IMG/VR virus record: IMGVR_UViG_3300035703_000003
Source of the DNA: a virus
Taxonomy: Duplodnaviria; Heunggongvirae; Uroviricota; Caudoviricetes
DNA length: 64,000 nucleotides
Reading direction: 5' to 3' (one strand)
Position numbers and translations under genes: made by a program. How positions within the stretch are numbered: position 1 is the first letter of the stretch; each line of letters starts with the position of its first letter. The notes beneath the pieces were generated by a model. The model saw nothing but the letters and a program-made list of their open reading frames with translations. It was not told where the DNA came from and did no database searches. This document shows positions 1-64,000 of the stretch, piece after piece.

Positions 1-71
1 TGACGGTTGGTTACGATCCAACGCTACCGAGTCCACAGCTCAGTGTGCTACCATTATCACTACATCAGGAT

Positions 72-147
72 TGGCCCTTGGGGACGGAATCGAACCGCCG
101 ACACCATGCTCTTCAGGCATGTGTTCTACCAACTGAACTACCCAAGG
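72..147 (-). tRNA. tRNA-Phe (anticodon GAA), CCA encoded
   Basis: Hand-folded cloverleaf on the reverse complement: acceptor CCTTGGG/CCCAAGG, D-arm GTTCAGTTGGTAGAAC, anticodon loop CTGAAGA, T-loop TTCGATT, 3' CCA. Confidence 0.8.
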
Positions 148-154
148 ATAAACT

Positions 155-240
155 GGTGGGGATGGATGGATTCGAACCAACTCACCTCTACAGGAACGGA
201 TTTACAGTCCGCCGCGACTCTCCAACTTCGCCGCATCCCC
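155..240 (-). tRNA. tRNA-Tyr (anticodon GTA), long variable arm, CCA encoded
   Basis: Acceptor GGGGATG/CATCCCC, anticodon stem GCGGA/TCCGT with loop CTGTAAA, about 14-nt variable arm, T-loop TTCGAAT. Confidence 0.75.
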
Positions 241-254
241 AAATTTAAACAGTA

Positions 255-470
255 ACCTTTTGCACCTGCACGATGTTGAATCGAACTCATCGTTTAGGGA
301 CTCGAACCCTGCTTCATTTACTCTCTTGCACCAGCAAGATCCAACTTATAGTTGGTCTAAAATGCTACTCCTGGTGGGGAACGATCCCACACGGAAAGTC
401 TCGAACCTTTCCGTAACCTCTTGCAGGAGCGGGCCTTGGGACTTTCGAGATCCTTTAGGCTTTGTCTATT
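255..470 (-). ncRNA. Unresolved tRNA-like or structured RNA region (1-2 elements)
   Basis: Two T-loop-like motifs (GGGACTCGAACCC at 297-309; TCTCGAACC at 399-407) and an AACGATCCC hairpin (376-390), but I could not close canonical acceptor stems by hand. Confidence 0.3.
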
Positions 471-546
471 TGGTGCTTCTAGGAAGAATCGAACTTCCTT
501 CTAGACGCTTATCGGGCGCCTGCCTTTCCATTAGACAGTTAGAAGC
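471..546 (-). tRNA. tRNA, anticodon GAT (Ile) as folded; C at position 33 is atypical
   Basis: Acceptor GCTTCTA/TAGAAGC, T-arm GGAAG-TTCGATT-CTTCC, anticodon stem GGCGC/GCGTC with loop CCGATAA, CCA encoded. D-stem register is irregular. Confidence 0.5.
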
Positions 547-551
547 ATTAT

Positions 552-628
552 TGGTCCCGCATACGGGTTTCGAACCCGTTTCTCCGACTTGAAAGGCCAG
601 CGACCATCACCGAGTAGTCCTATGCGAG
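552..628 (-). tRNA. tRNA-Glu (anticodon TTC)
   Basis: Acceptor CTCGCAT/ATGCGGG (one G-U), T-arm ACGGG-TTCGAAA-CCCGT, anticodon stem CTGGC/GTCGG (two G-U) with loop CTTTCAA, CCA encoded. Confidence 0.6.
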
Positions 629-635
629 ATATATT

Positions 636-711
636 TGGTTGTCCAGGGTGGGATTGAACCACCGACCCCAGTCTTATCAGGACTGTGCTACTACCACTGA
701 GCTACTGGACA
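636..711 (-). tRNA. tRNA-Ile (anticodon GAT)
   Basis: Acceptor TGTCCAG/CTGGACA, D-arm GCTCAGTGGTAG, anticodon stem CAGTC/GACTG with loop CTGATAA, T-arm GGTGG-TTCAATC-CCACC, CCA encoded. Confidence 0.75.
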
Positions 712-1045
712 ATAAACTCTATTTTTACAAAAGGCAGCGAGGGGATATGCTCCGGGTCCCTAAACCTGCTCCTCTTTTCGTTACACTAGGGAATGTAACT
801 ACTTCTGCTTACTTGCTCTGCCTATTCTAGAAATAGAGTAATTGGTAGCGACATTTGGTAACGCTCCAAATCTTCAGCCTTATGAGAGCCGAGTCGGCAC
901 TTGCCGTGTCGCCAAAATATTATTAGCTTGCTGCTAGATTTTTACTCTGCCGTTATCGCCGGACATTTCATCTTCTAACACGCCCATTTGAGTTTGTTTA
1001 TAGTGGTTACTCGCAGTCTCGTTCCGCATTTCCACTTTAGCCTAA

Positions 1046-1079
1046 TAAAAAACCCTCCTAGTATCTCTACTGGAGGGTG
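1046..1079 (-). terminator. Rho-independent terminator (minus orientation)
   Basis: CCCTCC...GGAGGG hairpin followed by a T-run on the minus strand (A-run on plus), downstream of the 1290..2051 gene. Confidence 0.5.
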
Positions 1080-1289
1080 TCATTGCGTTTATGTGTATCT
1101 ACACTTATCCGCTATAACCCTCCGAGAACTCAAAGAGATACTCGTGGCGTTCAAAACGCTTAATGCTAATCATGTGTTTAGTATTGTGAGTCATCTCTTG
1201 ATTTCCTTTTGCTTATGTTAGTAATATAGTGCTTTTATTTATCATCGTCAACCGTTTTCTTTGACAATTTAGACGTATTACAAAAAAAA

Positions 1290-2051
1290 TTAGTCTTCTG
1301 TTTGAACAAAACTTGTTCTGCATATCCTAGGGTAATTTGTTAAATTTTCATAGGCTTCGTGTGGATCAGTAAGAAGTTTGCCGACAGTTATAGGTCCGTA
1401 GTTAGTGATACGTTTAGAATCTATATTATACCCTTTGTCTTCTATTGCTTCTCTATTATCAGTTACAAATTTTACAAATTCTTTGTCCCTGTTCCAATCA
1501 TGAGTAATCGCATTACCTCGCAGAGGAAATTGAACAAAAAACTTAGGTAAAACTTCGCCTCTTGTACTTGCGTTTGCTAATAGTGATATGTCTTTCTCGT
1601 CATATGCATTGGTTATATTAGATCCATAAGGGTTTGTCGATATTATGTTTTCATACATGTAGATACACAGATCTCCAAACTCGGCTTCTCCATTACAGTG
1701 TTCATAATCGTCGTCTGTGAACTTTTTTATTAAATCCTTACTTACAGGTAATAAATTAATATAAGAAACCGACAAACTATATTCTGTAAATTCCGGGTAT
1801 AACTTGTACGGTGTTTCGTTGATGCGAATCATACATAAATGCGGGACTCTAATAATTTTTTCCCACAATGGAATAATGTTTTGTATTGCATCCATACTAG
1901 TGTCAATTCGCCATTCAATAGTTGCTTTTTCAATGTCAGTAGTAGGACGTCTAATATTATAATTTACACTATCAGATACATCGCTAGGATTGTCATATAT
2001 AAAACCGTCGTAATCAACTATATCTGTTAATCCAACTACGAATTTTAACAT
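1290..2051 (-). CDS. Hypothetical protein, paralog of the adjacent 2055..2858 gene
   Basis: 253-aa ORF. Shares N-terminal K(F)V(V/I)GLTD and a central EKATIEW(R/Q)(I/L)D motif with the neighbouring ORF. Confidence 0.6.
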   Translation of the reverse strand: MLKFVVGLTDIVDYDGFIYDNPSDVSDSVNYNIRRPTTDIEKATIEWRIDTSMDAIQNIIPLWEKIIRVPHLCMIRINETPYKLYPEFTEYSLSVSYINLLPVSKDLIKKFTDDDYEHCNGEAEFGDLCIYMYENIISTNPYGSNITNAYDEKDISLLANASTRGEVLPKFFVQFPLRGNAITHDWNRDKEFVKFVTDNREAIEDKGYNIDSKRITNYGPITVGKLLTDPHEAYENLTNYPRICRTSFVQTED

Positions 2052-2054
2052 AAA

Positions 2055-2858
2055 TTAATCCTCTACTATATCAATTCGACAAACTTTATTATAAGTTTGT
2101 ATTTTTTCAAATGCGTCCTCATAATTACCAATTAAATCTCCTATAACAAGACCACCTGTTTTTGTTTTGTTATCTGATATATAGTATCCTTTAGATTCCA
2201 GAACGTCGTTGTTACTCAGCATCCAACTTTTCTGACTAATTGACATTGTCTTAGTTGGTGTTCTCGCAGAATTAGAAACAAAACTTATCGTAAATGCAGG
2301 GTATACTACACGTTCTGCAGGACTGTCTGATAACAAGTCTGTTGTGTTCATAGTTTGTGCATAGTCTAATGTGCTACGTATATTTATCCCATTACGTTCA
2401 TATGAACTTACACTATCGAGTTCTAAACTACCGTAGACTGGGATTCTATCTGTTGATATATTATCGTAGTCGGTATCTGTATATAATGGAAAATCAATGC
2501 CTGTAACAGGAATCAGCGTTGTTAGTTCTACAAAAATATCTGCATTTACTAATCTAGTTTCAGAAGAAATCCAGCTAGTATAAATCACTGACATCATATG
2601 CAACCTATTAGATTTAATGATTTTGTATACATTTATTAAGTTAGTAACAGCAGGTAATGTGTAGTCTAACTGCCATTCAATAGTTGCCTTTTCGATTGAT
2701 AATTCGATATTATTCATTAAATTATACGCATCTCGATCAGGATTTAGATCATCTAACTCAGGTCTAGCTGATTCATCTAGTAACCTATAATTAGGAATAA
2801 AACTTTCACTTTCTAAATCTGTCAGACCTATTACAAACTTCGCAGACATATTTTTCAC
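2055..2858 (-). CDS. Hypothetical protein, paralog of 1290..2051
   Basis: 267-aa ORF abutting 1290..2051 with the shared motifs listed above. Confidence 0.6.
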   Translation of the reverse strand: MKNMSAKFVIGLTDLESESFIPNYRLLDESARPELDDLNPDRDAYNLMNNIELSIEKATIEWQLDYTLPAVTNLINVYKIIKSNRLHMMSVIYTSWISSETRLVNADIFVELTTLIPVTGIDFPLYTDTDYDNISTDRIPVYGSLELDSVSSYERNGINIRSTLDYAQTMNTTDLLSDSPAERVVYPAFTISFVSNSARTPTKTMSISQKSWMLSNNDVLESKGYYISDNKTKTGGLVIGDLIGNYEDAFEKIQTYNKVCRIDIVED

Positions 2859-2886
2859 CTTTACTGTTTAGTAAATGTATTTAGTA

Positions 2887-2960
2887 TGGTGCCGGTAGAG
2901 AGAATCGAACTCCCGTCAGCTGATTACTAATCAGCTGCTAAACCACTCAGCTATACCGGC
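2887..2960 (-). tRNA. tRNA, anticodon loop TTAGTAA (anticodon AGT as read, Thr-type; A34 unusual)
   Basis: Acceptor GCCGGTA/TACCGGC, anticodon stem AGCTGA/TCAGCT, T-arm GGGAG-TTCGATT-CTCTC, CCA encoded. Confidence 0.5.
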
Positions 2961-2965
2961 ATTAT

Positions 2966-3040
<75 letters not shown>

Positions 3041-3124
3041 AATGCCTACGCCCGAAAGCGTAGGGTGCTGGTCCTCTGTGTTCTTATCTTGGGATCACAG
3101 CGGGGGTGTTAAACTTATACAAGT

Positions 3125-3637
3125 TTAATTCTCGTATAACGATTCGTAATCATCGTCTGATTCGTAATCGTCGTTGTCGACGTATTCTTGCTCTTCTGGA
3201 GCAGAACCATACGCTTTGTAATAGTCTTCATTTTCTTTTAGTATACGAAGATCAGTACCAGTTAATGCAAACTTAAGTTGAAAAAACTCATCGTAATTAT
3301 ACAACTCAGTGATAAACCAAAGTGTTCCACAACCTCCACCTGCTTTTTTAATAACACCTGTTTCGATTGATAGATCTTCAATGGCTCTTTTTAACTTAGC
3401 ACCATAGCTAGTAATGATACGTAAAAATTGTTTCTTACTTCCTAGCTTGTTCTTATCTTCTTCTGTTAATGGTGTGATGATTGCAGTGTTAGAATCATCA
3501 ATTACTACTAAGCAGTTTTTAACTTTGATACTGCCTTTAGTGTGGTTGCTATCTGGAGTTTCTTTGGTAGTCCAAGGAACGCTACAGTTTACGTGGTTTA
3601 CATAAAATGTTTCGCCACGGAACTTAAGAACCCACAT
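3125..3637 (-). CDS. Hypothetical protein with strongly acidic C-terminal tail
   Basis: 170-aa ORF. C-terminus is EEQEYVDNDDYESDDDYESLYEN. No recognisable catalytic motif. Confidence 0.55.
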   Translation of the reverse strand: MWVLKFRGETFYVNHVNCSVPWTTKETPDSNHTKGSIKVKNCLVVIDDSNTAIITPLTEEDKNKLGSKKQFLRIITSYGAKLKRAIEDLSIETGVIKKAGGGCGTLWFITELYNYDEFFQLKFALTGTDLRILKENEDYYKAYGSAPEEQEYVDNDDYESDDDYESLYEN

Positions 3638-3741
3638 AGGGATAGTATCATCTTCTAAGTGTTTTTTGTTAAAATGAAAAACTACATCTTTACAAGCATA
3701 TTCAATCTACGACATTTTATTCTCCTAATTGTTCGTATAGT

Positions 3742-3816
3742 TGGTGCGCTCTACGGGTAACGATCCCGTCTACTAAGGGTTAGAATCCTCTGACAATCCA
3801 TCTTGTCCAAGAGCGC
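3742..3816 (-). ncRNA. Atypical tRNA-like element (T-loop ATCGTTA; anticodon arm ambiguous, CUA or UCU)
   Basis: CCA encoded, acceptor GCGCTCT/AGAGCGC pairs perfectly, D-arm GACA-AGATGGAT-TGTC, T-stem ACGGG/CCCGT. The T-loop is non-canonical and the anticodon stem has two mismatches whichever register is used. Confidence 0.4.
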
Positions 3817-3822
3817 AAATAA

Positions 3823-3896
3823 TGGCGAGGGTGCAGAGAGTCGAACTCTGGCTTGCGGTTTTGGAGACCGCCGTGCTACCATAACACTTCACCGAC
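3823..3896 (-). tRNA. tRNA-Trp-like (anticodon CCA); acceptor stem has two mismatches
   Basis: T-arm CAGAG-TTCGACT-CTCTG, anticodon stem GCGGT/ACCGC with loop CTCCAAA, D-arm GTGT-TATGGTA-GCAC. Acceptor is GTCGGTG vs CACCCTC (T.T and C.C at pairs 2 and 3). Confidence 0.5.
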
Positions 3897-3902
3897 ATAA
3901 AT

Positions 3903-3978
3903 TTGGAGCGGGCGAAGGGGATCGAACCCTCGACAATCTGCTTGGAAGGCAGGAGCTCTACCGCTGAGCTACACCCGC
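3903..3978 (-). tRNA. tRNA-Gly (anticodon TCC)
   Basis: Acceptor GCGGGTG/CGCCCGC, D-arm GCTCAGCGGTAGAGC, anticodon loop CTTCCAA, T-arm GAGGG-TTCGATC-CCCTT, CCA encoded. Confidence 0.7.
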
Positions 3979-4272
3979 ATTGAATCTCTATATAAACCGG
4001 TTACTATCATCCGGAGTTACTATTTCGTTGCAACAGATTAGTTTTAGACGTTAAACGACACTCCATGTGGATTTTGTTTCGGTAACCACTCAACCATATC
4101 CCCAACTTCTCTGACCCCGGAATGCACGTCGCAGGCAGCTGGCCCTTTTCGCTAGGTCTAAACTAGTTTACTTCAGTAGTCTTGTTTGGCAGTTGCAACA
4201 AACGGTCCCGCTTACCGAAAGTAGTAGACCGCTTTAGCAGTCTTGTTGTCGTTGCTCAACACTACAATTTAT

Positions 4273-4349
4273 TGGTCCGAGTAGCAGGATTTGAACCCAC
4301 GACATCCTGGTCCCAAACCAGGCGCTCTACCAAACTGAGCTACACTCGG
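4273..4349 (-). tRNA. tRNA-Pro (anticodon TGG)
   Basis: Acceptor CCGAGTG/TACTCGG, D-arm GCTCAGTTTGGTAGAGC, anticodon stem CCTGG/CCAGG with loop TTTGGGA, T-loop TTCAAAT, CCA encoded. Confidence 0.75.
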
Positions 4350-4357
4350 ATACATTT

Positions 4358-4436
4358 TGGTCTGGGTGAAAGGATTTGAACCTTCGACCTCTCGCTTCCA
4401 AGGCGAGCACTCTAACACAGGCTGAGCTACACCCAG
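4358..4436 (-). tRNA. tRNA, anticodon TGG (second Pro-type copy)
   Basis: Acceptor CACCCAG/CTGGGTG, anticodon stem CTCGC/GCGAG with loop CTTGGAA, T-loop TTCAAAT, CCA encoded. Confidence 0.65.
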
Positions 4437-4443
4437 ATATTAT

Positions 4444-4519
4444 TGGCTGGGAAGGTAGGATTCGAACCTACAACCAACGGATTCAAAGTCCGCTACTCTA
4501 CCAATTGAGCTACTTCCCA
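4444..4519 (-). tRNA. tRNA-Gln (anticodon TTG)
   Basis: Acceptor TGGGAAG/CTTCCCA, D-arm GCTCAATTGGTAGAGT, anticodon stem GCGGA/TCCGT with loop CTTTGAA, T-arm GTAGG-TTCGAAT-CCTAC, CCA encoded. Confidence 0.75.
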
Positions 4520-4527
4520 TCAACCTT

Positions 4528-4604
4528 TGGTGCGGATGGAGGGACTCGAACCCCCAACATCTGCGTTCTAAGCGCAGCGACTCTACCAATTGGCCTACAT
4601 CCGC
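4528..4604 (-). tRNA. Class-I-shaped tRNA with anticodon TAG (Leu codon CUA), short variable arm
   Basis: Acceptor GCGGATG/CATCCGC, discriminator A, D-region GGCCAATTGGTAGAGT, anticodon stem CTGCG/CGCAG with loop CTTAGAA, 5-nt variable loop, CCA encoded. Confidence 0.6.
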
Positions 4605-4610
4605 ATAATT

Positions 4611-4694
4611 TGGAGGTCGGTGCGTGAATCGAACACGCTACTTTTCAGTGCTATGGATTTGCAATCCAACCCCTTACCATCCGGGCCACCGACC
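4611..4694 (-). tRNA. tRNA (84 nt, long variable region); anticodon loop probably TTGCAAA (GCA), assignment uncertain
   Basis: Acceptor GGTCGGT/ACCGACC pairs perfectly, T-arm GCGTG-TTCGATT-CACGC, CCA encoded. Internal arms could not be folded unambiguously. Confidence 0.45.
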
Positions 4695-4702
4695 GTTGTA
4701 TT

Positions 4703-4777
4703 TGGTGCTGGTAGAGAGAATCGAACTCCCAATCTACTCATTACAAGTGAGTTGCCTTACCATTGGGCCATACCAGC
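4703..4777 (-). tRNA. tRNA-Thr (anticodon TGT)
   Basis: Acceptor GCTGGTA/TACCAGC, anticodon stem ACTCA/TGAGT with loop CTTGTAA, T-arm GGGAG-TTCGATT-CTCTC, CCA encoded. Confidence 0.75.
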
Positions 4778-5011
4778 GATATATTCGTATACTTCTTCGT
4801 ATGTCTTAAACATACGTGTTCCGTGTTTGCTAACAACTCTTACAGAGGAGCCAAAGCACTGAACTAAACCAAAACCAGGAAACCTACCGTTGCCTGGTCG
4901 TCTGTTATTCCATCTATTACGTTTACGCACAGGTTGTGTATAAACGTGTTCTATTCCTAATAGTTCTCCACATCTTGTGTAAAACTGTTCTTTTTCTTCT
5001 GATGTTTTCAT
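4757..5011 (-). CDS. Small basic hypothetical protein inside the tRNA cluster (3' end overlaps tRNA-Thr)
   Basis: 84-aa ORF rich in R/K/N (RKRNRWNNRRPGNGRF). Its context is otherwise non-coding, so the call is tentative. Confidence 0.3.
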   Translation of the reverse strand: MKTSEEKEQFYTRCGELLGIEHVYTQPVRKRNRWNNRRPGNGRFPGFGLVQCFGSSVRVVSKHGTRMFKTYEEVYEYIAGMAQW

Positions 5012-5062
5012 ATTGTCCTCTCACATATCTTTACGGTTTTAATGGCTTAACCGAAAACCTAT

Positions 5063-5137
5063 TGGAGCGGGTAACGGGATTCGAACCCGTGACCTGGTGC
5101 TTGGCAAGCAGCCGCTCTACCCCTGAGCTACACCCGC
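5063..5137 (-). tRNA. tRNA-Gly (anticodon GCC)
   Basis: Acceptor GCGGGTG/TACCCGC, D-arm GCTCAGGGGTAGAGC, anticodon loop TTGCCAA (one C.C in the stem), T-arm ACGGG-TTCGAAT-CCCGT, CCA encoded. Confidence 0.65.
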
Positions 5138-5144
5138 ATTTATT

Positions 5145-5220
5145 TGGTGGACCCTAGCGGGATCGAACCGCTGACCTACGGCTTGCAAAACCGTCGCTCT
5201 CCCAACTGAGCTAAGAGCCC
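5145..5220 (-). tRNA. tRNA-Ala (anticodon TGC)
   Basis: Acceptor GGGCTCT/AGGGTCC (two G-U), D-arm GCTCAGTTGGGAGAGC, anticodon stem ACGGT/GCCGT with loop TTTGCAA, T-arm AGCGG-TTCGATC-CCGCT, CCA encoded. Confidence 0.7.
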
Positions 5221-5659
5221 GTATTCTATTTATAAACTACGTTTAGAAGATACACATAAACTTAGCATAACGCTCTCCGGACTAAGCCTCTGTTAGTATA
5301 TATGTGTATCGTCAAAACGTAATGTTTTGCCTAGCTTGAGATTACAGCGTAGGACGGGAGCCTTTGAGCATTACCGTTGGCCTTGCGAGCCACGTTCTCT
5401 CGTTATCCACAGAAGCCTGTTACGGTCATCCTGTATCTCCCAATGGTGCCTTTTTTGGAGAGTGGCGTTTCTCTCGTCGCACGTTGCTACTCGTCCTTCT
5501 ATCCTTCGTCTGCCTTGCGAGCAGTTCAGAGTCGCTAAACCCTTACGCTATCTTTCCGAACAACTACATCAGCCTTGCGAGCATCCGTAGACCACATTCT
5601 CTTTCGAGTGTGGCATTAACCACCTTTCACAACGTACCGGGACAGTCTTTCGCTTTTGT

Positions 5660-5730
5660 TTCAATAGTAGGAGTTGAACCTACAATCCATCGTTCTGAAT
5701 ACGATTGCATTACCGTTATGCAATATTGCG
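5660..5730 (-). ncRNA. tRNA-like element with anticodon loop ATTCAGA (anticodon UCA, would read UGA); acceptor weak, no CCA
   Basis: T-arm GTAGG-TTCAACT-CCTAC, 5-nt variable, anticodon stem ATCGT/ACGAT perfect, D-arm GCAT-AACGGTA-ATGC. Only 5 of 7 acceptor pairs form. Confidence 0.35.
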
Positions 5731-6181
5731 AACCTACTTCGATGTGCTGTCCCAGTTGCACCATATCTTGTTAGATACAGTATACAACACACCGACTGTC
5801 TTTTGCCTTGCGGGCTACTCAACGTCACTTCAAGTATCCGGGGCCTAACCCTTCCACTCTTGTAATGCTACTACGCCTTTCCTTGCGGGGTCAGACAGTG
5901 TAGCTACCTGTTAGTATTCTCCATTCGTTGCTTTGGCTGTATGCTGTTCGGGCGCCAACCCTCTTACTACTCACCGACCGGCTCTGTAGCTATCCTTTCG
6001 GACAACACACGCAACTTACTGGATACCGCCTTTCTACGGACGGGACTTGCTTTCGCATTGCGAGTCAAGTCTAACCCAGGCTTGTATAGCTGGACCATTG
6101 CTGGCGCAAGTTTATAGGAAACCTTGCTTTGGGTGCATTGCTGCACTTACCCTTAAGTTGGACGCTATACCGCCCATATAA

Positions 6182-6292
6182 ACTGTGTTTAAAACTATAC
6201 ATTGTGGAATCGAACCACCGAGCCGACCACAAGGTCGACCTGTTCCATAACATCGGCGTGGCCTACGCCTTATGTATAGTTTAAAACACAGT
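6182..6292 (-). ncRNA. Structured element: 22-bp perfect inverted repeat enclosing about 65 nt with a T-arm-like hairpin and two further hairpins
   Basis: ACTGTGTTTAAAACTATACAT (6182-6203) is the exact reverse complement of 6270-6291. The interior contains GTGG-AATCGAA-CCAC, CGACC-ACAA-GGTCG and GGCGT-GGCCT-ACGCC. Confidence 0.5.
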
Positions 6293-6346
6293 CATTACTA
6301 AATTTTCAAAGAGCGTATAAGCAACTTGTTTGCTGCTTATGTTCTT

Positions 6347-6375
6347 AATATAGTATGTGTTGCTGTCATTGTCAA
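6347..6375 (-). promoter_or_regulatory. Sigma70-type promoter TTGACA-N17-TATATT, minus strand, reading into the ncRNA locus
   Basis: Reverse complement reads TTGACAatgacagcaacacatacTATATT. It belongs to the repeated promoter-leader element 6301-6380. Confidence 0.6.
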
Positions 6376-6575
6376 CACCTTTTTTTATCTTTTTTTATTT
6401 AATTACTTGAGCCTGTTGCCACAACATCAACAGCATTATCTACAAATTTTCGGCCGTGTAGTTATGGACTTGCGTCCTTGGGGTAAGTCATTACAGTTAC
6501 TTGGAAGGATGCATTTCCTTTGTTACTACAGCCGCTAAACCGTAGCACCTTTCACTTACTGACACTCAAGTATTT

Positions 6576-6649
6576 TGGCGACCCTACGGGGACTCGAACC
6601 CCGTTCACCAGGTAGACAGCCTAGTGTAATACCCATATACCATAGGGCC
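6576..6649 (-). tRNA. tRNA-Asp (anticodon GTC)
   Basis: Acceptor GGCCCTA/TAGGGTC, anticodon stem CTAGG/CCTGG with loop CTGTCTA, T-arm CGGGG-TTCGAGT-CCCCG, CCA encoded. Confidence 0.65.
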
Positions 6650-6655
6650 AATTTA

Positions 6656-6746
6656 TGGCGGACACTCAGGGATTCGAACCCTGGGACGCCTTTCGACGCC
6701 GTCGGTTTTCAAGACCGGTGCAATAATCCATCTCTGCCAAGTGTCC
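6656..6746 (-). tRNA. tRNA-Ser (anticodon TGA), long variable arm
   Basis: Acceptor GGACACT/AGTGTCC, anticodon loop CTTGAAA, variable-arm hairpin GGCGTC-GAAA-GGCGTC, T-arm CAGGG-TTCGAAT-CCCTG, CCA encoded. Confidence 0.7.
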
Positions 6747-6749
6747 GTA

Positions 6750-6835
6750 TTGCTTTAGACTGGGCTGTTTGCAGCTTTAACCCGGCTGGTTACGGGTGCG
6801 TTCCTCACAAGGGCCGATTATATCACAGTCTAAAC
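6750..6835. ncRNA. Short inverted-repeat-bounded element (9-bp IR, TTTAGACTG/CAGTCTAAA), possible small RNA
   Basis: IR flanks about 63 nt lying between two tRNA genes. No tRNA fold was found. Confidence 0.25.
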
Positions 6836-6836
6836 T

Positions 6837-6912
6837 TGGTTGCGTTGGGTGGGACTCGAACCCACGATCTTTTGGTTATGAGCCAAACGAGATGCCGCTT
6901 CTCTACCCCGCA
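6837..6912 (-). tRNA. tRNA with anticodon CAT (Met, fMet or Ile2 type); acceptor has two G.A mismatches
   Basis: T-arm GTGGG-TTCGAGT-CCCAC, anticodon stem TTTGG/CCAAA with loop CTCATAA, D-arm GAGA-AGCGGCA-TCTC. Acceptor is TGCGGGG vs CAACGCA. Confidence 0.5.
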
Positions 6913-6927
6913 ATAGTCCTATTATAA

Positions 6928-7015
6928 TGGCGGAGCGACTGGGAGTCGAACCCAGTGAGGGATTGCTCCCTCTACAGATTAGCAATCTGCTGCATTACCA
7001 TCCTGCCCCCGCTCC
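6928..7015 (-). tRNA. tRNA-Ser (anticodon GCT), long variable arm
   Basis: Acceptor GGAGCGG/TCGCTCC, anticodon stem GCAGA/TCTGT with loop TTGCTAA, variable hairpin GAGGGA-GCAA-TCCCTC, T-arm CTGGG-TTCGACT-CCCAG, CCA encoded. Confidence 0.7.
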
Positions 7016-7022
7016 GTATATT

Positions 7023-7098
7023 TGGCTCCCTGACGTGGGCTCGAACCACGGACCCGATGATTAACAGTCATCTGCTCTACCAACTGAGCTATCAGGAA
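7023..7098 (-). tRNA. tRNA-Asn (anticodon GTT)
   Basis: Acceptor TTCCTGA/TCAGGGA, D-arm GCTCAGTTGGTAGAGC, anticodon stem GATGA/TCATC with loop CTGTTAA, T-arm CGTGG-TTCGAGC-CCACG, CCA encoded. Confidence 0.75.
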
Positions 7099-7329
7099 AC
7101 ACTATGCTTTTGGCTCTACTCAGCGTCATCCAGAGCGATTTAACTAGAGGGGTGCTTTTCTCCAGTACCGTTATTCTTGTGGCTTACGGAGTTATCCTCC
7201 TGCACTAGTTTATTCTATAAATACACGATGATAAAAAAGACTTGGTCTATTATATTACCGTGTATTATTGTTGTCAGCTTTTTTCTAGCTGTAAGCAATC
7301 TTTTTACCACATGGCATAATCATCAAATG

Positions 7330-7697
7330 CTGTTGGAAATACTTCACAGCACTGAATAATTCAATTGCTCGTTCTACTTACACATACACCCCAGCATTTC
7401 TGCGTAGTCCGCAAAGTGTTGGGTGGCCTACCCTCATTCACAGGATGTATGTGAAAATAGAATCGTTGTCTCTACTTACAAGTATGTTAGTCTGTCTTTG
7501 AAACAGCGAGCGCCCGTCGGCTTTTTACATAGGTCAACCCAACCACGCACGGAGTCGAACCGTGCTACTCCCATTTCTAACATACATGTAAGTAGAGATT
7601 TGATAATGTATGTTGGTTGCATACATCGTCTACTTACAATCCCTATCATCGCTTTCGCTAAGGAATGTGATAAGCTATAATAGCTTACCGTAATACG
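7330..7697 (-). ncRNA. Second structured non-coding locus downstream of the duplicated promoter-leader element (T-arm-like CACGG-TTCGACT-CCGTG, nested hairpins)
   Basis: No credible ORF. Inverted repeats are TGTAAGTAGAG/CTCTACTTACA and ATGTATG...CATACAT. It lies downstream of the 7698-7777 element, which is homologous to 6301-6380. Confidence 0.35.
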
Positions 7698-7777
7698 TCT
7701 AAATTGTCAAAGAGCGTGTAAACAACTTCTTGCTTACTGTGTTAACTTAGCGTCTTGTTTTTGCTTTGTCAACAACT
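7698..7777 (-). repeat. Promoter-leader repeat, copy 2 (homologous to 6301-6380)
   Basis: Shared blocks are CAAAGAGCGT(A/G)TAA(G/A)CAACTT...TTGCT...GTCAACA. Reverse complement gives TTGACA-N17-TAAGTT. Confidence 0.5.
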
Positions 7778-7836
7778 TTTTTCTTTTTTGTTTGAGTGCT
7801 TCAATCTTTGTTACAAGTTTCTGCGTCCCTTACTAG

Positions 7837-7868
7837 TTATATATAGTGTATGATGTCTTGCCTGTCAA
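7837..7868 (-). promoter_or_regulatory. Sigma70-type promoter TTGACA-N17/18-TATATA (minus strand)
   Basis: Reverse complement reads TTGACAggcaagacatcatacacTATATA and shares the ...ACACTATAT core with the other early promoters. Confidence 0.5.
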
Positions 7869-7875
7869 GTATTAT

Positions 7876-7935
7876 TTTGTCTTTTTTTTTGCCATTAAAA
7901 AAGCCCCGCAGCTTTCGCTTGGGGCCTTGGTGTTC
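7876..7935 (-). terminator. Terminator-like GC hairpin with flanking T/A runs
   Basis: GCCCCGCAGCTTTCGCTTGGGGC hairpin. On the minus strand it is followed by TTTTTTAATGGCAAAAAAAAA. Confidence 0.4.
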
Positions 7936-8294
7936 GAACTTTATAAGTTGTTCAGCTACCTCGGCCCGCCTGCACGGAATCGACACTAGGATTGCCCCCT
8001 AGTGACCATGTATTCTGTGCTGTGGTTCCGCATGTAATCATTGAACTGTTTATTCCTTATATAAGTTTATTTATCATCTGAGATAAAATTATCTTACACT
8101 TTTATTTATCATCTTGAAAATATTTAGTCTGCGTCCGGCAACTGCAAAGCCTGAGAAAGCGTTTATCGGTTTTACCAGCAGTGTTAGGACTTCTTACTTC
8201 GAATTATCTTATCGGTCCATTTTTACGCCTTAAGTAGAGAATCTCAATTATAAACTACAAGACGCAGACTAAAACTTTGGTGCCCTAAGGCGTG

Positions 8295-8735
8295 TTACAT
8301 TCCTAGTTTATACGAGCTGTTGCTCACAGTAAACGATTGCTTCCAAGACCATTCGTCTAGAACAAGTTGGTTAAACACATCGTCTTCAAGTTCGATTACG
8401 TCTTCAACACTTAGTTCAAGCATACGAGCTGCACGATTGTAATCACTTTCGTAACTACGTGGTGCAGAAGGGATACCTTTAATCTCTTTAATTTTTTCTA
8501 GATCACCTGTGTTTGCTAGTTTTGCATTTTCTTTTGTGATCTTAACAGTAAGTGTTTTGTAATCGTTAACTGCTTCATCGTATTCAGCAATGTGCTTAAT
8601 CTTGTTTTGACGAACAATCATTAGGAGCTCGTCTTTTTTCATCTTTACACTACGCATAGCGTTTCTCCCATTCATACGCATATTAAACTTCCTTAAAAGA
8701 ATATTTGGTGCCCCCGGTCGGACTCGAACCGACAC
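8295..8735 (-). CDS. Hypothetical protein
   Basis: 146-aa ORF in the minus-strand gene series, ending next to a tRNA. Confidence 0.55.
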   Translation of the reverse strand: MSVRVRPGAPNILLRKFNMRMNGRNAMRSVKMKKDELLMIVRQNKIKHIAEYDEAVNDYKTLTVKITKENAKLANTGDLEKIKEIKGIPSAPRSYESDYNRAARMLELSVEDVIELEDDVFNQLVLDEWSWKQSFTVSNSSYKLGM

Positions 8736-8782
8736 TATGCGGATTTTGAATCCGCCGACTCTACCAATTGGCCTACAGAGGC
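8706..8782 (-). tRNA. Class-I-shaped tRNA with anticodon CAA (Leu codon UUG)
   Basis: Same scaffold as 4528..4604 and 10426..10502: acceptor 3' strand CGGGGGC, discriminator A, D-region GGCCAATTGGTAGAGT, T-arm GTCGG-TTCGAGT-CCGAC. Anticodon stem GCGGA/TCCGC with loop TTCAAAA, 5-nt variable loop. Confidence 0.6.
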
Positions 8783-9069
8783 GATATTAAAACAGAGAGG
8801 AAAGAGTGAGTAATAAAGTTCTAGCAAAGTGCATGTAGCGTGGTATACAGACCTACTTTTGCAAAAAACAAATCGCAATCTACAATGCTTATATTTCCGA
8901 TTATCAACATGCAGTGTCAATTAAGACGAATATAATAAAATCGGAACACATAGCTGGAGACCATAAACGATCATGTTATGCAAGTAACGCTTGCCCGCCT
9001 CTATTCTCTTTTCTCTTTCCTACTCTGGGTAGTTTCGGGCAAGTTGCCTTGCCCTGGGTCTACCAAAAC

Positions 9070-9669
9070 TTATTCTACAATACCTGCACGAGCAAGGAAA
9101 TGCTCTGCTTCATCGTCAAGCACAATTGTAGTGCTTACGTTAAGCTCTAGCAACGAGTCTTGCAGTGCAGTCTTTACTCGCTTTAGACGAGCGAGTTCGG
9201 CTTTGAATTCTTCGATCTTCTCTTTATCGAAGATGTTAGTAGTGACAGTGTCGTCACCGAAACGACCGTAAACGTCTGCTTTGTCACGACCTTTAATCTT
9301 GCCTAGCTTACCGACAAGAACATCGTTAGCTACTGCAGGCTCTAGCTTGCTTAGACGCCCGTATAGCTGCATGTCTTTGTCTAGCATTGCTACATCAGCT
9401 AGCAAGCTATCAATACCGGAAGCGGCGTTAGCATGGGCTACTGCCTTGCGAATTTCGTAAAGAACGCCTAGCAGCTTGCCACGAGTAGCAAGATGTGTCT
9501 CAAAGCGGTTAGTAGCTTCGGACACCTTTTCGCTAGGCTTTTCGAATTCGTTAACCGAAACTTCTGTGCCTAGATCTAGTGTGCCTAGCATTTCATTAAT
9601 TGCGTGTTGTAGTGCGTTTGCTTTACGAAGTGAGATTTCCATTACTTTGTCCTTTGTGTTCGTTTTCAA
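9070..9669 (-). CDS. Hypothetical protein
   Basis: 199-aa ORF with overlapping genes upstream and downstream, consistent with operonic packing. Confidence 0.55.
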   Translation of the reverse strand: MKTNTKDKVMEISLRKANALQHAINEMLGTLDLGTEVSVNEFEKPSEKVSEATNRFETHLATRGKLLGVLYEIRKAVAHANAASGIDSLLADVAMLDKDMQLYGRLSKLEPAVANDVLVGKLGKIKGRDKADVYGRFGDDTVTTNIFDKEKIEEFKAELARLKRVKTALQDSLLELNVSTTIVLDDEAEHFLARAGIVE

Positions 9670-10246
9670 TTTTCTTTGCGATTACTTTGTGTAGACCTGG
9701 ATTAATAACTAGCATTTGTGTTACAACGTTTTCACGAATATAGTTTCTAATGTATGAAGTGTCAAGATTTGATTTGTCTTCAACCCAACTTACATTTTTT
9801 CGTTTACACCAATCAACAAACTCGTGCTTTCTGTTTAACCTAAACGGCCTAATAACGTTTTCATTTTGGTAAGGAATAATTTTACCCTCACCGTGCATAC
9901 TTGACCAAATCCACGTTTCTACACAATCATCCAAATGATGACAAGTGATAACAGGCTTTTGCCAGGCATTTAAAACTTTATAACGTTCGTTCCTCCAGTG
10001 TTCTTCTTGGCTTACGCCCTTAGGAACAACAGTGTTGATATACGAAGTGTATAGTTTTAGTTTAGTATCGTCTGCATACTGCAAAAGAAACTTGTGTGCT
10101 TGTTCACTTGTTTCTGTGCCGTGATGCACAAATTGTAGAGTAATACGATGATTTCTTTTTAGAAAATCAACAATAGCCATACTATCAACGCCGCCACTGC
10201 AAGCAATTACAACGTCTCTGGGTAGTTTGCTTTGGACTTTAATCAT
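9623..10246 (-). CDS. tilS: TilS-like tRNA(Ile)-lysidine synthetase catalytic domain (PP-loop ATPase)
   Basis: PP-loop SGGVDS near the N-terminus. Blocks FVHHGT, CHHLDDCVETW and WVEDKSNLDTSYIRNYIR resemble the TilS N-domain motifs (HVHHGL, QHLDDQCETF, WIEDESNQDDSYDRNFLR) as I recall them. It lies immediately downstream of two CAU tRNAs. Confidence 0.7.
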   Translation of the reverse strand: MIKVQSKLPRDVVIACSGGVDSMAIVDFLKRNHRITLQFVHHGTETSEQAHKFLLQYADDTKLKLYTSYINTVVPKGVSQEEHWRNERYKVLNAWQKPVITCHHLDDCVETWIWSSMHGEGKIIPYQNENVIRPFRLNRKHEFVDWCKRKNVSWVEDKSNLDTSYIRNYIRENVVTQMLVINPGLHKVIAKKIENEHKGQSNGNLTS

Positions 10247-10262
10247 CGCATTACTCTAGTTT

Positions 10263-10338
10263 GGTGGAAGGACTGGGACTCGAACCCAGATAGTTACGTT
10301 TATGAGACGTATGCATTCACCAATTATACTATCCTTCC
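10263..10338 (-). tRNA. tRNA with anticodon CAT (copy A; Met, fMet or Ile2)
   Basis: Acceptor GGAAGGA/TCCTTCC perfect, anticodon stem TACGT/ACGTA with loop CTCATAA, T-arm CTGGG-TTCGAGT-CCCAG, CCA encoded. Confidence 0.7.
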
Positions 10339-10342
10339 GATT

Positions 10343-10419
10343 TGGTAGGGGATACCGGACTTGAACCGATAACCTGCCGATTATGAGTCGGACGCTCTAA
10401 CCAATTGAGCTAATCCCCC
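10343..10419 (-). tRNA. tRNA with anticodon CAT (copy B; Met, fMet or Ile2)
   Basis: Acceptor GGGGGAT/ATCCCCT, D-arm GCTCAATTGGTTAGAGC, anticodon loop CTCATAA, T-arm ATCGG-TTCAAGT-CCGGT, CCA encoded. Confidence 0.7.
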
Positions 10420-10425
10420 TAACTT

Positions 10426-10502
10426 TGGTGCCCCCGGTCGGACTCGAACCGACACTACGCAGATTTTAAGTCTGCTGACTCTACCTATTGGCCTACAAGG
10501 GC
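10426..10502 (-). tRNA. Class-I-shaped tRNA with anticodon TAA (Leu codon UUA)
   Basis: Same scaffold as 8706..8782 (acceptor 3' strand CGGGGGC, D-region GGCCAATAGGTAGAGT, identical T-arm). Anticodon stem GCAGA/TCTGC with loop CTTAAAA, 5-nt variable loop. Confidence 0.6.
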
Positions 10503-10509
10503 GTAGTTC

Positions 10510-10592
10510 TGGTGCGGGCACCCGGACTCGAACCGGGACGCATTGAGCAAGAGATTTTAAGTCTCTCGTGGCTACCATTTCACCATGCCCGC
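10510..10592 (-). tRNA. tRNA-Leu (anticodon TAA), class II with long variable arm
   Basis: Acceptor GCGGGCA/TGCCCGC, anticodon stem AGAGA/TCTCT with loop CTTAAAA, about 11-nt variable region, T-arm CCCGG-TTCGAGT-CCGGG, CCA encoded. Confidence 0.65.
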
Positions 10593-10605
10593 ATAAGTTG
10601 TTTTT

Positions 10606-10682
<77 letters not shown>

Positions 10683-10697
10683 AGCAAAAAACAACTT

Positions 10698-10991
10698 TTA
10701 TATCTGAACAGGTAATCGACCAGTTACGCTATACATTTTCTTGATAATAGCATTAACGTCGGATTCTGTCAAGTATCCACGAACACCTTTGTTACCGGTA
10801 ATTCCAGGAAGCTCAACAAATCCAAATTCAACTCCATCATCGGAGCCGTAAGTCGCAATTTCAAAGAGATCTGAGTCTTTGCCCATACCGTCGTCAATGA
10901 CACTTAGTTGGTAGGATCCAAAACCAAGTAGAACTTGATTTCCGTTCCTCCATTTATCTTTTTGAATCATTGTAAAGTCTGACAGTTTCAT
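10698..10991 (-). CDS. Hypothetical protein
   Basis: 97-aa ORF. Confidence 0.45.
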   Translation of the reverse strand: MKLSDFTMIQKDKWRNGNQVLLGFGSYQLSVIDDGMGKDSDLFEIATYGSDDGVEFGFVELPGITGNKGVRGYLTESDVNAIIKKMYSVTGRLPVQI

Positions 10992-11385
10992 TTTGTATCT
11001 CTTGTTACAGTATTATTTATATCTTAATTTTCACGGTTTGTCAATATTATTCTTCTGTAACAGTAACTTTTTTATCTTTTGTTTCAGGATCGAACGTCAT
11101 ACTTTGTACAATTGCCTTTACATCATTTTTATCTGTTGCAACTACTACAACTTCATTATCAACACGAATGTAATATGCCATTAGTTTGACTCCTGACCGT
11201 AAGGGATGAACTCAACAGTCCACTTACCATCAGACCAAACGTTAAGGTACTTCATCCAGTATTTGTGCATACCGTATTTGTTTTTGTGAAGCCGAGTGAG
11301 GTAGCTTAGTGTGCCGCTGTGAATCATCTTGTTCATCCTCTGTTTTCTACTCTATATACATAGCACGTAGGTTGAGTGCTGTCAA

Positions 11386-11601
11386 TCAAAAAGGTTCTGG
11401 TTCTTCCACCTGGACGTATTCTTCTTCGGTCAGTCCTGCGATGTAGCTTTCGATGGTGTCCGAAAGGTGCATTTCGATGTCTTCCTGTAGGCTTTCCAGT
11501 GTGTCTTTGGGGAACTCAGGCAGTCCCGCTCTTAGTGTGTTCATAGCACTTTGGACCGCAAGGTCTACCAGAGTGTTGAGTCGTTGTTCAGAAACTACCA
11601 T
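11386..11601 (-). CDS. Small acidic hypothetical protein
   Basis: 71-aa ORF, acidic (EEEYVQVEEPEPF). Confidence 0.4.
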   Translation of the reverse strand: MVVSEQRLNTLVDLAVQSAMNTLRAGLPEFPKDTLESLQEDIEMHLSDTIESYIAGLTEEEYVQVEEPEPF

Positions 11602-11616
11602 TTTGGTTATCCTTTT

Positions 11617-11991
11617 CTACCATTTAATTCCAAGAGCCGCAAGTTCAGCTGGCGAAAGTTTGCTGATAGCGGTCAGCCGCAGATCAGCCTTACGCTTTTC
11701 GGCAGCTTCACGAGCAAGTCGCACAGCATCTTCTTTCTTATGACGTTTCCACCATGCTTCAACGTGTCCACGCTTTACACCAGCTTCTTTCCAGTCGATC
11801 CGTGCCAGCAGCCCATCAAGACCGCCAACAATCACACCTTCTTCGGCAGCAGTGAAGACGCCGCAAAGTGTAGCTTCGAAAGATTCGATATCCATCCCGT
11901 GGCGGGTTTCTTTACGAGGGGCATCCCAATCATCAGATCTGCAAGGCATTTTGTATCTCCTTATTTCGTATAGACGAAGTGCTTGTTCCAC
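11617..11991 (-). CDS. Hypothetical protein
   Basis: 124-aa ORF. Confidence 0.45.
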   Translation of the reverse strand: MEQALRLYEIRRYKMPCRSDDWDAPRKETRHGMDIESFEATLCGVFTAAEEGVIVGGLDGLLARIDWKEAGVKRGHVEAWWKRHKKEDAVRLAREAAEKRKADLRLTAISKLSPAELAALGIKW

Positions 11992-12374
11992 CGACCAACT
12001 TTGATGTCAGTGTAGAACGCAATGTGGAAGTAATCAGTCATGCTGTCGCTCTCGTCGAACCAGTCCGTGCCACGCATTGCAGCAAGAAGTTCGTTAAACA
12101 TCGAGCGGATCTTACCTTTGTAGTGGTCGTTGATCCAGTAAGTGTTAACACTGTAATGACCGTCGACAGGGTAAAAACGCTCATTGCGGCGTTCAGCAAC
12201 TTCGAGGTTAGACTTGTTAGCTTCACCAATAAGGTCAAGTTTGCCTTCAGTGATCGTCACAACAAGCGAGGAATGGTTATCAACACTGATCGAGCCTTTC
12301 ATGCCATACTTTTTCAGCACAGCTTTGATGGCCGGAGCCTTAGCACGTTTCATCTCTTGCGACACATAAGCCAT
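11961..12374 (-). CDS. Hypothetical basic protein
   Basis: 137-aa ORF located directly downstream of the promoter at 12409-12437. Confidence 0.55.
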   Translation of the reverse strand: MAYVSQEMKRAKAPAIKAVLKKYGMKGSISVDNHSSLVVTITEGKLDLIGEANKSNLEVAERRNERFYPVDGHYSVNTYWINDHYKGKIRSMFNELLAAMRGTDWFDESDSMTDYFHIAFYTDIKVGRWNKHFVYTK

Positions 12375-12408
12375 TTTTGAAGTCCTCTTCTTTACTGCCT
12401 ACATTTAT

Positions 12409-12437
12409 AATATAGTGTAAGACGTCTTGGTTGTCAA
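12409..12437 (-). promoter_or_regulatory. Sigma70-type early promoter TTGACA-N17-TATATT with AAGACGTCTT palindrome in the spacer
   Basis: Reverse complement reads TTGACAaccaagacgtcttacacTATATT. Confidence 0.65.
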
Positions 12438-12440
12438 CCT

Positions 12441-12662
12441 TTATTTAAACTGACGATTTAGTTTCGACAACGCTCGGCGCTCTGCATTGATACGCAAGCG
12501 AACTGCACCGCGAGCTTCGTTCAACAACCAGTCCCACTCACGTTGCTTGCCTTCTGGCGTATGGTTGGCCCAACGAATCCAAAACAAGCTATCTGAATCA
12601 GGACGACGACCGTATGCTGCTTCAACTAGGTCAGCTACTTTCGAATCATTGTAAGTAAACAT
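12441..12662 (-). CDS. Small hypothetical protein
   Basis: 73-aa ORF downstream of the promoter at 12689-12717. Confidence 0.5.
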   Translation of the reverse strand: MFTYNDSKVADLVEAAYGRRPDSDSLFWIRWANHTPEGKQREWDWLLNEARGAVRLRINAERRALSKLNRQFK

Positions 12663-12688
12663 TTTTGGTCTCCTTGTTGTTACATGTA

Positions 12689-12717
12689 TAATATAGTGTA
12701 AGAGCTCTTGAATGTCA
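12689..12717 (-). promoter_or_regulatory. Sigma70-type early promoter TTGACA-N17-TATATT with AAGAGCTCTT palindrome in the spacer
   Basis: Reverse complement reads TTGACAttcaagagctcttacacTATATT. The 16-bp stretch TTCAAGAGCTCTTGAA is a perfect palindrome. Confidence 0.65.
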
Positions 12718-12725
12718 ACCGCTTT

Positions 12726-13109
12726 TCAATAAGAAATTGCACTTTCTCGCATTTTATCTCCGTAAAATTTGACACCTTTTTCCTTCACAAGATCAACAAG
12801 AACTTGTGGAGTAATATCGGCAATTTCACGGAGCATATCCTCGGTGATATCATCGTCAACGTTAATCCCCCAAATTTGTGGGAATCGTTGAGGATTAAAC
12901 CGAGCTCGCATACATAGCATATTGTATGTCGAACCGATATTGTGTGGTTCAGGTTCCCCTGACAACTTAGCTACTAAGTTTTCGTTACGCCATTCGCCGA
13001 TAGGAACAATAGATTCGATTCCGTTTGTATCCCAAGAGATAAGGAATTCTGACATGTTAGCACCAATATACTGGTTCTTCGTATTCTTCGTCGTTATCTT
13101 TTTGCTCAA
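12726..13109 (-). CDS. Hypothetical protein
   Basis: 127-aa ORF. Confidence 0.5.
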   Translation of the reverse strand: MSKKITTKNTKNQYIGANMSEFLISWDTNGIESIVPIGEWRNENLVAKLSGEPEPHNIGSTYNMLCMRARFNPQRFPQIWGINVDDDITEDMLREIADITPQVLVDLVKEKGVKFYGDKMRESAISY

Positions 13110-13331
13110 GCAGATGCCGCTCGAACTCCAAGTATTCTTCGAGTGTCATGTCCATGTTATTCTCCATTGATTTTATCACACATGCCAGTGATCGCAGCCA
13201 TTCCAGCACCTTTACCGAGTGCAAACGCATACCAGCCGCATTTGGAAAAGGTGTAGGCTGTGGTGCTAATCCCTAACAACAATACAAAGCCAAACATTGC
13301 AAAAAAAGCAAAACGGTTCATGTTGTTCTCC

Positions 13332-13631
13332 TTACACCCGGATTACGTTGATATCACGATTTTCTGCTTCGTAATCAGCATCAACTGTGCCGCTCACAAA
13401 GTAACGCCGACGAGTGCCATCGGATTCAAACCCTATCTCGGTGGCATAATTTTCTTTGGGCAAGTAAGCAAACCCACGATAGTTACCGGTTTCAAACAGC
13501 ACTGCTTCGAGCAACGAAGCAACTGCTTCACGCTCGTCTGCGTTGGTATTTTTTGCAGCAAGGAAAGTATTTGCCATCTTGAGCATCTTACCAACTTCGA
13601 TCGTCTTACGAGCAGTTTTCGGCATCGGCAT
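13332..13631 (-). CDS. Hypothetical protein
   Basis: 99-aa ORF downstream of the promoter at 13655-13683. Confidence 0.5.
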   Translation of the reverse strand: MPMPKTARKTIEVGKMLKMANTFLAAKNTNADEREAVASLLEAVLFETGNYRGFAYLPKENYATEIGFESDGTRRRYFVSGTVDADYEAENRDINVIRV

Positions 13632-13654
13632 TCTCCTCTATCGCCTACATCTTA

Positions 13655-13683
13655 TATATAGTGTAAGAGCTCTTGAATGTCAA
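13655..13683 (-). promoter_or_regulatory. Sigma70-type early promoter TTGACA-N17-TATATA with AAGAGCTCTT palindrome
   Basis: Reverse complement reads TTGACAttcaagagctcttacacTATATA. Spacer is identical to that of the 12689-12717 promoter. Confidence 0.65.
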
Positions 13684-13690
13684 TCTTTTT

Positions 13691-14143
13691 TTAGAGTTTA
13701 TCTAATCTTTTTTGGTGACGACCACCTTCAAACTGTGCAGTAAAAAATGCATCTACAATAGCATATGCTTGCTCGGCAGTTGTTTGTCTACCACCTAGAC
13801 ACAATACGTTAGCGTTATTGTGCTGTCGAGTAAGTGCTGCAGTTTCTGCGTTATAGCAAAGACCTGCCCTAATGTGACTGTATCGGTTTGCTGCAATACT
13901 AATACCAATACCTGTGCCACAGATAAGGATGCCAAATTCATTACCACCTTCAGTAATAGTTTCACATACTGCTTTTGCATAATCTGGATAATCTACACTA
14001 GCAGTGTCATGACAGCCAAAATCTTTAACGACTACAGAATATTTGTCTGTAAAAGGATCTTTACTACGCAAATATGAAACAATCGCTTGTTTAAGTTCGT
14101 ATCCGCCATGGTCACAACCAATGGCAATTTTAAAGGCTGACAT
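13691..14143 (-). CDS. rpiB: RpiB/LacAB-family sugar-phosphate isomerase (ribose-5-phosphate isomerase B-like)
   Basis: 150 aa. The N-terminus KIAIGCDHGGYELK and overall length are typical of RpiB. Confidence 0.7.
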   Translation of the reverse strand: MSAFKIAIGCDHGGYELKQAIVSYLRSKDPFTDKYSVVVKDFGCHDTASVDYPDYAKAVCETITEGGNEFGILICGTGIGISIAANRYSHIRAGLCYNAETAALTRQHNNANVLCLGGRQTTAEQAYAIVDAFFTAQFEGGRHQKRLDKL

Positions 14144-14585
14144 CTTCTAATCCTGCTGCTCTAAGTTTTACAATGTTATTGATTTGGAATTGCTTTGCAT
14201 CAAGTGCTTTAATCAAGCCCATGAACTTGTTTCGTATAAGTGCAAATTCATTCACGATATGTTGTTGGTCCACAACCTCTTGAACGCCGTCTACATATTT
14301 TTCAGCATCACGACTAGTCAATGCACGATTGTAGTGTTCGAGAAATTTCTTGTAATGTTCTGTTCGTTTTTTGCGAAGTTCGATATTCAAGTATTCTAAT
14401 ATTGCTTCAATTTCCTGCAATTGGTTAAAACGATGTTCGACTATACCTGGCATGTCACGGCTGTGCTTTTCAACATTGCCTTTAAGGCCACACTCTATAC
14501 GAGCTTGTGCTAGCTGATTTTCGTAATAATCAATTGCAGGAATAATTTGAGATATGTCCTGACGGATTTCTCTAAACCAGTTCAT
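14130..14585 (-). CDS. Hypothetical protein
   Basis: 151-aa ORF. Translationally coupled to its neighbours. Confidence 0.5.
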   Translation of the reverse strand: MNWFREIRQDISQIIPAIDYYENQLAQARIECGLKGNVEKHSRDMPGIVEHRFNQLQEIEAILEYLNIELRKKRTEHYKKFLEHYNRALTSRDAEKYVDGVQEVVDQQHIVNEFALIRNKFMGLIKALDAKQFQINNIVKLRAAGLEDVSL

Positions 14586-14588
14586 TAC

Positions 14589-14879
14589 TTACCATTTATC
14601 TTCATCTTCAGAGTCATAATCTTCATAGCTGTCGCTATCAATATATACTTCTCTCAAGACTCTGTCAAGTGTGCTATCATATCCTACCCATTCGTCTGCA
14701 GTTTCAGATAAGTCGCAAACATTCTCATTAATAATGTCTAAAAACTTTTGACATGCAGTTTCTTTTTCTTTAGGGTTTAAATATGTTTTCATTGACATCC
14801 AAATGTCAACGTATGTTTGTATTTCAGATTCGTTTAGTTTCATAGTTAGTTTAGGCCTCCAAGATGTTTTGGGTATCAT
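14589..14879 (-). CDS. Small acidic hypothetical protein
   Basis: 96-aa ORF with an acidic C-terminus (DSDSYEDYDSEDEDKW). Confidence 0.45.
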   Translation of the reverse strand: MIPKTSWRPKLTMKLNESEIQTYVDIWMSMKTYLNPKEKETACQKFLDIINENVCDLSETADEWVGYDSTLDRVLREVYIDSDSYEDYDSEDEDKW

Positions 14880-15948
14880 CTTGGGTATTTAGTTCTTCCA
14901 CTACAGAATCTGTGTCGTGATCATTCCACTGTTGCATAATCAAATCCAATACTCCTTCTTCGTTAGATTCCCATGCTTTGCGGAATTTCAGAATCGCTTC
15001 ACCGGTTTCTTTGTTGATGTATTGTAGTCGGTTGCCGCTTTTAGTTAAAACAGATTTTGCTTCACAAAAGTCTACAAGCCCGCTATATGGGCTCATACCT
15101 GTTTCATACGGAATTTTTACTTGGACAGATTCAAACGGCTTCGCATAACGTGTTTTCATAATTTTACAAGAAGCACGAATACCACGCACTTCTGAAATCT
15201 TATTGCCATCTTCATCTTCTTTAAGTTTCAACTTACGCATAGCAACAACAATACTTGAAGCATAGATAAAGCCAGCGCCGCCTGAAATCTTATCGTCTGG
15301 ATCAAACATGTCTTGCGATGCATACGTATGGTTAGTTGCAACTAACCCGATATTATAATCGCCAAACATGTTAACACAATTTCGAACAAGTGCTGTAAGT
15401 GCTTTAGGCTTACGACCCATATCACCTTTAAGATCGCCTTTGCTAAATTGGTCAACATCTGTTGGAGTTAGCAACATACCAAGTGAGTCAATTACAAATA
15501 GTATTTTAGGTCTATCTGTATCTGCACTGTCTGAATATTCTTTTTTGTAATCTACCATGAGATCGTTGATAATTTTTGCAACATCATCAATCATAGCAAC
15601 GTTTAGCTTAAGAAGTTTTTCTGGCGATGTATCAACTTCCAACGCTTTGAGCCACTGCTCGTCAAGAGCGTTTTCTGTATCAACTAGAACAACAAAAATA
15701 CCTTGACGTTGTGCTTCACGAACCAAGTTGCCTGAACAAATAAATGATTTACCTGCGCCAGACTCGCCTGCAAACACTGTTACTTTACCAAGTGGAACAC
15801 CGCCGTCGAACCGACCACTGATAAGTTTATTTAATGTATAATTTCCTGTGCTAATCCAAGTATCAGGGTCTCTAAACCCGATGCTCATGCCAGGAACACT
15901 TTTAGTAATGCTCTTGCGGAATTTACTAATATCAAAAGGCTTAGCCAA
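14851..15948 (-). CDS. uvsX: RecA-family recombinase, UvsX-like
   Basis: Walker A GESGAGKSF. Blocks VFVIDSLG, ATNHTY and PYSGLVD match the RecA/UvsX core. It sits next to the gp32-like gene. Confidence 0.8.
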   Translation of the reverse strand: MAKPFDISKFRKSITKSVPGMSIGFRDPDTWISTGNYTLNKLISGRFDGGVPLGKVTVFAGESGAGKSFICSGNLVREAQRQGIFVVLVDTENALDEQWLKALEVDTSPEKLLKLNVAMIDDVAKIINDLMVDYKKEYSDSADTDRPKILFVIDSLGMLLTPTDVDQFSKGDLKGDMGRKPKALTALVRNCVNMFGDYNIGLVATNHTYASQDMFDPDDKISGGAGFIYASSIVVAMRKLKLKEDEDGNKISEVRGIRASCKIMKTRYAKPFESVQVKIPYETGMSPYSGLVDFCEAKSVLTKSGNRLQYINKETGEAILKFRKAWESNEEGVLDLIMQQWNDHDTDSVVEELNTQDDTQNILEA

Positions 15949-16013
15949 AATTTATCTCCTATAGAAAGACATATAGGGCAGCTGGTGCCGCCCTATATAT
16001 TTTCAGATTTTTA

Positions 16014-17039
16014 TTAGTTTGAGCCTCTAGCACGAATCGCTGCTAGAATGTCTTGTGCGCTGGGTTTAGCGTCACTAGTAGCCGGTTTTACAATCGGCGC
16101 ACTGGGCTTTGGAGCCGATTCCTCAAAAGGGATTTCGTCGTCTTCATCTGGCGTAGGTGCAGAGCGCACTGGTGGTTGTGCTACGCTCTTTGCCGCTGGC
16201 TTAGGCGCACTGTTATTTGCTGCACTATTGCTAGTGTCAATTTGAACACCCGACGGACGATAGAAGTTACCCCAACGTTCCGGATCATACAATTGTCCGT
16301 CTACACTAGCTTCAAACATTTCTTGAATAACACGAAGTTCTTCATCGTTTGGTTGCTTTGGTAGATAATCGTTAAGATTGAATAGACCGAACTTTTCAAT
16401 ACTTGCACGTTCTTCGCTATTTAGACTACGTTCACGACGAGCCCAAGTGCTAGTGCTATAGTCAGCATATTGACCTTTTTGTGACTTAGTCAACCGGAAG
16501 TCAGTGCCTGCTTCGTAATCTGTTGGGATATTTTCGAAGTCTGTATCCATAAGCGCACCTTTGATAATCTTAAAGATGCTAGGATTAATAATGAATCTGC
16601 GGATTGGATTCTCCGGAACAGATTCTTCTTGTAGGCTGTTTTCTGTTACAAAACCTTGGAACACGTAGCTCTTTTTCTTCCAGTATTTGCGACCAAGTTC
16701 TTCTAGGTTAGGATCTTTAAACCACCCACGAACTTCGCTAAGAACTGGGCAACTTCCTACAGGACCCCACATTTCATTACATGGAACGTTTACTGTAACC
16801 TTACGGCTATCAGGTTGACCTTTAACTCCGTTAAAGTCAATACGGATCATTTGACGTTCACGCCAAAAATAAGTGTTTGATGCGTCTCCATCTGGAAGGA
16901 AACGAATTACACTTGTTGTATTTTCTGGGATATTCCAAAATGGGAAGATAGCGTTATCGCTTGTTCCACCTGTAGATGCTCCTGATGAGCGAGCTTCTTG
17001 TTCTTTTAGTTTTGCACGAATTTCTGCCAATGTAGCCAT
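16014..17039 (-). CDS. ssDNA-binding protein, gp32-like
   Basis: The SVIRFLPDG block resembles T4 gp32 AVIRFLPSK. The acidic C-terminal tail (DEDDEIPFEES) is typical of gp32. Confidence 0.7.
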   Translation of the reverse strand: MATLAEIRAKLKEQEARSSGASTGGTSDNAIFPFWNIPENTTSVIRFLPDGDASNTYFWRERQMIRIDFNGVKGQPDSRKVTVNVPCNEMWGPVGSCPVLSEVRGWFKDPNLEELGRKYWKKKSYVFQGFVTENSLQEESVPENPIRRFIINPSIFKIIKGALMDTDFENIPTDYEAGTDFRLTKSQKGQYADYSTSTWARRERSLNSEERASIEKFGLFNLNDYLPKQPNDEELRVIQEMFEASVDGQLYDPERWGNFYRPSGVQIDTSNSAANNSAPKPAAKSVAQPPVRSAPTPDEDDEIPFEESAPKPSAPIVKPATSDAKPSAQDILAAIRARGSN

Positions 17040-17126
17040 AGTTGTTTCTCCTTATATGTGCCTATATTTTTTTGTGCCTAAGTATACCTCAGTGGCCAAA
17101 TACTTATTAACCACTAATGTAACGTA

Positions 17127-17140
17127 TTTTATTTATCATG
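17127..17140 (-). promoter_or_regulatory. Conserved GATGATAAATAAAA-type motif (late-promoter-like, compare T4 TATAAATA) upstream of the gp32-like gene
   Basis: This is one of four copies of TTTTATTTATCAT(C/G) on the plus strand (1233-1246, 8066-8078, 8100-8113, 17127-17140). Confidence 0.3.
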
Positions 17141-18505
17141 TCAATTGAAAAGATTATTTAAATTGTAACCGTTGAACACTTTTTTAATTTTACTTTCAAC
17201 AGTTGTAGTAATCGGATTTCTTTCAACAGATTCATTACCACCTTGCTGTAGCTTAGGCATCAGAGCTTTAATAGCATTTGCTGATTTCACTAGCATAGCA
17301 CGGTCTGTAATATTGTCAACCAAATCACCCATTCTTGCTAGGGTAACTGATAATTCGTCGTCGTCTTTGCCACCGGCAATAATACCGCTTAAGTATTCAA
17401 AGACAGCACCGAGTTGTTGTTGATATGGTGCTTTTGCTAAGGTAGCATTATTCATTGGATTTTCAGGATCTGATTTAATATCAACTCCTGCTTTTAAGTT
17501 TACTTTAGATATTCTATTAACTAAACCTGTTAAATTGTTCAATGTTTCTTGTGCAAAATCATCACGTTCACGAACTGCTTCCATTTCTTTAATAAGTGCG
17601 TTTACATATGGTAATGCACTATCAAGACCTTCGTCAAATGATCTAACGGTGAACTTATCTTTGATACTAGCAATATCATCTTCATTGATAGTTTGTTCCT
17701 CGGCGTTAAATTCTTCTGCCATACGAGCATAACCTTTGCTGCCTTTGCTTTTATTTAATTTCTCACGGACTGAATTTATACGAGATGACACTGCTTCAAT
17801 GATATCAAACGTATCTTCGCTTACTAAATTATTACGCAGGCTGTAACGCTTAAATTCTTTTAGTTGCTTTAATTCATCGCACATTTCAATAATGTGTTGT
17901 CCAAGTTCATCATATGGATTACCACCTTCTTTAACATGGCGCAGCATTGCACGGCCGCCAGCTAGATTGTTACTTGGAAACTTATAACGTTCGCCATCCG
18001 CATTTTCAATATAGATAGCACTAATGTTACGACTACGGCTTCCACGCTGTTCTTCATTAACTGCCTTTTTATGCTTGATAATGAGTTTTGCATTTTCTAA
18101 TTTTTGGTAGCTGCTTTTTGTGCTGCCATATGCTGCACCGATGGATTCTTGAACGTTCATATCTCTAACTTTCTGTGCTTGGTAATCAAAGTCTTTTGGA
18201 GTAATTTCTTTTGTAAATGTTTTTAAAGTATATTCAATAATACTTTGATTTGCTAAGGTTTTAAGTTGCTTGATAAGATCCCTGACTTCTTCCATCTGAG
18301 TGCCAGCACTTAAGCTAACTTTAATCTCACGCTTACTATCTGTTTCATCTAAGTTTACCATAGTGAAAGTATTAGGTATATAGAAACGACGAGCATCTTC
18401 TGGATCTACTGTGTTCTTTCCTTCGTCGGTAAACAGCTCTACATTAAAGCCATTACCTTTAATGATTTTAAAAATCTTTTCTGCAACTGATTCTGAACTT
18501 AGCAT
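17141..18505 (-). CDS. Hypothetical 454-aa protein
   Basis: Long ORF between the terminase and gp32-like genes. No motif recognised. Confidence 0.6.
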   Translation of the reverse strand: MLSSESVAEKIFKIIKGNGFNVELFTDEGKNTVDPEDARRFYIPNTFTMVNLDETDSKREIKVSLSAGTQMEEVRDLIKQLKTLANQSIIEYTLKTFTKEITPKDFDYQAQKVRDMNVQESIGAAYGSTKSSYQKLENAKLIIKHKKAVNEEQRGSRSRNISAIYIENADGERYKFPSNNLAGGRAMLRHVKEGGNPYDELGQHIIEMCDELKQLKEFKRYSLRNNLVSEDTFDIIEAVSSRINSVREKLNKSKGSKGYARMAEEFNAEEQTINEDDIASIKDKFTVRSFDEGLDSALPYVNALIKEMEAVRERDDFAQETLNNLTGLVNRISKVNLKAGVDIKSDPENPMNNATLAKAPYQQQLGAVFEYLSGIIAGGKDDDELSVTLARMGDLVDNITDRAMLVKSANAIKALMPKLQQGGNESVERNPITTTVESKIKKVFNGYNLNNLFN

Positions 18506-18527
18506 TTACATTATTCCTTTGTTATAT

Positions 18528-20093
18528 TTATGTTAAAAACACAAAAGGCATAGGAGCAAGATCTTCGTCTTCGTCAAATGTATCTTTTAGTTCGTTGTAT
18601 GTTGTTTCATCATACTGTGCAACATGTTGGGCAATACGAACTACTAGTAATAATGCCATTACTAAGTCATCTGTTTCACCATCCTTTGCAGAAAAACTAC
18701 TAGCACGGGCAACGAATGTTTTTAATTCTCTAAGTAATGCGCTACTTGATATCTCTATCTTGTTGCCTTCGACCCAAGTTTTTAATTTACTACATGCACT
18801 AAGTTTTGATTTATTAGTTGTAGTAAATCCTTTCCTATGAACACGCCCTGCAGTTTTTGGCTGACTTATAAAAGTCCCTGGAATATTATCTTCTCCGACT
18901 TCGTTAATAACAACTAACGCCGCTTCACCTAATGTATTATTCTCTACGCTCCAGTAAATTTCTGCATCTGGTGCTTCTTCTTGTACAGTCTGTAGTATAC
19001 TTTTTAATATACGTATTTGTTCAGTAATTGCTGTTTTGTTATGTTTCCACTCTGCAACTTGCTTCATACCTGGCAATTCATATACTTGTATTGCAGCATT
19101 ATCGCCGCCTGTTCCGAGACTTGGATCTAGCCCTGCTATATATGTTTTGCCTTTTTGTATGTTTTTATACCATCTAACTTGCCCGGTGCGCTTATATGGA
19201 TCTCTACCTTCCATTACACTTAACTTAAGACTACTAATAAGTGTTTCGTCTGCAGTGATGAATTCACAACCGTGTTCACGTCTAAAACGTTCTTCGCCAA
19301 TCTTACCTTGTTCTTCTGCTGCCCACTTTTCATCACGATCTGGGTGTTCACGCCAATCGACAAGTATACTCTTAAATCCGTTAACACCTACCGGAGTTTC
19401 GTTACCGTATTCGTCTTGTGTCTTGTTTGCTTGCTTCCAAATCTGAGCAAACTGGTCGTTGTCTTGGTTGGGAGTAGATGTAATAAAACACTTACCACCT
19501 GTGCTTAATGTTGGCGACAGCGAAGTCCAAAACTCGCTAGCAATACGTGGAGGGACGAACGCAAATTCGTCTAAGTAAACAAGTGTAAGAGACAAACCAC
19601 GACCGGTGTTTTCAGTTGTTGCTTGTGCAATAATTCTGCTACCGTTATCAAACTCAAGCGAGCCTTTATTGTATGCTGTAGAACCTGCACGTATGTGGTT
19701 AGGACAACATTCATACATAAAACGTATACGTTGCATAATTTCTTGAGCACCGCTCATTTTGTGTGCTGCAATTAAAATTGTGCTATCTGGTTTAAACATT
19801 GCGTACCATAGCAAGTATGCTGCGGCACAAGTTGACTTACCGGTTTGTCTAGGCAACATTGCTATACTGTAGCGATAGTTATGATAAACATCTACTAGAC
19901 GTTCTTGATATCCGAACAATTCGAATTTCATCCTACCTTTAGTAGGATGCTGAATATAACAAAATTCTTTGATAAAATATTGAGGATCTACAGCCGACAT
20001 TGCTAATTCTTGCAACTGTTGCGCTGTGAACTTTTCTTTACTATAGGGTTTTTTAACTAAATTTGTATCAACTGACATACAACTACTTATCAA
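18528..20093 (-). CDS. terL: Terminase large subunit
   Basis: 521 aa. Contains an ATPase core (ILIAAHKMSGAQE, LVYLDEFAFV Walker-B-like) and a C-terminal nuclease-like region. Confidence 0.8.
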   Translation of the reverse strand: MISSCMSVDTNLVKKPYSKEKFTAQQLQELAMSAVDPQYFIKEFCYIQHPTKGRMKFELFGYQERLVDVYHNYRYSIAMLPRQTGKSTCAAAYLLWYAMFKPDSTILIAAHKMSGAQEIMQRIRFMYECCPNHIRAGSTAYNKGSLEFDNGSRIIAQATTENTGRGLSLTLVYLDEFAFVPPRIASEFWTSLSPTLSTGGKCFITSTPNQDNDQFAQIWKQANKTQDEYGNETPVGVNGFKSILVDWREHPDRDEKWAAEEQGKIGEERFRREHGCEFITADETLISSLKLSVMEGRDPYKRTGQVRWYKNIQKGKTYIAGLDPSLGTGGDNAAIQVYELPGMKQVAEWKHNKTAITEQIRILKSILQTVQEEAPDAEIYWSVENNTLGEAALVVINEVGEDNIPGTFISQPKTAGRVHRKGFTTTNKSKLSACSKLKTWVEGNKIEISSSALLRELKTFVARASSFSAKDGETDDLVMALLLVVRIAQHVAQYDETTYNELKDTFDEDEDLAPMPFVFLT

Positions 20094-20138
20094 GATAAGA
20101 GGCAGTGTTAATACACTGCCTCTACCTGTAAACTAACC

Positions 20139-20681
20139 TTAAATGCCTGCGAGTTTTTTAAGGTAATCTAATCCTTCATTTGTTGCGCCTAGGTTATCCA
20201 TTACTTGTTTAACCATTATGCTAATATCACTTGAGCCGAGTTCTTCTGCATCATCGTGAAATGATGCAACATCGTCTATTGCTGCTTCTACACGATCTAA
20301 GCCATATTGTGTTAGAAGATCTGCCATATTGTATTTTACACTTAGCCTCTGCATGATTGCATCTTTAACTGGGTTGTCTTCTTCGGGGTATGGTGTTCCG
20401 ACAGCGCCCATAAACATACCGCCTTCACCTTCTGATGTATTTTCAACTGATTCTTCTTGTGAGTCTAGGTGCGCTCTTGCACCCATATCTGCTTCGTCGA
20501 TTGCGCTGTATACTGCGTCTAATGCTGTTTTAATATCGTTTAGCCAGGCTGGGTCGCCACCAAGTTCGTCAATCGATCTCCACAGTGCGCCGTTTTCTCT
20601 AACAACGCTGGAATACTGATCAATTGTCTCTCTCATTTTATCAAAAGTGTTTGCAATTTTCTGTTCCGACATATTATGCAA
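20139..20681 (-). CDS. Hypothetical protein with C-terminal LDYLKKLAGI motif (putative head-internal protein)
   Basis: 180 aa. Its C-terminal motif is shared with the 20674..21606 product and with the scaffold protein. Confidence 0.55.
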   Translation of the reverse strand: MHNMSEQKIANTFDKMRETIDQYSSVVRENGALWRSIDELGGDPAWLNDIKTALDAVYSAIDEADMGARAHLDSQEESVENTSEGEGGMFMGAVGTPYPEEDNPVKDAIMQRLSVKYNMADLLTQYGLDRVEAAIDDVASFHDDAEELGSSDISIMVKQVMDNLGATNEGLDYLKKLAGI

Positions 20682-21606
20682 CTCCTGCTAATTTTTTAAG
20701 ATAATTCAATGATTCGTTTGCCTTTGTTTCTTCTTTATCTTTAGCCGCTTTTTTCATCGGCTCCTTCTTATCCCCATCGCCATCAATGTCAATATAATCT
20801 GGTTTTGCTGCTTCGCCAACCTGTTTTTTATCTTTTGCTGCCTTTTTCATTGGCTCTTTTTTGTTGCCATCTTTGTCTATATCAAGGAAGTCTGGTTTTG
20901 CGCTTGCTTCATTAGTTTTTTTGTCAGCGTAATAGCCGATACCACGCTTTCTCATTAGATTTTTTTCTATCCATCTATATGCGTCGTAGTAATAGCTATT
21001 ATCACCACGCTCGCCCTGTGACTGGGCTAAAGCGTCTAGATGGTCATACAAGAAATCAATGAAATCATCTGAATATCTATTCCAGTCAATCTTGTCAATA
21101 TTACTCCAGTTGTTATCAATGCCCTCCGGTGGATCTTTCTCCATTAGATCGGATAATATATCATAATGATCTAATTCATTGATACCTTCTTCGTTAACTG
21201 CTTTTGCAATATCATGTGCTTTTTTAATTGTTGATTTCTTAAGTGGTGGTTCATCACCTGTTGATTTCATTGCCTGTGCCATGCCAACTGCATATGGATT
21301 TTTTGCCTTTTCTGCAAATGCTTTGTATGATTCTGCTACATCCTCAACTGCATAATCTGGATAAATGTCCTCGTCTACAGTTACATGATCGCCTCTTGCT
21401 TTTAAATAACGGCGTAAGCTAGTATCACTAACACTGCCTAGTGTGCTAATGCCGTCTGGAAATTCTGCTGGGTTTGGTTCTGTTGTAGCTTCATCAAAGC
21501 CTGCGCCCTCTGATTCTCCCATCCCGTCACCGCACGATGGTTCACTGCTTACTTGTTGTGATTGAACAGCGATGCCTGCTAATTTTAATAGATCCATTAA
21601 GTCCAT
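20674..21606 (-). CDS. Hypothetical protein with tandem KPD(F/Y)(L/I)DIDxDGxKKEPMKKAAKDK repeats and C-terminal LNYLKKLAGVA motif
   Basis: 310 aa. Two near-identical 25-aa repeats (DxDxDG-like) near the C-terminus. Confidence 0.55.
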   Translation of the reverse strand: MDLMDLLKLAGIAVQSQQVSSEPSCGDGMGESEGAGFDEATTEPNPAEFPDGISTLGSVSDTSLRRYLKARGDHVTVDEDIYPDYAVEDVAESYKAFAEKAKNPYAVGMAQAMKSTGDEPPLKKSTIKKAHDIAKAVNEEGINELDHYDILSDLMEKDPPEGIDNNWSNIDKIDWNRYSDDFIDFLYDHLDALAQSQGERGDNSYYYDAYRWIEKNLMRKRGIGYYADKKTNEASAKPDFLDIDKDGNKKEPMKKAAKDKKQVGEAAKPDYIDIDGDGDKKEPMKKAAKDKEETKANESLNYLKKLAGVA

Positions 21607-21607
21607 T

Positions 21608-22105
21608 TTATTTTACCTTATACTCTTTTGACAACTCAGTTTTTGGTAAGTTTTTTAAAAACTTGTTAACAAATCCATTGCCATAATAATCATCATGCTT
21701 TACTTTTGCAGAATCACTATAGTCTGCATCCGCTAACACGCTTTTTGAATCTGCAGGCTCTTCTTGAACTGCACTAATATTTTCATCTTCTAGTTTGTTA
21801 CGAACTAGAATTGCTTGCATTGGCAAGCCGGTTGCTTTTGAAATCTCTTCATGAAGAACATTACTTGTTACCGGTAACTTTGCTGTAATATCAAATATAT
21901 AAACTTCTGCAGGGCCCCATTCCGCAAAACCATACGGAGCCTTTTGCATAATAGTTTTTTTCGGAGCGCCTACGCTCTCAACGTTATACTTTAACAAATG
22001 TTGTTCTAACTTGTCAAGTTGTTCACTTGACATTTCGACTACTGTGCGAATTCTAAATTCGTAGCTTTTTTCATTTTCTGCCAAATAATGTTTTAGACTC
22101 TTCAT
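21608..22105 (-). CDS. Hypothetical protein
   Basis: 165-aa ORF, translationally coupled. Confidence 0.5.
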   Translation of the reverse strand: MKSLKHYLAENEKSYEFRIRTVVEMSSEQLDKLEQHLLKYNVESVGAPKKTIMQKAPYGFAEWGPAEVYIFDITAKLPVTSNVLHEEISKATGLPMQAILVRNKLEDENISAVQEEPADSKSVLADADYSDSAKVKHDDYYGNGFVNKFLKNLPKTELSKEYKVK

Positions 22106-22132
22106 GATAATCCTACCTGTTGTAATTATTTA

Positions 22133-22654
22133 TCACGCTTTGCCTGTTTTCATACGTTCGATAACAGCATTGATTAAACTATTTCTATCTTCAAATTCTT
22201 CTGCTTGACCGTCAATAGGATCATCTTCTTTTTCTTTAAGTGCATCATTTACTTTGCGTGTGTCGAGATCAAGTTTTGCTTTACGCATTTGTAACTCGAT
22301 CATTTTTAATTTTTTATCTAACTTTGTTTGTTTAGCAGTAATAGCATTGCTCATCATTTTTCCTGCAACATCAAAAATTGCAGCGGCATTTCTGTCATCG
22401 ACGTTTTGACCTAAGTCCATCAAGTCTTTAAATGCCTTCATTGCTTCGTCTGCATACTTGTCCATATCTTTGTCTAATGTTTCTAAGTCACGAACAACAG
22501 GCAGTGCCTGATCTATCTTATCAGCCACATCTAATGTATGCTGTAGTGTCGATAAGTCGAACCCGGTTTCTTCTTCAGCAATTAGTTGATCCACTTCGTC
22601 GTCTACTTCATCATTTGGTGGTAAATTAAAAACTTCTTCTATTTTTCTTGACAT
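22133..22654 (-). CDS. Hypothetical acidic coiled-coil protein
   Basis: 173-aa ORF. Confidence 0.5.
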   Translation of the reverse strand: MSRKIEEVFNLPPNDEVDDEVDQLIAEEETGFDLSTLQHTLDVADKIDQALPVVRDLETLDKDMDKYADEAMKAFKDLMDLGQNVDDRNAAAIFDVAGKMMSNAITAKQTKLDKKLKMIELQMRKAKLDLDTRKVNDALKEKEDDPIDGQAEEFEDRNSLINAVIERMKTGKA

Positions 22655-23085
22655 TATCTTTTTCCTGGATTGTTAAAGAGTTCATTCTCAGTTAAAACTC
22701 TAAAACCTACTCCTTGTTTTTCTGCAAATGTTTTTGCAGCTTTCCATTTTGCTTCATTCACAATCGCTTGTGCCTTTTGCTGCTGGCTCTTTGCTTTACC
22801 TAAAACTTGACCAGCTGGTTTGATTTCGATAAACTCTGCATGACGTTGTCCTGTTTTATCTTGATAAATCATAAAAAAATCAGGAACATAAACAGTTTGT
22901 CTGTTAGTGAGAGGATTAAAATAAGGAATACGATGACTTTCGCTTGCCCACGCTAAAACATAAGGATGTGCATCTAAAACTCTCATAAATTTCAACTCCC
23001 AACTTGACCGATATCTCGGTGTGTGTTTACCTATATACTTAGTTGGATTCTTTGGTTGAAATATGCCTTGTTGAAACTTGGACAT
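22654..23085 (-). CDS. Hypothetical protein
   Basis: 143-aa ORF. Start overlaps the upstream stop. Confidence 0.5.
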   Translation of the reverse strand: MSKFQQGIFQPKNPTKYIGKHTPRYRSSWELKFMRVLDAHPYVLAWASESHRIPYFNPLTNRQTVYVPDFFMIYQDKTGQRHAEFIEIKPAGQVLGKAKSQQQKAQAIVNEAKWKAAKTFAEKQGVGFRVLTENELFNNPGKR

Positions 23086-23783
23086 TATTGCCCTATAGCA
23101 TTTGAAGTCGGAGAAGTCGATGACACTCCGTTGCTATTGATAACAACAGCAACAACGTTAACTTGTTCTGGCTGGAATTGAACTTGCCATGTTACCGGAT
23201 TGCTATCGCTATAATTTACCATGTCATGGTTAACACTTGATATTGTGCAGTTAAAGCAAGTAATTTCTCTGCCCGCAGTTGCTGTATCTCTTGTTCGTAT
23301 TCGTATAAAATCAAAGAAATAACGAGTAGCATTGGTCAATACTTTAGTGCCGTATACATTGACACTTTGGTCCGACAATGCATCATAGTTAAACACATTA
23401 TTAGGTTGTAAATTAGCACCATGAAAATAGTGATGATTATATGATTCTAATATAGTTTGAAACATGTTGTCTCTTGTATCATAGAACACAACATTAAACG
23501 GTGTAGGTGTCATTCTTGTCGGAACATAACGTATCCTGTTATACTGATTAACAGGAACTACGTTATGTTGATAATCCGGCAATGAAACTGATTGAACTCG
23601 ATGAAATACAAAGTTTTCGGCTTTTAAATCATCTAAACCTGGAATACTAATAGATGGGTTAATACCCAATTGAAGTTGGAACTGAAAACGCTGCCTTGGC
23701 ATGAATATTTGCGGATCTGAATCTGCACCATATACTGCGGCGGCGGCGTTAAAAGGGCCAGTATTAAAAATTGCTCCAACCAT
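23085..23783 (-). CDS. Hypothetical protein, probably tail-associated (by position, distal to the tube gene)
   Basis: 232-aa ORF. Confidence 0.45.
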   Translation of the reverse strand: MVGAIFNTGPFNAAAAVYGADSDPQIFMPRQRFQFQLQLGINPSISIPGLDDLKAENFVFHRVQSVSLPDYQHNVVPVNQYNRIRYVPTRMTPTPFNVVFYDTRDNMFQTILESYNHHYFHGANLQPNNVFNYDALSDQSVNVYGTKVLTNATRYFFDFIRIRTRDTATAGREITCFNCTISSVNHDMVNYSDSNPVTWQVQFQPEQVNVVAVVINSNGVSSTSPTSNAIGQ

Positions 23784-23799
23784 TGTTTAAATCTATCTA

Positions 23800-24390
23800 T
23801 TAACCTGTCGCCAATCCTGCAGTTTGATCTATTGTTGCACCAGTTAGTGTTGGTAGACCTGCTGCATCATAGATTTCTGCGTTGTCGTAACGAATACTAA
23901 TTTGTATCGCAACCTGGTCACTTGATGCATAGTTCATGTCACCGTATGAAATACTGCTAATATAGCATCCTGATAATTCATATCTGTTAAGTACACCTGG
24001 GGTTGGACTTGCACCGTCTAAGTTTTCAACAACAGTTGTGAACTTATATGCAGATCCTGCTCTTGGGCTCGACTGATTCGCATGGTCAATTTGACGATTC
24101 ATTTGAGCATTTAATTCTTTTACAATAATTCCGTCGATATCATCTCTTAACATGATACCTACTTCTTGCCATGTGTGCTTACCTGCTAGATATATTCTGC
24201 TGTTATAAGCATCTAATTGAACTGGATCGTGTTGCAGTGATGGACGTCCTGCGCTAATAACGCTACGAGTAGGTGTTGCGGTAAATGCACCGCCGATGAA
24301 TGTTACACGGAAGCGGTATGCTAGTTTTGGCATAAGTGTTGTAGTGTTACCTGTGTTATCAGGAACGCCTAGTGTTGTTAAAACTGCCAT
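23800..24390 (-). CDS. Tail tube protein (gp19-like)
   Basis: 196 aa, immediately downstream of the sheath gene as in T4 genes 18-19. Assignment is by position and size. Confidence 0.55.
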   Translation of the reverse strand: MAVLTTLGVPDNTGNTTTLMPKLAYRFRVTFIGGAFTATPTRSVISAGRPSLQHDPVQLDAYNSRIYLAGKHTWQEVGIMLRDDIDGIIVKELNAQMNRQIDHANQSSPRAGSAYKFTTVVENLDGASPTPGVLNRYELSGCYISSISYGDMNYASSDQVAIQISIRYDNAEIYDAAGLPTLTGATIDQTAGLATG

Positions 24391-24437
24391 TTTAATCTCC
24401 TTTTAATACTGGCTGTATGTATTTATTAAAATTTAGT

Positions 24438-24472
24438 GAAAAAAAAATGGGCGACCTAATCGCCCATTTTAT
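24438..24472. terminator. Bidirectional rho-independent terminator between the sheath and tube genes
   Basis: GGGCGA-CCTAA-TCGCCC hairpin flanked by an A9 run and a TTTTAT run. Confidence 0.65.
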
Positions 24473-24491
24473 ACTATGTTAATTTTATATA

Positions 24492-26987
24492 TTATACTGT
24501 AGTTGCAAGTGTTCCAGTATTGACGATACGAATTGGAATGTAGATAAATTCAACTGCTTTTGCTGGTTCAATTGCTACGTCGATCCACAGTTCGTTACGA
24601 TCAATTCTAGCAGGTGTATTGTTTGATTCATCACAAACAACCACATAGTCATACACACCACGCTTTGCTAAGATATCGGCTAAGAACTTTTCAAATACTA
24701 GTTTTGCTCTTTCTCTTGTTTGTGCATCATTAAGTTCAAACAAGAATGGACGAGCTAGTGCATCAAAACGCTCTCTTAGATATGCAACAAGTCTAGCAAC
24801 GTTTACACGATCGAGCGCACTAGTTGAAGTATGTAGTGTCTTTTGTCCGTATATTACTGTTCCATTGCCAACGAATGTTGCAATAGGATTTAGCTTGTTT
24901 TGATACATCGCATCACGTTGACCTTGTGTTAGAGAAATTGCTTTGAACTCATTCTCTGTGGTTAAATAACCAACTGCACTTGCGTTTTGTACTACGCCAC
25001 GTGTTGTTCCTGCTGGTGGGAACCATACGTAGCTAATGTTATCGTTATATGCATATGTGTATAGTGCAACATGGCTAGGAGGAACAACAACTGTGTTACC
25101 ATTTAATGGTTCTGTAGTTGTTGCTGCAGGATAGTAAACTGCACTGTATGTGTTGTTAGTTACTAAGCCGTCTTCGCCGTTCTCGGTTGCAACGTTTGCG
25201 TTTTGAGCCCATTGAACAACTTGTGTTGGATTTTTACGCATTGGCGCATCGATAATAATAAACGCAGTTTCACCACGATCACTGTTTAGTGTTACTAGCT
25301 CGTCTGTCAGTTCAGGATAACCTGGTGCTGCAATTAAGCTAAAAGTATATTGTGGATCTCTGAGATCTTCGCCAGATGCAACAGCTTGCATTGCATTTAC
25401 TACGTATTGGCGTTGTGCAAATCGACCAAATCGACCACTGCCATCTGCGTGATTGCTTACTGCATTTCTCCATGCACTTGCAGTAGAATTATATGCACGA
25501 ACTGTATTTTTACTTTGTGCCATGTTAATAACAATCATACCGTTCGGATAAATGTCTGGATCTGGTGCACCTGTAATTAGTGTTGTTGCATCACCTAATG
25601 TATCTGTAATGTCAGCGAATAAAACACCACGATCAGTTGATTGATCTGTATTGTCGTATGTGATCCAACCTAGCGCACCTTTGTATACTTTTACAACTGG
25701 ATATGCACGTTCATTCGCTTGACCAAAACCTGCATTTGTTGTGTCGATCCAAACGTCATCAGTTGACGGACTAGCAGGTGCAGTTGTTCCATACGTTGGA
25801 GTTACTGCATCATAAGCGCCACTGTTAACAACATATACATCAAGTTCGTCTATTGTATTATCGAACCAAAGCTGTCCGTTTGATGCAACTGCAGATGGTT
25901 GAGATATTTGTGCATACTTCGCAACAGTAGTTCCTAATGCTTCGGGCGCTTTTGCTGTGCTTACTTTTTGTATTAAAATTAAACCTTTAGTATTAACATC
26001 AAGGTCTAATAGTATATCTCCTGTAGTAGCAGTTGAACTTGTTAGTGCAGAAACAGAACTACCGTCCTGTGGATAGAAATCTCCGATGCTAGTGCTTGCG
26101 CCTGCAGTCAATGCAGTTGTTACACCCTGAACACCGATTCTAACAAAATCGGCAAGAGATGATGAATATCTATGTGCAACTAAATCAAGTCCATTACCAG
26201 CTGATGTAGTTTTGATCCAAACATCGCCGTCGCCTGGACTTGCAGGAACGCTAAAGTGTCTTGCCCACGTAACTGTATCGCCGCTGCTCAATGTAGAATC
26301 ACTGTCTAGTTCTTCCCATGACCCGCCGATACCCTTAAAGTATTGTATAGAAACACCACCTGTTTGATTTAAGTGGAACACAACTAGATAAGTCCCGTTA
26401 ACAACAGTAGTTGAAGGTACAAATAAAGCGTCACCTGCGCTGTTTAAACCGTTTACTTCGTTTGCAACAGCATTATCGTTTACTTCAATTACAGGGGTCT
26501 TTACAACCCATGTACCTGTTGTAGTGCTATATTCATGAATACCGTATGAAGTTTCGTCTGTGTCGAACCACCAAGTGTTCGCTGTGCTAATTGCAGATGT
26601 TGGTTCAGTTGTTGTAGCTATTAGCTGAGACAAATCAACGTTTGCACGAACAATAAATGCTTGACTACCTTGACCTAAATAGCTGTATGCTGCCATCAAT
26701 CCGTATTCACTTGTTTCAGAACCTTGAATTACGCTTGAACCACTAGTAGTGAATTGTGGATTACCGAAATACTGTGTTAGTTCACGCTGTGATGTAACTC
26801 TAACTACTTCACCTGCACGAACTGACTTTGTATACAATGCAATGCCGTCAGTTTCACTACCAGTAGGATCTACTTTGTCTTGTTCGGTAGCAATTACTAG
26901 TAGTGGAATTGTGCCTGCACCTGGTGCGCCGTATGCACTTTCATCAACTACTGTAACCGATACGCCTGGGGATACTAAAGTTACCAT
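24492..26987 (-). CDS. Tail sheath protein (gp18-like)
   Basis: 831 aa. N-terminus MVTLVSPGVSVTVVDES resembles T4 gp18 MTLLSPGIELKETTVQ. C-terminal YDYVVVCDESNNTPARIDRNELWIDVAIEP matches T4 YEYRVVCDTTNNTPSVIDRNEFVATFYIQP. Confidence 0.9.
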   Translation of the reverse strand: MVTLVSPGVSVTVVDESAYGAPGAGTIPLLVIATEQDKVDPTGSETDGIALYTKSVRAGEVVRVTSQRELTQYFGNPQFTTSGSSVIQGSETSEYGLMAAYSYLGQGSQAFIVRANVDLSQLIATTTEPTSAISTANTWWFDTDETSYGIHEYSTTTGTWVVKTPVIEVNDNAVANEVNGLNSAGDALFVPSTTVVNGTYLVVFHLNQTGGVSIQYFKGIGGSWEELDSDSTLSSGDTVTWARHFSVPASPGDGDVWIKTTSAGNGLDLVAHRYSSSLADFVRIGVQGVTTALTAGASTSIGDFYPQDGSSVSALTSSTATTGDILLDLDVNTKGLILIQKVSTAKAPEALGTTVAKYAQISQPSAVASNGQLWFDNTIDELDVYVVNSGAYDAVTPTYGTTAPASPSTDDVWIDTTNAGFGQANERAYPVVKVYKGALGWITYDNTDQSTDRGVLFADITDTLGDATTLITGAPDPDIYPNGMIVINMAQSKNTVRAYNSTASAWRNAVSNHADGSGRFGRFAQRQYVVNAMQAVASGEDLRDPQYTFSLIAAPGYPELTDELVTLNSDRGETAFIIIDAPMRKNPTQVVQWAQNANVATENGEDGLVTNNTYSAVYYPAATTTEPLNGNTVVVPPSHVALYTYAYNDNISYVWFPPAGTTRGVVQNASAVGYLTTENEFKAISLTQGQRDAMYQNKLNPIATFVGNGTVIYGQKTLHTSTSALDRVNVARLVAYLRERFDALARPFLFELNDAQTRERAKLVFEKFLADILAKRGVYDYVVVCDESNNTPARIDRNELWIDVAIEPAKAVEFIYIPIRIVNTGTLATTV

Positions 26988-27079
26988 ATATTTTTACTCC
27001 TCTGGGTTTAACTATCTAAATATATTTATTAAAACCACTATATATTTCGGCGATTACGGACATTAACTACGTATATAAT

Positions 27080-27108
27080 AAAAAAAGACACCGGTAAGGT
27101 GTCTTTTA
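27080..27108. terminator. Bidirectional rho-independent terminator
   Basis: GACACC-GGTAAG-GTGTC hairpin flanked by A7 and TTTTATT runs. Confidence 0.6.
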
Positions 27109-27130
27109 TTATAAAGGTTTTATCTTAATT

Positions 27131-27661
27131 TTAGTTTAACGTTCGTCTAGGACTATCCAGATTTAACATGTTTGTCATTAACTGACTTGTGTTAAATTCA
27201 AGTTCTGCTAACGTTCCGTTATTATCGATAGTAAAATCTGCCATCCAATGTTCAAGACTCATGCTGTCTTTAGATTCTAAAGGAAGATGATCGCTTCGAT
27301 CTACCCAGACTGCAACATCAAACACACCCGTGTTCTTCATAGCAAAAAATTCACGTTTATTACGGAGACCGCAGTATATGTCGTGTGCTTTGAAAATTTC
27401 TCTGCCTAGCCTAGCTGCATCAGGAACATTATAATCGCAGATAGCATCATACCATTCTGCTCTGTGATTATGCCGGTCAGCATAACATTCTTCTTCATTA
27501 GCATAACCATATTTGTCCTTAAGATCATTAAAAATGAATAACTTACTACAAAATTTGCTACTGCTTTCAAAACTAAATCCGTAGTTGTCTCTTAAAATTT
27601 CGCAGACAGTATCTTTGCCATGGCGACCATGACCAATTATTAACAATTTAGGTAATTTCAT
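27131..27661 (-). CDS. P-loop (deoxy)nucleoside monophosphate kinase-like protein
   Basis: N-terminus MKLPKLLIIGHGRHGKDT resembles T4 gp1 dNMP kinase MKLIFLSGVKRSGKDT. Confidence 0.5.
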   Translation of the reverse strand: MKLPKLLIIGHGRHGKDTVCEILRDNYGFSFESSSKFCSKLFIFNDLKDKYGYANEEECYADRHNHRAEWYDAICDYNVPDAARLGREIFKAHDIYCGLRNKREFFAMKNTGVFDVAVWVDRSDHLPLESKDSMSLEHWMADFTIDNNGTLAELEFNTSQLMTNMLNLDSPRRTLN

Positions 27662-27712
27662 TTAGAACTCTTTTATATATTAGTTAGTTTGTAACATATT
27701 AGGCTATTATTG

Positions 27713-28456
27713 TCAACCTATTATAATTCCTAATCCTATACTACCATCAACATAAGTCTTAAGTTCGTCGTCGAGTTTATCAATTGATGCTTGTGCATCC
27801 GATCTTAGCGCATCGGCATTCAATGAAGTACCACCTTGTGGACCTGCAATAGTATTAAACTTACCTCTTGCTTCTGCTAACATTAATTTTGCATATGCAA
27901 GTGAAAGTTCTTTAATCCACGGTGCGCTATAAACATCCATTAATAATTCTTCATCTGTTCTATATTTGAAAACATGCAAAAAAACAGTGTCACTTGCTTT
28001 AACACGGCGGTGTAACAATAATTTCTTAGACACATTGTTCCAAGAAAACATAAACTTTTCACCAAATATCCGCCCCAATGCTTCTCTATTTTGTGCAAGG
28101 AAGTCATATGTAGCCATGCCGCCCGGACGACCTTGATATAATAAAAAGTTGTTTAAGTATGCAGTCTCAAAGGGTTCAATGTCGCCACCACTACTACTAT
28201 TGAGTGTTCCGCTTGTTCTGCGGTATAAGTCTTTTACATCGATAACTTCGTCTGGTAAAGTGTATTCAACTTGATCTTCTACGATGTCTAACGGTATGAA
28301 TCCTTCTTCAACTGAGTTTTCTGCTCGTTGACGATATTTCTCTACTGCTTTTTGTATAGACAACTCGTAATGTTCGGGGTCAAGTTCGACATCGACCATT
28401 TGACCGCCTAACCGGAGCTCTATTTCTTTGATGAGTGATTGCTTTTTGTTTGCCAT
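27713..28456 (-). CDS. Hypothetical protein
   Basis: 247-aa ORF. Confidence 0.5.
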   Translation of the reverse strand: MANKKQSLIKEIELRLGGQMVDVELDPEHYELSIQKAVEKYRQRAENSVEEGFIPLDIVEDQVEYTLPDEVIDVKDLYRRTSGTLNSSSGGDIEPFETAYLNNFLLYQGRPGGMATYDFLAQNREALGRIFGEKFMFSWNNVSKKLLLHRRVKASDTVFLHVFKYRTDEELLMDVYSAPWIKELSLAYAKLMLAEARGKFNTIAGPQGGTSLNADALRSDAQASIDKLDDELKTYVDGSIGLGIIIG

Positions 28457-28464
28457 GCTAATAT

Positions 28465-29160
28465 TTATACCTTAAAATAGTCAGCAACATACTTGAGTAG
28501 TTGCTTTATTTGTTTCGAGTTTGCTGGAAATATCTGACGGAATCTGTCATACGATGGCAACTCATCTCGATATCGTTCTGGATTACGCAATGCTGCTTCT
28601 GGATTGTCGGTGTCTTTCATTTCATCTGCGATGTCACGCCCATATGCCATAAGCTCATGTGGATCACGCAAATAACTACGCATCAGATCTCTATCAGTGC
28701 CGCCTGCTGCTTTTTTTTCGACGCCCTTCATATATCCGCTTTTATGCTTAGATAATACTGCAGGATCAATCTTGTCGTATTGATTCCAATGCACTGTTTC
28801 ATGTGCTAACATTCGCATTATTGTTTTTTTGAATGTTTCTGGACCCCATACACGTTCTAAATTCTTAGCGTGAAGGAAAACACGAATGCTTTTACCTTCC
28901 TTAGGGTCCCAATCTGCTGCGGCACTAACCCACTCGTTCGGATCTTTACGTGGGCTGTAGTCTGCTATGAAATCGATTGGTAGTTCATCAACGTTATTAG
29001 AGTTTAGTATTTCCTCTAACTCGTTGATGTCATCTTCGTCATCGTTGTCTTGCAAGTATTCTTGATACTCTGCAATAGAATCATCGACGATCTCCTCTAC
29101 TTGAGAAAGGAAATCGTCGTCTGGTTCTATCTTTGCTTCTAACAGTTCATGTAATCTCAT
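28465..29160 (-). CDS. Putative zinc metallopeptidase (HExxH) with acidic N-terminal region
   Basis: HETVHW motif within LAHETVHWNQ. N-terminus is extremely acidic (DNDDEDDINELEE). Confidence 0.4.
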   Translation of the reverse strand: MRLHELLEAKIEPDDDFLSQVEEIVDDSIAEYQEYLQDNDDEDDINELEEILNSNNVDELPIDFIADYSPRKDPNEWVSAAADWDPKEGKSIRVFLHAKNLERVWGPETFKKTIMRMLAHETVHWNQYDKIDPAVLSKHKSGYMKGVEKKAAGGTDRDLMRSYLRDPHELMAYGRDIADEMKDTDNPEAALRNPERYRDELPSYDRFRQIFPANSKQIKQLLKYVADYFKV

Positions 29161-29168
29161 GCATATAT

Positions 29169-30329
29169 TTATTGAAATACTTTGAGAATCACAATGTCTT
29201 CGTTGAAGCGGCCGTTCATCTTAGTATCAGTTGTCTTAAGGTAACCAAACTGTGTATCGACTTTGTGTTTAGTTACTTTCTTCCAGTGAGGTAGGATCTC
29301 TTCCGGCTTTCGAATCGTTTTTTGAACACTCTTGGTTTCATCGAAGAACTTCAACGAAGTCCCACTTACTTGGAATGTGCAATTAGCTTCAGCATAGTAT
29401 ACACCTAGCTTTCGATTTTTAGCGTTAAACACTACGGCAACAGTTGCACCAATCAAGTCTGCAGGGTTTACACTGGCAATACCATACTGTGGTTCGCTAG
29501 CTTTGAACTTGAGTTTCTTAACAAGCTCTGCAGCACTCTTTTGTTTTACTTTACGTGGTGCTTTGACTTGCTTCTTCTCTGCACGAAGAATTTCTACGGC
29601 TTGCATAACACGGGTGTAAAACTCGTAGAGTTCTTTTTGTTGCAGTTTAGTAAACCGATTATACCCTTCAGCGAGTTGTTTTTGCATCTCGTCTTGCTTT
29701 GCAGGAGTAGGAAGGTTAACTAGTTCTTCCATTTCTTCAAACGAACCTTTATACCACTCGTTAATGAAGCGGGCGTGACCAAGGTTAATCTCTTTTGCTT
29801 TGAAGTATGTTAGCGGATGCTTGTCCTTTAGCGGGTTGGCTTTAGGATCACGTAGGAAATCATCAATCCACTGCTCGAGCTCTTCGAGTTTTTCTTCAGT
29901 TGCTTCTCGCAAACGCTCTTGAATGGTAGGAACATACACTTCTTTTTTAGAAGTAGGCTTTTCACTTTGAATAACTTGTTTGCCTTCTTCTACAAGTTGG
30001 GCAAGATATTTTTTAAAGCCGTTAGCATACACTTCTGGCACAGGGTGATCGAACAAATACATCTGTGCTGTAGTAGCCCAATGACTTCCGAAGCTAAGTT
30101 TGCTTTCAGGTAGTTTGTTAATTGCAACTTGATCTTGCTTGGACATGAATTTCTTCACGTAAGCCTTAACAGCCGCACCCCATTCACGACTTTCAACTTC
30201 GTAATGGACATAAAACTTTGCTTTTTGAAAATCACCAGTAGGCATTGCTGCCATACCAGTGACTCGCCGTGATGCACGGACTGTTTTCTTTTTTCGGGGC
30301 GTTAGTGTTTTTGCAACCGCTTTAGCCAT
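29169..30329 (-). CDS. Hypothetical basic protein
   Basis: 386-aa ORF with a K/R-rich N-terminus. Confidence 0.5.
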   Translation of the reverse strand: MAKAVAKTLTPRKKKTVRASRRVTGMAAMPTGDFQKAKFYVHYEVESREWGAAVKAYVKKFMSKQDQVAINKLPESKLSFGSHWATTAQMYLFDHPVPEVYANGFKKYLAQLVEEGKQVIQSEKPTSKKEVYVPTIQERLREATEEKLEELEQWIDDFLRDPKANPLKDKHPLTYFKAKEINLGHARFINEWYKGSFEEMEELVNLPTPAKQDEMQKQLAEGYNRFTKLQQKELYEFYTRVMQAVEILRAEKKQVKAPRKVKQKSAAELVKKLKFKASEPQYGIASVNPADLIGATVAVVFNAKNRKLGVYYAEANCTFQVSGTSLKFFDETKSVQKTIRKPEEILPHWKKVTKHKVDTQFGYLKTTDTKMNGRFNEDIVILKVFQ

Positions 30330-30554
30330 TTAGCATTCCTCAAATTCAACACCGCCGTATTGGCCGATGTAATAAAGACCACGTTCGAACAGAGAAGCAG
30401 CATTTTTTGCAACTGTTTCTGTTTTGTAATAGTGACGGTCAACTAGATCTTCGTCGCCGTCTACAAAGAACGCAACTTCCCAAGACCACCCTTCGGTCTT
30501 GCTACTTCCAAAACCAACTTCGCCCCATTCTTTCGTAACAATAGCTTCACGCAT
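30330..30554 (-). CDS. Small hypothetical protein
   Basis: 74-aa ORF abutting the upstream gene. Confidence 0.45.
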   Translation of the reverse strand: MREAIVTKEWGEVGFGSSKTEGWSWEVAFFVDGDEDLVDRHYYKTETVAKNAASLFERGLYYIGQYGGVEFEEC

Positions 30555-30556
30555 CT

Positions 30557-30673
30557 ATTTACTCCTCAAAGTAAACTGAATGTTGGAACCCTGCGTTTTT
30601 ACCGTATGCGTAGGCATGGTCGACAGTATCAAAGTGATACTTTGTCCCGATGTTGTAGAAGTGACATACCCAC
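30557..30673 (-). CDS. Small ORF (about 38 aa, MWVCHFYNIGTKYHFDTVDHAYAYGKNAGFQHSVYFEE) not in the track
   Basis: Hand translation of the minus strand. Lies in an operonic position. Confidence 0.25.
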
Positions 30674-30685
30674 ATTAGAGCGTCT

Positions 30686-30832
30686 CCAGCAATTTTTCAA
30701 AATCAGCCTTCATACCTTGTGCGGCCTTCAGCGCACGTTCACGCTCAACTGTATCCTCGATGAGCATATAATTGGCAATATTAGTATCACACGCTTTGAT
30801 GTAGTTTTCAATCATCTCACGCATCTGTCTCT
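30686..30832 (-). CDS. Small ORF (about 48 aa, MREMIENYIKACDTNIANYMLIEDTVERERALKAAQGMKADFEKLLETL) not in the track
   Basis: Hand translation. It lies 20-25 bp downstream of a consensus promoter. Confidence 0.35.
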
Positions 30833-30852
30833 CCGTCGCTGCCTACATTATT

Positions 30853-30881
30853 AATATAAGCAAAGTGTCTTGGTTTGTCAA
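30853..30881 (-). promoter_or_regulatory. Sigma70-type early promoter TTGACA-N17-TATATT
   Basis: Reverse complement reads TTGACAaaccaagacactttgctTATATT. Confidence 0.6.
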
Positions 30882-31240
30882 TAACTATTTTCAAGTTTTT
30901 CGATAATCTTTTTTTCTCTGATGTATTCTGCATAACGAGTTCGACGACCGTCTTTGTCAGAACACCAGTCTTTAACACGCTGATAGCTACCGATCGAACT
31001 CTCGGGCATGTTTACAACAACAGTATGAGCAATATCTGCCAAATTCTCTCGGTTCCATGTATCTGCACGGCCCGCAGCAAGATACAAGTCATTTGCCAAA
31101 ACGCTTGTCAAAAAGCCGCCAGGTTCGAACCCATGAATAAGATAGTTTTCCACAGCTTCATCAACATAGTTATTACCAAGCGTAAAATCTATATATTTCA
31201 TTTGCGGTCTCCTTGACGTTACAATAAGACAGTAATACAT
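30878..31240 (-). CDS. Hypothetical protein (true start probably the internal Met, MKYIDF...)
   Basis: 120-aa ORF. Its 5' end overlaps the promoter, which suggests a shorter real protein. Confidence 0.4.
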   Translation of the reverse strand: MYYCLIVTSRRPQMKYIDFTLGNNYVDEAVENYLIHGFEPGGFLTSVLANDLYLAAGRADTWNRENLADIAHTVVVNMPESSIGSYQRVKDWCSDKDGRRTRYAEYIREKKIIEKLENSY

Positions 31241-31294
31241 ATTGGTTTTGAAGTCAAGAGAAAAGGGCCCGTAGGCCCTAATCCTTTTTAATTA

Positions 31295-32704
31295 TTACTT
31301 TGCTGGTGTAGCAGCAATAGTCGGGTCAACTTGCAGATCCTTTGCAGTCTTAACCATCAGCATCTGCATGAAAGTATCAACAGTGCCAAGTGCATTTCCA
31401 GCTGAACCGTTTTCTCCGCCGATTACAGTAGCAGGAACATTGATTCTAGCAGCCGCATCTGCCCAAACTTTCTGTGCTTCTGTCCATGCAGCTAGTTTTT
31501 GTGCTAGAGCACCATCAGCAAGTAGAATTGCTTCTTTTGCGTAGGCTTCAGCATCAGCAGCAACAGTTACAGCTTCAGCATCAATTCGGGCTCGGTCTAG
31601 ATTGATTGCAGCCGTTTGCTTGGCAATTTCTGCTTCTTCACGAACACGCTCTGCTTCGATTAGTGCCAACTTCTTGGTAGTTTCAGCATTAGTAGTCTTT
31701 TCAATCTGCTCAACCTTTGCTTCTGCTTGACGCTTGGCAATGTCAGTTTCACCTTGTTGGATCGCAAGCAAACGCTGTTCTTCTTGTTCTAGACGCTGTT
31801 CACGTGCCACAACTCGGCGGCTTGCAGCTTTTTTACGTTCGCCAATTTGACGTTCGTATTCGTCGTCAGGATCGATGTTTTCAAGAATAGCACTTGCTAC
31901 AGTAACGCCAATTTCAGTAAAGTCATGCGGTGTACGAACATCATTGCCGTTTGCGTCAGTAATTTTCTCCATCAATACTTTGCGAACTTCAGTGTCACCA
32001 ACTTCGCTAGTATCTTGTGCAGCATCACTATCACTAGCAGCAACACGATTTCGAATTACACCGCCAGCTTGGTTAAGACTGATCTGTCGAACCTGGGCAC
32101 GACCTTTTTCAATAGCATCTTTGAATTCGCTTTTGAACTGGTCACGCTTACCACCCGAGTAGTATTCTTCCATGGTGAACATGTTAGATACTGAGTCAAG
32201 CGATGCAGTAACAGCAGGCTTTAGAGTAGTATTGATTAGACGCTCTGGAGTTCGGAAAGTGCGAGCCATTTCTAGGAATTGCGATTGTTCCTGCGGAATG
32301 CCAAACCGTGTAGTTTGTGTTACATCACCGGTCCAGTTGTCTGCAAGTCGAACACGATATGGTTCAGCAATCGAACCTTGAAAGGCTGTGCCAGAATTTT
32401 CACCTGTAGCATCGAGTGTGTGTGCTACAGTAATATAATGTGGCCATGCAGTGCTATTACCCCAACCTGCAAAATACCAACCAGTTTCACAAGTCGAAGT
32501 TTCGTTGCCAAAAATAGTACGAACATGTTGACAGAAGCCAGCATCGTTATAATTAAAAGTACCCCAAAGTGCAGCAACAACGCCAAGCACACCAGTTGCA
32601 GTGCTGACAAGAGTGCGAACAGGACGTAGTTCTTCCGCTGTAAGAACAGCACGAATGACAAAAGCACTGATTACAAGAATAAGACCAAGAATAAGACCAA
32701 ACAT
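31295..32704 (-). CDS. Membrane-anchored SPFH/band-7-like protein with long C-terminal coiled coil
   Basis: 469 aa. N-terminal TM helix (ILGLILVISAFVIRAVL) and an E/A/K/Q-rich coiled coil reminiscent of HflK/C or flotillin. Domain call is by composition and architecture only. Confidence 0.35.
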   Translation of the reverse strand: MFGLILGLILVISAFVIRAVLTAEELRPVRTLVSTATGVLGVVAALWGTFNYNDAGFCQHVRTIFGNETSTCETGWYFAGWGNSTAWPHYITVAHTLDATGENSGTAFQGSIAEPYRVRLADNWTGDVTQTTRFGIPQEQSQFLEMARTFRTPERLINTTLKPAVTASLDSVSNMFTMEEYYSGGKRDQFKSEFKDAIEKGRAQVRQISLNQAGGVIRNRVAASDSDAAQDTSEVGDTEVRKVLMEKITDANGNDVRTPHDFTEIGVTVASAILENIDPDDEYERQIGERKKAASRRVVAREQRLEQEEQRLLAIQQGETDIAKRQAEAKVEQIEKTTNAETTKKLALIEAERVREEAEIAKQTAAINLDRARIDAEAVTVAADAEAYAKEAILLADGALAQKLAAWTEAQKVWADAAARINVPATVIGGENGSAGNALGTVDTFMQMLMVKTAKDLQVDPTIAATPAK

Positions 32705-32778
32705 TTATTTCTCCTTTTGTTAGGCCGAAGTAGTTATAAGTAAACAAAACATAGCACCGTTAAGTGCTATGTCAACTC

Positions 32779-33438
32779 TTAGTTTTCGATTGCTTCAGTT
32801 ACAATCTTAACACCATCGAAATACTTGGTAGCCTTTTCGCTCTTAGTGTCAACTGCAGTAACCTTAGCAACTGTGATACCTTTGCTATCAGTTTTTAGCA
32901 ACAGGTCGCCAATCTTAACGCTGCCTTCCTTGCCTAGATAGCTGTATTCAGTGCCGGTCCCGTTGAACTGGACACTAAAAGTGAACGGCATAACAAGTTC
33001 AACATCTTTCTTGTGATAAGCAACAAGATCGCCAGTTCCCTTCATTTCGAGAACATACTCGCCTTTGCTGTTAACCGCAAGACCAACGCCAAAAGCACCG
33101 TCTTTAGTTTGAAATAGTTTACCCTTCATTTTTCCATATCCTTGTTCAGTTTCTGTTTTGTGTTCGTCCAATAGAACAACATGCCTTACATCTAGTCGTC
33201 CTGTGCTTGCACCACTATGAACATAACGTCCATAGACAGTGCTTCCATATTCTTCTGTAACTTCGATGACTTTTGTTCCATACTTTTTACGAACTAAGTC
33301 ACCCTTTTGTAATTTCTGTGTCATTGTTTTACTCTTCGTAGGTTGTTGTTTTTGTATCCTAGATCTATTGCCCCAATATCCGTCTATCAAATGGTTTACA
33401 TAATCGTCAACCCAACTGCTATCGGTCCATTGGATCAT
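32779..33438 (-). CDS. Hypothetical protein
   Basis: 219-aa ORF. Confidence 0.5.
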   Translation of the reverse strand: MIQWTDSSWVDDYVNHLIDGYWGNRSRIQKQQPTKSKTMTQKLQKGDLVRKKYGTKVIEVTEEYGSTVYGRYVHSGASTGRLDVRHVVLLDEHKTETEQGYGKMKGKLFQTKDGAFGVGLAVNSKGEYVLEMKGTGDLVAYHKKDVELVMPFTFSVQFNGTGTEYSYLGKEGSVKIGDLLLKTDSKGITVAKVTAVDTKSEKATKYFDGVKIVTEAIEN

Positions 33439-33749
33439 TCAACAGTCACCGTTGCACCATCATACGGAACAAAAGTCATTACTTCTGGGGTAGACATCCG
33501 ACCAAGCCCAAACAGACCTGCCACGTTAGTCCATGAACCAACATATGCAGTGTAACTACCAGATGCGTCCTTGCACAGAACGTCGATCTGGTTAACAGCA
33601 CTGTCGCCATTGCCTGTAGACACTTCTACAGACAAGATTTCTGCACACTTGTCTTTGGGGTAGTATACAGTTTCGGCACTCACACCGCTATACATGAGAA
33701 TCAGTGCAAGCGTTGCAGCAACACGGTGAATTTTAGTTTTCAGTTTCAT
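33435..33749 (-). CDS. Small secreted or periplasmic protein (signal peptide)
   Basis: 104 aa. N-terminus MKLKTKIHRVAATLALILMYSGVSA is signal-peptide-like. Two Cys residues. Confidence 0.5.
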   Translation of the reverse strand: MKLKTKIHRVAATLALILMYSGVSAETVYYPKDKCAEILSVEVSTGNGDSAVNQIDVLCKDASGSYTAYVGSWTNVAGLFGLGRMSTPEVMTFVPYDGATVTVE

Positions 33750-33789
33750 GTCGTGTAATCCTTTATCGACGTTCCTACCTTACTAACAT

Positions 33790-33850
33790 AGTGAGTCGAC
33801 GCACTGTTGTCAAGAACATTTTGTCAATTTTATAGATAAATATATACATC
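33790..33850 (+). promoter_or_regulatory. Candidate plus-strand promoter region for the 33851..36785 gene block (TTGTCA, TTGTCA and GATAAATATATA elements)
   Basis: Divergent intergenic region. ATAAATAT resembles the T4 late-promoter core. Confidence 0.3.
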
Positions 33851-34942
33851 ATGCCAAGACTCAGATCATATTCACCATTCAAAACAAACGACTACAACTT
33901 TTTAGACCGTAACATCGGTGAGCAATTTAACATCGGCGGCGTTGGTGTTATTGTCCATAAGTATGTCGGACCTGCAGCGCAAGTAGACAAGGGAGACAAA
34001 AGCCAACCCAACTATATCGATGGCAGAGAGGTAGACCCACTTAGCGGAGAATTTATTAATCTCGAAGGTATTATCAACGAAACAAAAATACAAGATTTGT
34101 TGTTCTTAGAGAACCGAGATCGCAAATATGATCCTGATGTATACGAACTACGTGGTGTATATAACGTAAGCGACAACGACTTTGATTTAACACAATTTGG
34201 TTTATTCTTAAGTAACGATCAATTTTATATAACATTTCATATAAACACAATGGTAGAGATACTTGGCAGAAAACTTTTAGCTGGCGATGTTTTAGAATTA
34301 CCTACATTGCGTGAAGAATTTCCATTAGATGCCGACAAGCAACCTATTAGTAAATTTTATGTTGTGAATGATGCATCTAAAGGTGCAGAAGGTTTCAGTC
34401 AAACATGGTATCCACATATATGGCGTGTTAAGCTAAGTCCAATCAATGATAGCCAAGAATATTATGACATACTCGGTAATGCTCAGGACACAGGAAGTCT
34501 CAAAAATAACATTAGCACATATAAAGAAGAATTTAAAATCAGTGACGCTATTGTTGGTGCTGCAGCCGACTTGGATCCAGATGGCACTATGAACTTAGAT
34601 CACTTATTTGGTTATAGCTATGCTACATCAGGAGGGACTGTAAATGACAATAGTTCTTACGATCATGGAGAAACTGTAGATAGTGGGCCTACTTTCCCAA
34701 CAACCCCTTCCGAAGGACAATACTTTATCAGAACAGACTTTAATCCTGACAGAATGTTTGTTCGCAGAGGTAATAAATGGGCAAGAGTAACCGAGTATGG
34801 TGCAACAAAAACATGGTCTGACAGAACATATAATGCAAGCACATACATTAATAATGAAGACAACGTTACTGTTGTGAACAACCAAGAGTTAAGCGAAAAA
34901 CAAGCACTAAGCGAAGTGATTTTACCTAAGGCTGATGTATAA
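33851..34942 (+). CDS. Hypothetical structural protein (baseplate or tail region?)
   Basis: 363-aa ORF. First gene of a plus-strand block. Confidence 0.5.
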   Translation: MPRLRSYSPFKTNDYNFLDRNIGEQFNIGGVGVIVHKYVGPAAQVDKGDKSQPNYIDGREVDPLSGEFINLEGIINETKIQDLLFLENRDRKYDPDVYELRGVYNVSDNDFDLTQFGLFLSNDQFYITFHINTMVEILGRKLLAGDVLELPTLREEFPLDADKQPISKFYVVNDASKGAEGFSQTWYPHIWRVKLSPINDSQEYYDILGNAQDTGSLKNNISTYKEEFKISDAIVGAAADLDPDGTMNLDHLFGYSYATSGGTVNDNSSYDHGETVDSGPTFPTTPSEGQYFIRTDFNPDRMFVRRGNKWARVTEYGATKTWSDRTYNASTYINNEDNVTVVNNQELSEKQALSEVILPKADV

Positions 34943-36327
34943 TGTCAAATATAACTGCAGTTCCATATTTTTACGATAAACAACTACGCAAATACATTCA
35001 GCAATTTATAAGACTATTTGCAGGATTTCAGTTTGTTATTAGTCAAACCGATTCAGGTGAACCTATATATCAAACAGTCCCTGTTCGTTACGGAGACATG
35101 AACAGAGTAGCTGCACACATTTTAAAACAAAATAGTGAAAATGTTGTCAATACGGTTCCTTTCATTAGCTGCTATGTTATGAGTTTACAAATAGATCCTA
35201 ATAAACGTTCGTATAGTCAATTTGAAGACAGTGTTTCAGTAATCGAAAAAAAGTTCGACACTGACACAAACACTTATAGCAACGAAGCTGGTGACACATA
35301 TACACTACAACGTTATCAACCTGTGCCTTATAAATTAATGATGAATTGTGATATTTGGACTAGCAACACCGAAACTAAGATGCAGTTGCTAGAACAAATT
35401 TTAGTTTTATTCAATCCAAGTGTAAACGTTCATACAAACAACAATGCACTAGACTGGAGCAACTTGGGCATAGTGGAATTAACAAATGTGCAATGGTCAA
35501 ACCGAACAATACCACAAGGTGTCGACGACATAATTGACATTTCTACTCTTACATTTGAAATACCGATATTCATCAACCCGGCAGCAAAAGTTAAACGCAA
35601 CACTGTAATACACACAATCATTGCGAACATACACGATGTTGCAACTGGTTCTGCTGCTTTTATAGAAACAGTAGATGACATTGTTCCTAGATTTACATCA
35701 TATAAAGTTATCACTCTTGAAAATTATAAAATGAGATTTACTGTTAACAGTTCTGGTGTAGCATCTGCTGTATTGCTAAACAGCACAGGCGGAACAACTG
35801 ATAGTAGCGGTAACCCGCTACTATGGTTTGACGTATTGCAAACTTATGGCGAATTTAGAGACGGCGTAACACAATTACGATTAAAACAAACGTCCGATCC
35901 AATGGACACAACCGATGATATTATTGGAACATGTGCTATGCCGGATCCGGATGTTAACGAATTAATTGTTACATTAGATGTTGACACATTACCAGCAAAT
36001 ACACAATCTCCTGTTAACAGTATAATTAATCCAGAATATAGTTATCCCGGAGACGGCACATTGCCTGCTGCTACTAACGGCCAACGCTACTTGATACTTA
36101 ACACTATACCGGTCGGGGGAGCTTGGGGTAGTGTTGTTGCAGATAAAAATGATATTATTCAATACAATGGCACTGTTTGGGCCAGAACATTTGATGCAAG
36201 TGCAACAACAGGAACACATTACACAACTAACTTAACAACACTAGACAAGTTAAAATGGACTGGATCTCAATGGATCAGTGCGTTCGAAGGAACATACAAT
36301 CCCGGGTTTTGGAGAATATACTTGTAA
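34942..36327 (+). CDS. Hypothetical structural protein
   Basis: 461-aa ORF. Start overlaps the upstream stop (ATGTAATG). Confidence 0.5.
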   Translation: MSNITAVPYFYDKQLRKYIQQFIRLFAGFQFVISQTDSGEPIYQTVPVRYGDMNRVAAHILKQNSENVVNTVPFISCYVMSLQIDPNKRSYSQFEDSVSVIEKKFDTDTNTYSNEAGDTYTLQRYQPVPYKLMMNCDIWTSNTETKMQLLEQILVLFNPSVNVHTNNNALDWSNLGIVELTNVQWSNRTIPQGVDDIIDISTLTFEIPIFINPAAKVKRNTVIHTIIANIHDVATGSAAFIETVDDIVPRFTSYKVITLENYKMRFTVNSSGVASAVLLNSTGGTTDSSGNPLLWFDVLQTYGEFRDGVTQLRLKQTSDPMDTTDDIIGTCAMPDPDVNELIVTLDVDTLPANTQSPVNSIINPEYSYPGDGTLPAATNGQRYLILNTIPVGGAWGSVVADKNDIIQYNGTVWARTFDASATTGTHYTTNLTTLDKLKWTGSQWISAFEGTYNPGFWRIYL

Positions 36328-36785
36328 TGATTACAGCAAGTGGTTGCTGCTTCCTCGCATTAGATACCGGACGAATAATGCTACAACAACGGAGTACTGA
36401 AGTAACTCATCCACTTACATGGAGTTTTTGGGGCGGCAAGAGTGAAAATACCGAACGTCCTATCGAAACACTGTTACGAGAATGTAAGGAAGAAACGGGT
36501 CCTCTGCCTGACATAGAAAAAGTTTATCCTATACATACGTTTATAAGCGACGATAACAACTTCACATATCATACTTTTTGTGTAACAGTATTCGAAGAGT
36601 TTATACCGTTATGTAATAAAGAAAGCGCCGGCTATGCGTGGATTAAACTTGGCGCTTGGCCAAAACCCTTGCATAGAGGCGCTAAACTTGTTTTAGATAA
36701 ACCAGAGATGGTCGATAAAATAAAAACTATATATGATAGACAAAAAGGAAAACTCGATCTACCGAATTGGTTAGATAGTTTTTAG
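36326..36785 (+). CDS. Nudix hydrolase
   Basis: Nudix box GGKSENTERPIETLLRECKEETG (GX5EX7REUXEEXGU). ATG overlaps the upstream stop codon (TAATGA). The track ORF 36255..36785 uses an earlier alternative start. Confidence 0.75.
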
Positions 36786-37883
36786 TTCGCTAGCTACTCT
36801 TTTATATTCTTCCGAGTCTGTTCCGTAAATTTTAGCAATTTTATCTATCTTATTTTTTAGTATAATTTCTTTTCTTGTGTCTTCTAAATCAAAATTGATA
36901 CTATTGTATTCATCAAATCTTTTATCCAATGCAATAAAATCACTAAAGTCTATATTTACGTTATTTTCTATATCAATTAATGCAAATGTTGAGCCATCAA
37001 TAGCATATTTAGATGACAGTAAGTCAGATGAGAGAGACATATAAGAAGATAGTATTTTATTTTTTTGAGATTTAGTCGAAAGCAACATTTTGTCTTTATA
37101 GAGCATACTCGATGTTGCATACGATCTAACCCATGCAAATTTTGGATCTGTTAAATCGTTCAAAACGCCAATTGGTTCGGTGCTAAGTATCGATTTCTTA
37201 ATAAGATGTGAAATTTTATCTTTTGTTTTAGCTTGTATGTGCCTAATATAATCTGTAGGTATTAACATTGCACTGTAGTCAGAGTAGATTAAACCGGTAG
37301 ATTTATGCTTAACCGGAATATAATAAATTGTATCATTGTTGTCGGGTTTGATGTTAAAATTATATCGTAAATCAATATCTACATCTAAATCTATTAACCA
37401 TATATGAGAAACATTTAGTCTGTGCAAATCTATAGAAAAAATAATCTCATCTAAATTTTGTTTAGGTCTTATTAATTTATATCTTAATTCTTTTGGTTTT
37501 TCTAATAATTTTTTTGTAATATTTCGATCAAGCATAGAATAAAAGTATACATCAGCATATGTATAGCTAGCAATTGATTTACTCCTGACTGTATTTGATA
37601 TTACATTTGTTGGGACTAGTTTTATCACGTTCCAATCTATTGGCTTTTTAGATTCAAAAAAGCATCTAGCAAACAGATATTCTGTTTCCTTTTCTTCCGG
37701 ATAAAAGTTATAGTCGAAATCGTCGATTATTTGATCTTTGTATCTTTTATTCAAAATCCAAACAAACGGTGTGTCTGTATAACGTGCTGCTATGCTATTA
37801 TCGTGAAATTCTGATTCTTCTACTTCAATAATAGGCCAACGTTTAAAATTGCGCTTAGTTAAACTAAATGCTGTTCGTAACAT
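36771..37883 (-). CDS. Hypothetical protein, AT-rich, co-operonic with the glycosyltransferase
   Basis: 370 aa, rich in N/K/I/Y. Markedly lower GC than the flanking genes. Confidence 0.5.
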   Translation of the reverse strand: MLRTAFSLTKRNFKRWPIIEVEESEFHDNSIAARYTDTPFVWILNKRYKDQIIDDFDYNFYPEEKETEYLFARCFFESKKPIDWNVIKLVPTNVISNTVRSKSIASYTYADVYFYSMLDRNITKKLLEKPKELRYKLIRPKQNLDEIIFSIDLHRLNVSHIWLIDLDVDIDLRYNFNIKPDNNDTIYYIPVKHKSTGLIYSDYSAMLIPTDYIRHIQAKTKDKISHLIKKSILSTEPIGVLNDLTDPKFAWVRSYATSSMLYKDKMLLSTKSQKNKILSSYMSLSSDLLSSKYAIDGSTFALIDIENNVNIDFSDFIALDKRFDEYNSINFDLEDTRKEIILKNKIDKIAKIYGTDSEEYKRVASELKTI

Positions 37884-38473
37884 TATATAGTTCCCAATTC
37901 AACTGTTCCTAAATGGTAACATTTTTTACTAGTATCGACATCAACGTAAAGATTATATCCACTATCAACTAATCGTCGACAAAAATATATATCTTCACCT
38001 AAATACGAACTTGTTTGAACATCGTAATCAAACATAAACCACGGTTTAGTTATAGATCTATAAACATCTATGTTTGTTAACATAAGTCCCATGCCCACGC
38101 TAGATACGTTATGAACGCCAACAGATGCAGTTAATCTGTCATTAAAATCGTGCGTTAGGAAGGCCACGTTTCTGTATGGTTTTGTTCTAGTAGAATATGT
38201 GCAAGCTACAATATCGTAATTGTGCGACGACAATCTCTGATATAAATTTTTAGGAAAAACCATATCACTATCAAGCCAAAGTATGTAATCACATTTTGCA
38301 TTTAATGCACTACTTACTAAGGCAGTTCTTTGCTCAGGTAACACACTACCGTTTTGAAAAAACAAATTATAATCTACATTTGACCTAACTAAATGAGACG
38401 TTAATTCGTTTAAGCAATACGCAAATGCAGAATGAACTGTGTCCCGAACTGGAACACAAATTGCCAATTTCAT
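37883..38473 (-). CDS. GT-A fold glycosyltransferase (family-2-like)
   Basis: N-terminal ICVPVRD, DxD-type motif ILWLDSDMVFP and GEDIYFCRRLVDSGY block are typical of GT2-like enzymes. Confidence 0.6.
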   Translation of the reverse strand: MKLAICVPVRDTVHSAFAYCLNELTSHLVRSNVDYNLFFQNGSVLPEQRTALVSSALNAKCDYILWLDSDMVFPKNLYQRLSSHNYDIVACTYSTRTKPYRNVAFLTHDFNDRLTASVGVHNVSSVGMGLMLTNIDVYRSITKPWFMFDYDVQTSSYLGEDIYFCRRLVDSGYNLYVDVDTSKKCYHLGTVELGTI

Positions 38474-38910
38474 GTCATCAAATCGTCAGGAATAATATCT
38501 TCAGATGTAACTGATCGTTCTGCTTCTTTTGAAACATGATTTAAATAAGAAGCTATTTTTGTTACTTCTGAAACACATTCTTCGAAGTGTCTTCTAGGCA
38601 ATGATGAAATTCTCCCCATAGTCAATGATGTGACTTTTCCTTGTGAGACAAGTTCAACTGCACCTTCTTTAGCTAATCGCTTAATCCAATATTCAATTTC
38701 TTTAGCTTCAGTCATGACCAATTCTTCTTTAGGATACGATGACTCGTACTCTGACTTTAGATCTCCAAGTAATTGAATTAGAGATTTATTTTTATTAAAG
38801 AAGGAACGACTATTTTCTAACGTTAAATCTTCGCATATTTTTTTATATTTGCTTGCTACAGTAGGGTAGTTAGCTAAAGTAAATGTAGTGTATTCGAATT
38901 TTGTTGTCAT
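38470..38910 (-). CDS. Hypothetical protein
   Basis: 146-aa ORF, AT-rich, 4-bp overlap with the glycosyltransferase gene. Confidence 0.5.
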   Translation of the reverse strand: MTTKFEYTTFTLANYPTVASKYKKICEDLTLENSRSFFNKNKSLIQLLGDLKSEYESSYPKEELVMTEAKEIEYWIKRLAKEGAVELVSQGKVTSLTMGRISSLPRRHFEECVSEVTKIASYLNHVSKEAERSVTSEDIIPDDLMT

Positions 38911-38930
38911 TGATTTCTCCTATGAGTTTT

Positions 38931-39092
38931 CTTTTATCGACCGCCGAAACTTGAACTTAAGCAAACAGGGTTACCTACTGTAATACCGATGATCGTGCCA
39001 AGCGCACTTAAGCACCTGGCACTACCAGACGCAAAACCGTAATATACTTGAACAGTATTGATTGTTATAAAAGTGCCTGTTGCGGGTAACGC
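38931..39092 (-). CDS. Small hydrophobic ORF (about 53 aa, MALPATGTFITINTVQVYYGFASGSARCLSALGTIIGITVGNPVCLSSSFGGR) not in the track
   Basis: Hand translation. Lies between the giant fibre gene and the glycosyltransferase cassette. Confidence 0.25.
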
Positions 39093-39142
39093 CATTTAAT
39101 AAATCCTAGATTCTTTTTATACTAACATATTTATTAGCGACG

Positions 39143-42100
39143 TCAACCGTTTAATTTACTTTCTAACTGTGCTACTCTTTCTGCTAATTCCTTGTTTTGA
39201 ACTGTCAGCTCTTTAACAGCTTCAATTAGTAAACCAACCATGTTACCATATGCAACAGTTTTTATACCGTCTTCGTTTGTGATTACTACTTCTGGAATTA
39301 CTTCTTCGACTTCTTGTGCAATAACACCCATATGGGTTTTATTATCGTCTAAGTCTTTTCTAGTAAATGTAACACCACGAAGTTTTAATACTTTTGTTAA
39401 CGGATCTGATATTATTTCAATATTATCTTTTAATGTAACATCTGAGTAAGCACACACGTCACCTGTAGCAGTAAATGTTCCGGTATAAGAACCTGTCATT
39501 GCTACAGTAGGAGACCAACCTTCGCCTGCTGTTCCTGTTACCGAGATGCCGTTACCAGCAGTAAGTCCTGCTACATAGTTACCGGTTGTATCTGTTCCAA
39601 GAGCAACACTATTTGCAGCAATAGTAGCAGTGATTGTGATATCTGCACTTCCGTTAAACGAAGCAGATCCGGTTACATCTCCACCGAGTGAAATTGTTCT
39701 TGCTGTTGTAAGAGTCGCAGCAGAACCTGTAATATTGATGCCCCAGTTGCCAGAAGCGCCAGAACCAGTTAGTGTTGGGGCAAAGGATGTGTAATTAGTT
39801 CCGTCTAATATTGTGCGCCAAGCTGTTAAAGTACCGTTATTTCTACCCCTTACTGCTAATTGACCAGTCCTATAATCGCCAAATATTTGATGAACCCAAC
39901 TAGAACTATAAGCCTGTGAATATAAAGCACCGTCTGTTTGCCCCAGAAGAGAAACCCCAGTAATATAGCCTATGCCGTTATCATTGATAGTATCTGGACC
40001 AGCTCCATTTGTAGAATTTCCGTTCCTGAATTCAATGCCATCGATTTGGCCGGCAGTGGTTGCGCTAGAAGCATTACCACTCAAGGTAGCAGTAATAGTT
40101 CCTGCACTAAAGTTTCCACTTGCATCACGTGCAACAATGGCGTTAGCAGTATTTGCATTTGTTGCAGTAGTAGCGGAGTTTGATACCTTACCTGCAGTTG
40201 AAATTGTTGCTAATTTTGTGTCAACTATACCTGCGGCGGAATTAATATCTGCGTTAACAATCGAATCTGCAGTGATAGCCGCTGATATTGCAATGTTAGC
40301 ACTTCCATTGAACGAAGTAGCAGTTCCTGTCACATCGCCGCTTATCGCAATAGTCCTAGAAGTTTGAAGTGTGGTTGCTGTAGTTGCGTTTCCGCTCAAT
40401 GCCGCAGTAATTGTTCCTGCAGAGAAGTTACCGCTACTATCACGGAATACAATTGTGCTGCCAGTGTTAGCATTAGTTGCGTTCGATGCTACTGTAAAAG
40501 TAGAACCGCTAGATTGGTTAGCAGTAAATGTTGCACTGCCGCTTAACCCGTTTCCAGAAACAGCCAATGTTAAAGTTCCGTCGTTAGGAACACTGTATTC
40601 TGCACTTGTTGGTATATTAAAGTATGTCGAACCATCGTTTGTAAACTGCCAACGATCTGTTGTTTCATTCCATATTAATGCAGTGTTAGTGCTAGTTCCA
40701 CGTTCAATTTCGATGCCTGCGTTTTGACTAGGAGTTCCGGTTTCATCGGCATTTAAGGTGATAATATTATCACCTACGTTTAATGTAGTTGTATTAACAT
40801 AAGTTGTAGTCCCTGTTACAGTTAAGTTACCATATATGTTTACTGTATTAGTTGCACCCGAAGTGCTTGACCCGATGTTAATTGCAGTTGTTGATCCACT
40901 TGCACCGCCGGTTCCGAGGTTAATGGTCTTTGTTACACCACTAGCATTTGTTCCGGTTGCAATATTAAGTGTGTGAGCAACAGTCGATCTGTCAAGAGTG
41001 ATAGTTCCGGTTTGTGAAGTGCCACCTATTGTTAATGCACCCGATGTTTGTGCAGTTGCAAAGTCGACTGCAGCGGTTGTATTGCCACCTAGTAATGTAG
41101 TTGCAACGTTGCCTGCAGTAATAGTTCCGCCTGATACAGTTAAGTTGCCGGTAACAGTTCCTGCGCCGGCAACGTTAATTAAACCGCCAACAAATAAGTT
41201 ACCGTTCATACCAACGCCGCCGTCAACAGTTAACGCACCAGTGTCAACAGTTGTTGATGCTGTAGTATTTGTGATTGCAATAGCAGTTGCAGTTGTAGCA
41301 CCACGACCTGTTACAGATGAAAGAGTATCTGCTTCTGTTCCTGTTATAGTAATTGTGTTAGCATCAGTTCTTGTTACAGATACAATACCGCTACCAACAA
41401 AAGCAACGTTATCTGTAGATGCATCGCTACCTGTTAATCTTAATACAGTATTAGTCGCAGTTTCTGCGCTTATAGTGTATGTTGTATTTGAACCAGCAGC
41501 GGTCCAAGCTAGCTGACCCGAGCCGTTTGTTTGTAGTAAGTAACCGTTAGAACCATCGGATGTTGGCCATCTTAACCCGTCGAGTTGGATGTATCCGGAT
41601 CCGTCTGGTGTGATTAAAATGTTACCGTTACTTCCTACTGCACTAACAATGCTTTGACCGTTAACATCTAAGTTACCACCAAGTTGCGGAGTTGTATCTT
41701 CTACAATATTTCCAGTTAAACCGCCCGATGTAATAAGTGCTGCACTGAAGAAAGTCCCGCTACCATCCACTGTTCCTTTTTGTAAAACTTGGCTTGTGGT
41801 GTTTGAAGTAAATACCGTAAAATCAAGATAATCTGTTGTGCCATTTAGATATATCGTTCTATTAAGATTTGGTGATTGACCGGTAGAAGTGTTAATTATT
41901 TCTTGACTTAAAGCATATGAATTTCCGTTTTTCCTAATTTGCAAATTAGTTTGATTGTTGGAAATTACACCAGCTACCCACCATGCAGATAAAGTAACAT
42001 CATAATATCCAGCAATAGTCGGAGTAAACCGTTTAGTTGTTGGGTTCCACCAACTTTGTGCATCATCATAATCCACAAAATTAATTAATGTGTCTGCACC

Positions 42101-45100
42101 AGATGTCACTGTTTGATCTGTAGATAGTATACCTATAGCTATATAAGAACTAGCGACAATCCCGCCGCCAGCAACGTTTTGGAAATTCAACTGTCCGGCA
42201 CCGTTAGTTACAAGAGCCTGACCAATGGATCCGTCTGTTGTAGGCCATTTAATTGAGTTAATATCAACACCGCCGGTACCCGAACGAATTGCTACAGATG
42301 AAGTGCTGTTAGTGCTACCAATAGTAACAGCGGTCACACCACTAGTGGTCGAGCCGGTTGCAATGTTAACGGTTTTGGTTCCTGATGTATTTGCACCAGT
42401 CGCAATGTTAAGTGTATGAGCACTAGTGCTAGGATCTATTGTCATAGTTCCTGTTTGACTAGTACCGCCGACAGTTAGTGTTCCGCTAGTTAATGCGTTT
42501 GCAAAGCTGATGTTAGTAGTTGTGTTACCACCTAGTAATGTGGTTGCAACGTTACCTGCGCTAATGTCGCCGCCACCTACAAATAAGTCGCCTCCTATAC
42601 CAATACCACCTGTTACTATTAATGCACCAGAACTAGTGCTTGTAGAGTTAGTTGCGTTTGTTATAGAGATCGCAGTTGCAGTAGTTGCACCACGACCAGT
42701 GACAGACGATAATGTGTCGCTTTCTGCAAAAGTATTTGTAATTCTGATAGCATCACTGGCTGCATCAACGTCAATATTGATACCTGAACCACTTACAAGT
42801 GTTAGTGTGTCACCTGTCGCATCTGCTACTGCGCTACCTGTTCCTGCCCAGGTGTAACCGCTATCAGTATCTGTTACAGTAATAGTTCCAAAGTCTGAAC
42901 TTTGGCTTGTTAAGTATGTTGCTGTAGTAACCGCAGTTACGTGACCCATTTCATCAACAGATATACTTGCTATACCTGCAGATCCTTGGCTACCGCTTAA
43001 TGTCGATGTGTCTGCGTGAGCGAATGTAATTGTATCGCCCGATTCTGCAATTGTTAAGCCATAAGTTGTTCCAGTTGCACCTACTGCTAGAATTATGTCA
43101 TCTGTTCCGCTACCACTGCCGCCCGCTGTTAAACGAATAATCTCACTGTATATGTCGCCCCCTGCTTCGGTGCTTACACTGTAAGTTGTGTTAGTGTTAG
43201 TGACTGTTTCTGATCCAGTTGTATACGCTGTAACGTGTCCAAACGTATCAAATGTTAGACCTGTAACATATGTTCTAGAAGTTGCGGTTAAGTTTGCTGC
43301 AGAACTAGTATCTGCGTGAGCAATAGTTGCAGCGGTTCCTTCGCCTGCCGATGCGCTTATTGTAAGACCGCTTGTTCCTGTTTGAACTCCCGGAGTTCCG
43401 TCTGCAAGAGTTGCAACATAGTTACCAGTTGTATCTGTTCCAAGAGCAACACTATTTGCAGCAATAGTAGCAGTGATTGTTATATCAGCACTTCCGTTAA
43501 ACGAAGCAGATCCACTTAAATCACCGCCGAGTGAAATTGTTCTTGATGTTGCAAGTGTTGTTGCTGTAGTTGCGTTTCCACTAAGTGCCGCAGTGATAGT
43601 TCCTGCTGCAAAGTTACCACTACTATCACGAGCAACAACTTTTGATGCTGTATTTGTAGTAGTTGCGTCGACTGCTAGCGTTAGCCCGGCGCCTTCACTT
43701 CCGCCATTACCGCCAGTGATATATGAGCCGTTTGTAATACTTGCTACGTAGTTACCGGTTGTATCTGTTCCTAGCGCAACGCTATCTGCTGCAATAGTTG
43801 CTGTTAATGTTACGTTAGCACTTCCGTCTATACTTACGTTACCAGATAAATCGCCGGCTAATGTGATAGTTCTAGCTGTTGTCCAACTTGCTGCAGAACC
43901 TGTTATGCTTGCAACATCAAGTATTCCTGTTGTTCCGCTAAACACTTCACTTGTATTAGTTGCATCTGGAATAAAAGTAAATCGACCTGTGCTATCATCA
44001 AATCCAAAGAAACCTACCTTTGCTGCACTTCCATTGTGCCAACGGAATTCGATACCACGATCTTTATTATCATCGGTACTAGGTGCAGTGTCGCCACCTA
44101 ATGTAAGTATCGGATCATCTAGTGTTACGGTTGTGCTATTAACTGTAGTTGTAGTTCCATTTACAGTCAAATTACCAGTTACTGCTAAATTGTTATTAAC
44201 TGTGACTGTGCCACCAGATGCACTACCCAAGTTTATGTTAGTTGTTGAGCCAGATGCACCGCCTGTTCCTATGTTAACAGTTTTAGTAGTTGCGTTTGCA
44301 ACTGCGCCAGTTGATATATTAGTTGTACTTGCTGCAGTGCTGTCGTAACCTAAGTTAAGTGTTGTAGTTGCACCAAATGCGTTAACTGTTGTAGCAGTTG
44401 TATCAAATAATCCCATTGTTGCACTTGCTGCAACTATACTTGTAGTAAACGACGGACTAGTGCCAAATACTAATGCACCACTGCCAGTTTCATCACTAAT
44501 TACACCGGCTAATTCAGAGGATGAAGTTGCAGCAAAAACTGAAAGTTTATTTGCAGTGACAGCTAACGTGCCGCTTGCAGGAACAGTTACCGATGACCCG
44601 CCAGCATCTGCCGTTAATGTAATATTTCCTGTGTTCAGAGTTATAGTTCTGCTACCGTTGTTAACACCGGTTCCACCATATGTTGGGCTAATAATGCTGC
44701 CATTCCATGTTCCACTAGTAACAGTTCCAACAGTTGTAGCAGCGGCGGAATTAACAGCCGCAGTTGTAACAATTTCAGTTCTTACGTTTGCAAGTGTTTT
44801 TGGTCTAATTGCACCATCACTGGCTATTTCCACATAGTAATGTGTTGCAGCGGTTGTAGTATCTGAAGCCGATGACGTGATAGTTCCTGCACTAAAGTTA
44901 CCACTTGAGTCTCTTGCAACTATCGCACTATTTGTGTTTGAACTTGTAGCAGTGGTTGCAGAATTTGATACTTTACCTGCAGTCGAAATAGTTGCTAGTT
45001 TAGTATCGGCTATTGCTGCACTTGCGTTAATATCTGCGTTTACAATCGAATCAGCAGTGATGGCTGCTGATATTGCAATATTAGCACTACCATCGAATGA

Positions 45101-47161
45101 AGTGGCAGTTCCAGTTACATCTCCGCTTATTGCAATAGTTCTTGCTGTTGCAAGTGTTGTTGCTGTAGTTGCGTTTCCACTAAGTGCCGCAGTGATAGTT
45201 CCTGCTGCAAAGTTACCGCTGCTATCACGAGCAACAACCTTTGATGCTGTATTTGTAGTAGTTGCGTCTACAGCTAGTGTTAACGTTGCACCTTCACTGC
45301 CGCCATTACCACCTGTTATGAATGAGCCGTTTGTAATACTTGCTACATAGTTACCGGTTGTATCTGTTCCAAGAGCAACACTATTTGCACCGATTGTTGC
45401 AGTTAATGTCACGTCAGCAGTTCCGTTTATACTAACATTTCCTGATAAATCACCACCAAGTGTTATTGTTCTACTATTTGCCCATGAACTAGCTGTAGTT
45501 GCATTTCCGCTTAGTGCCGCAGTTAATGTTCCAACAACTGTTAAGTCACCTCGCACATTTGCATCATTTGCAACTTCTAAAGAATTGTGTATCCTTGCAT
45601 TATTATAAACTATTAAATTATTTTTAACGTGTAAATCTTCGTCAACTATTAATCTATTTCCGGTAACTCTAGCCGATTCTGAAGTTGTATCATATTCGAA
45701 TATTTTATCATTGTCTGAACATACCACAAATACTTTGTTAGCAGTCGAGCTTAAATCAAACCCAGACGGATTGGTGGCATTAACTGTTGAAGTAATTGTG
45801 CTGATATCAACTTCATCTGCATATGCTGCAGATGTGATGTTCCAAGAAGAGCTTAAATTAAATTTAGATATAGAATCATGAACACTGTCTAATACATATA
45901 ATGTATTACCATCTGAAGTCATTTTTATTGACGTAGGCTTAGGAACATTTGCAGAAATGCTAAGTTGTTGAGAATAAGTTGCAGTAGTTATGTCCCATGC
46001 AGTTCCTAAGTTATATTCATATATCCTTGTATTTTGTTGGCCCAGTATATACATTTTTGTACCGTCTGGTTTAAAAAATAATCCATGAGGCTGTGTATCT
46101 TGTGAAGATATATCTATGCTATCAACAAATGATGCAGTAGATAAGTTCCAACCGGTAGATAAATCATATTGATGGACACTAGTGCTATCGGTACCTACTA
46201 CATAAATTTTTGTTCCGTCTGCTTTGACAAATAACGATGTTGGTGTAGTTTCCTCTGCACTTACATCAAGTGATTCAAGATAACTTAATGTATCTACTTT
46301 ATAAGGAGTGTTAAATAAATACTGGTAAACAGTAGCTAAACTTCCAGTCGATAGCAGATAAAATCCGTTTGTATTATCGATAAAAATTTCTGTTACATTG
46401 GTATCTTCAGAAGTAGTGCTAAACAAGTTTCCGTTGTATTTCCAAGAATCTGTGCCGGTAGTAGATCCAACAGATACTTCGCCAAAATCGATTGCAGTTG
46501 CAGCAATGTTTCCGTTAACATCAAGTTTAAAGCTAACACCTGGTGTTGTAGTATCGCTTTCGCCATACCCTAATCTCATACTATGAGCAACTGTAAGTTT
46601 ACCATCAGTTGTAAGTGCCATTGCACCTTGTGCAACAGTATGTGTCGAATCGCCCCACCAGAATCCTTGACTATTATTATTATCCATTTGGAAAGTCATG
46701 GCTTTTTCTGTATCAACACCACCATAAGTTACACTGTCTACTAAACCTATTGTATATGTGCTATTATTCCATAGTCTATACTTGTCTCTACCACTTGCGG
46801 CTGATAGAGTAACATTACCGCCAGATACTATTAAATTCCCCGCAACATCCAATTCACCTGTGCTTTTGATTCTGAGCTTTTCTGCGGCTGTGGCGCCAGC
46901 TGCCATTGTTTTAAATACAAAGTCAAAATCTTCACTACCTGATGTTACATCAGTTGTTACAACTTCAATCAAACCACCGATTTCATTATTAGTGTTGCTA
47001 GTTTCTGTAATAAATCGAAGTCCGGTACCTATGCCATTGGCAGGTGTCCCTGTGGTAGTATGCGTTAGCGTAATTGGATAAACTACGCTATCATTAAAAG
47101 CATCATTTTCTGTATATGTGCTAAACGCTGTATTTAAAAATTCGCTTAGATATTGCGCCAT
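39143..47161 (-). CDS. Giant tail fibre protein (2672 aa) with repetitive beta-rich core and C-terminal intramolecular-chaperone (peptidase S74-like) domain
   Basis: About 100-aa tandem repeats (ARDSSGNF(A/S)AGTITAALSGNATTATTLAT(A/S)RTI...). Conserved fibre block LDDPILTLGGDTAPSTDDNKDRGIEFRWHNGSAAKVGFFGFDDSTGRFTFIPDA. C-terminus ...CAYSDVTLKDNIEII...LRGVTFTRK...HMGVIAQEVEEVIPEVV matches the autoproteolytic chaperone domain of endosialidases and L-shaped fibres. Confidence 0.75.
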   Translation of the reverse strand: MAQYLSEFLNTAFSTYTENDAFNDSVVYPITLTHTTTGTPANGIGTGLRFITETSNTNNEIGGLIEVVTTDVTSGSEDFDFVFKTMAAGATAAEKLRIKSTGELDVAGNLIVSGGNVTLSAASGRDKYRLWNNSTYTIGLVDSVTYGGVDTEKAMTFQMDNNNSQGFWWGDSTHTVAQGAMALTTDGKLTVAHSMRLGYGESDTTTPGVSFKLDVNGNIAATAIDFGEVSVGSTTGTDSWKYNGNLFSTTSEDTNVTEIFIDNTNGFYLLSTGSLATVYQYLFNTPYKVDTLSYLESLDVSAEETTPTSLFVKADGTKIYVVGTDSTSVHQYDLSTGWNLSTASFVDSIDISSQDTQPHGLFFKPDGTKMYILGQQNTRIYEYNLGTAWDITTATYSQQLSISANVPKPTSIKMTSDGNTLYVLDSVHDSISKFNLSSSWNITSAAYADEVDISTITSTVNATNPSGFDLSSTANKVFVVCSDNDKIFEYDTTSESARVTGNRLIVDEDLHVKNNLIVYNNARIHNSLEVANDANVRGDLTVVGTLTAALSGNATTASSWANSRTITLGGDLSGNVSINGTADVTLTATIGANSVALGTDTTGNYVASITNGSFITGGNGGSEGATLTLAVDATTTNTASKVVARDSSGNFAAGTITAALSGNATTATTLATARTIAISGDVTGTATSFDGSANIAISAAITADSIVNADINASAAIADTKLATISTAGKVSNSATTATSSNTNSAIVARDSSGNFSAGTITSSASDTTTAATHYYVEIASDGAIRPKTLANVRTEIVTTAAVNSAAATTVGTVTSGTWNGSIISPTYGGTGVNNGSRTITLNTGNITLTADAGGSSVTVPASGTLAVTANKLSVFAATSSSELAGVISDETGSGALVFGTSPSFTTSIVAASATMGLFDTTATTVNAFGATTTLNLGYDSTAASTTNISTGAVANATTKTVNIGTGGASGSTTNINLGSASGGTVTVNNNLAVTGNLTVNGTTTTVNSTTVTLDDPILTLGGDTAPSTDDNKDRGIEFRWHNGSAAKVGFFGFDDSTGRFTFIPDATNTSEVFSGTTGILDVASITGSAASWTTARTITLAGDLSGNVSIDGSANVTLTATIAADSVALGTDTTGNYVASITNGSYITGGNGGSEGAGLTLAVDATTTNTASKVVARDSSGNFAAGTITAALSGNATTATTLATSRTISLGGDLSGSASFNGSADITITATIAANSVALGTDTTGNYVATLADGTPGVQTGTSGLTISASAGEGTAATIAHADTSSAANLTATSRTYVTGLTFDTFGHVTAYTTGSETVTNTNTTYSVSTEAGGDIYSEIIRLTAGGSGSGTDDIILAVGATGTTYGLTIAESGDTITFAHADTSTLSGSQGSAGIASISVDEMGHVTAVTTATYLTSQSSDFGTITVTDTDSGYTWAGTGSAVADATGDTLTLVSGSGINIDVDAASDAIRITNTFAESDTLSSVTGRGATTATAISITNATNSTSTSSGALIVTGGIGIGGDLFVGGGDISAGNVATTLLGGNTTTNISFANALTSGTLTVGGTSQTGTMTIDPSTSAHTLNIATGANTSGTKTVNIATGSTTSGVTAVTIGSTNSTSSVAIRSGTGGVDINSIKWPTTDGSIGQALVTNGAGQLNFQNVAGGGIVASSYIAIGILSTDQTVTSGADTLINFVDYDDAQSWWNPTTKRFTPTIAGYYDVTLSAWWVAGVISNNQTNLQIRKNGNSYALSQEIINTSTGQSPNLNRTIYLNGTTDYLDFTVFTSNTTSQVLQKGTVDGSGTFFSAALITSGGLTGNIVEDTTPQLGGNLDVNGQSIVSAVGSNGNILITPDGSGYIQLDGLRWPTSDGSNGYLLQTNGSGQLAWTAAGSNTTYTISAETATNTVLRLTGSDASTDNVAFVGSGIVSVTRTDANTITITGTEADTLSSVTGRGATTATAIAITNTTASTTVDTGALTVDGGVGMNGNLFVGGLINVAGAGTVTGNLTVSGGTITAGNVATTLLGGNTTAAVDFATAQTSGALTIGGTSQTGTITLDRSTVAHTLNIATGTNASGVTKTINLGTGGASGSTTAINIGSSTSGATNTVNIYGNLTVTGTTTYVNTTTLNVGDNIITLNADETGTPSQNAGIEIERGTSTNTALIWNETTDRWQFTNDGSTYFNIPTSAEYSVPNDGTLTLAVSGNGLSGSATFTANQSSGSTFTVASNATNANTGSTIVFRDSSGNFSAGTITAALSGNATTATTLQTSRTIAISGDVTGTATSFNGSANIAISAAITADSIVNADINSAAGIVDTKLATISTAGKVSNSATTATNANTANAIVARDASGNFSAGTITATLSGNASSATTAGQIDGIEFRNGNSTNGAGPDTINDNGIGYITGVSLLGQTDGALYSQAYSSSWVHQIFGDYRTGQLAVRGRNNGTLTAWRTILDGTNYTSFAPTLTGSGASGNWGINITGSAATLTTARTISLGGDVTGSASFNGSADITITATIAANSVALGTDTTGNYVAGLTAGNGISVTGTAGEGWSPTVAMTGSYTGTFTATGDVCAYSDVTLKDNIEIISDPLTKVLKLRGVTFTRKDLDDNKTHMGVIAQEVEEVIPEVVITNEDGIKTVAYGNMVGLLIEAVKELTVQNKELAERVAQLESKLNG
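39950..45360 (-). repeat. Multiple near-identical ~0.3-kb nucleotide repeats inside the giant fibre gene, also shared with gene 51217..57033
   Basis: Antisense track ORFs 43473..43751, 44877..45350 (and 39972..40367) translate to nearly identical peptides (...ASVVAVVAFPLSAAVIVPAAKLPLLSRATTFDAVFVVVASTASV...), as do 53795..54073 and 54083..54718 in the second gene. The underlying DNA is therefore roughly 90 percent or more identical. Confidence 0.7.
45660..46295 (-). repeat. Four tandem copies of an approximately 50-aa repeat in the N-terminal part of the giant fibre
   Basis: Repeats read ...FVKADGTKIYVVGTDSTSVHQYDLSTGWNLSTASF..., ...FFKPDGTKMYILGQQNTRIYEYNLGTAWDITTATY..., ...KMTSDGNTLYVLDSVHDSISKFNLSSSWNITSAAY... 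and a fourth variant. Confidence 0.5.
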
Positions 47162-47171
47162 TTATTCTTCC

Positions 47172-50087
47172 TTATGCTTGTGCTTCTGACCATCTTAGCA
47201 ACACACTTGCTCGTGCTGTACCTGTTGTTGTTCTTACGTTTATAGCTAGAATATCAGGACCGTCTGGATATTTGTAATCACCCCCTAACGGCGCTCCTGT
47301 TAATTCTTTCAATCTAGACAAGTCGATTAATCCGTCTGTTGCACCGTCTGTTGTCGACGGTGCTGTAAACGCAAAAACTTGTTCTCCGGGCAATGCTGCG
47401 CTACCAGTACTCCAAGTTACACTTGTTGCAATCTGTGCAAAGCTAGGCTGGCCACCGACTGATTCTGTGTTAAGTGCAGACCATGTTGCGTTACTAAAAT
47501 TCTTAGGATTTAATATACCTTCGATAACAGTTGCTCCCGAAGATGTACCAGAGCTAACTGCAGTACTAAGTGCTTGTAATAACAACTGACTTCTATTTAA
47601 TAAATCTTTTGCACCTAGTTGTCCTACTGCGCTGTTTGCCACGCTAGGTGCAAGTCTTATTAAGAAGAATGTTTGTGTTGTTGTGCTTATGTTAACATGA
47701 GTGCGCTGATAGTTAAAGAAGTATCCACGGTCTTCATCATATCCGCCATCTGCAATTAATGCACTACCCCAGTGTGTGAGAGTTGGACTACAAGTGTTAC
47801 TAATAATAATAGCACCTGTATTTGCAGTGTGTGTTGTTGCACTTCCCGCTGTCAAGTTGTTTATATTACCTTGTTGATATTGCACTAACGTAGCTGCTCT
47901 AGTACATCCGGTGAAATTTCCTGGGCCTGTGGTTGTACTTCTGCCAGTATATGAAACGATTTCGTTATCTATATACAATGTGCCAACATCAGGGAATAGC
48001 GTTAAATCTGCTGCCGGGACCGTAGTTTGAGATCCATTCATACTAGCTGTTAAGTATGTGCTAGGACTATCATTCTCGATACTATAACGAATAGGCAAGT
48101 TACCACTTCTCATATATGCTTCGTCATTAATATTGTTATTTTTAAATCTGTGAGCCATTACCCAATGACCATCACTTCCTCTAGCCATGAAGTCAATATA
48201 ACCTGCACCATACCAGCTATATTGAATACCCATCATTTGCATTTTATTTAAATCGATGGTGTAACCACTTGGACCTGTACCGTCCATATTATCTATATTG
48301 AAATCACCTTGTTTAACTCTAAGTTCTTCTACAAGAGATACACGAACCCCGCTAGCTGCAATACCCCTATAGTCCGGTGTTACAAATATGTTAGTATCGT
48401 CGTACACTTGAGTCACGAAGTGAATCATACCCCTAATAACAATACGGTCACCCACTCGTAATTGTTGTGTAAATCGTGTGCCGTCGCCGACTACTAAGTT
48501 GTCGTTAGGGTTAACAGTAACCGTTCCTGCAGTTTGAAATGTACTACTGCGTCTTACACAATACAAATCGATTCCGTTGAATTCCCAGAATATACCGTTT
48601 TGATCGTCAAAAACTCCAGCACGAACTGCAGCACCTTGCCAATTTTTGACATATATTTTTGTTTTACGATCTAACGCCGGTGTAGCACTACCAAGACTTG
48701 TTGTTGCAGTAACAGTAAATGTATAGTCGTCGACAATACTAGCAACTGTATAAGTTCCGTTATACCCACCTGTAGTGACACCTTGCAATTCAATTGTCGA
48801 TCCTGCCTGTAATCCATGATCTATAGCATCTGTTTCAATAGTTATAGTAGATCCAGAACTTGTGCCGCTTGCTGAAACTGATATAATACTATAATTTGGT
48901 TTAAATAAGGTACCTGTTGACCATACATATCCTTTCCCCGACTGATATCTGAAATACTTTTTAGTTTGTCGAACAACTGCAGCGCCGTATGTTGGTGTTT
49001 TAGTAGATAAAATAACACCGCCATCCATTGGTCTGTGCAAAATTGTTGCGTTTGACTGTACGTGTAATGTCACACTAGACGGACTGCTTACTGCACCGCC
49101 TGCTCTTGCGAGATATGTTAATGATGTTAAACTAGGTGTTGATAACACAACAAACGGGCCAGATGCTAATGCAGCATTAGTTCCCGAACCGACAGTAACG
49201 TGTATTAATGTTCCAGGTATTAATCCATGGGGTCCTAAGAAGTTTAATGTAATAGTACTAGGGTTGCTACCGTTGCTAGATGCACCGTTATTAGGAACGC
49301 TTGCACCGTTATAAAATTCTCCACGTTTTACTAACGTTTCGTCTGTTTTTAAACTTTGGCCGTTTGACGTTCCTACTAAGCCTCTAGCAAAATATGTTAC
49401 ACTAGTACTAGAAGGAACGCTAAACACTACAAAGTTACCGTCGGCACGACTAAATCCGGATATACCTGAATTTAGTCCGCTTACGTTCACTACTGCGCCA
49501 ACTGCCATGCCGTGTGTAGTGGTAAATGTAACAGTAATCAAACTATTAGAACTACTAGTAGTTGTATAATTTGTAGTGATGGTTGATACTTCTAAGTCAA
49601 TACCTGGCAATTCATACGCACCTGGATAACCTCTTACTGTTCCATACCCTGCCCACTTGGTTGGCTGAAGACCATATTCAAAGTCAGCGTCAATTAGTGA
49701 TTGCGGGTTAGATACTCTCATACGGTCAATTGCGTCTGTACCAAATCCCCAGGGTTTGATCGACATTGCTTCGTGATCTTTGCTTTCTAGATAGATAGAC
49801 AACCTGTCAGTTGAGCTCATTGTGCTAGTATCTGCTGCAAGAGTTAGTGTAGTGTATCCGTCTGTCTTGTATGATATACTAGGAAATACTGTTCCGTAAT
49901 TGCCTGATGTAAATGCAGTTGTTGTTCCGGCAAAATCACTATCTGCAAAATTGTAAATTATAACGTTATCAGTTGTGTTAGTTATAACTAAAAAGTCTTC
50001 TAATACATATCTTCCCGGTATTATAATTGTGCCGGAGCCAGCGGCTGCGGGAGAAAATACATATTCACTTATTCGTTTCTTTGCCAT
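47172..50087 (-). CDS. Large structural protein (971 aa), tail fibre or baseplate-associated
   Basis: Long beta-rich S/T/G/N-rich ORF within the fibre operon. Confidence 0.6.
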   Translation of the reverse strand: MAKKRISEYVFSPAAAGSGTIIIPGRYVLEDFLVITNTTDNVIIYNFADSDFAGTTTAFTSGNYGTVFPSISYKTDGYTTLTLAADTSTMSSTDRLSIYLESKDHEAMSIKPWGFGTDAIDRMRVSNPQSLIDADFEYGLQPTKWAGYGTVRGYPGAYELPGIDLEVSTITTNYTTTSSSNSLITVTFTTTHGMAVGAVVNVSGLNSGISGFSRADGNFVVFSVPSSTSVTYFARGLVGTSNGQSLKTDETLVKRGEFYNGASVPNNGASSNGSNPSTITLNFLGPHGLIPGTLIHVTVGSGTNAALASGPFVVLSTPSLTSLTYLARAGGAVSSPSSVTLHVQSNATILHRPMDGGVILSTKTPTYGAAVVRQTKKYFRYQSGKGYVWSTGTLFKPNYSIISVSASGTSSGSTITIETDAIDHGLQAGSTIELQGVTTGGYNGTYTVASIVDDYTFTVTATTSLGSATPALDRKTKIYVKNWQGAAVRAGVFDDQNGIFWEFNGIDLYCVRRSSTFQTAGTVTVNPNDNLVVGDGTRFTQQLRVGDRIVIRGMIHFVTQVYDDTNIFVTPDYRGIAASGVRVSLVEELRVKQGDFNIDNMDGTGPSGYTIDLNKMQMMGIQYSWYGAGYIDFMARGSDGHWVMAHRFKNNNINDEAYMRSGNLPIRYSIENDSPSTYLTASMNGSQTTVPAADLTLFPDVGTLYIDNEIVSYTGRSTTTGPGNFTGCTRAATLVQYQQGNINNLTAGSATTHTANTGAIIISNTCSPTLTHWGSALIADGGYDEDRGYFFNYQRTHVNISTTTQTFFLIRLAPSVANSAVGQLGAKDLLNRSQLLLQALSTAVSSGTSSGATVIEGILNPKNFSNATWSALNTESVGGQPSFAQIATSVTWSTGSAALPGEQVFAFTAPSTTDGATDGLIDLSRLKELTGAPLGGDYKYPDGPDILAINVRTTTGTARASVLLRWSEAQA

Positions 50088-50098
50088 TTTTTTTCCTA

Positions 50099-51184
50099 TT
50101 ATCCTAGTGCAATCGCTATTGCCACTGTTGTTGATATTGGTGTATCTAACCCAGAAGGTCCTGCATCACCTTCTGGTCCTGCTGCACCAACGGCAGCATA
50201 AACTTGCCAAGTTGTGCCGCTATAAACAAAATCTATTTTAATTTGACCTAAGTCTAATATAAAGTTGTCTGCAACACCTTCTATTGTGCTTCCGTTTCTT
50301 GCTATTGTTAAATTGTTTGCTTCCCAGTTATCTATATCAAACACTACCACAGTGTCGCCCGCACTGGGAGATGCAGGTAGTGTTATTGTAAAACTGCCGC
50401 CCGATGTATTTGTTAAAATCCTATCACCTGCAGATGCAGTATAGTTTGCTGTTTTTGTTAAATAGTTACCGGCTACTGCACTTTGCACAAATTGTGTTGT
50501 TGCGAGTTGTGTTGTATTTGTGCCAGATGACGCTGTAGGTGCAGTAGGTGTTCCAGTAAGTGCAGGACTTATTGAAAATACTAAATTACCTGTTCCTGTT
50601 TCATCAGAAATAACACTTGCAAGTTGTGAACTTGTAGTAGCGGCAAAAGAACCTAAATGATCTTGTAATCTAGCAAACGTTCCGTTTGCAGTAGGTAACG
50701 TTAATGTAGGTGTGCCTGCTGCAGCCGGTGCAGTTATAGTTGCAGTTCCTGAACTAGAACCTGATATTAATAAAGTTTTACCTGCCGCAAGTGCTATATG
50801 TTCACTACTAGTCCATGCATCTGTAGCATTAACCCAGTTTAATGTTTTATCTGTAGCACCTTTGAGAGTTATGCCGCCGCCGTCTGCGGTTGTGTCTGAC
50901 GGTGAAGATACCGAGCCCAATTCAATATTTTTGTCGTCAACTGAAATTGTTGTGCTGTTAACAGTAGTTGTTGTTCCGTTTACAGTTAAATTTCCTGTTA
51001 CAACTAAGTTATTGTTAACTGTTGTGTTTCCAGTGCCTGCGCCCAAAGCAATTGTGGTTGCAGCACCAAATGCGTTAACTGTTGTAGCAGTTGTGTTAAT
51101 CAAACTTAAAGTTGTAACACCAGTTGTGATATCTCCGCCCACAACCAAGCCGTTTTTGACTACAAAATTTTTATCATTGGCCAC
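50099..51184 (-). CDS. Tail fibre protein (361 aa) sharing the NNNL(A/V)VTGNLTVNGTTTTVNSTT(V/I) block with the giant fibres
   Basis: Motif shared with 39143..47161 and 51217..57033. C-terminal triple GAAGPEGDAGPSG (collagen-like G-x-x) segment. Confidence 0.65.
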   Translation of the reverse strand: MANDKNFVVKNGLVVGGDITTGVTTLSLINTTATTVNAFGAATTIALGAGTGNTTVNNNLVVTGNLTVNGTTTTVNSTTISVDDKNIELGSVSSPSDTTADGGGITLKGATDKTLNWVNATDAWTSSEHIALAAGKTLLISGSSSGTATITAPAAAGTPTLTLPTANGTFARLQDHLGSFAATTSSQLASVISDETGTGNLVFSISPALTGTPTAPTASSGTNTTQLATTQFVQSAVAGNYLTKTANYTASAGDRILTNTSGGSFTITLPASPSAGDTVVVFDIDNWEANNLTIARNGSTIEGVADNFILDLGQIKIDFVYSGTTWQVYAAVGAAGPEGDAGPSGLDTPISTTVAIAIALG

Positions 51185-51216
51185 GGTTCACTCTCCCCAA
51201 TTGGCATATATTGTAT

Positions 51217-54200
51217 TTATGCAAGGAGAAGAGTCTGAACTATTTTATATTGTGTGCTATTGGTACTTACTTGTGTTGCTAATATTCTAACATTTCCACT
51301 ACTAATGTCAACATCATATGCTGCTAAATCACTAGCGCCTGTGTTAACCATAGCATATTGTGTTGCACTAGCTGTAGTTCCGTTGTGAACAATTAACATT
51401 TCTGTTATGCTTCTTGCACCGGATACTGTATCTCTAGCTTGTATAACAACTTTGCCGCCGCCAAACGTAGTAGCACTGAATGATGCAATTGATGTTTGTG
51501 TAACGGTTGCTAATGTAGCAGTTGCACTATCTAAATTATATGTGCTATCAATTCTGATTGCACCGTCAACATGTAACTTTTCTGCTGGTGTTGAAGTATT
51601 AATACCAACATTGCCGTTTAATAATGTGTAACCTGTTCCAGTTGGAGTTAATGTTATATTTTGGTCAGAACCACCGGCTGTAATAGTAATTGCGCTCGAA
51701 CCGGTTATATTACCTACACCAGTTAAATTACCCGAAACATTTGCACTACCATCGAAGTTTTGACCCCACAGAGTTCTTGTAGTTTGTAGTGTAGTTGCAG
51801 TTGTTGCGTTTCCGCTTAACGCTGCAGTAATAGTTCCGGCAGTAAAGTTACCGCTTGAATCCCTGGCAACTATAGCACTGTTTGTATTTGAACTAGTCGC
51901 TGTTGTTGCAGAGTTGGATACTTTACCCGCAGTTGATATTGTTGCTAGTTTTGTATCAGCAATTGCTGCAGCGGAATTTATGTCTGCGTTTACAATTGAA
52001 TCAGCAGTGATAGCCGCTGATATTGTGATATCGGCGCTTCCATTAAACGAAGTAGCAGTTCCTGTGACATCTCCACTTATCGCAATGTTTCTTGCTGTAG
52101 TTAGTGTGTCTGCATTACCTGCTGTTGCAACGTTTAGATTTGAAACTCGAGTCGTTGATGTAATTACAAATGGCGCTGTGCCAGTTGCAATGGTGTTTGT
52201 TAATTGGTTGTTCATGTTAAGTGTAGTTACACTAGTAAGAGAACCTGTAACGTTAGCAGAACCATTGAAGTTTTGACCCCAAAGTGTTCTAGTAGTTGTT
52301 AGTGTTGCTGCACTACCTGTTGTGTTCTGGTTACCAGTAGTATTAACACCTGGCAAATCAATATTAGCCGATCCATCAAAACTTACACCGCCAATATTTC
52401 TTGCAGTTTGTAATGTTGTTGCTGTAGTTGCATTTCCACTTAATGCAGCGGTAATTGTTCCTGCAGTAAAGTTACCACTTGCGTCTCTAGCAACAATAGC
52501 GTTAGCTGTGTTTGCGTTTGTTGCTGTTGTTGCCGTGTTGGATACTTTACCTGCAGTTGAAATCGTTGCTAGCTTTGTATCAGCAATTGCTGCAGCGGAA
52601 TTTATATCTGCGTTAACAATTGAATCAGCAGTGATAGCTGCTGATATTGTAATATCAGCGCTTCCATTAAACGAAGTAGCAGTTCCTGTGACATCTCCAC
52701 TTATCGCAATGTTTCTTGCAGTTTGTAGTGTAGTTGCAGTAGTTGCGTTTCCACTTAATGCAGCGGTAACTGTTCCTGCGCTGAAGTTGCCGCTCGAATC
52801 TCTAGCAACTATAGCACTATTTGTATTTGAACTAGTAGCAGTAGTAGCGGAGTTTGATACTTTACCAGCTGTTGATATTGTTGCTAGCTTTGTGTCAACT
52901 ATACCTGCTGCGGAATTTATATCTGCGTTAACAATTGAATCAGCAGTGATAGCTGCCGATATAGTGATATCGGCGCTTCCATTGAACGACGTTGCAGTTC
53001 CTGTCACATCTCCGCTTATTGCAATATTTCTTGCTGTTGCTAATGTTGTTGCAGTAGATGCATTACCTACTAGAGCACCCCTAAAGTTTGCTGCTTGAAT
53101 ATCAGCAAGAGCAAAAGAGGCATGACTAGTATCAATAAATGGACTTACATCTGGCTCTGGGGTATATCCTTTAAATACTTTAAAATATCCATCACTTGCA
53201 TCCCTAAAGAAGCCGCCGTGTTGATAAGAAGTATCATAATATCCAAATGCAAAACCTAAATCCGGATTTGCATTTGTTCTTGCTCGTGCTGTTCCGCCCG
53301 AAACATATGAACCAGTTGCAGTATTTGCTATAGTAAACGAATTCGTTGCAACTGCAGTTATAGTTTGATTTGATAAGTTATACGCAGATGGATCTACACC
53401 GATAATACTTACAGACATACCCGGTGTATAATTATGAACTTCGTTGGTGGTATAAACAACGTTTGTGCCATCTCCTACTACATTGGTTATGGTTGTTAAT
53501 ATCGCCTGATTCATGTAGATCATATTATCAGTTACTGATAAATTAGCAGCGGTAGTGGTGGTAGTTGTACCACCTACAGACAAGTTACCGTCTATAGTGA
53601 CATTACCATCGAACAATCCATTATTAAATGTCACGTTTGCAGTAGTCGAAACGTCTTGTCCGATTGCAATTGTTGGAGTTGCACCTTCACCTGTGTTGTT
53701 TGATAATGTTACACCCGTGCCTGCTACAAGACTTGCTACGTAGTTACCAGTTGTATCAGTTCCAAGAGCAACACTATCTGCAGCAATTGTTGCAGTGATA
53801 GTAATATCAGCCGACCCATTGAACGAAGCAGACCCGCTCAGATCTCCTCCAAGGGAAATAGTTCTTGATGTCGCAAGTGTAGTTGCTGTAGTTGCGTTTC
53901 CACTTAGTGCCGCAGTGATAGTTCCTGCTGCAAAATTACCACTACTATCTCGAGCAACAACCTTTGATGCTGTATTTGTGCTAGTTGCGTCGACAGCCAG
54001 TGTTAGTCCAGCGCCTTCGCTTCCGCCATTGCCACCAGTGATGTATGATCCGTTTGTAATACTTGCTACGTAGTTACCAGTTGTGTCGGTGCCAAGAGCA
54101 ACACTATCTGCTACAATAGTTGCAGTTAATGTTACGTTAGCACTTCCATCAATACTCACATTACCTGATAAGTCACCACCGAGTGTTATTGTTCTACTAT

Positions 54201-57033
54201 TTGCCCATGAACTAGCCGTCGACGCATTACCGCTTAGTGCCGCTGTAATTGTTCCTGCAGTAAAGTTACCGCTTGAATCCCTGGCAACTATCGCACTATT
54301 TGTGTTTGAACTTGTAGCAGTAGTTGCAGAATTTGATACTTTACCTGCAGTTGATATTGTTGCTAGTTTTGTGTCAGCTATTGCTGCACTCGAATTTATG
54401 TCTGCGTTTACAATCGAATCCGCAGTAATACCTGCTGATATTGTAATGTCAGCACTTCCGTTAAACGAAGTAGCAGTTCCTGTGACATCTCCGCTTATTG
54501 CAATAGTTCTTGCTGTTGCAAGTGTTGTTGCTGTAGATGCATTTCCGCTTAGTGCTGCAGTGATAGTTCCTGCTGCAAAGTTACCGCTGCTATCACGAGC
54601 AACAACCTTTGACGATGTATTTGTGCTAGTTGCGTCAACTGCTAGCGTTAGTCCAGCGCCTTCACTGCCGCCGTCACCGCCGGTAATATATGAGCCATTG
54701 GTGATACTTGCTACGTAGTTACCGGTTGTATCTGTTCCAAGAGCAACACTATTTGCTGTTATTGTTGCGGTTAATGTTCCGTTTGCTAAATCAGTTAGAG
54801 TTACGCTTCCAGACAAGTCTCCTGCAAGTGTAATAGTAGGATCTGGTTTATTTAAAATATCAGACCAATCTACATTTGCATCTATTGTTCCTTTTGTTCC
54901 ACTAAACACTTCGCTCGTGTTAGTTGCATCTGGAATAAAAGTAAACTTACCTGTGCTATCGTCGAAACCGAAGAATCCTATTTTAGCACTAGTTCCGTTA
55001 TGCCAACGGAATTCTATACCTCTGTCTTTGTTATCGTCTGAGGATGGAGAAGTATCTCCACCTAATGTAATAACAGGATCGTCTATTGTGGTTACAGTTG
55101 AATTAACTGTGGTTGTAGTTCCGTTAACTGTTAAGTTTCCTGTAACAATCAAGTTGTTACCAATTGTTACGTCGTTGGGCAATCCAACAGTTATAGTTTG
55201 GCCACTAGCAACTGCTTCTATTTCATTTGTTGTTCCGGCAATAGTTAAAGTTTGTGTGCTTAAATTAACAGTCCCAGTTCCGGAAGTTCCTGCAATGCTT
55301 AATGTTTGTCCAGAAGATGCAGAGTCAACGTATGCTTTAATGCTTTGTTGAGTAGCAAGAGCAGTTGCACTATTGCTTGCCATGTTATCTTCATCTAAGA
55401 TACTATTAATAAGTGTAGTAGAATTGATTGTTAAACTAGAAGATACAGTCAATGCACCAGTTAATGCAAGTGTAGATCCGTTAAATGTTAGATTAGCACT
55501 GTCTTGTAGTTCACCACTACTACCAGCATAAACTACACGGTTTGCTGTTAGATCAGTTACGCTAGCACTTGCTAATGTAGTTTGACCAGTAACGCCTAAT
55601 GTTCCTGTAATCGCAGTATCACCAGATGCAACAGCTACAGTAAACTTATTTGTAGCAATTGCAAAAGTAGTATTGTCAAAAGTTAAATTTGCATTATCTT
55701 GTAATCTGCCTGCAGTTCCGACATATACTAATCTATTCGAAACAAGGTCTGATACTTTTAAATTTGCAACAGTTGTAGCACCATTGACATCTAGTGTGCC
55801 AGCAACTAATGTGTTACCGGTTGTAGCGTTTACTGTAAACTTGTTTGTAGCAACATCGAAGTTTCCGTCTACACCTGTTGCGCCAGTGACATCTAATGTG
55901 CCGGCAACTGCAGTATTACCAGTTGTAGCGTTAACTGTAAACTTGTTTGTAGCAACATCGAAGTTTCCATCTATGCCGGCTGCACCAGTGACATCTAATA
56001 TTCCAGCAATTGCTGTATTACCCGATGTAGCATTTACTGTAAACTTGTTTGTAGCAATGTCAAAGTTTCCATCAATACCTACTGCGCTAGTAACATCTAG
56101 TGTTCCAGCAATTGCTGTATTGCCTGAAGCGGCATTTACTGTAAACTTATTTGTAGCAACATCAAAACTTCCGTCTACACCTAATGATCCGGTTACATCC
56201 AATGCACCTGCAATTGCAGTATTACCTGATGAAACGTTTACTGTAAATTTGTTTGTAGCAATTGCAAATGTAGTTGCATCAAATGTTAAATTAGCATCGT
56301 CATCTAACTCGCCATCAACGGTTGCTATAATAATTCTATTACTAGTTAAGTTACTAACTTTAAGTTTACTTGCAATTACATCTCCGGTTCCGTTTGGAGT
56401 TATATTGATATTACCGTTTGTATTTGTGCTAGTGATAGCATTACCGTCAATTCTAATATTATCAATATTAAACTGTCCAGTAACATTAGCTGTTCCTGCT
56501 AATGCTAAAGTTGAACCGTTAAATGTTAAATTTGCGCTGTCTTGTAATTCTCCACTAGTTCCTGCATATGTAATACGATTATTTGTTAAATCGCTTATGT
56601 TAGCACTTGCTAATGTAGTTTGACCGGTAACGCCTAGTGTTCCTGCAATTGCAGTATTACCGTTAGAATTAGTTATTACAAACTTGTTTAGTAATGCACC
56701 GTATCTGAAATCACCGTTTTCGTCTATTTGTAATCTATGACTTCCATTTGTGTAAAAGTCTAAATCATTGTTATTAGCACCTGGAGCAGTTTCAGCAATA
56801 ATATACGTGTTGCCATCAACGTCTTTAACACCGCCAAGACTTGTCCAGTTTGTGTTGACATATCCTTCAAACGATTGTAGAGTAGAGTTAAATCTTATTT
56901 CACCTGAGTTAGGAGTATTTGGACGTTCAAACGTTGTTCCTGACGGAATTCTAATACTACCAGTATTATTAATAGTTATAGTCTCGGTATTAGAGCTAAT
57001 TCTATTTCGTTGGTGGTCAAAATTTAATGCCAT
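51217..57033 (-). CDS. Giant tail fibre protein 2 (1938 aa), repeat-rich
   Basis: Six approximately 34-aa N-terminal repeats (TNKFTVNA(T/S)SGNTAIAG(T/I)LDVTG...GNFD(I/V)A). Shares the conserved IDDPVITLGGDTSPSSDDNKDRGIEFRWHNGTSAKIGFFGFDDSTGKFTFIPDA block and the ~100-aa tandem repeats with 39143..47161. Confidence 0.75.
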   Translation of the reverse strand: MALNFDHQRNRISSNTETITINNTGSIRIPSGTTFERPNTPNSGEIRFNSTLQSFEGYVNTNWTSLGGVKDVDGNTYIIAETAPGANNNDLDFYTNGSHRLQIDENGDFRYGALLNKFVITNSNGNTAIAGTLGVTGQTTLASANISDLTNNRITYAGTSGELQDSANLTFNGSTLALAGTANVTGQFNIDNIRIDGNAITSTNTNGNINITPNGTGDVIASKLKVSNLTSNRIIIATVDGELDDDANLTFDATTFAIATNKFTVNVSSGNTAIAGALDVTGSLGVDGSFDVATNKFTVNAASGNTAIAGTLDVTSAVGIDGNFDIATNKFTVNATSGNTAIAGILDVTGAAGIDGNFDVATNKFTVNATTGNTAVAGTLDVTGATGVDGNFDVATNKFTVNATTGNTLVAGTLDVNGATTVANLKVSDLVSNRLVYVGTAGRLQDNANLTFDNTTFAIATNKFTVAVASGDTAITGTLGVTGQTTLASASVTDLTANRVVYAGSSGELQDSANLTFNGSTLALTGALTVSSSLTINSTTLINSILDEDNMASNSATALATQQSIKAYVDSASSGQTLSIAGTSGTGTVNLSTQTLTIAGTTNEIEAVASGQTITVGLPNDVTIGNNLIVTGNLTVNGTTTTVNSTVTTIDDPVITLGGDTSPSSDDNKDRGIEFRWHNGTSAKIGFFGFDDSTGKFTFIPDATNTSEVFSGTKGTIDANVDWSDILNKPDPTITLAGDLSGSVTLTDLANGTLTATITANSVALGTDTTGNYVASITNGSYITGGDGGSEGAGLTLAVDATSTNTSSKVVARDSSGNFAAGTITAALSGNASTATTLATARTIAISGDVTGTATSFNGSADITISAGITADSIVNADINSSAAIADTKLATISTAGKVSNSATTATSSNTNSAIVARDSSGNFTAGTITAALSGNASTASSWANSRTITLGGDLSGNVSIDGSANVTLTATIVADSVALGTDTTGNYVASITNGSYITGGNGGSEGAGLTLAVDATSTNTASKVVARDSSGNFAAGTITAALSGNATTATTLATSRTISLGGDLSGSASFNGSADITITATIAADSVALGTDTTGNYVASLVAGTGVTLSNNTGEGATPTIAIGQDVSTTANVTFNNGLFDGNVTIDGNLSVGGTTTTTTAANLSVTDNMIYMNQAILTTITNVVGDGTNVVYTTNEVHNYTPGMSVSIIGVDPSAYNLSNQTITAVATNSFTIANTATGSYVSGGTARARTNANPDLGFAFGYYDTSYQHGGFFRDASDGYFKVFKGYTPEPDVSPFIDTSHASFALADIQAANFRGALVGNASTATTLATARNIAISGDVTGTATSFNGSADITISAAITADSIVNADINSAAGIVDTKLATISTAGKVSNSATTATSSNTNSAIVARDSSGNFSAGTVTAALSGNATTATTLQTARNIAISGDVTGTATSFNGSADITISAAITADSIVNADINSAAAIADTKLATISTAGKVSNTATTATNANTANAIVARDASGNFTAGTITAALSGNATTATTLQTARNIGGVSFDGSANIDLPGVNTTGNQNTTGSAATLTTTRTLWGQNFNGSANVTGSLTSVTTLNMNNQLTNTIATGTAPFVITSTTRVSNLNVATAGNADTLTTARNIAISGDVTGTATSFNGSADITISAAITADSIVNADINSAAAIADTKLATISTAGKVSNSATTATSSNTNSAIVARDSSGNFTAGTITAALSGNATTATTLQTTRTLWGQNFDGSANVSGNLTGVGNITGSSAITITAGGSDQNITLTPTGTGYTLLNGNVGINTSTPAEKLHVDGAIRIDSTYNLDSATATLATVTQTSIASFSATTFGGGKVVIQARDTVSGARSITEMLIVHNGTTASATQYAMVNTGASDLAAYDVDISSGNVRILATQVSTNSTQYKIVQTLLLA
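51800..54730 (-). repeat. Repeat copies in fibre gene 2 homologous to those in 39950..45360
   Basis: Antisense ORFs 51914..52276, 52322..53098, 53795..54073 and 54083..54718 encode peptides near-identical to antisense ORFs in the first fibre gene. Confidence 0.7.
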
Positions 57034-57079
57034 TCTACTCTCACTTGTTTATAATATTTATCGCATTGAATACGTTCTA

Positions 57080-57808
57080 TTACGGCACTAATAACAACTT
57101 AGTATATCCACTACCAATGGCTGCAGTATTAGAACCACCATATGGATTAGCGGTTGCTTCTGCTGTTAATGCCGATGTAGGTACAATAAAGTTGCCTGTA
57201 TAAACAGCAAGTCCTTTTACTAGACGGAAGTTAGTGATAGCACCAACAAATGCTGCATTAGTTGCATAAGTGTTAGTATTTCCTACTACAAATGGAGTTA
57301 TAGTATCATTGATATTGTCGGTGTTAGAAATTGTTAATCCTAAGAGCGTTCCGTTACGATATACACTAAGAGTTGTTCCTGATCTTACTACTGCAAAGTG
57401 ATACCAAGTGTCGATAGTAGTAGCACCGGCACTATTGTAATCTGTATCAGCATCGCCGCCACTCCAGAAGTAGAACGTTCCAGTTTCAATACTGACACCA
57501 AAGTCTATAGCAGGATAATCACCAACAGTAAACACACGTTGAAATTGCGATAAAGTAGTCTGGCGACTAAACCATTCTACAGTAAAATCTCCGGTGCCCA
57601 TAGCCCAATCGACACTAGCTGGTGTTTCTATATAACTATTCACACTTGAACTAAAGATATAACTGTTACCGCCACCTGAGAATGGACTGATAGCAGATGT
57701 TGTAACTGCTGATCCTATAGTAAGTGTAGGATTAGAAAATGAAGGAGGTGCAGGTGTTATAACTTTCCTACGACCGAAACTAAAAGAACCTGAGAAACTA
57801 CTGAGCAT
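57080..57808 (-). CDS. Putative fibre-tip or receptor-binding protein with concanavalin/LamG-like jelly-roll signature
   Basis: 242 aa. Segment ...WFSRQTTLSQFQRVFTVGDYPAIDFGVSIETGTFYFWSGG...YRNGTLLG resembles lectin/LamG-type folds. Call is compositional only. Confidence 0.35.
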   Translation of the reverse strand: MLSSFSGSFSFGRRKVITPAPPSFSNPTLTIGSAVTTSAISPFSGGGNSYIFSSSVNSYIETPASVDWAMGTGDFTVEWFSRQTTLSQFQRVFTVGDYPAIDFGVSIETGTFYFWSGGDADTDYNSAGATTIDTWYHFAVVRSGTTLSVYRNGTLLGLTISNTDNINDTITPFVVGNTNTYATNAAFVGAITNFRLVKGLAVYTGNFIVPTSALTAEATANPYGGSNTAAIGSGYTKLLLVP

Positions 57809-57809
57809 C

Positions 57810-58928
57810 TTAGAATCCTGTCATCTGTCCAAAGACAGTGTATCCGCCTGAAAATGCTAAAATACTAAATGTCACTACATCGTGTCTATTGCTACTAGGT
57901 GTGGGCGTTGCATTTCCCTGCCAGTTTATGGTCTGAGCACTTCCGCCAATCTGCAGGGCATTTGGATAATAACCTGTGCCGCTTTGATCGATGATGATAG
58001 TTACCGTAGTAGCATAACCCACGCTCAAGTTCAGATTAGTTAGATTCACAGTCCAGTTAGCGTCTGGGCTTGCGTGATAGAATATGTTTCCAGCGGAACA
58101 ATCGTGTGTGACTGTGCCTGTGGCATCTGCTAGTTCCTGATACTTTTCATGTATAGCATCATCAATTTTTAATATAACTGACACTGTAGAAGTTAAGTAA
58201 GAGCTTAAATCTGGCGGAGTATATGTAAACACACCTGTTGTGTTGTTATAAGCAATACTTCCATCACCTGAAGCTGTTCCTTCTGCTCCAACACTGAAAC
58301 TAGAAAGTGTCGTTGCACCAATACCTGCTGGAGTCGGCGGAGTATATGTAAACACACCTGTTGTGTTGTTATAAGCAATACTTCCATCACCTGAAGCTGT
58401 TCCTTCTGCGCCTACGCTTAAAGAAGATAACAATGCAACTGTTCCACTTGCATTAGGCAATGTTATTGTGTTATCTGCTGTTGGATCTGTAACTGTTAAT
58501 GTTGTTTCATTTGCATCAGCAGATGATCCTTCAAACACAATACTGCTACCGTTAATGTTTAAACCTAAAAATGTCGGAGAATCTGAAACAGCCAATCCAT
58601 AAACAGATCCGGTTGCGCTTATATTACCAGCTGCGCTTAGTGTAAAATCTAAATTCAACTGACCTTGTGTAGTGGTAGTTGTATCACTTACACTAACTGC
58701 AACAGTGCCGTTTGCGTCCGGAAGAATAATGTCTCTGTCTGCTGTCACTGTTGTTGCTTGTAACTTTACTTCCCAATCGTCTGGCGTAGTACCTTCAAAT
58801 ATTAACTTAGTTCCTTGACTGATCCAGATATTTCCTTGCGGATATAATGCAATATCAGCATCGCTCTGTATATCTAAATCGTCGTTCTTTTTACCACTAA
58901 TACCTGTAGGAAATCTCGTTTCTGTCAT
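57810..58928 (-). CDS. Structural protein (372 aa) with internal tandem duplication
   Basis: SVGAEGTASGDGSIAYNNTTGVFTYTPP occurs twice, matching a ~110-bp direct DNA repeat near 58200-58420. Confidence 0.55.
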   Translation of the reverse strand: MTETRFPTGISGKKNDDLDIQSDADIALYPQGNIWISQGTKLIFEGTTPDDWEVKLQATTVTADRDIILPDANGTVAVSVSDTTTTTQGQLNLDFTLSAAGNISATGSVYGLAVSDSPTFLGLNINGSSIVFEGSSADANETTLTVTDPTADNTITLPNASGTVALLSSLSVGAEGTASGDGSIAYNNTTGVFTYTPPTPAGIGATTLSSFSVGAEGTASGDGSIAYNNTTGVFTYTPPDLSSYLTSTVSVILKIDDAIHEKYQELADATGTVTHDCSAGNIFYHASPDANWTVNLTNLNLSVGYATTVTIIIDQSGTGYYPNALQIGGSAQTINWQGNATPTPSSNRHDVVTFSILAFSGGYTVFGQMTGF

Positions 58929-58968
58929 TTCAGCTTCTCCTTGTTATACATATTTATTTAAAAATCCA

Positions 58969-59002
58969 TAAAAAAACAGGGTCCGAAGACCCTGTTCTTA
59001 TT
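58969..59002. terminator. Strong bidirectional rho-independent terminator downstream of the major capsid gene
   Basis: CAGGGTC-CGAA-GACCCTG hairpin flanked by A7 and T-rich runs. Confidence 0.7.
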
Positions 59003-59018
59003 TGTAGTTTACAAACTA

Positions 59019-60176
59019 TTAGCTGAAGCTTAGGTTTGCAGTTGTAACAGCAATCTTGCTTAGGTAGTCTGCAGCGTTACCAAGAGATGAAGCTTGGTTG
59101 CTTAGTTCTACATAACCATAACGTGTCATGAAGCTAACTACTGGCTCGAATGTGCTTGGATCTAGAACAGTTCCTGAGCTCATTAGAGGAATGTATGGGC
59201 AATAGAATGCCGCTGCGTCAGTTTCGGTTGAACCCTTATAACCAACTAGGACGTCATCGTTTGCTGCATACTGGTTTACATAAACCTTCATAGTGCCATT
59301 TAGAGTACCGACAAACTTGGTGTTAGTTGGTGCTTCGAATGGGCCTTCAGTTGTTCTTGCGAAAGCTGAAGTAGTTGCTGACTGTAGTACAGTTAGAACA
59401 GTTGGGCTAACAACTACCCAGTTACCTGCACCACGACGTGTGCGGGCTGCGATAGTGTTTGCATTCTTGTTGATTAGAACTGCTAGTGCAGCATGTTCGT
59501 CACCAACGAAAGTTGCAGTGCCGCTTACGCCAGCTTGGTTGTAAGTATCAGCTGCAGTGCCTGCTAGTGAACTTAGGCTTGCAATGATTTCCTGATCGAT
59601 TTCAGCAGTGATTTCTTGTGCAAGTGCTTGCATGATTTCTGCTTCAACGTCTAGGCCGTGCATTGCGTTAGCATCTTGAGCAGCTTCAAAAGTCCAACGT
59701 GCTGATAGCTTACGTGTTTTAGCTTCAACAGTTTGCTTTAGAACTTGGATGCTTAGTTTCTTACCAGCAACACCTTCTAGTGCGCTTGTAGAATCCGCAC
59801 GGTTAGTGCTTGCGTTACCTGAGTAACCAGTTGCAATTGCGAATGGGCTTAGAGCTTCATCGCCTGCAGTTGCTGAGTCAAATGTTTCAGCGTAACGAAC
59901 ACGTAGAGTGTGGATTTGGCCTACTGGGCCAGTCATTGGCTGCACACCAACGATCTCGTTGGCGATAACAGTTGGCATTACACGACGGATAACTGGAAGG
60001 ATAACTTTGTTAAGTGTAGCAATGTTACCAGCTTGTGTTGCACCTGAGGATGCAGATTCTGCAAGGTATCTCTTGGTATTCTCAAGAGTTGTTTCCATTA
60101 CTTTTTTCTTTGTTCCAGTAAGACCATCGGTAAGGGCTTCTTTGGTAGCTGACCAATTTTCAAATAGGTTGCTCAT
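59019..60176 (-). CDS. Major capsid protein (gp23-like)
   Basis: IANEIVGVQPMTGPVGQIHTLRVRY matches T4 gp23 IAFDICGVQPMNSPTGQVFALRAVY. C-terminal VYVNQYA...VGYKG...FYCPYIP...FEPVVSFMTRYGY matches T4 VYIDQYA...VGYKG...YYAPYVA...FQPVMGFKTRYGI. Confidence 0.9.
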   Translation of the reverse strand: MSNLFENWSATKEALTDGLTGTKKKVMETTLENTKRYLAESASSGATQAGNIATLNKVILPVIRRVMPTVIANEIVGVQPMTGPVGQIHTLRVRYAETFDSATAGDEALSPFAIATGYSGNASTNRADSTSALEGVAGKKLSIQVLKQTVEAKTRKLSARWTFEAAQDANAMHGLDVEAEIMQALAQEITAEIDQEIIASLSSLAGTAADTYNQAGVSGTATFVGDEHAALAVLINKNANTIAARTRRGAGNWVVVSPTVLTVLQSATTSAFARTTEGPFEAPTNTKFVGTLNGTMKVYVNQYAANDDVLVGYKGSTETDAAAFYCPYIPLMSSGTVLDPSTFEPVVSFMTRYGYVELSNQASSLGNAADYLSKIAVTTANLSFS

Positions 60177-60188
60177 TTTTCGGTCTCC

Positions 60189-61283
60189 TTAGTTTAGTCC
60201 GGCTAGTTTGCGAAGGTTTACAATATTGGCATCGACTGCAGCTTCTGCTACACTTTGCTTATTACCTGTGACTTCTTTTGCAGATTCGCTCAGGACCTTC
60301 TTAGTTTCTACTTTTTTAGTATCTTCCCTCAATACAGATGGTAGATACTTGTTGAATGCACTTTGCAGTTCTTTTGTTTGAACGCTTTCAAGTAATGCAC
60401 CCATTATTTCTTTATGCTGCTTTGAAAGTGGAGACATCATTTCATTCATGATGGCTTTTCTTTCTGATTTGTCTGCTACAATACGAGCATTACGTGCTGA
60501 TTCTTGTAGTTGAACATCTTTTGCAGCGATAGTTTTTGAAGCTTCATTTAGTTTGCTGCTTAGTTCGTTGACTTTTTTGTTTAGTTTTGCAGTTTCAGTG
60601 CCTTCGTTAAGCATACTGCTCATAAACTCAGCTGCAAATGTTTCAAATATCTTACGGCCGAAAGTGTTTTGCTTTGCGACATGGATATCTTCACGTAGTA
60701 CAGTAAGTTCTTTCTTGATAGTTGATTCAAGAATAGAATTTACTTTCTTTGCAGCGTTTTCAACAAACTCACGCTTTGCAGACTCGATTACAGCCTTGCC
60801 TTCTTTTATCATTTTGACTTTAGCTTCAACTAGTGAGCGTTTGTCTTCATGAAACTCGTTTAGCTCTTTGGTAAGTTGCTCAAGAACAAAACCCTCTAAT
60901 GTGGTCATATTTGCTTTTTGAGCGTTACGATCTTCGCGAAGTTCGGAAACTTCTTTACGAAGTGCTTCCATTACAAACCCATCAAGAACCTTTGCGTGTT
61001 CCATCATATGCTTGCGGTAAGCTACACGATCTTCAGCTAACTTGGATTTGTCTGCTTTGAACTCGTTAAGTTCTGCAGCAATGACATCACCTAGCATCGA
61101 ATCCATTGCTTCTACAATTTGCGACTTGTCATTTTCATAACGTTGTGCAAATTCTTCTCTAAGTTCTGCTGTGATTTGTTCACGTGCTTCACTTAGTTGT
61201 GCTTGCCATGCTTCGTTGATTGAAGATCTTACCTCTTCGGAGAGCGTCTTTGAGCTTAATAGTTCATCTATTGCGTGAGCCAT
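60189..61283 (-). CDS. Prohead scaffolding protein (gp22-like), coiled-coil, C-terminal LRKLAGLN
   Basis: 364 aa with all-helical, charged heptad-like composition, positioned between the protease and MCP genes as in T4. Confidence 0.6.
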   Translation of the reverse strand: MAHAIDELLSSKTLSEEVRSSINEAWQAQLSEAREQITAELREEFAQRYENDKSQIVEAMDSMLGDVIAAELNEFKADKSKLAEDRVAYRKHMMEHAKVLDGFVMEALRKEVSELREDRNAQKANMTTLEGFVLEQLTKELNEFHEDKRSLVEAKVKMIKEGKAVIESAKREFVENAAKKVNSILESTIKKELTVLREDIHVAKQNTFGRKIFETFAAEFMSSMLNEGTETAKLNKKVNELSSKLNEASKTIAAKDVQLQESARNARIVADKSERKAIMNEMMSPLSKQHKEIMGALLESVQTKELQSAFNKYLPSVLREDTKKVETKKVLSESAKEVTGNKQSVAEAAVDANIVNLRKLAGLN

Positions 61284-61284
61284 A

Positions 61285-61923
61285 TTAATCTCTCCTATAC
61301 TTTAAGTTGGTTATAAGTTTTGTTACCTCTTCTTGAAGGTAACGTTGTGCTTTTGCATCATGCTTAACAGCACTAGCAACATCCATTAATACATTTCCAC
61401 GTCTATGATTCATAATTCTTTCATAGATTGGATCAGGATATGCATCTGGGGCGCTCGGATTAGCAACTATGTCGACAGTGATTATTTCGAAGTCTTTGAC
61501 ATGTCCATTTTCACTTACGTTGCCGCTTCCCCGACTGGAAACGCCCAGTTTTACTCCACTTTCCAATAAGGTTTTACAAATATTTCCCATTGGAGTTGGC
61601 AGAATTTTTAGTTTACCTACACCATTAGCACCGTCGATATCCATCTCGGTGATAATGTGACTTACACGATCAAGGTTGATGTTTAAATCATCAGGGTGAT
61701 CAGCCTCACCTAAAACGCTATATCCTTTTTTGATTTTTTCATTAATAACTTTTACAGCTTTATGAATTTCATCTTTTGGATAAATGCGATTGTTTTGATT
61801 ACGCACATCACCTTCGATAAAAATACCTTTCATATACAAGCTCTTACCGCTAGCTTCGTCTATAGCTTCGGTAATAATATTTGCTTGATTAAATGTTAGG
61901 TGCTCGGTGAGTGGCTTAAACAT
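61285..61923 (-). CDS. Prohead core protease (gp21-like)
   Basis: 212 aa, the same length as T4 gp21. Blocks GEADHPDD, RVSHIITEM, LGVSSRGSG and DIVANPS match the gp21/U9-family pattern. Confidence 0.8.
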   Translation of the reverse strand: MFKPLTEHLTFNQANIITEAIDEASGKSLYMKGIFIEGDVRNQNNRIYPKDEIHKAVKVINEKIKKGYSVLGEADHPDDLNINLDRVSHIITEMDIDGANGVGKLKILPTPMGNICKTLLESGVKLGVSSRGSGNVSENGHVKDFEIITVDIVANPSAPDAYPDPIYERIMNHRRGNVLMDVASAVKHDAKAQRYLQEEVTKLITNLKYRRD

Positions 61924-61924
61924 A

Positions 61925-62668
61925 TTACTTCATCTCTCTTTTTGGTGCTGGTGCTGAACTTAGCTTTGCTCCGCCTTCTGGGCCTTTAACGCTCATTTGC
62001 TTTGCTGCTGGTGCTTTACCACCGGTTTCGACTTTAGTGTCAGTTGGGTGTGGCTTTGCATCAGTTGGACCTTTGCCGCCTTTACCTACTGGTGACTTTG
62101 CACTGTTGTCGCTACCGTCTGCCATGTTTGCTTTTACTGACTTAAGAGCAACTGATTCGCCGAATGCTTTCATGCTTTCGTCTTCATCACCTTCTTCTGC
62201 TTCTTCGTCGCCTTCTTCTGCATCACCCATTAGGTCTGCAAATGCTGCACGAAGTTCTGCAATAGCATCTTCAACATTTGCTAATGCTGCTTCTGCGTCA
62301 GAGTCGTCGCCTTCCATGTCGTCTTCTGCGCCCATGTCGTCATCAGCACCCATATCGAATGATAGTTCGTCTGATGCTTCATCGTCGTCCATTTCTTCTG
62401 CATCGAAAATTTCTTCGTTATCGATTTCTTCTTCTGCAGTTTCGATGTCGCTAAGGAAATCGTCTTCCTCATCGCTTACATCGATTGTTTCGTCTAGATC
62501 TTCGTCTTGAATTTCTTCTTCGACTTCTTCATCACTTTCAGTAATAGCTGACCAGTGATTCTTTGCTTTTTCAACAAAGATAGTGTGTAGAAGGTCAGAT
62601 GCCTTCTCACGCTCGTCGTTAACAAGATATTCAAGGACTTTAACTAGTGAATCCTTGTGATTGCTCAT
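61925..62668 (-). CDS. Highly acidic prohead core or internal protein
   Basis: 247 aa. Contains long D/E runs (DDDMGAEDDMEGDD) and a basic G/K-rich C-terminus. Position corresponds to T4 gp68/gp67. Confidence 0.55.
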   Translation of the reverse strand: MSNHKDSLVKVLEYLVNDEREKASDLLHTIFVEKAKNHWSAITESDEEVEEEIQDEDLDETIDVSDEEDDFLSDIETAEEEIDNEEIFDAEEMDDDEASDELSFDMGADDDMGAEDDMEGDDSDAEAALANVEDAIAELRAAFADLMGDAEEGDEEAEEGDEDESMKAFGESVALKSVKANMADGSDNSAKSPVGKGGKGPTDAKPHPTDTKVETGGKAPAAKQMSVKGPEGGAKLSSAPAPKREMK

Positions 62669-62830
62669 TTGTTAATCTCCTTAAAAAAATTTACAGGCTT
62701 ACCAAGATGGTTTACAGTTTTATTTAGCAACCAAGACAGTTTACCTGCTCAAATGGTAGTAAAAACAGCACTTTTTGATTAAACTACTTTGTATAAGTAG
62801 TTTTTGTGCTGTTTTACAATTTTTAAAATG

Positions 62831-63037
62831 TTATTCGGCTGCTGGTTTAGAATAGATGTCTTTAATACTTTCTATTCTAGATGCATATTCCGTAGCATGA
62901 ACTTCACGTTGTTTACGCAATCTGTTAAGATGCTTTAACGTTAATCTACTACGGCGAGTATCGTCTATTTTACGATTACTGTAATCGTTGTCTTCTGCAT
63001 CATAATACTCAATTAAAAACTCGTTACTACGCATCAT
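62831..63037 (-). CDS. Small prohead-associated protein (gp67-like by position)
   Basis: 68-aa ORF between the portal and core-protein genes. Confidence 0.4.
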   Translation of the reverse strand: MMRSNEFLIEYYDAEDNDYSNRKIDDTRRSRLTLKHLNRLRKQREVHATEYASRIESIKDIYSKPAAE

Positions 63038-64000
63038 TATAATCCTTCTTGGCCTGCTGGCGGTGTGGGAGCATTTTCAGTGCCACTGATCGGACTACCT
63101 TCTTCTGCCGGAGTTTCGTCAGGAGTCATATCTCCCATGTCAGGTGCTGTATCAAAACCTCTAACACCTACACTACCTAATCCTGGTGTGCTTTCTGAAT
63201 CAGGTGTGGTTCCTGGTTTATTTTCTTCTTCCCACATACGTTCATTTTCTATTATCTCGTCTTCTGTTAAACCGAGATACTTGCTTAATACAAAACGTCT
63301 GCTTAAGTATGGAACAGGTTCCAAGTTAGCAAATACGTTAGCACGGGCAGCATGAACTTCGATTTCTTTATATTCACTGAACGATTGTGGTTCTGTGAAC
63401 TTAAGTTCAAAAATACCACTGTCGATATTAATGCCACGATTTTTCATAAAGAGTTTGAATTCTTTGTCAAATACAGGACTAATAATATTTTGTAATCTTC
63501 TACAATACTGATTGAATCTGTATTCTTGAATAAATGCAGTTCCTACTTTGCCATCAACATATGTTGCTGTTCCGTCATCTGGACCTGTCGGTAAGTAACT
63601 TGAAGGAACACGTAACGCTCTTAACATTTTATTTGTAAAATATCTTAAATCGTCGATCTCACCTAAGTTAGTCCCACCTGGTAATACTTCTACTTTACTA
63701 CCACGTCCTTCTGCAGTTTGAGCAAAGAAATAATCTTCCATAATGCTTAAAGGATTATATGCTGCATCCATAATAGTTGTGCCGCCGCCTGTTCTACTAG
63801 GAATACGCTTTTGGTGTATTTCATTTTTAACACGCTCAACAAAACCCATCGCTTTGTTTGCAGGCATGTTACCTACGTCAACATAAAACACACGGCGTTC
63901 AGGTGCTCTTTGAACACGGTAGATAATAATACTATCTTCAAGTAATTCTTTTTGCTTGTAAGTTTTAAAGATAGGGTCTAGTATACTACTACCAAACGGA
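63037..64000 (-). CDS. Portal protein (gp20-like), C-terminal part; the gene runs off the window end
   Basis: The frame of the track ORF 63037..63891 stays open upstream to position 64000 with no in-frame stop. Position matches the T4 order 20-67-68-21-22-23. Confidence 0.55.
   Translation of the reverse strand, partial: PFGSSILDPIFKTYKQKELLEDSIIIYRVQRAPERRVFYVDVGNMPANKAMGFVERVKNEIHQKRIPSRTGGGTTIMDAAYNPLSIMEDYFFAQTAEGRGSKVEVLPGGTNLGEIDDLRYFTNKMLRALRVPSSYLPTGPDDGTATYVDGKVGTAFIQEYRFNQYCRRLQNIISPVFDKEFKLFMKNRGINIDSGIFELKFTEPQSFSEYKEIEVHAARANVFANLEPVPYLSRRFVLSKYLGLTEDEIIENERMWEEENKPGTTPDSESTPGLGSVGVRGFDTAPDMGDMTPDETPAEEGSPISGTENAPTPPAGQEGL

Follow-up and report, generated by a model that had tools for sequence, protein, structure and literature searches.

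A 64-kb stretch of phage DNA, whose whole length of 64,000 nt we refer to as the window, carries two similar promoter-bearing elements on its minus strand, which raises the question of why a phage should keep the same cassette twice ahead of apparently untranslated sequence. The original prediction described them as duplicated promoter-leader cassettes heading a family of small-RNA transcription units, and named as its refuting test an alignment no better than chance. The two elements are indeed homologous: their shared blocks follow in the same order on the same strand, and global alignment on the minus strand gave 60 identical columns out of 86 (~70%), with a score of 28 compared to −7.5 ± 4.5 (maximum 9) for 2000 shuffles, far above chance. 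Local alignment of the 120-nt neighbourhoods agreed (score of 69 versus 18 ± 2.8 for shuffles, maximum 29), and tiling across the whole window revealed no other comparable cassette match. The downstream sequence is hairpin-rich, with only short ORFs on the minus strand between 5800 and 7700. In each copy an A-rich tract is followed by a TTGACA-17-TATATT/TAAGTT promoter, a covarying hairpin and the sequence ACGCTCTTTGA(A/C)AATTTAG, and the most conserved common block is not the promoter but the transcribed part, namely the hairpin and ACGCTCTTTGA(A/C)AATTTAG (7737..7699 and 6340..6298). We consider it probable, from sequence comparison, that the cassettes combine a host-polymerase promoter with a leader of the rRNA-operon type that would provide Nus-factor antitermination and chaperoning to untranslated phage transcripts. 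The cassette is then likely duplicated and conserved because its leader is an rrn-type boxB-boxA antitermination signal, which had been missed in the original reading.

Features of the two cassettes, their downstream units and the promoter-only third copy
Feature	Position	Strand	Description or basis
Copy 1 cassette	6301-6380	-	Promoter and leader ahead of GOLLD
Copy 1 A-rich tract	6376..6400	-	UP-element-like; read from sequence
Copy 1 promoter	6347..6375	-	-35 TTGACA 6375..6370, 17-nt spacer, -10 TATATT 6352..6347
Copy 1 boxB-like hairpin	6317..6340	-	ATAAGCAGC-AAACAA-GTTGCTTAT; pairing and compensatory changes
Copy 1 boxA 19-mer	6298..6316	-	ACGCTCTTTGAAAATTTAG, core GCTCTTTGAAAA 6314..6303; sequence match
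Copy 1 first module	6182..6292	-	21-nt helix ACTGTGTTTTAAACTATACAT / ATGTATAGTTTTAAACACAGT (6292-6272 / 6202-6182), 95% complementary
GOLLD RNA	5333..6181	-	5' domain ~6176 (UGGGCGGUAUAGCGUCC) to 5796; 3' domain 5795..5333
Copy 2 cassette	7698-7777	-	Promoter and leader ahead of tRNA-Asn cluster
Copy 2 A-rich tract	7773..7797	-	UP-element-like, ACTCAAACAAAAAAGAAAAAAGTTG; read from sequence
Copy 2 promoter (predicted)	7744..7772	-	-35 TTGACA 7772..7767, 17-nt spacer, -10 TAAGTT 7749..7744
Copy 2 boxB-like hairpin	7718..7737	-	GTAAGCAA-GAAG-TTGTTTAC; covariation; at or near predicted RNA 5' end
Copy 2 boxA 19-mer	7699..7717	-	ACGCTCTTTGACAATTTAG, core GCTCTTTGACAA 7715..7704; sequence match
Structured spacer	7099..7698	-	ORF-free, 600 nt, copy 2 boxA to tRNA-Asn; fold and inverted repeats
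Spacer hairpin	7689..7671	-	
Spacer module	7668..7639	-	YUUAG-[GNRA hairpin]-CGAUGAUAG
Spacer hairpin	7638..7587	-	GUAAGUAGA/UCUACUUAC
Spacer 22-bp helix	7598-7577/7490-7469	-	Encloses T-arm-like hairpin 7566..7546
Spacer 20-bp helix	7462-7443/7391-7372	-	
Spacer internal promoter (predicted)	7277..7249	-	CTGACA-17-TATAAT
tRNA cluster	6576..7098	-	Asn(gtt), Ser(gct), Met(cat), Ser(tga), Asp(gtc); ARAGORN and Rfam tRNA
Copy 3, promoter only	1223..1251	-	TTGACG-17-TATATT, then ACATAAGCA, RBS, 29-aa ORF (1194..1105), terminator (1085..1045)
Inverted exact 23-mer	1258-1280	+	TCTTTGACAATTTAGACGTATTA[C]; 24 nt on sequence reading; 0 expected by chance

The 19-mer at the end of each leader matches boxA, the antitermination signal of rRNA operons. 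Over GCTCTTT.ACAATTTA, the leader ACGCTCTTTGA(C/A)AATTTAG shares 15 of 16 positions with the E. coli rrnH leader (...GTCGCaacTGCTCTTTAACAATTTATCAGACAATCTGTGTGGG), the same count being obtained when the copy 2 boxA is aligned to GCTCTTTAACAATTTA of that leader, and the cores GCTCTTTGACAA and GCTCTTTGAAAA agree with the E. coli rrn boxA GCUCUUUAACAA at 10-11 of 12 positions, in keeping with the NusB-NusE consensus. Position 8 of the phage boxA is a G as opposed to the A of GYTCTTTAANA, the gamma-proteobacterial consensus (PMC5725501), which is a point against this reading. The exact 19-mer is found 177 nt upstream of the 16S rRNA gene in Lacipirellula (L032) and 169 nt upstream of it in a Pirellulales genome (L031). 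These two rrn leaders, both from Pirellulales, were among 11 matches in an exact scan of 185,579 species genomes, a search too strict for host identification, the other matches being two mis-binned phage contigs and, for the rest, apparent chance or coding matches. The window contains only two exact boxA cores, both inside the cassette leaders, and the protein-coding promoters lack boxA.

Immediately upstream of the 19-mer lies a hairpin that resembles boxB in its position, and this order, hairpin then boxA, was observed in all leaders. Hairpins of at least 5 bp with a loop of 3-8 nt that end 0-3 nt before boxA occur in 26 of 39 distinct leaders compared to 17% of control positions (p = 8e-12), with at least 10 different stem sequences and many GNRA-like loops (GAAG, GCAA, GAAA). 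The copy 1 stem exemplifies a compensatory series, being TAAGCA/TGCTTA in the window, TAAGCA/TGTTTA in relative L012 and TAAACA/TGTTTA in L026. As MAFFT alone mis-registers the boxB 5' strands, a covariance model was used instead to align 51 distinct leaders, and the resulting pair counts thus lean towards the modelled structure: all seven hairpin pairs were changed on both sides, with 37 double-change cells compared to 12.4 ± 2.8 in shuffles (0/500 as high) and a covariation score of 0.232 versus 0.101 in shuffles (0/500) and 0.03-0.06 in slid controls. The E. coli rrnH leader was not recovered at E <= 0.1 by this model, which had been trained on phage leaders. Covariation of the hairpin next to boxA points to selection at the level of the RNA.

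Both minus-strand promoters lie where they had been claimed, with the same -35 and the differing -10 elements listed in the table. An A-rich tract similar to that of copy 2 precedes copy 1 and most related loci, and the -10 TAAGTT of copy 2 is kept in relatives L008, L011, L012, L026 and L027. Similar TTGACA-17-TATATT promoters form a family spread through the window, including sister promoters ahead of ORFs (12437, 12718 and 30881) that lead straight to an RBS. In both copies and in most related loci boxA starts 27-31 nt past the -10 of a consensus-like predicted promoter, and we propose that each cassette promoter would be read by host RNA polymerase with a sigma factor of the sigma-70 type.

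What lies downstream agrees with the original prediction in that both copies head non-coding, highly structured units; the predicted products are, however, not simply small RNAs. Copy 1 would drive the known giant RNA GOLLD (Rfam RF02032), whose 3' domain was detected at 193.7 bits (gathering score 150, E = 8.7e-54) over model positions 1-416 of 416. We infer the start of the GOLLD 5' domain at ~6176 from independent GOLLD loci that have the same sequence directly after boxA. A tRNA-like gene with a UCA anticodon (5730..5658) resides in the GOLLD linker, ~380 nt separate the leader module from the 3' domain and 30 tRNA genes lie nearby, in keeping with the variable 5' domain of ~400 nt, the variable linker able to house a tRNA and the phage tRNA-island setting expected for GOLLD. 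The copy 1 unit, with its ~850-nt GOLLD followed by tRNA genes, is thus a long untranslated one. GOLLD itself had gone unrecognised in the original reading. Between boxA and GOLLD, the helix of the first module encloses a 69-nt insert with a T-arm-like hairpin, and its 5' strand starts, 10 nt past the boxA core, with a boxC-like CUGUGU, (A)CUGUGUUUU. In rrn operons, boxC (UCUGUGUGGG-like; the E. coli leader used for comparison reads ...AATTTATCAGACAATCTGTGTGGG) lies ~18 nt after boxA on the 5' strand of the leader-trailer helix. In L012, L027, L004 and L019 boxA is followed by homologous ACTGTGTTT... helices, 12-24 bp long, and ACTGTGTTT/TCTGTTTTC-like strands occur in many related loci, copy 2 having no such strand at that distance. 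Ungapped helices of at least 12 bp after boxA were found in 16 of 36 leaders versus 12% in the control, a modest excess. We rejected the copy 1 insert (6271..6203) as a tRNA: arms resembling the acceptor, D and T arms can be read in its sequence, yet a 7-bp/4-nt hairpin replaces the anticodon arm.

Copy 2 would likewise drive something other than a small RNA, namely a modular structured leader and then five tRNA genes, whose Asn-Ser... order recurs behind homologous leaders at many loci. Folding of the 456 nt after copy 2 gave a z-score of −6.98, and both the T-arm-like CACGG-TTCGACT-CCGTG and the nested inverted repeats that had been described are present. The spacer modules are conserved in 11 loci with stems that covary as read by eye; RNAalifold on a MAFFT alignment of the spacer start picked up no covariation, its sole stem being the invariant GUAAGUAGA/UCUACUUAC one, and an Rfam search of the spacer for ROOL or any other family gave nothing meaningful even at E <= 10. 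The T-arm-like hairpins do exist and are kept in relatives, yet the searches made did not support them as cryptic tRNAs: ARAGORN did not call them and the Rfam tRNA model gave no match at E <= 1 (1-12000) or E <= 10 (7100-7720). A kink-turn was considered for UUAG-[GNRA hairpin]-GAUGAUAG and given no firm call, the non-bulged strand being UA rather than GA and 3 of 11 homologues having GAUAAU at the key G.

As had been suggested, we searched other phage genomes for the cassette and found that it recurs in many. The 19-mer is present in 26 IMG/VR phage contigs, where it is invariant amid otherwise unalignable flanks and better conserved than the promoter spacer, and the leader is also present in cultured Roseobacter phages. 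In 32 of 41 occurrences the leader is followed, on its own strand, by tRNA genes or GOLLD, most of the other nine having less than 1.1 kb stored downstream, and the orientation relative to the downstream tRNA or GOLLD genes is the same in all 41. At six loci the GOLLD 3' half begins 503-597 nt past boxA. In an independent sample of 37 distinct GOLLD loci, fetched by a GOLLD-internal pattern, a boxA core lies upstream on the same strand in nine, downstream in none and antisense in one; eight of the nine cores are located 394-573 nt before the GOLLD 3' half, accompanied in every case by a hairpin and a TTGACA/-10 promoter. About two thirds of these independently sampled loci gave no upstream match to the boxA pattern, and phage Phosso has no boxA within 500 nt. 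Among cultured phages, short-query blastn gave mostly noise except for the Roseobacter phages and the Vibrio phage Ceto group. In Phaeobacter phage MD18 boxA precedes a tRNA array that ends in an Rfam-confirmed GOLLD, and in Roseobacter phage DSS3P8 one that ends in a blastn match to the GOLLD region of the window. INPHARED contained no close relatives of the window, megablast matches being tRNA-sized only, and we found no prior report of the leader or of its link to GOLLD in the searchable literature.

These findings suggest that the phage uses the host rRNA transcription machinery for its long non-coding RNAs. The transcript would start at or just before the short boxB-like hairpin, and boxA (GCUCUUUGA(C/A)AA), directly 3' of it, would be bound in the nascent RNA by host NusB-NusE(S10), as in rrn operons, and nucleate a complex of NusA, NusG, SuhB and S4 on RNA polymerase. 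The polymerase modified in this way may resist Rho-dependent termination, elongate faster and chaperone the RNA co-transcriptionally. The signal appears to be placed only ahead of long untranslated units, that is, GOLLD with its downstream tRNA array for copy 1 and the structured leader with the tRNA-Asn cluster for copy 2, and in copy 1 the boxC-like CUGUGU at rrn-like spacing may contribute to a 21-bp helix that recalls the leader-trailer helix of rrn operons. From such likenesses we infer where transcription would start, that Nus factors would bind and act in antitermination or as chaperones, and that the long helices would undergo RNase III-type processing. In E. coli, Nus factors are reported not to be required against Rho termination at rrn loci, and boxA deletion has only a 2-3-fold cost in 30S activity; the anti-Rho half of the scheme may therefore matter less than folding and elongation speed.

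Comparison with known systems places the leader closest to the rrn antiterminator (rrnTAC: NusA/B/E/G, SuhB and S4), whose elements follow in the order boxB, boxA, boxC (5' to 3') just after promoter P2 (PMC10250234). The phage leader has the same order after a predicted strong promoter and lies ahead of a long untranslated, highly structured RNA that would be co-transcribed with tRNAs; in copy 1 and many relatives, a CUGUGU-type strand that belongs to a long helix and is set at rrn-like spacing may correspond to boxC. As opposed to rrn leaders, it is phage-encoded and precedes GOLLD and tRNA arrays rather than rRNA, factor binding is putative, and its long helices enclose tRNA-like inserts of 42-145 nt instead of 16S/23S. 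Use of boxA outside rRNA has precedents: it carries polymerase through CRISPR arrays, long untranslated transcripts that would otherwise be Rho substrates (Stringer et al. 2020, PMC7665894), and the suhB boxA acts repressively (Baniulyte et al. 2017, PMC5725501). Both are host loci, whereas the present element is viral, has a covarying boxB-like hairpin and lies ahead of tRNA/GOLLD genes. The window's GOLLD shares its full length, linker tRNA and phage tRNA island with the family (RF02032; Weinberg 2009; Kretsch 2025, PMC12286853), and the promoter and boxB-boxA leader directly 5' of its 5' domain fall outside the Rfam model. Self-assembly of this giant phage RNA into a 14-mer nanocage is known for env-38 GOLLD only (PMC12286853).

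That many GOLLD genes and phage tRNA arrays begin with an rrn-type boxB-boxA leader offers a testable handle on GOLLD function and biogenesis, for which cultured phages DSS3P8 and MD18 provide an experimental system. If the proposal is correct, these RNAs would be made by Nus-modified polymerase, an enzyme known for its resistance to Rho, its speed and its help in folding very large RNAs as a chaperone, and boxA antitermination would reach beyond host rRNA, CRISPR arrays and lambdoid early operons to non-coding RNA operons encoded by viruses. Phages with untranslated arrays of several kilobases may in this way manage to transcribe them in hosts that contain Rho. In metagenomic phage genomes the leader also serves to locate the 5' ends of such units, and the flavour of its boxA may help host prediction. 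A bolder extension, which we regard as speculative and on the whole doubtful, is that these non-coding operons are wholesale mimics of rRNA operons, with tandem strong promoters, a boxB-boxA-boxC-like leader and 20-bp helices of the leader-trailer type bracketing tRNA-like mini-RNAs for RNase III-type excision. GOLLD nanocage RNA and tRNAs would then be made and folded by the host rrn complex, the abundant leaders might draw Nus factors off the host rrn operons by titration and so aid host takeover, and the invariant GUAAGUAGA/UCUACUUAC triple repeats might serve as alternative-pairing switches in processing.

Phages are the classic users of boxA and boxB, and lambdoid nut sites employ boxA and host Nus factors for processive antitermination, so that the leader might be a nut-like site with a phage N-like protein on the hairpin rather than the platform of a host-only complex. 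The many GNRA-like loops would fit this reading, the loop of lambda boxB being GNRA-like. Nut sites, however, have boxA before boxB, depend on phage N bound to boxB and head protein-coding early operons, whereas the leader has the rrn order and non-coding targets; the sequence and loop of the hairpin vary freely among close relatives, and for rrnTAC to form boxA is both required and, by itself, sufficient (PMC10250234). We consider such a site improbable. Still less do we favour an element for RNA processing or stability, be it a 5' hairpin against RNase E or pyrophosphohydrolase or an RNase III/P signal, with a coincidental likeness to boxA: the hairpin does lie at the predicted 5' end and helices of 18-22 bp resembling RNase III substrates occur in both units and elsewhere in the tRNA island, but the invariant part is the single-stranded 19-mer and not the hairpin, and it is very unlikely that chance would give both a match to E. 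coli at 15 of 16 positions and an exact 19-mer, placed at the canonical distance from 16S, in two rrn leaders.

In two further explanations the leader is not an RNA signal. The shared leader might be a passenger, without function of its own, of a recently duplicated strong promoter, as the similarity of copies 1 and 2, the promoter family in the window and the promoter-only copy 3 could suggest; yet the 19-mer exceeds the promoter spacer in conservation, the hairpin varies while keeping its pairing and the same 19-mer is an rrn leader element in bacteria, making this very unlikely. Alternatively, the leader could be an operator bound by a regulator of phage or host origin, or might supply a second -35, the C variant of boxA in copy 2 (GCTCTTTGACAA) containing TTGACA with a possible TAAGCT 17 nt beyond it. 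At copy 1 and many other loci, however, the hexamer reads TTGAAA and there is no conserved -10, and the single orientation in all 41 occurrences, the covarying hairpin and the near-exact match to the rrn boxA also argue against an operator, which we judge unlikely, and for the rrn-type antitermination leader as the better reading of both cassettes. The remaining observation on the side of an operator comes from copy 3, which has no sense-strand boxA and is almost unchanged in L043. The upstream side of its -35 adjoins, at ~-40 to -62, the inverted 23-24-nt copy of the 3' part of the copy 2 boxA and downstream sequence, a weak match to the covariance model (21.2 bits). This inverted partial copy, unable to act as a sense-strand boxA and thus a hint of a possible DNA-level role, is kept with one change in L043, the sole relative found to cover that region.

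The two minus-strand promoter-leader cassettes, copy 1 (6301-6380) and copy 2 (7698-7777), are homologous, as the original prediction had proposed: over the intervals it named, 60 of 86 columns of a global alignment are identical, the score of 28 comparing with -7.5 +/- 4.5 (maximum 9) for 2000 shuffles, and a local alignment of the 120-nt neighbourhoods scores 69 versus 18 +/- 2.8 by chance. The predicted hexamers also proved right for both copies, and an A-rich tract precedes each promoter. The most conserved shared part lies 3' of the -10 and is therefore, from the position of the promoter, predicted to be transcribed. It consists of a hairpin (ATAAGCAGC-AAACAA-GTTGCTTAT in copy 1, GTAAGCAA-GAAG-TTGTTTAC in copy 2) that runs directly into the 19-mer ACGCTCTTTGA(C/A)AATTTAG. 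By sequence, this 19-mer is boxA, the antitermination element of rRNA operons: it shares 15 of 16 positions over GCTCTTT.ACAATTTA with the E. coli rrnH leader (...GCGAC...GTCGCaacTGCTCTTTAACAATTTATCAGACAATCTGTGTGGG), where a hairpin likewise stands ahead of boxA, and it recurs exactly in two Planctomycetes, 177 nt 5' of the 16S rRNA start in Lacipirellula (L032) and 169 nt 5' of it in a Pirellulales genome (L031). The phage order, promoter then hairpin-boxA(-boxC), is that of rrn operons and differs from that of lambda nut (PMC10250234). Exact boxA cores occur twice in the 64 kb, both within these leaders; same-family promoters before ORFs (12437, 12718, 30881) lead directly into ribosome-binding sites. 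The tandem promoters ahead of copy 2 (see table) are reminiscent of rrn P1-P2.

The cassette, which the prediction had suggested seeking in other phages, was recovered by scanning IMG/VR with the 19-mer, which returned 26 contigs; nearly all of these show the A-rich tract, TTGACA-17-TATATT, hairpin and 19-mer as in the window; among them the 19-mer is invariant and the hairpin sequence quite different. Hairpins of at least 5 bp with loops of 3-8 nt, ending 0-3 nt 5' of boxA, are present in 26 of 39 distinct leaders, against 17% at positions drawn at random from these loci (p = 8e-12), and their stems comprise at least 10 different sequences. Close relatives display a stepwise compensatory series, TAAGCA/TGCTTA to TAAGCA/TGTTTA to TAAACA/TGTTTA. 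A covariance model trained on 20 leaders yielded 57 matches in 0.8 Mb, and in the model-fitted alignment all seven hairpin pairs change on both sides, with 37 double-change cells versus 12.4 +/- 2.8 after shuffling (0/500) and a covariation score of 0.232 versus 0.03-0.06 with the partner column shifted by 1-3 positions.

Beyond copy 1 lies a full-length GOLLD RNA (Rfam RF02032; 5333-5795 (-), 193.7 bits, gathering score 150), which had been missed in the original prediction. Its linker contains a tRNA-like gene (5658-5730) with a UCA (opal-reading) anticodon, called 'SeC' by ARAGORN, which matches the description of the GOLLD family (PMC12286853); tRNAs embedded in related GOLLDs carry UCA, UGA or unusual anticodon loops. 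Between boxA and GOLLD, the 21-bp helix opens with ACUGUGUUU on its 5' strand, 10 nt past the boxA core; E. coli boxC (UCUGUGUGGG), which forms the 5' arm of the leader-trailer helix, has a similar spacing (PMC10250234). The helix insert has acceptor-, D- and T-like arms and lacks an anticodon arm. Beyond copy 2, the sequence said to be ORF-free and hairpin-rich does contain no ORFs over 600 nt and folds far beyond shuffles (z = -6.98); no Rfam family matches this spacer, which runs up to tRNA-Asn, Ser, Met, Ser and Asp. It is modular and kept in at least 11 loci, and the T-arm-like CACGG-TTCGACT-CCGTG singled out earlier is one of the hairpins inside its helices, retained with changes in relatives. 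Three copies of GTAAGTAGA and one complementary TCTACTTAC (-), the only four such sites in the 64-kb window, fall within 265 nt (7373-7637), so that mutually exclusive helices are possible; a like design in other words (GAAAACAGA/TCTGTTTTC; GTAAATAGAG/CTCTATTTTC) occurs in four compared loci (L006, L010, L015, L021).

Promoters, RNA elements and spacer modules of the tRNA island
Feature	Position	Strand	Remarks
Copy 1 promoter	TTGACA 6375..6370, 17-nt spacer, TATATT 6352..6347	minus	sequence read
Copy 2 promoter	TTGACA 7772..7767, 17-nt spacer, TAAGTT 7749..7744	minus	sequence read
Second strong promoter, TTGACA-17-TATATA, with intrinsic terminator	7840-7868 and 7897-7926	minus	promoter 96 nt 5' of copy-2 -35, right behind the terminator
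Additional promoter, CTGACA-17-TATAAT	7277..7249	minus	150 nt 5' of tRNA-Asn
GOLLD RNA, full length	5333-6181	minus	Rfam
21-bp helix	6292-6272 / 6202-6182	minus	separates copy-1 boxA from GOLLD 5' domain; 69-nt insert inside
Inverted repeats, 6 sites	716-839, 5238-5321, 6182-6292, 7372-7462, 7469-7598, 8118-8278		ORF-free parts of tRNA island
Spacer module			UUAG-[GNRA hairpin]-CGAUGAUAG; stems covary
Spacer module			hairpin GUAAGUAGA/UCUACUUAC; invariant
Spacer module			at least one helix of 20-22 bp, variable insert with T-arm-like hairpins inside; another GUAAGUAGA after each

The boxA leader occurs 41 times in the phage loci, in 32 cases with same-strand tRNA genes or GOLLD 3' of it; most of the remaining nine have less than 1.1 kb of stored downstream sequence. 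The distance from boxA to the GOLLD 3' half is 503-597 nt in six loci and 1045 nt in a seventh, and the two-leader layout, with leaders ahead of tRNA-Asn and of GOLLD, is kept in close relatives (L012, L026, L027, L019). To avoid circularity, we assembled an independent sample of 37 distinct GOLLD loci using a GOLLD-internal pattern and nhmmer profile confirmation. G[CT]TCTTT[GA]A[ACT]AA lies upstream on the same strand in nine of these, downstream in none and antisense in one. In eight of the nine the motif sits 394-573 nt 5' of the GOLLD 3' half, with a TTGACA/-10 promoter and a hairpin of its own, and in most of these eight the GOLLD 5' domain (UGGGCGGUAUAGCGUCC...) begins 10-20 nt past boxA; the boxA flavour varies by lineage (GCTCTTTGACAATTGAA; GTTCTTTGAAAAGTAAA). 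boxA also heads the tRNA arrays of two cultured phages, Phaeobacter phage MD18 and Roseobacter phage DSS3P8. The MD18 array terminates in a GOLLD confirmed by Rfam, that of DSS3P8 in sequence matching the window's GOLLD region by blastn. Sinorhizobium phage Phosso has a GOLLD with no recognisable boxA found within 500 nt; the link is therefore frequent, not universal. In MD18 (L039), an alpha-proteobacterial (permuted) tmRNA gene (3214-3629) adjoins GOLLD on its 3' side, and amber-suppressor-like tRNAs (anticodon CUA; ARAGORN 'Pyl') occur in several arrays of related phages (L003, L004, L006 and L021).

The best-supported reading of the sequences is host rrn-type antitermination of the GOLLD and tRNA units. 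Host RNA polymerase would initiate at the copy-1 and copy-2 promoters; the nascent boxA RNA would bind host NusB-NusE and attract the remaining members of the rrn antitermination complex; polymerase modified in this way could then read the long untranslated units without Rho-dependent termination, and rRNA-type speed and chaperone properties would extend to their transcription. Sequence identity, architecture, covariation and genomic association are established here, and from them we infer every functional step. boxA shielding of long non-coding transcripts has a precedent in CRISPR arrays (PMC7665894). At E. coli rrn loci, Nus factors are reported to be dispensable against Rho and boxA deletion to lower 30S activity just 2-3-fold (PMC5725501, PMC10250234), and because of these caveats a folding or elongation role may outweigh the anti-Rho role.

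The strand specificity of the leader, its invariant single-stranded block adjoining a covarying hairpin and its exact identity with bacterial rrn leaders are less consistent with its being a passenger of promoter duplication, an N-dependent nut-type site or a pure processing or stability element. They are also less consistent with a DNA-level operator or second -35, for which the sole favouring observation is an exact inverted copy of 23-24 nt of the copy-2 leader (1258-1280 (+)), comprising the 3' part of boxA without its GC and the sequence beyond. This adjoins, on the upstream side, a third promoter (copy 3, 1251..1223 (-)) and is kept with one change in a related contig (L043) whose neighbouring ORF is just 66% identical. 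Copy 3 shares with copies 1 and 2 only the promoter and the next nine bases, followed by a ribosome-binding site, a 29-aa ORF (1105-1194 (-); MTHNTKHMISIKRFERHEYLFEFSEGYSG), nearly identical in L043, and a strong terminator (1085..1045). Its spacer motif GATGATAAATAAA(A) (~1230-1246) recurs at promoter-like sites at ~8075, ~8110 and ~17125-17140 (-), and may define another subclass of promoter or a site for a regulator.

Neither boxA antitermination nor GOLLD is new in itself. Our full-text literature search, mostly outside subscription journals, returned no paper linking GOLLD to boxA/Nus-factor antitermination and, unrelated uses of the word aside, none that connects boxA with jumbo phages or with the tRNA arrays of phages. 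Host rrn-type antitermination would open to direct experiment both the biogenesis of GOLLD and the way phages transcribe long non-coding arrays.

Both cassettes reside in an island where 30 tRNA genes lie on the minus strand. The phage is a large myovirus encoding a tail sheath, UvsX-like recombinase, gp32-like SSB and major head protein. Its large terminase shares 58% identity with those of PA5oct-like Pseudomonas jumbo phages and 54% with that of Phosso, and no close relatives were found among deposited phage genomes. The island harbours at least six long helices, inverted repeats with arms of 18-22 nt (86-95% complementary), each around a 42-125-nt structured insert, which may serve as RNase III-type processing helices. 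One insert (CUAACAGAGGCUUAGUCCGGAGAGCGUUAUGCUAAG, 5259-5300), inside repeat 5238-5321, is found again in L008, L011, L019 and L036. Binning placed a 3-kb contig near-identical to the copy-2 region in a Lake Mendota Phycisphaerales MAG and another related contig in an Emticicia MAG; among bacterial rrn leaders the exact 19-mer occurs in Pirellulales (Planctomycetota) only, and together these loci (L027, L031, L032, L036) give a faint hint of a possible host. Between tRNA clusters lie two neighbouring paralogous ORFs (1290-2051 and 2055-2858 (-)) of 253 and 267 aa, whose N-terminal motifs resemble each other; for the first, a single IMG/VR relative was found. Finally, the T5-like Vibrio phage Ceto (L041, MG649966) carries at ~4040-4120 TTGACA...GATACT, the hairpin TTCCCaaGGGAA and then ACACGCTCTTTAACAATTTGG, a gamma-proteobacterial-type boxA, ahead of the genes for the pre-early proteins A2/A1 in the terminal-repeat region, and several related Vibrio phages give the same blastn match.

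Follow-up and report, generated by a model that had tools for sequence, protein, structure and literature searches.

The minus strand of the window, the whole 64-kb (64,000-nucleotide) stretch of phage DNA analysed here, encodes at positions 9623-10246 a protein limited to the TilS catalytic (N-terminal) domain, which is present in full. The 207-residue product is probably a minimal phage tRNA(Ile)-lysidine synthetase, predicted to be active with its catalytic domain alone, and both tRNAs adjoining its gene look, judging from their nucleotides, like tRNA-Ile2 and neither like elongator tRNA-Met. TilS is regarded as essential and specific to bacteria, and a large phage family keeping only the catalytic domain would represent a natural experiment on the need for the TilS C-terminal domains (CTDs). 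We argue that this family is functional, on the evidence of purifying selection, a tie to CAU tRNAs and an AUA-specific codon signature. The window protein itself belongs to a kind of phage enzyme that is already annotated but uncharacterised.

The TilS domain and the absence of C-terminal domains

The first-pass annotation had described an ORF of this length carrying the catalytic blocks of TilS, and all four are located at these coordinates and on this strand: SGGVDS (residues 17-22), HHG (residues 41-43), HHLDDCVET (residues 103-111), and WVEDKSN..SYIRNYIR (residues 154-171). The Shine-Dalgarno of the ORF is weak. Profile analysis places the protein above both cutoffs considered, since NCBIfam TIGR02432 (lysidine_TilS_N) returns 107.5 bits (E 7.6e-31) for a curated cutoff of 93.6, with an alignment spanning profile positions 2-188 out of 189, and PF01171, its sole Pfam domain, returns 103 bits (E 1.9e-29) for a cutoff of 27. 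Sequence matches in the PDB are only with TilS of A. aeolicus, E. coli, and G. kaustophilus, over their N-domains, and PHROGs contains no family matching the ORF. The AF2 model (pLDDT 93.3) reports TilS for each of its top five PDB fold matches (TMq 0.75-0.83, 25-27% identity), QueC, LarE, and GMP synthase returning far lower matches; according to this predicted structure, the closest solved folds are therefore TilS and not other PP-loop enzymes.

Residue conservation was assessed by comparing a bacterial reference of 16 TilS N-domains, completed with the A. aeolicus and E. coli N-domain fragments, with 55 phage homologues 55-79% identical to the window ORF. The positions invariant in this bacterial sample (R85, R88, Y89, H104, D107, E110, R133, P134, D157, N160, R167, N168, and R171) are all likewise invariant in the 55 phage homologues, as is the PP-loop S17-S22, while E156, the equivalent of A. 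aeolicus E190, is kept in 95% of them and is present in the window ORF. The latter thus possesses counterparts of A. aeolicus R110, R113, Y114, H134, D137, E140, R167, and P168, and of E190, D191, N194, R201, N202, and R205. The G119-R133 loop is shorter in the phage proteins than in the bacterial ones and exhibits invariant residues of its own (I124, P125, and N130).

The family is large and uniformly short. The 120 best database homologues comprise 194-261 residues, all but one falling between 194 and 224, and among at least 328 representative clusters at E<=1e-30, the best 150 are nearly all 150-280 residues long, mostly ~200. Cellular homologues with measured ORFs are at most 35% identical, most of them having 385-467 residues and a few 275-336. 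Together, this number of clusters and the invariance of the catalytic residues in the 55 sequences argue for purifying selection and not decay. The closest "genomic" contigs were considered as a clue to the host and discarded: their MAG labels (Woesearchaeota, Pelagibacter, Saccharibacteria, Opitutia) are mutually incompatible, so that no host can be inferred from them, and these contigs are most likely misbinned phage contigs.

By alignment and in the AF2 model, ~20 residues of the linker helix are present before the phage protein terminates at residue 207. It is therefore devoid of CTD1, the substrate-binding domain that follows this helix, no second Pfam domain being detected, and of CTD2, the acceptor-stem-reading domain found in type I TilS only. 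Comparison with 16 bacterial TilS C-terminal regions found no CTD-like sequence elsewhere in the 64-kb window, and the earlier suggestion that the ORF lacks the bacterial C-terminal tRNA-binding domains stands. The overlapping downstream ORF (positions 9070-9669) was examined as the source of CTDs in a split gene. It returns no Pfam or PHROG family and no significant match with the 16 bacterial C-terminal regions (E > 0.7), and a CTD role was dropped. This ORF lies after tilS in the closest relatives only, and no gene neighbour is conserved with tilS in related loci beyond them. Compensation of the lost domains by charge was also rejected, the phage proteins (+2.5) being barely more basic than bacterial N-domains (+0.3), as compared with +7.8 for bacterial CTDs.

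The TilS types were reportedly defined by Nakanishi in PNAS in 2005, and a text search of the literature for a "type III" TilS returned nothing relevant. Bacterial TilS has been reported to always contain at least CTD1, and in the B. cenocepacia enzyme deletion of CTD2 or substitution of CTD1 residues strongly lowers activity (PMC11947777). Papers published in 2025 report that efficient catalysis and rejection of tRNA-Met both require the C-terminal domains, which lie 30-70 Å away from the active site. Since the CTDs matter in bacterial TilS, a stand-alone N-domain might work inefficiently or depend on a partner.

The adjacent CAU tRNAs and AUA codon usage

The tilS gene is the last of a string of genes on the minus strand, downstream of a sigma-70-like promoter candidate (positions 10744-10772; TTGACA-17-TATTAT with TG, 11 of 12 consensus positions), which is recognised by its consensus match alone and lies ~60 nt upstream of the first tRNA. 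The search for a terminator-like site on this strand between the promoter candidate and the end of tilS found none. ARAGORN and Rfam assign, in this order, a tRNA-Arg(UCU) reading AGA (positions 10606-10682), a tRNA-Leu(UAA) reading UUA (positions 10510-10592), a second tRNA-Leu(UAA) (positions 10426-10502), and two CAU tRNAs, hereafter A (positions 10343-10419) and B (positions 10262-10338). As the first-pass annotation had reported, both CAU tRNAs stand directly upstream of tilS on the same strand; they end 96 nt and 15 nt from its ATG, with a gap of 4 nt between them. The Arg(UCU)-Leu(UAA)-CAU-tilS order is also found in eight related loci. Megablast of the tilS region against known phages reports tRNA fragments only, which indicates that the phage of the window has no close sequenced relative in this region.

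Both A and B possess an encoded CCA and exhibit the CAU anticodon within a CUCAUAA loop, with A37, A38, and A73, all features that are also common to Met tRNAs, as well as a C29-G41 pair. Tilting the assignment towards Ile2 is position 3:70, which is not C-G in either tRNA (G3-C70 in A, A3-U70 in B): according to Silva et al. 2006 (PMC1635315), a tRNA bearing G3, A3, C70, or T70 is neither Met nor fMet, and this pair has been tested biochemically (PMC11947777). The canonical body of A, which also contains G1.U72 and U12-A23, shares 84% identity with the tRNA-Ile(GAU) of Cronobacter phage CR8, and all its E. coli blastn matches sampled across the ranking are annotated by PGAP as tRNA-Ile, the two that were inspected carrying CAU. 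The body of B is divergent and blastn returns no match in known phages or E. coli; compensatory changes back 17 of its 21 cloverleaf pairs, and orthologues are found 16-58 nt upstream of tilS in eight related loci and 251 nt upstream in a ninth. The expectation that one of the CAU tRNAs would bear Ile2 identity elements therefore held in part, for the 3:70 pairs of A and B and the Ile relatives of A, and failed for C4-G69. The C4-G69 and C5-G68 pairs, frequent in Ile2, for which they are published discriminators (PMC1635315), and determinants for the E. coli TilS, are absent from A (G4-C69, G5-C68) and from B (A4-U69, G5-C68). Both pairs occur in the tilS-adjacent tRNAs of five related loci; they are frequent in the tilS-linked tRNA family and not obligatory.

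The third CAU tRNA, C, previously noted in the window, is found on the minus strand at positions 6842-6912, or 6837-6912 with the encoded ACCA included. It is initiator-like, with A11-U24 and G12-C23 in its D stem (GAGA/UCUC), the combination given as the initiator rule (PMC1635315), and with C3-G70 and G30G31:C39C40. Departures from the initiator pattern are U1-A72, which can pair and leaves no 1:72 mismatch, and U-A at 29:41, so that 29-31:39-41 are not three G-C pairs. Its 3' acceptor strand is 8 nt long (CCAACGCA), yielding a mismatch and a bulge instead of a regular 7-bp stem, and orthologues in three related loci retain this additional nucleotide. C is probably not a TilS substrate. The three CAU tRNAs had been taken to be an initiator, an elongator Met, and an Ile2; this scheme is not retained, A and B both being Ile2-like by 3:70 and no canonical elongator tRNA-Met being present in the 64-kb window. 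Of relevance to substrate choice, the CUCAUAA loop is the same in A, B, and C, which counts against discrimination by the anticodon arm only.

The coupling of tilS to CAU tRNAs with Ile2 features extends beyond the window. In 17 related loci, at least one tRNA lies within 1.5 kb of tilS; the one closest to the gene has a CAU anticodon in 16 of them, whereas CAU tRNAs make up 36 of the 213 tRNAs of these loci, and the adjacency is therefore not due to chance. Among the 32 distinct CAU tRNAs compared, the non-initiator ones of related loci all have G-C, A-U, or U-A at 3:70. No base pair is conserved throughout the anticodon stems of the tilS-adjacent tRNAs, and roughly every second related locus lacks a tRNA within 6 kb of tilS.

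Codon usage gives a further link. AUA is used heavily in the window, at 17.2 per 1000 codons (27% of Ile codons), in keeping with what the first-pass annotation had proposed to check on the phage side, while none of the 15 Ile codons of the window tilS is AUA. Across the short phage tilS genes, ATA amounts to 7.4% of Ile codons, as compared with 28% in neighbouring genes (odds ratio 0.20, p 1e-44), and in 51 of 54 loci tilS has the lower proportion of the two. No other codon is as strongly depleted in these genes. An early-gene codon bias was discarded as the cause, since TTA, AGA, GGA, and CTA are not depleted, and so was an avoidance general to tilS genes, 64 bacterial full-length tilS showing none (27% AUA versus 22% in neighbours). 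The AUA-specific avoidance in phage tilS indicates that these genes are tied to AUA decoding. The contrast between phage and host is available for one isolate only, the Pseudomonas phage MIJ3, which uses AUA at 60 per 1000 codons; its host P. aeruginosa uses it at 0.9 per 1000 and has a TilS of low activity (PMC12514573).

Proposed decoding route and rival explanations

A single promoter probably drives tilS together with five tRNAs for A-ending codons, namely the AGA reader, the two UUA readers, and two CAU tRNA-Ile2 precursors. Once the tRNAs have been processed from the transcript, TilS would adenylate C34 of the phage CAU tRNAs with ATP, and lysine would then displace AMP to form lysidine. 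By analogy with bacterial TilS, this modification would switch the CAU tRNAs from Met/AUG to Ile/AUA, and would raise AUA decoding, in a host where it may be limiting, for a phage using AUA at 17 per 1000 codons. Because it avoids AUA, tilS itself could be translated before this decoding capacity exists. More broadly, and here we regard the case as evenly balanced, the ~200-residue phage proteins may constitute a third TilS architecture, forming lysidine by way of the anticodon arm only, without CTDs, on dedicated phage tRNA-Ile2 (the B-type body being found so far only beside tilS), with AUA-free genes that start AUA decoding.

Several features of the system would also suit a TilS-derived enzyme of altered specificity or chemistry, acting on any CUCAUAA arm including that of host elongator or initiator tRNA-Met, as a contribution to host shut-off, or using an amine other than lysine; in that case, AUA decoding by the phage tRNAs would account for its function only in part, or not at all. 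The protein has no domain to read the acceptor stem or the elbow, the tilS-adjacent tRNAs share no conserved anticodon-stem pair and have the same loop as initiator-like tRNAs, and the shortened G119-R133 loop has its own invariant residues. Moreover, two CAU tRNAs of MIJ3 are identical from position 8 to 65 and differ in their acceptor stems, one of them being Met-like (C3-G70, U4-A69), and an N-domain alone should be unable to distinguish them. We nevertheless consider such a change unlikely, since the AUA-specific avoidance ties the genes to AUA decoding, every universally conserved TilS active-site residue is retained, and the tRNAs physically linked to tilS are of the Ile2 and not the Met type.

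A short TilS that is not autonomous, and associates as a heterodimer with the full-length host TilS or with a phage RNA-binding partner, is quite improbable: no gene is conserved beside tilS past the closest relatives, the window contains no CTD-like sequence, and identities of at most 35% to cellular TilS, in phages from very different habitats, make a conserved interface with host TilS unlikely. This holds even though catalysis by bacterial TilS is aided by its distal domains (PMC11947777), and its CTDs carry most of the positive charge. We give very little credence to a different PP-loop enzyme, either a TtcA/TtuA-type thiolase, QueC, or PAPS reductase, or to a captured bacterial tilS that has decayed to an inactive remnant. 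The SGGxDS fold is indeed common to PP-loop ATPases, and TtuA is the second-best structural match of the model after TilS (E ~1e-10, 16-17% identity). However, the TtcA, NadE, GuaA, and LarE models return E >= 0.003 as compared with 7.6e-31 for TilS_N, the CxxC iron-sulfur motif is absent from the 207 residues, and phage QueC and PAPS reductase superimpose on the model with a TM of at most 0.49. Profiles, PDB matches, fold, and residues thus all identify the TilS catalytic domain, as the first-pass annotation had it, and the purifying selection on the catalytic residues speaks against a remnant.

If a minimal lysidine synthetase is indeed at work here, a stand-alone TilS would run counter to the current opinion that catalysis and discrimination require the distal domains, and the tilS-tRNA unit would be a minimal, portable AUA-decoding module. 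Structural studies and AUA recoding could both make use of the protein as a candidate minimal lysidine synthetase. Regarding phage annotation, many "tRNA-Met" genes located beside tilS are probably tRNA-Ile2.

Comparison with known systems

The first-pass annotation held a truncated phage TilS to be undescribed. This is not the case, since a 203-residue form was reported by annotation in 2019 in the Pseudomonas jumbo phages MIJ3 and PA5oct (PMC6892783). The passages of that report dealing with TilS propose a role in "maintaining host viability" for the protein, and in them it is neither linked to the phage CAU tRNAs nor remarked upon for its missing domains. The literature searched gives no account of the catalytic-domain-only architecture, of its tRNA linkage, or of the biochemistry of short phage TilS. 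The vB_PaeM_MIJ3 gp263 and PA5oct gp37 proteins (Arenbergviridae) are 49% identical to the window TilS over 89% of its length, and that of MIJ3 likewise consists of the N-domain only. MIJ3 also resembles the window in having three CAU tRNAs together with Leu(UAA) and Arg(UCU) tRNAs, and in being an AUA-rich phage with an AUA-poor tilS. In contrast, its tilS lies ~7 kb from the tRNA cluster, while that of the window is directly joined to it, and its CAU tRNAs all have canonical bodies, none being of the B type. Both MIJ3 and PA5oct are cultured phages, in which the role of the short TilS is testable.

The bacterial structures compared are the type II TilS of A. aeolicus (1WY5, 2E21, and 2E89) and the type I TilS of E. 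coli (1NI5) and G. kaustophilus (3A2K, with tRNA). They share with the phage protein the N-domain fold, the PP-loop, and the universally conserved active-site residues at 25-27% identity. [quoted passage not shown] Avoidance of AUA distinguishes the phage tilS genes from the bacterial ones.

Viral TilS is further known from 39 of 41 chloroviruses, with an AUA codon-bias rationale (PMC7589089), and from the Ralstonia jumbo phage RsoM2USA, whose protein comprises 349 residues (PMC8504454) and, being longer, is probably type II-like. As in the window, a viral TilS accompanies a viral tRNA cluster, and the role proposed is that of overcoming the host codon bias against AUA. That a virus may oppose this bias with TilS and tRNAs is therefore already published, which limits the conceptual gain of the present case. 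Unlike that of the window, neither TilS is reported beside a CAU tRNA, and chloroviruses infect a eukaryotic host.

Lastly, the tRNA-Ile (CAU) of phage T4 reads AUA. It is, as in the window, a phage Ile2 clustered with other tRNAs that read A-ending codons. T4 is devoid of TilS and relies on that of its host, and its tRNA-Ile keeps the E. coli TilS determinants C3-G70, C4-G69, and C5-G68, whereas the phage of the window encodes a TilS of its own and its tRNAs A and B do not keep them.

A TilS catalytic domain without C-terminal domains

The window, with a GC content of 40%, codes for a T4-type major capsid protein (Gp23), a T4-type large terminase, a tail sheath and a gp15-like sheath stabiliser, and is phage DNA; nucleotide comparison of the region with known phages returned no close relative among sequenced phages. 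The ORF at 9623..10246 (minus strand) encodes a 207-aa protein in which the PP-loop and TilS blocks claimed by the first-pass annotation are all found. Pfam reports PF01171 as its sole match (E 1.9e-29). The TilS-specific N-domain model TIGR02432 scores it at 107.5 bits against a curated cutoff of 93.6, while the NadE, GuaA, LarE, TtcA and AsnB models all return E values of at least 0.003, so that the HMM comparison favours TilS over other PP-loop families. The only PDB sequence matches are three solved TilS proteins, and the alignment on A. aeolicus TilS covers residues 25-227, i.e., the N-domain and the first linker-helix turns. With PF01171 alone in Pfam and an alignment stopping at the linker helix, the proposed absence of the C-terminal tRNA-binding domains is borne out. 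The AlphaFold2 model (pLDDT 93.3; input alignment of 55 homologues) finds its best PDB fold matches in TilS, at a TMq of 0.75-0.83 and an identity of 25-27%, with TtuA next (16-17% identity). Phage QueC and PAPS reductases, the alternative identities, reach a TM of at most 0.49 to the model and were rejected. The 55 phage homologues were aligned with N-domains from 16 bacterial TilS proteins plus N-domain fragments from the A. aeolicus and E. coli enzymes, and all columns without variation on the bacterial side are likewise constant among the phages (R85, R88, Y89, H104, D107, E110, R133, P134, D157, N160, R167, N168 and R171 in both); the PP-loop S17-S22 is invariant throughout the phage set, and E156 occurs in 95% of phage sequences. 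Family models, fold matches and conserved residues thus identify a genuine TilS catalytic domain on which purifying selection acts.

The short length is a family architecture, not damage. The best 120 database homologues (55-99% identical) measure 194-261 aa, all but one being 194-224 aa, and an exhaustive profile search yields 328 clusters (50% identity) at E<=1e-30, the best 150 of which are nearly all 150-280 aa, mostly ~200 aa. Matches in species-representative genomes display a sharp break between short proteins of 198-240 aa (41-48% identity) and, at <=35% identity with measured ORFs, cellular TilS that mostly measure 385-467 aa, a few being 275-336 aa long. IMG/VR contains 66 loci related to this one, the contigs reaching up to 382 kb. 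A split enzyme, in which the downstream gene would supply the C-terminal domains, is unlikely since this gene is kept in the nearest relatives only; no sequence resembling these domains was found elsewhere in the window. The 41-48% matches on MAG contigs are probably misbinned phage DNA, as the MAG labels are mutually incompatible. Contigs with a short phage-type tilS (L069-L074, L118) fall into MAGs assigned to Woesearchaeota, Pelagibacter, Saccharibacteria, Opitutia, Paludibacteraceae, Crocinitomicaceae and Marmoricola; the contig assigned to the latter, a high-GC genus, has 33% GC. These contigs are most likely phage DNA misassigned in binning.

Organization of the tRNA array

ARAGORN reports 30 tRNAs in the window, all on the minus strand between 72 and 10682, and Rfam an additional partial one at 1-69. 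Three bear a CAU anticodon: tRNA A (10343-10419) and tRNA B (10262-10338), both reported by ARAGORN and Rfam, and tRNA C (6842-6912, or 6837-6912 with its encoded ACCA). A gap of 4 nt separates A from B, and B ends 15 nt before the tilS ATG. Among the 17 related loci with any tRNA within 1.5 kb of tilS (~12 distinct lineages, 40-90% TilS identity), the nearest tRNA is CAU in 16, CAU species accounting for 36 of the 213 tRNAs; a tRNA-to-ATG spacing of 16-17 nt recurs in L001-L003, L005/L006 and L056 (45% identical). Because a sigma-70-like promoter candidate (10772-10744, minus strand) matches the consensus at 11/12 positions and no terminator-like site was found between it and tilS, Arg(UCU)-Leu(UAA)-Leu(UAA)-CAU-CAU-tilS is likely one co-transcribed unit, a cassette for A-ending codons. 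A second candidate inside the 3' part of tilS (9737-9765, minus strand; TTGACA-17-TATATT, 11/12) could drive the downstream gene.

A full-length GOLLD RNA (5333-5795, minus strand; Rfam RF02032, model positions 1-416) lies within the array, its 193.7 bits exceeding the gathering score of 150, and the ARAGORN 'tRNA-SeC(tca)' at 5658-5730 falls within it. Odd ARAGORN tRNAs with 4-nt or 2-nt anticodons occur in L002 (10845-10919) and L003 (10698-10770), shortly upstream of tRNA-Ala, the same placing as in the window. Related loci also carry a permuted tmRNA, an amber-suppressor-like tRNA(CUA), and long tRNAs of 89-97 nt with the unusual A34 anticodons Ser(ACU), Phe(AAA) and Tyr(AUA) (L007 10841-11252; L056 8117-8191; L005/L006 8180-8380; L022 7131-7227 and 8978-9067).

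Identity of the CAU tRNAs

According to Silva et al. (PMC1635315), any of G3, A3, C70 or T70 rules out Met and fMet, Ile(CAT) frequently has C4-G69 and C5-G68, and fMet is marked by A11-T24 with G12-C23; in B. cenocepacia, biochemical work confirmed that TilS discriminates by the 3:70 pair (PMC11947777). The three CAU tRNAs had been taken for fMet, Met and Ile2, an assignment that does not hold: G3-C70 in tRNA A and A3-U70 in tRNA B exclude both Met and fMet, and tRNA C is initiator-like. Judged from these sequence determinants, the set comprises two Ile2-like tRNAs and one atypical initiator-like tRNA; an elongator tRNA-Met could lie beyond the window. Against 5,426 PGAP-annotated E. coli genomes, every match of tRNA A sampled across the ranking is tRNA-Ile, and the two inspected are both CAU, hence Ile2; among phages it comes closest to tRNA-Ile(GAU) (84% identity). 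Blastn detected no relatives of tRNA B among known phages or E. coli genomes. Its eight orthologues exhibit compensatory changes in 17 of the 21 cloverleaf pairs, which marks it as a genuine tRNA family, and several possess U3-A70, C4-G69 and C5-G68. In tRNA C, A11-U24, G12-C23, C3-G70 and G30G31:C39C40 are present, with U1-A72 in place of the bacterial C1.A72 mismatch. Its 3' acceptor strand has 8 nt (CCARCGCA), with a G.A mismatch and a bulged A; the extra nucleotide also occurs in L002 (9609-9682), L003 (9421-9492) and L004 (9118-9189) and is therefore not a sequencing error. U1-A72 is also observed in other phage initiator-like tRNAs of tilS loci.

More than half of the distinct non-initiator CAU tRNAs of tilS loci, A-type and B-type alike, close their acceptor stem with a G1.U72 wobble (window 10343-10419, minus strand; L004, L005, L007, L008, L022, L030, L033, L058, L070), including six of the eight sequences in the B-type alignment; we know of no role for it.

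The tilS-adjacent tRNAs have no anticodon-stem pair common to all, and they carry the same loop as the initiator-like tRNA. In Pseudomonas phage MIJ3, two CAU tRNAs (14831-14907 and 15312-15388) are identical from positions 8 to 65, anticodon arm included, and have unrelated acceptor stems, CCCUCGG (C3-G70, U4-A69, Met-like) versus GGGACUU (G3-C70, Ile2-like); the pair looks like an acceptor-stem swap on one body. The acceptor stem should be out of reach for the N-domain alone. The shared loop and the MIJ3 pair thus make substrate binding and discrimination by the catalytic domain alone puzzling.

Codon usage and comparison with known TilS

Codon use in the window per 1000 is 17.2 for AUA (27% of Ile), 25.8 for UUA and 12.4 for AGA, AUA reaching 22-35 in large structural genes. 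None of the 15 Ile codons of tilS is AUA, and the Gp23-like capsid gene (59019-60176, minus strand) has no AUA or UUA in 385 codons. An unannotated gene overlapping the tilS end (9070-9642, minus strand) is devoid of AUA, UUA and AGA in 190 codons. Over 54 distinct loci, ATA represents 7.4% of Ile codons in short tilS genes versus 28% in the genes around them (odds ratio 0.20; p ~1e-44, which overstates independence since the sequences are related). tilS is lower than its neighbours in 51 of these loci, and ATA is its most depleted synonymous codon, with no depletion of TTA, AGA, GGA or CTA; no ATA avoidance appears in 64 bacterial full-length tilS genes (27% vs 22%). What is robust in this avoidance is its sign at each locus and its codon specificity; we read it as a start-up signature: the enzyme creating AUA-decoding capacity would be made before such capacity exists. 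MIJ3 uses AUA at 60 per 1000 codons, and at 2 of 15 Ile codons in its tilS; in its host P. aeruginosa, which has a TilS of low activity, AUA use is 0.9 per 1000 (PMC12514573). The phage enzyme probably forms lysidine on the tRNA-Ile2 species encoded alongside it, supporting AUA-rich phage translation.

A truncated phage TilS is not new, contrary to what was first supposed: MIJ3/PA5oct encode one (PMC6892783), a 203-aa protein that shares 49% identity with the window ORF. In the available part of that paper, its function is called unknown, host-viability maintenance is speculated, and three 'tRNA-Met' genes are listed. The window gene is a further case of this already annotated kind, with putative function. 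In contrast, the RsoM2USA TilS has 349 aa (PMC8504454) and the window ORF 207. Chloroviruses also possess TilS, for which an AUA-bias rationale was already proposed (PMC7589089), whereas T4 encodes a CAU tRNA-Ile but no TilS, its tRNA retaining the E. coli TilS determinants. Recent enzymological papers (PMC11947777, PMC12514573) state that every TilS has at least CTD1 and that catalysis and discrimination both draw on the distal domains. Therefore, the phage family, with neither full-length architecture, falls outside types I (CTD1 and CTD2) and II (CTD1), and its interest lies in how a catalytic domain devoid of both binds and discriminates tRNA.

Follow-up and report, generated by a model that had tools for sequence, protein, structure and literature searches.

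Three promoters of an uncultured phage have a palindrome between their -35 and -10 hexamers, a locally perfect version of the box A(A/T)GA-NN-TC(T/A)T, which is found mid-spacer across a clade of uncultured aquatic phages. We found that what is conserved in this box is its specific sequence and not a paired structure, that its centre is free but has a preference for self-complementarity, and that it marks one promoter class, which is 'early' by its likeness to known systems, and not the early promoters as a whole. The box is likely to be under selection, and we have little doubt that the sites carrying it are promoters of gene cassettes.

The window, i.e., the whole stretch of 64,000 nucleotides that was analysed, has a G+C content of 40%, contains 30 tRNA genes on the minus strand and encodes a tail sheath, tail tube, terminase and portal, the sheath being about 46% identical to those of the jumbo myoviruses PA5oct, CBB and the Rak2-like phages. 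It is part of an uncultured jumbo myovirus of the T4 superfamily. When the region was compared with the phage collection at the nucleotide level, no near relative emerged, and the only match was a distant one of 154 bp. The box promoters lie downstream of uvsX, a uvsY-like gene and rpiB, in the order rpiB - P13683 - g99 g54 g32 g109 - P12718 - g73 - P12437 - g137 g110 g71, all three promoters and the genes located below being on the minus strand. The gene for ribose-5-phosphate isomerase B, rpiB (13691..14143), is a conserved anchor upstream of P13683, and g137 (11961..12374), a member of phrog_10415, a family of no assigned function, is a conserved anchor downstream of a box promoter. P13683 and P12718 bound a cassette of four ORFans (12726..13631), namely g99 (13332-13631), g54 (13157-13321), g32 (13057-13155) and g109 (12726-13055), and the 73-amino-acid ORFan g73 (12441..12662) forms a cassette between P12718 and P12437. 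No Pfam or PHROG match was found for g99, g54, g109, g73 or g110.

The pattern TTGACA-N17-TATAT, allowing up to one mismatch, had 22 matches in the whole window versus 5.6 expected, and all 11 perfect matches were on the minus strand, the coding strand of the first 33 kb. These sites are enriched, strand-specific and intergenic, and a Shine-Dalgarno sequence and ATG follow 30-45 nt downstream. The DNA preceding the promoter is A-rich, the A's located 5 and 8 nt before the -35 hexamer being invariant, and the module has a Shine-Dalgarno sequence and start codon at its 3' end, as in aaggagaccaaaaATG and agaggacttcaaaaATG. All three box promoters are near-consensus, sigma70-type sites of the form TTGACA-N17-TATAT(T/A), located within 13683-12409. 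P13683 (13655..13683; -35 TTGACA at 13683-13678, spacer ttcAAGAGCTCTTacac, -10 TATATA at 13660-13655) lies directly 3' of the rpiB stop codon and in front of g99-g54-g32-g109, which it would drive. P12718 (12690..12718; -35 at 12718-12713, the same spacer ttcAAGAGCTCTTacac, -10 TATATT at 12695-12690) drives g73 and is identical to P13683 over 28 bp, the flanks of the two being different, and P12437 (12409..12437; -35 at 12437-12432, spacer accAAGACGTCTTacac, -10 TATATT at 12414-12409) drives g137 and the genes downstream.

Each of these three spacers contains, at positions 4-13, a perfect 10-bp palindrome: AAGAGCTCTT in P13683 (13665..13674, centred at about -21.5) and in P12718 (12700..12709), and AAGACGTCTT, with CG instead of GC at its centre, in P12437 (12419..12428). 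The box thus placed spans about -26 to -17 and overlaps the RNA polymerase footprint. The three boxes are the only matches of AAGASSTCTT in the window, versus 0.21 expected. However, perfect 10-bp palindromes are common, with 82 in the 64-kb window, so that about 1% of 17-bp spacers would contain one by chance, and P13683 and P12718, being identical over 28 bp, make the three sites non-independent events. For both reasons the window alone proves little, and the statistical support for the box comes from the relatives.

The preliminary description of this DNA, which reported the palindromes as part of an early promoter family, made a real observation but overstated it. Its six minus-strand sites do match TTGACA-N17-TATAT(T/A), all six of them, and three do have the perfect palindrome in the spacer, AAGAGCTCTT twice and AAGACGTCTT once. 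The CAAGA-SS-TCTTACAC core ascribed to all six promoters is present in P13683, P12718 and P12437 and absent from the other three. In P7868 (7840..7868, minus strand), located upstream of the tRNA block, the core position reads CAAGACATCATACAC, with three of five dyad pairs, and the degenerate box is ggcAAGACATCATacac, with arms AAGA/TCAT and centre CA; 5' of this promoter is a terminator-like GC hairpin followed by a T-run. In P30881 (30853..30881, minus strand) the position reads CCAAGACACTTTGCT, shifted and degraded, the spacer aaccaagacactttgct having a decayed resemblance to the box only and the leader ATGTAGGC being shared. P6375 (6347..6375, minus strand), a TTGACA-N17-TATATT promoter reading atgacagcaacacatac at this position, has no box and falls outside the box class. 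A 16-bp palindrome, TTCAAGAGCTCTTGAA, claimed for two promoters, had no match, and the perfect dyad is exactly 10 bp long at all three sites. Since the surroundings read TTCAAGAGCTCTTACAC on the minus strand and GTGTAAGAGCTCTTGAA on the plus strand, the longer palindrome was probably produced by splicing together left flanks from two strand readings. Overall, 3 of the 14 strong promoters of the window carry the box (4 when one arm mismatch is allowed), and it is for this reason that we regard it as the mark of one promoter class.

Relatives were retrieved by protein homology, without selection on the motif, as approximately 110 viral contigs, with RpiB as the query for loci L008-L039 (97% to 49% identity) and g137 for loci L040-L117 (94% to 45% identity). 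A motif-based scan of viral contigs additionally located L001, a genuine relative with three copies, and six single chance matches (L002-L007); these seven were excluded from the statistics because they had been found through the motif. Close relatives retain the promoters. No box was found in the 40-kb regions sampled from the cultured relatives Melnitz, SCTP-2 and Atu_ph07, and, based on sheath similarity, the marine contigs bearing the box belong to the same jumbo supergroup. A strong sigma70-type promoter precedes the g137 orthologue in nearly all of 80 loci; the spacers there are specific to the lineage, and in many lineages the -35 hexamer is surrounded by inverted repeats, e.g., tttAGGGC-TTGACA-ttc-GCCCTaaa.

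Among the 231 distinct 17-bp spacers of TTGACA-N17-TAnnnT sites, taken from the loci found by protein homology only, 30 contained a perfect 4-N2-4 dyad, versus 7.4 +/- 2.6 in shuffled spacers. AAGA-NN-TCTT made up 22 of these 30 dyads, at offset 3 in 13 spacers, offset 2 in 8 and offset 0 in 1, and is the only dyad enriched in the spacers, the eight other dyads equalling the chance expectation. According to the preliminary description, its proposal would be refuted if the palindrome were absent from other copies of the promoter and unconserved in relatives; instead, AAGA-NN-TCTT occupies a matching place in the spacers of many relatives. With one arm mismatch allowed, the box was present in 33 of the 107 protein-ascertained loci, and within a box-bearing locus it was usually found in a third to a half of the strong promoters, reaching four of five in L067 and L069. 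The contigs that bear it include IMGVR_UViG_3300017917_001616, 3300048121_000993 and 3300031703_000599. Only about half of the copies are perfect, and a single arm change often breaks the symmetry at orthologous promoters. The spacer measures 17 bp in every copy. Promoters in conserved core-gene positions, including the orthologues of two promoters of the window, P14668 (inside g84 and in front of uvsY) and P17144, have unrelated spacers, indicating that the box is a mark of the repeated cassette class only.

The promoter downstream of rpiB provides the longest comparison, keeping the box, with at most one arm mismatch, from 97% down to 52% RpiB identity; at this position about 21 of the 32 RpiB loci have a box, with GC, CG, AT or CA at its centre. 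In the close clade, invariance extends over the entire module, including the ACAC before the -10 hexamer, the A's upstream and the GTA at the predicted start, and the conservation seen there is partly that of the whole module, possibly through gene conversion between copies. Between clades, the box and the RNA polymerase elements are shared and the remainder of the spacer differs (ACAC versus GGTGy, and an offset that has shifted by 1 bp), the marine form being aaaaagg-TTGACA-N2-A(A/T)GA-NN-TCTT-GGTGy-TATAgT, in which the box is one base nearer to the -35 hexamer than in the clade of the window. Variation of one arm is common, as AAGA/TCAT (8) and ATGA/TCTT (5), and the compensated combination ATGA/TCAT never occurred among the protein-ascertained loci (n=107). 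This argues against a function as a hairpin or cruciform and fits recognition of half-sites by a protein.

The centre behaves differently from the arms. Self-complementary centres were present in 12 of the 22 perfect-arm spacers (binomial P 0.004 for p0 0.26, which is not a true probability because the lineages are related) and in 12 of 13 lineages at the rpiB-downstream promoter, lineages that are likewise not independent. GC and CG alternate repeatedly, even between the near-identical genomes L011 and L040, and no GG or CC intermediate was found among the spacers compared. At the orthologues of P7868 the centres are CA (L009), TA (L012) and AC (L013). Fixed arms around a variable centre are what one would expect where a dimer binds.

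Gene content between the box promoters varies among the relatives, and the region from uvsX-uvsY-rpiB to g137 is hyperplastic. We found g73 only in the window and in L008. In L011, L012, L013 and L040, which have no g73, a single promoter joins g109 to g137, and this promoter is chimeric, its upstream flank and spacer being those of P12718 and its leader that of P12437, with the crossover of the g73 insertion/deletion mapping between the box centre and the transcription start. In L009 and L010 a further membrane-protein gene, together with a promoter, is located in front of g109, and L040 has no rpiB. In the marine relatives the four-gene cassette is missing between rpiB and g137; in L016, L018, L020 and L033 one box promoter stands alone between these genes, and in L023, L030, L031 and L038 the gap is filled by other cassettes, again bounded by box promoters. 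The promoter modules therefore mark the borders of variable gene cassettes and act as junctions in recombination.

The closest known analogues are the promoter-early stem-loop (PeSL) elements of T4-type phages (Arbiol et al. 2010, PMC2839356; Comeau et al. 2014, PMC4122927), promoter cassettes that the preliminary description overlooked. Like the modules described here, PeSLs are repeated units in which A-rich DNA leads into a near-consensus sigma70 promoter with an inverted repeat, placed most frequently in the -35/-10 spacer, and a Shine-Dalgarno sequence with ATG follows; they also cluster in hyperplastic regions in front of ORFans and undergo cassette insertion/deletion with chimeric junctions. 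A further feature of PeSL cassettes is their excision as mini-circles. PeSLs, however, have real looped stem-loops with variable, lineage-specific, G/C-rich arms and terminator action, whereas the palindrome in our phages is loopless, is 10 bp long, has no folding energy, keeps one arm sequence across clades and lacks compensatory changes. Five of the six testable PeSL features were found and the stem-loop feature failed, so that the sites are not typical PeSLs.

As RNA, the 10-bp palindromes had a dG of 0.0, and their 66-nt contexts had z values of -0.2 to +0.3 relative to shuffled sequences. Together with the absence of compensatory arm changes, the dG of 0 rules out reading the box as a hairpin or terminator. 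No terminator-like site was found upstream of the three box promoters, and no Rfam family matched in 11000-14500. True stem-loops do occur elsewhere: an orthologous promoter of another lineage has a stem of -9.8 kcal/mol, and in L027 and L029 TCTT and AAGA are the arms of a true stem-loop around the -35 hexamer. Inspection by eye of covariation in the bases next to the box gave no support for an extended pairing, as all four flank combinations occur in L067. A restriction-modification origin of the GANNTC hexamers (SacI, AatII, EcoRI and EcoRV sites) was also considered, and nothing was found in its support.

We tentatively propose that the box is the sequence-specific site of a dimeric DNA-binding protein, i.e., a putative operator, a reading to which we give a little less than an even chance. 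The three sites belong to a repeated class of strong, near-consensus promoters in front of small ORFan cassettes, and the dyad of 4-bp arms and a 2-bp centre, at about -21.5/-22.5, would be bound by the dimer. Such a protein would repress, because the promoter is already optimal and the site overlaps the RNA polymerase footprint, for which the bound protein would compete with the polymerase, and the cassette promoters could be silenced co-ordinately, e.g., in an early shut-off by a phage protein. That the operator would serve a clade-specific repressor switching off all cassette promoters together is possible but less probable, and that this would be a phage-encoded repressor of early shut-off is more doubtful still. 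The common dimeric regulator put forward in the preliminary description is thus plausible, survives the test set for it there and is partly supported: the box is the only dyad enriched in spacers and has fixed arms and a variable centre, but about half of the copies in relatives are imperfect, and no DNA-binding domain was detected when 30 small proteins encoded in the window, itself a fraction of a jumbo genome, were scanned against Pfam and PHROG.

Several other explanations have to be weighed against a protein operator. Mere coincidence of the three spacer palindromes would accord with the 82 palindromes in 64 kb and with two of the three sites being the same 28-bp sequence, but it is contradicted by the enrichment, the fixed position and the conservation in relatives, and we consider it extremely improbable. 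More substantial, although still unlikely, is the explanation that the box is the functionless remnant of a PeSL-type stem-loop that has collapsed and lost its loop, within a promoter module of about 50 bp that is copied or homogenised among paralogous copies by recombination or gene conversion. The inverted repeats of PeSLs lie most often between -35 and -10, and the T4/PST stems have the form AGNA-loop-TCNT (PMC2839356, PMC4122927); relatives have the TCTT/AAGA stem-loops of L027 and L029 and the -13.7 kcal/mol hairpin of the duplicated box in L038 and L039, the invariance within the clade is that of the whole module and not of the dyad alone, and the GC/CG flips between L011 and L040 are easily explained by conversion from a copy in the same genome. 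A remnant of this kind, however, would not be the sole enriched dyad, nor would it, if neutral, retain self-complementary centres; moreover, the specific arm sequence is kept at 52% RpiB identity, and only the box and the RNA polymerase elements are common between clades whose other spacer positions have diverged.

The box could also act through the polymerase itself, with the sequence or shape of the spacer tuning the host sigma70 holoenzyme or a phage-modified polymerase and no separate DNA-binding protein involved. Sigma70 senses spacer sequence and conformation near -18 (PMC3130263), which falls within the -26 to -17 covered by the box, and families of phage early promoters are conserved beyond the hexamers (PMC2839356, PMC4122927). 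We nevertheless consider this improbable, as contacts of RNA polymerase are asymmetric and give no reason for a self-complementary 4+4 motif, which has a chance of about 1 in 200 (about 0.005), or for centres that are self-complementary; the distance of the box from each hexamer changes by 1 bp from one clade to the other, and the same genomes contain consensus promoters of equal strength that have no box. Finally, the cassettes are bounded by box promoters, the crossover of the g73 insertion/deletion maps between the box centre and the transcription start, and the centre dinucleotide differs between sites, as might be seen if the box were the core site, with inverted arms and a 2-bp crossover, of a dedicated enzyme that inserts and excises promoter-bounded cassettes; an 'active, targeted recombinase' was indeed left open by the PeSL authors. 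If so, these jumbo phages would have an integron-like system of gene capture, in which the centre dinucleotide would set the compatibility of partners. This is very unlikely, since no recombinase was found next to the cassettes in Pfam and PHROG scans of the small window proteins, the arms have only 4 bp, adjacent sites with unlike centres (GC versus CG) would be incompatible partners, and homologous recombination over repeats of 28-50 bp suffices, with uvsX and uvsY adjacent.

For a protein operator in this position there are precedents. The Arc operator in Pant of phage P22 and the synthetic T5/A1 promoters with lacO in the spacer have, like the sites described here, a dyad between the -35 and -10 hexamers of a strong promoter, where RNA polymerase is kept out once the dimer has bound. 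In 1988, Lanzer and Bujard reportedly found repression to be very efficient when the operator lies in the spacer. The present sites differ from these in their short arms (4 bp, up to 7 bp in some relatives), in the putative nature of their operator role, and in recurring at many promoters of a virulent-type jumbo phage instead of forming one switch. MerR-type promoters also have a dyad centred in the spacer, but their spacers are over-long, at 19-20 bp, and bound by an activator that has to distort the DNA, whereas the box promoters have consensus hexamers and the optimal 17 bp; a MerR-like activator is therefore ruled out.

T4 early promoters are shut off via ADP-ribosylation by Alt/ModA and via AsiA/MotA (reviewed in PMC2988021). 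They resemble the box promoters in being strong, in being read by the host sigma70 polymerase and in being conserved beyond the hexamers. We know of no DNA operator that is used in T4 early shut-off; the box promoters have no MotA box, and an operator in the spacer would work by another mechanism. Early promoters of T4-type and related jumbo phages are not known to be silenced by DNA-bound repressors, the accepted route being modification or appropriation of the host polymerase. A conserved dyad box in the spacers of a whole promoter class suggests a DNA-binding factor, so far unrecognised, that would act on mobile ORFan cassettes, the part of the genome carrying genes for host adaptation. The paper on PA5oct reported TTGAC/TATAATA promoters only, and we found no earlier description, in the open-access literature, of a sequence-specific dyad box in the spacers of early promoters of this phage group. 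The box also separates two things merged in the PeSL concept, a promoter module that is prone to recombination and the inverted repeat contained in it. As these promoters agree with the Escherichia coli consensus, the operator hypothesis is approachable with synthetic DNA alone.

In some relatives the box is extended or doubled. L009 and L049 have longer perfect palindromes, GTAAGACGTCTTAC and CCAAGACGTCTTGG, respectively, with differing outer bases, and L038 and L039 each have two perfect copies of the box, 22 bp apart around the -35 hexamer, which could represent either a hairpin of -13.7 kcal/mol or a tandem operator with its sites two helical turns apart.

Upstream of the orthologues of g137, the phrog_10415 gene downstream of promoter P12437, we found a strong sigma70-type promoter in nearly all lineages (contigs L043 to L117), with a spacer that differed lineage by lineage and with inverted repeats often flanking or overlapping the -35 element, for example, tttAGGGC-TTGACA-ttc-GCCCTaaa, ATAACCC...GGGTTAT and TAGTGG...CCACTA. 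Such repeats at the -35, at the orthologous position, represent classic layouts of the promoter-early stem-loop (PeSL) cassettes of T4-type phages. Separately, at locus position about 9930-10000 in L095 and L102, ahead of the g137 orthologue, the -10 element and transcription start of its promoter fell within a long inverted repeat, tCCCTTCGTgTCCGT ... ACGGAaACGAAGGGa.

Variation was also observed in promoters that carry the box, the AAGA-NN-TCTT dyad in the -35/-10 spacer. In contigs L038 (1953-1996) and L039 (6123-6166), a perfect AAGACGTCTT was present twice, 22 bp apart, with one copy on each side of the -35 element. These paired copies could represent a tandem operator with a spacing of two helical turns; alternatively, they could form a 10-bp stem, with a stability of -13.7 kcal/mol as RNA. 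In four other contigs, L011 (5362), L012, L013 (10459) and L040 (3227), the promoter downstream of rpiB had its -35 element weakened to TTGCAA but still possessed the box, -10 element and leader, and may represent a decaying or down-tuned copy. In the window, the uvsY-like gene overlaps at its end with the phage-encoded rpiB itself (ribose-5-phosphate isomerase B; 13691-14143, minus strand; Pfam E 6e-57), and rpiB beside uvsY is kept in many aquatic relatives and absent from L040.

Other minus-strand promoters were found at core genes. P14668 (14640-14668), a strong promoter of the form TTGACA-N17-TATATT, lies within the g84 coding sequence, before the uvsY-like gene, and is probably a real internal promoter, because relatives as far as the marine clade of more distant box-bearing contigs retain it together with a spacer particular to it (gagt..t.agagac/a). 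P17144 (TTGACA-N17-TACATT; region 17081-17144) is located upstream of a 341-aa gene (16014-17039), and its leader contains a conserved inverted repeat, agtggttaataagtatttggccact, corresponding to agtgactatataagtagtcac in the marine relatives; this repeat may form a hairpin conserved in the 5' UTR. Three further promoters, P7868, P6375 and P1251, are scattered among the tRNA genes of the window, which form a minus-strand block of 30 (72-10682). One gene within this block (5658-5730, minus strand) was called as tRNA-SeC with anticodon TCA, and is probably an opal-suppressor-like tRNA rather than a true selenocysteine tRNA.

Within two giant minus-strand ORFs of 2672 aa (39143-47161) and 1938 aa (51217-57033), the 10-bp palindromes TATTGCAATA, AGCAATTGCT and TGCAATTGCA were repeated, suggesting internal repeats in fibre-like proteins. 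A minus-strand ORF of 110 aa (22654-22986), surrounded by virion structural genes, matched the TnsA-like endonuclease N-terminal domain (Pfam PF08722, E 7.5e-20).
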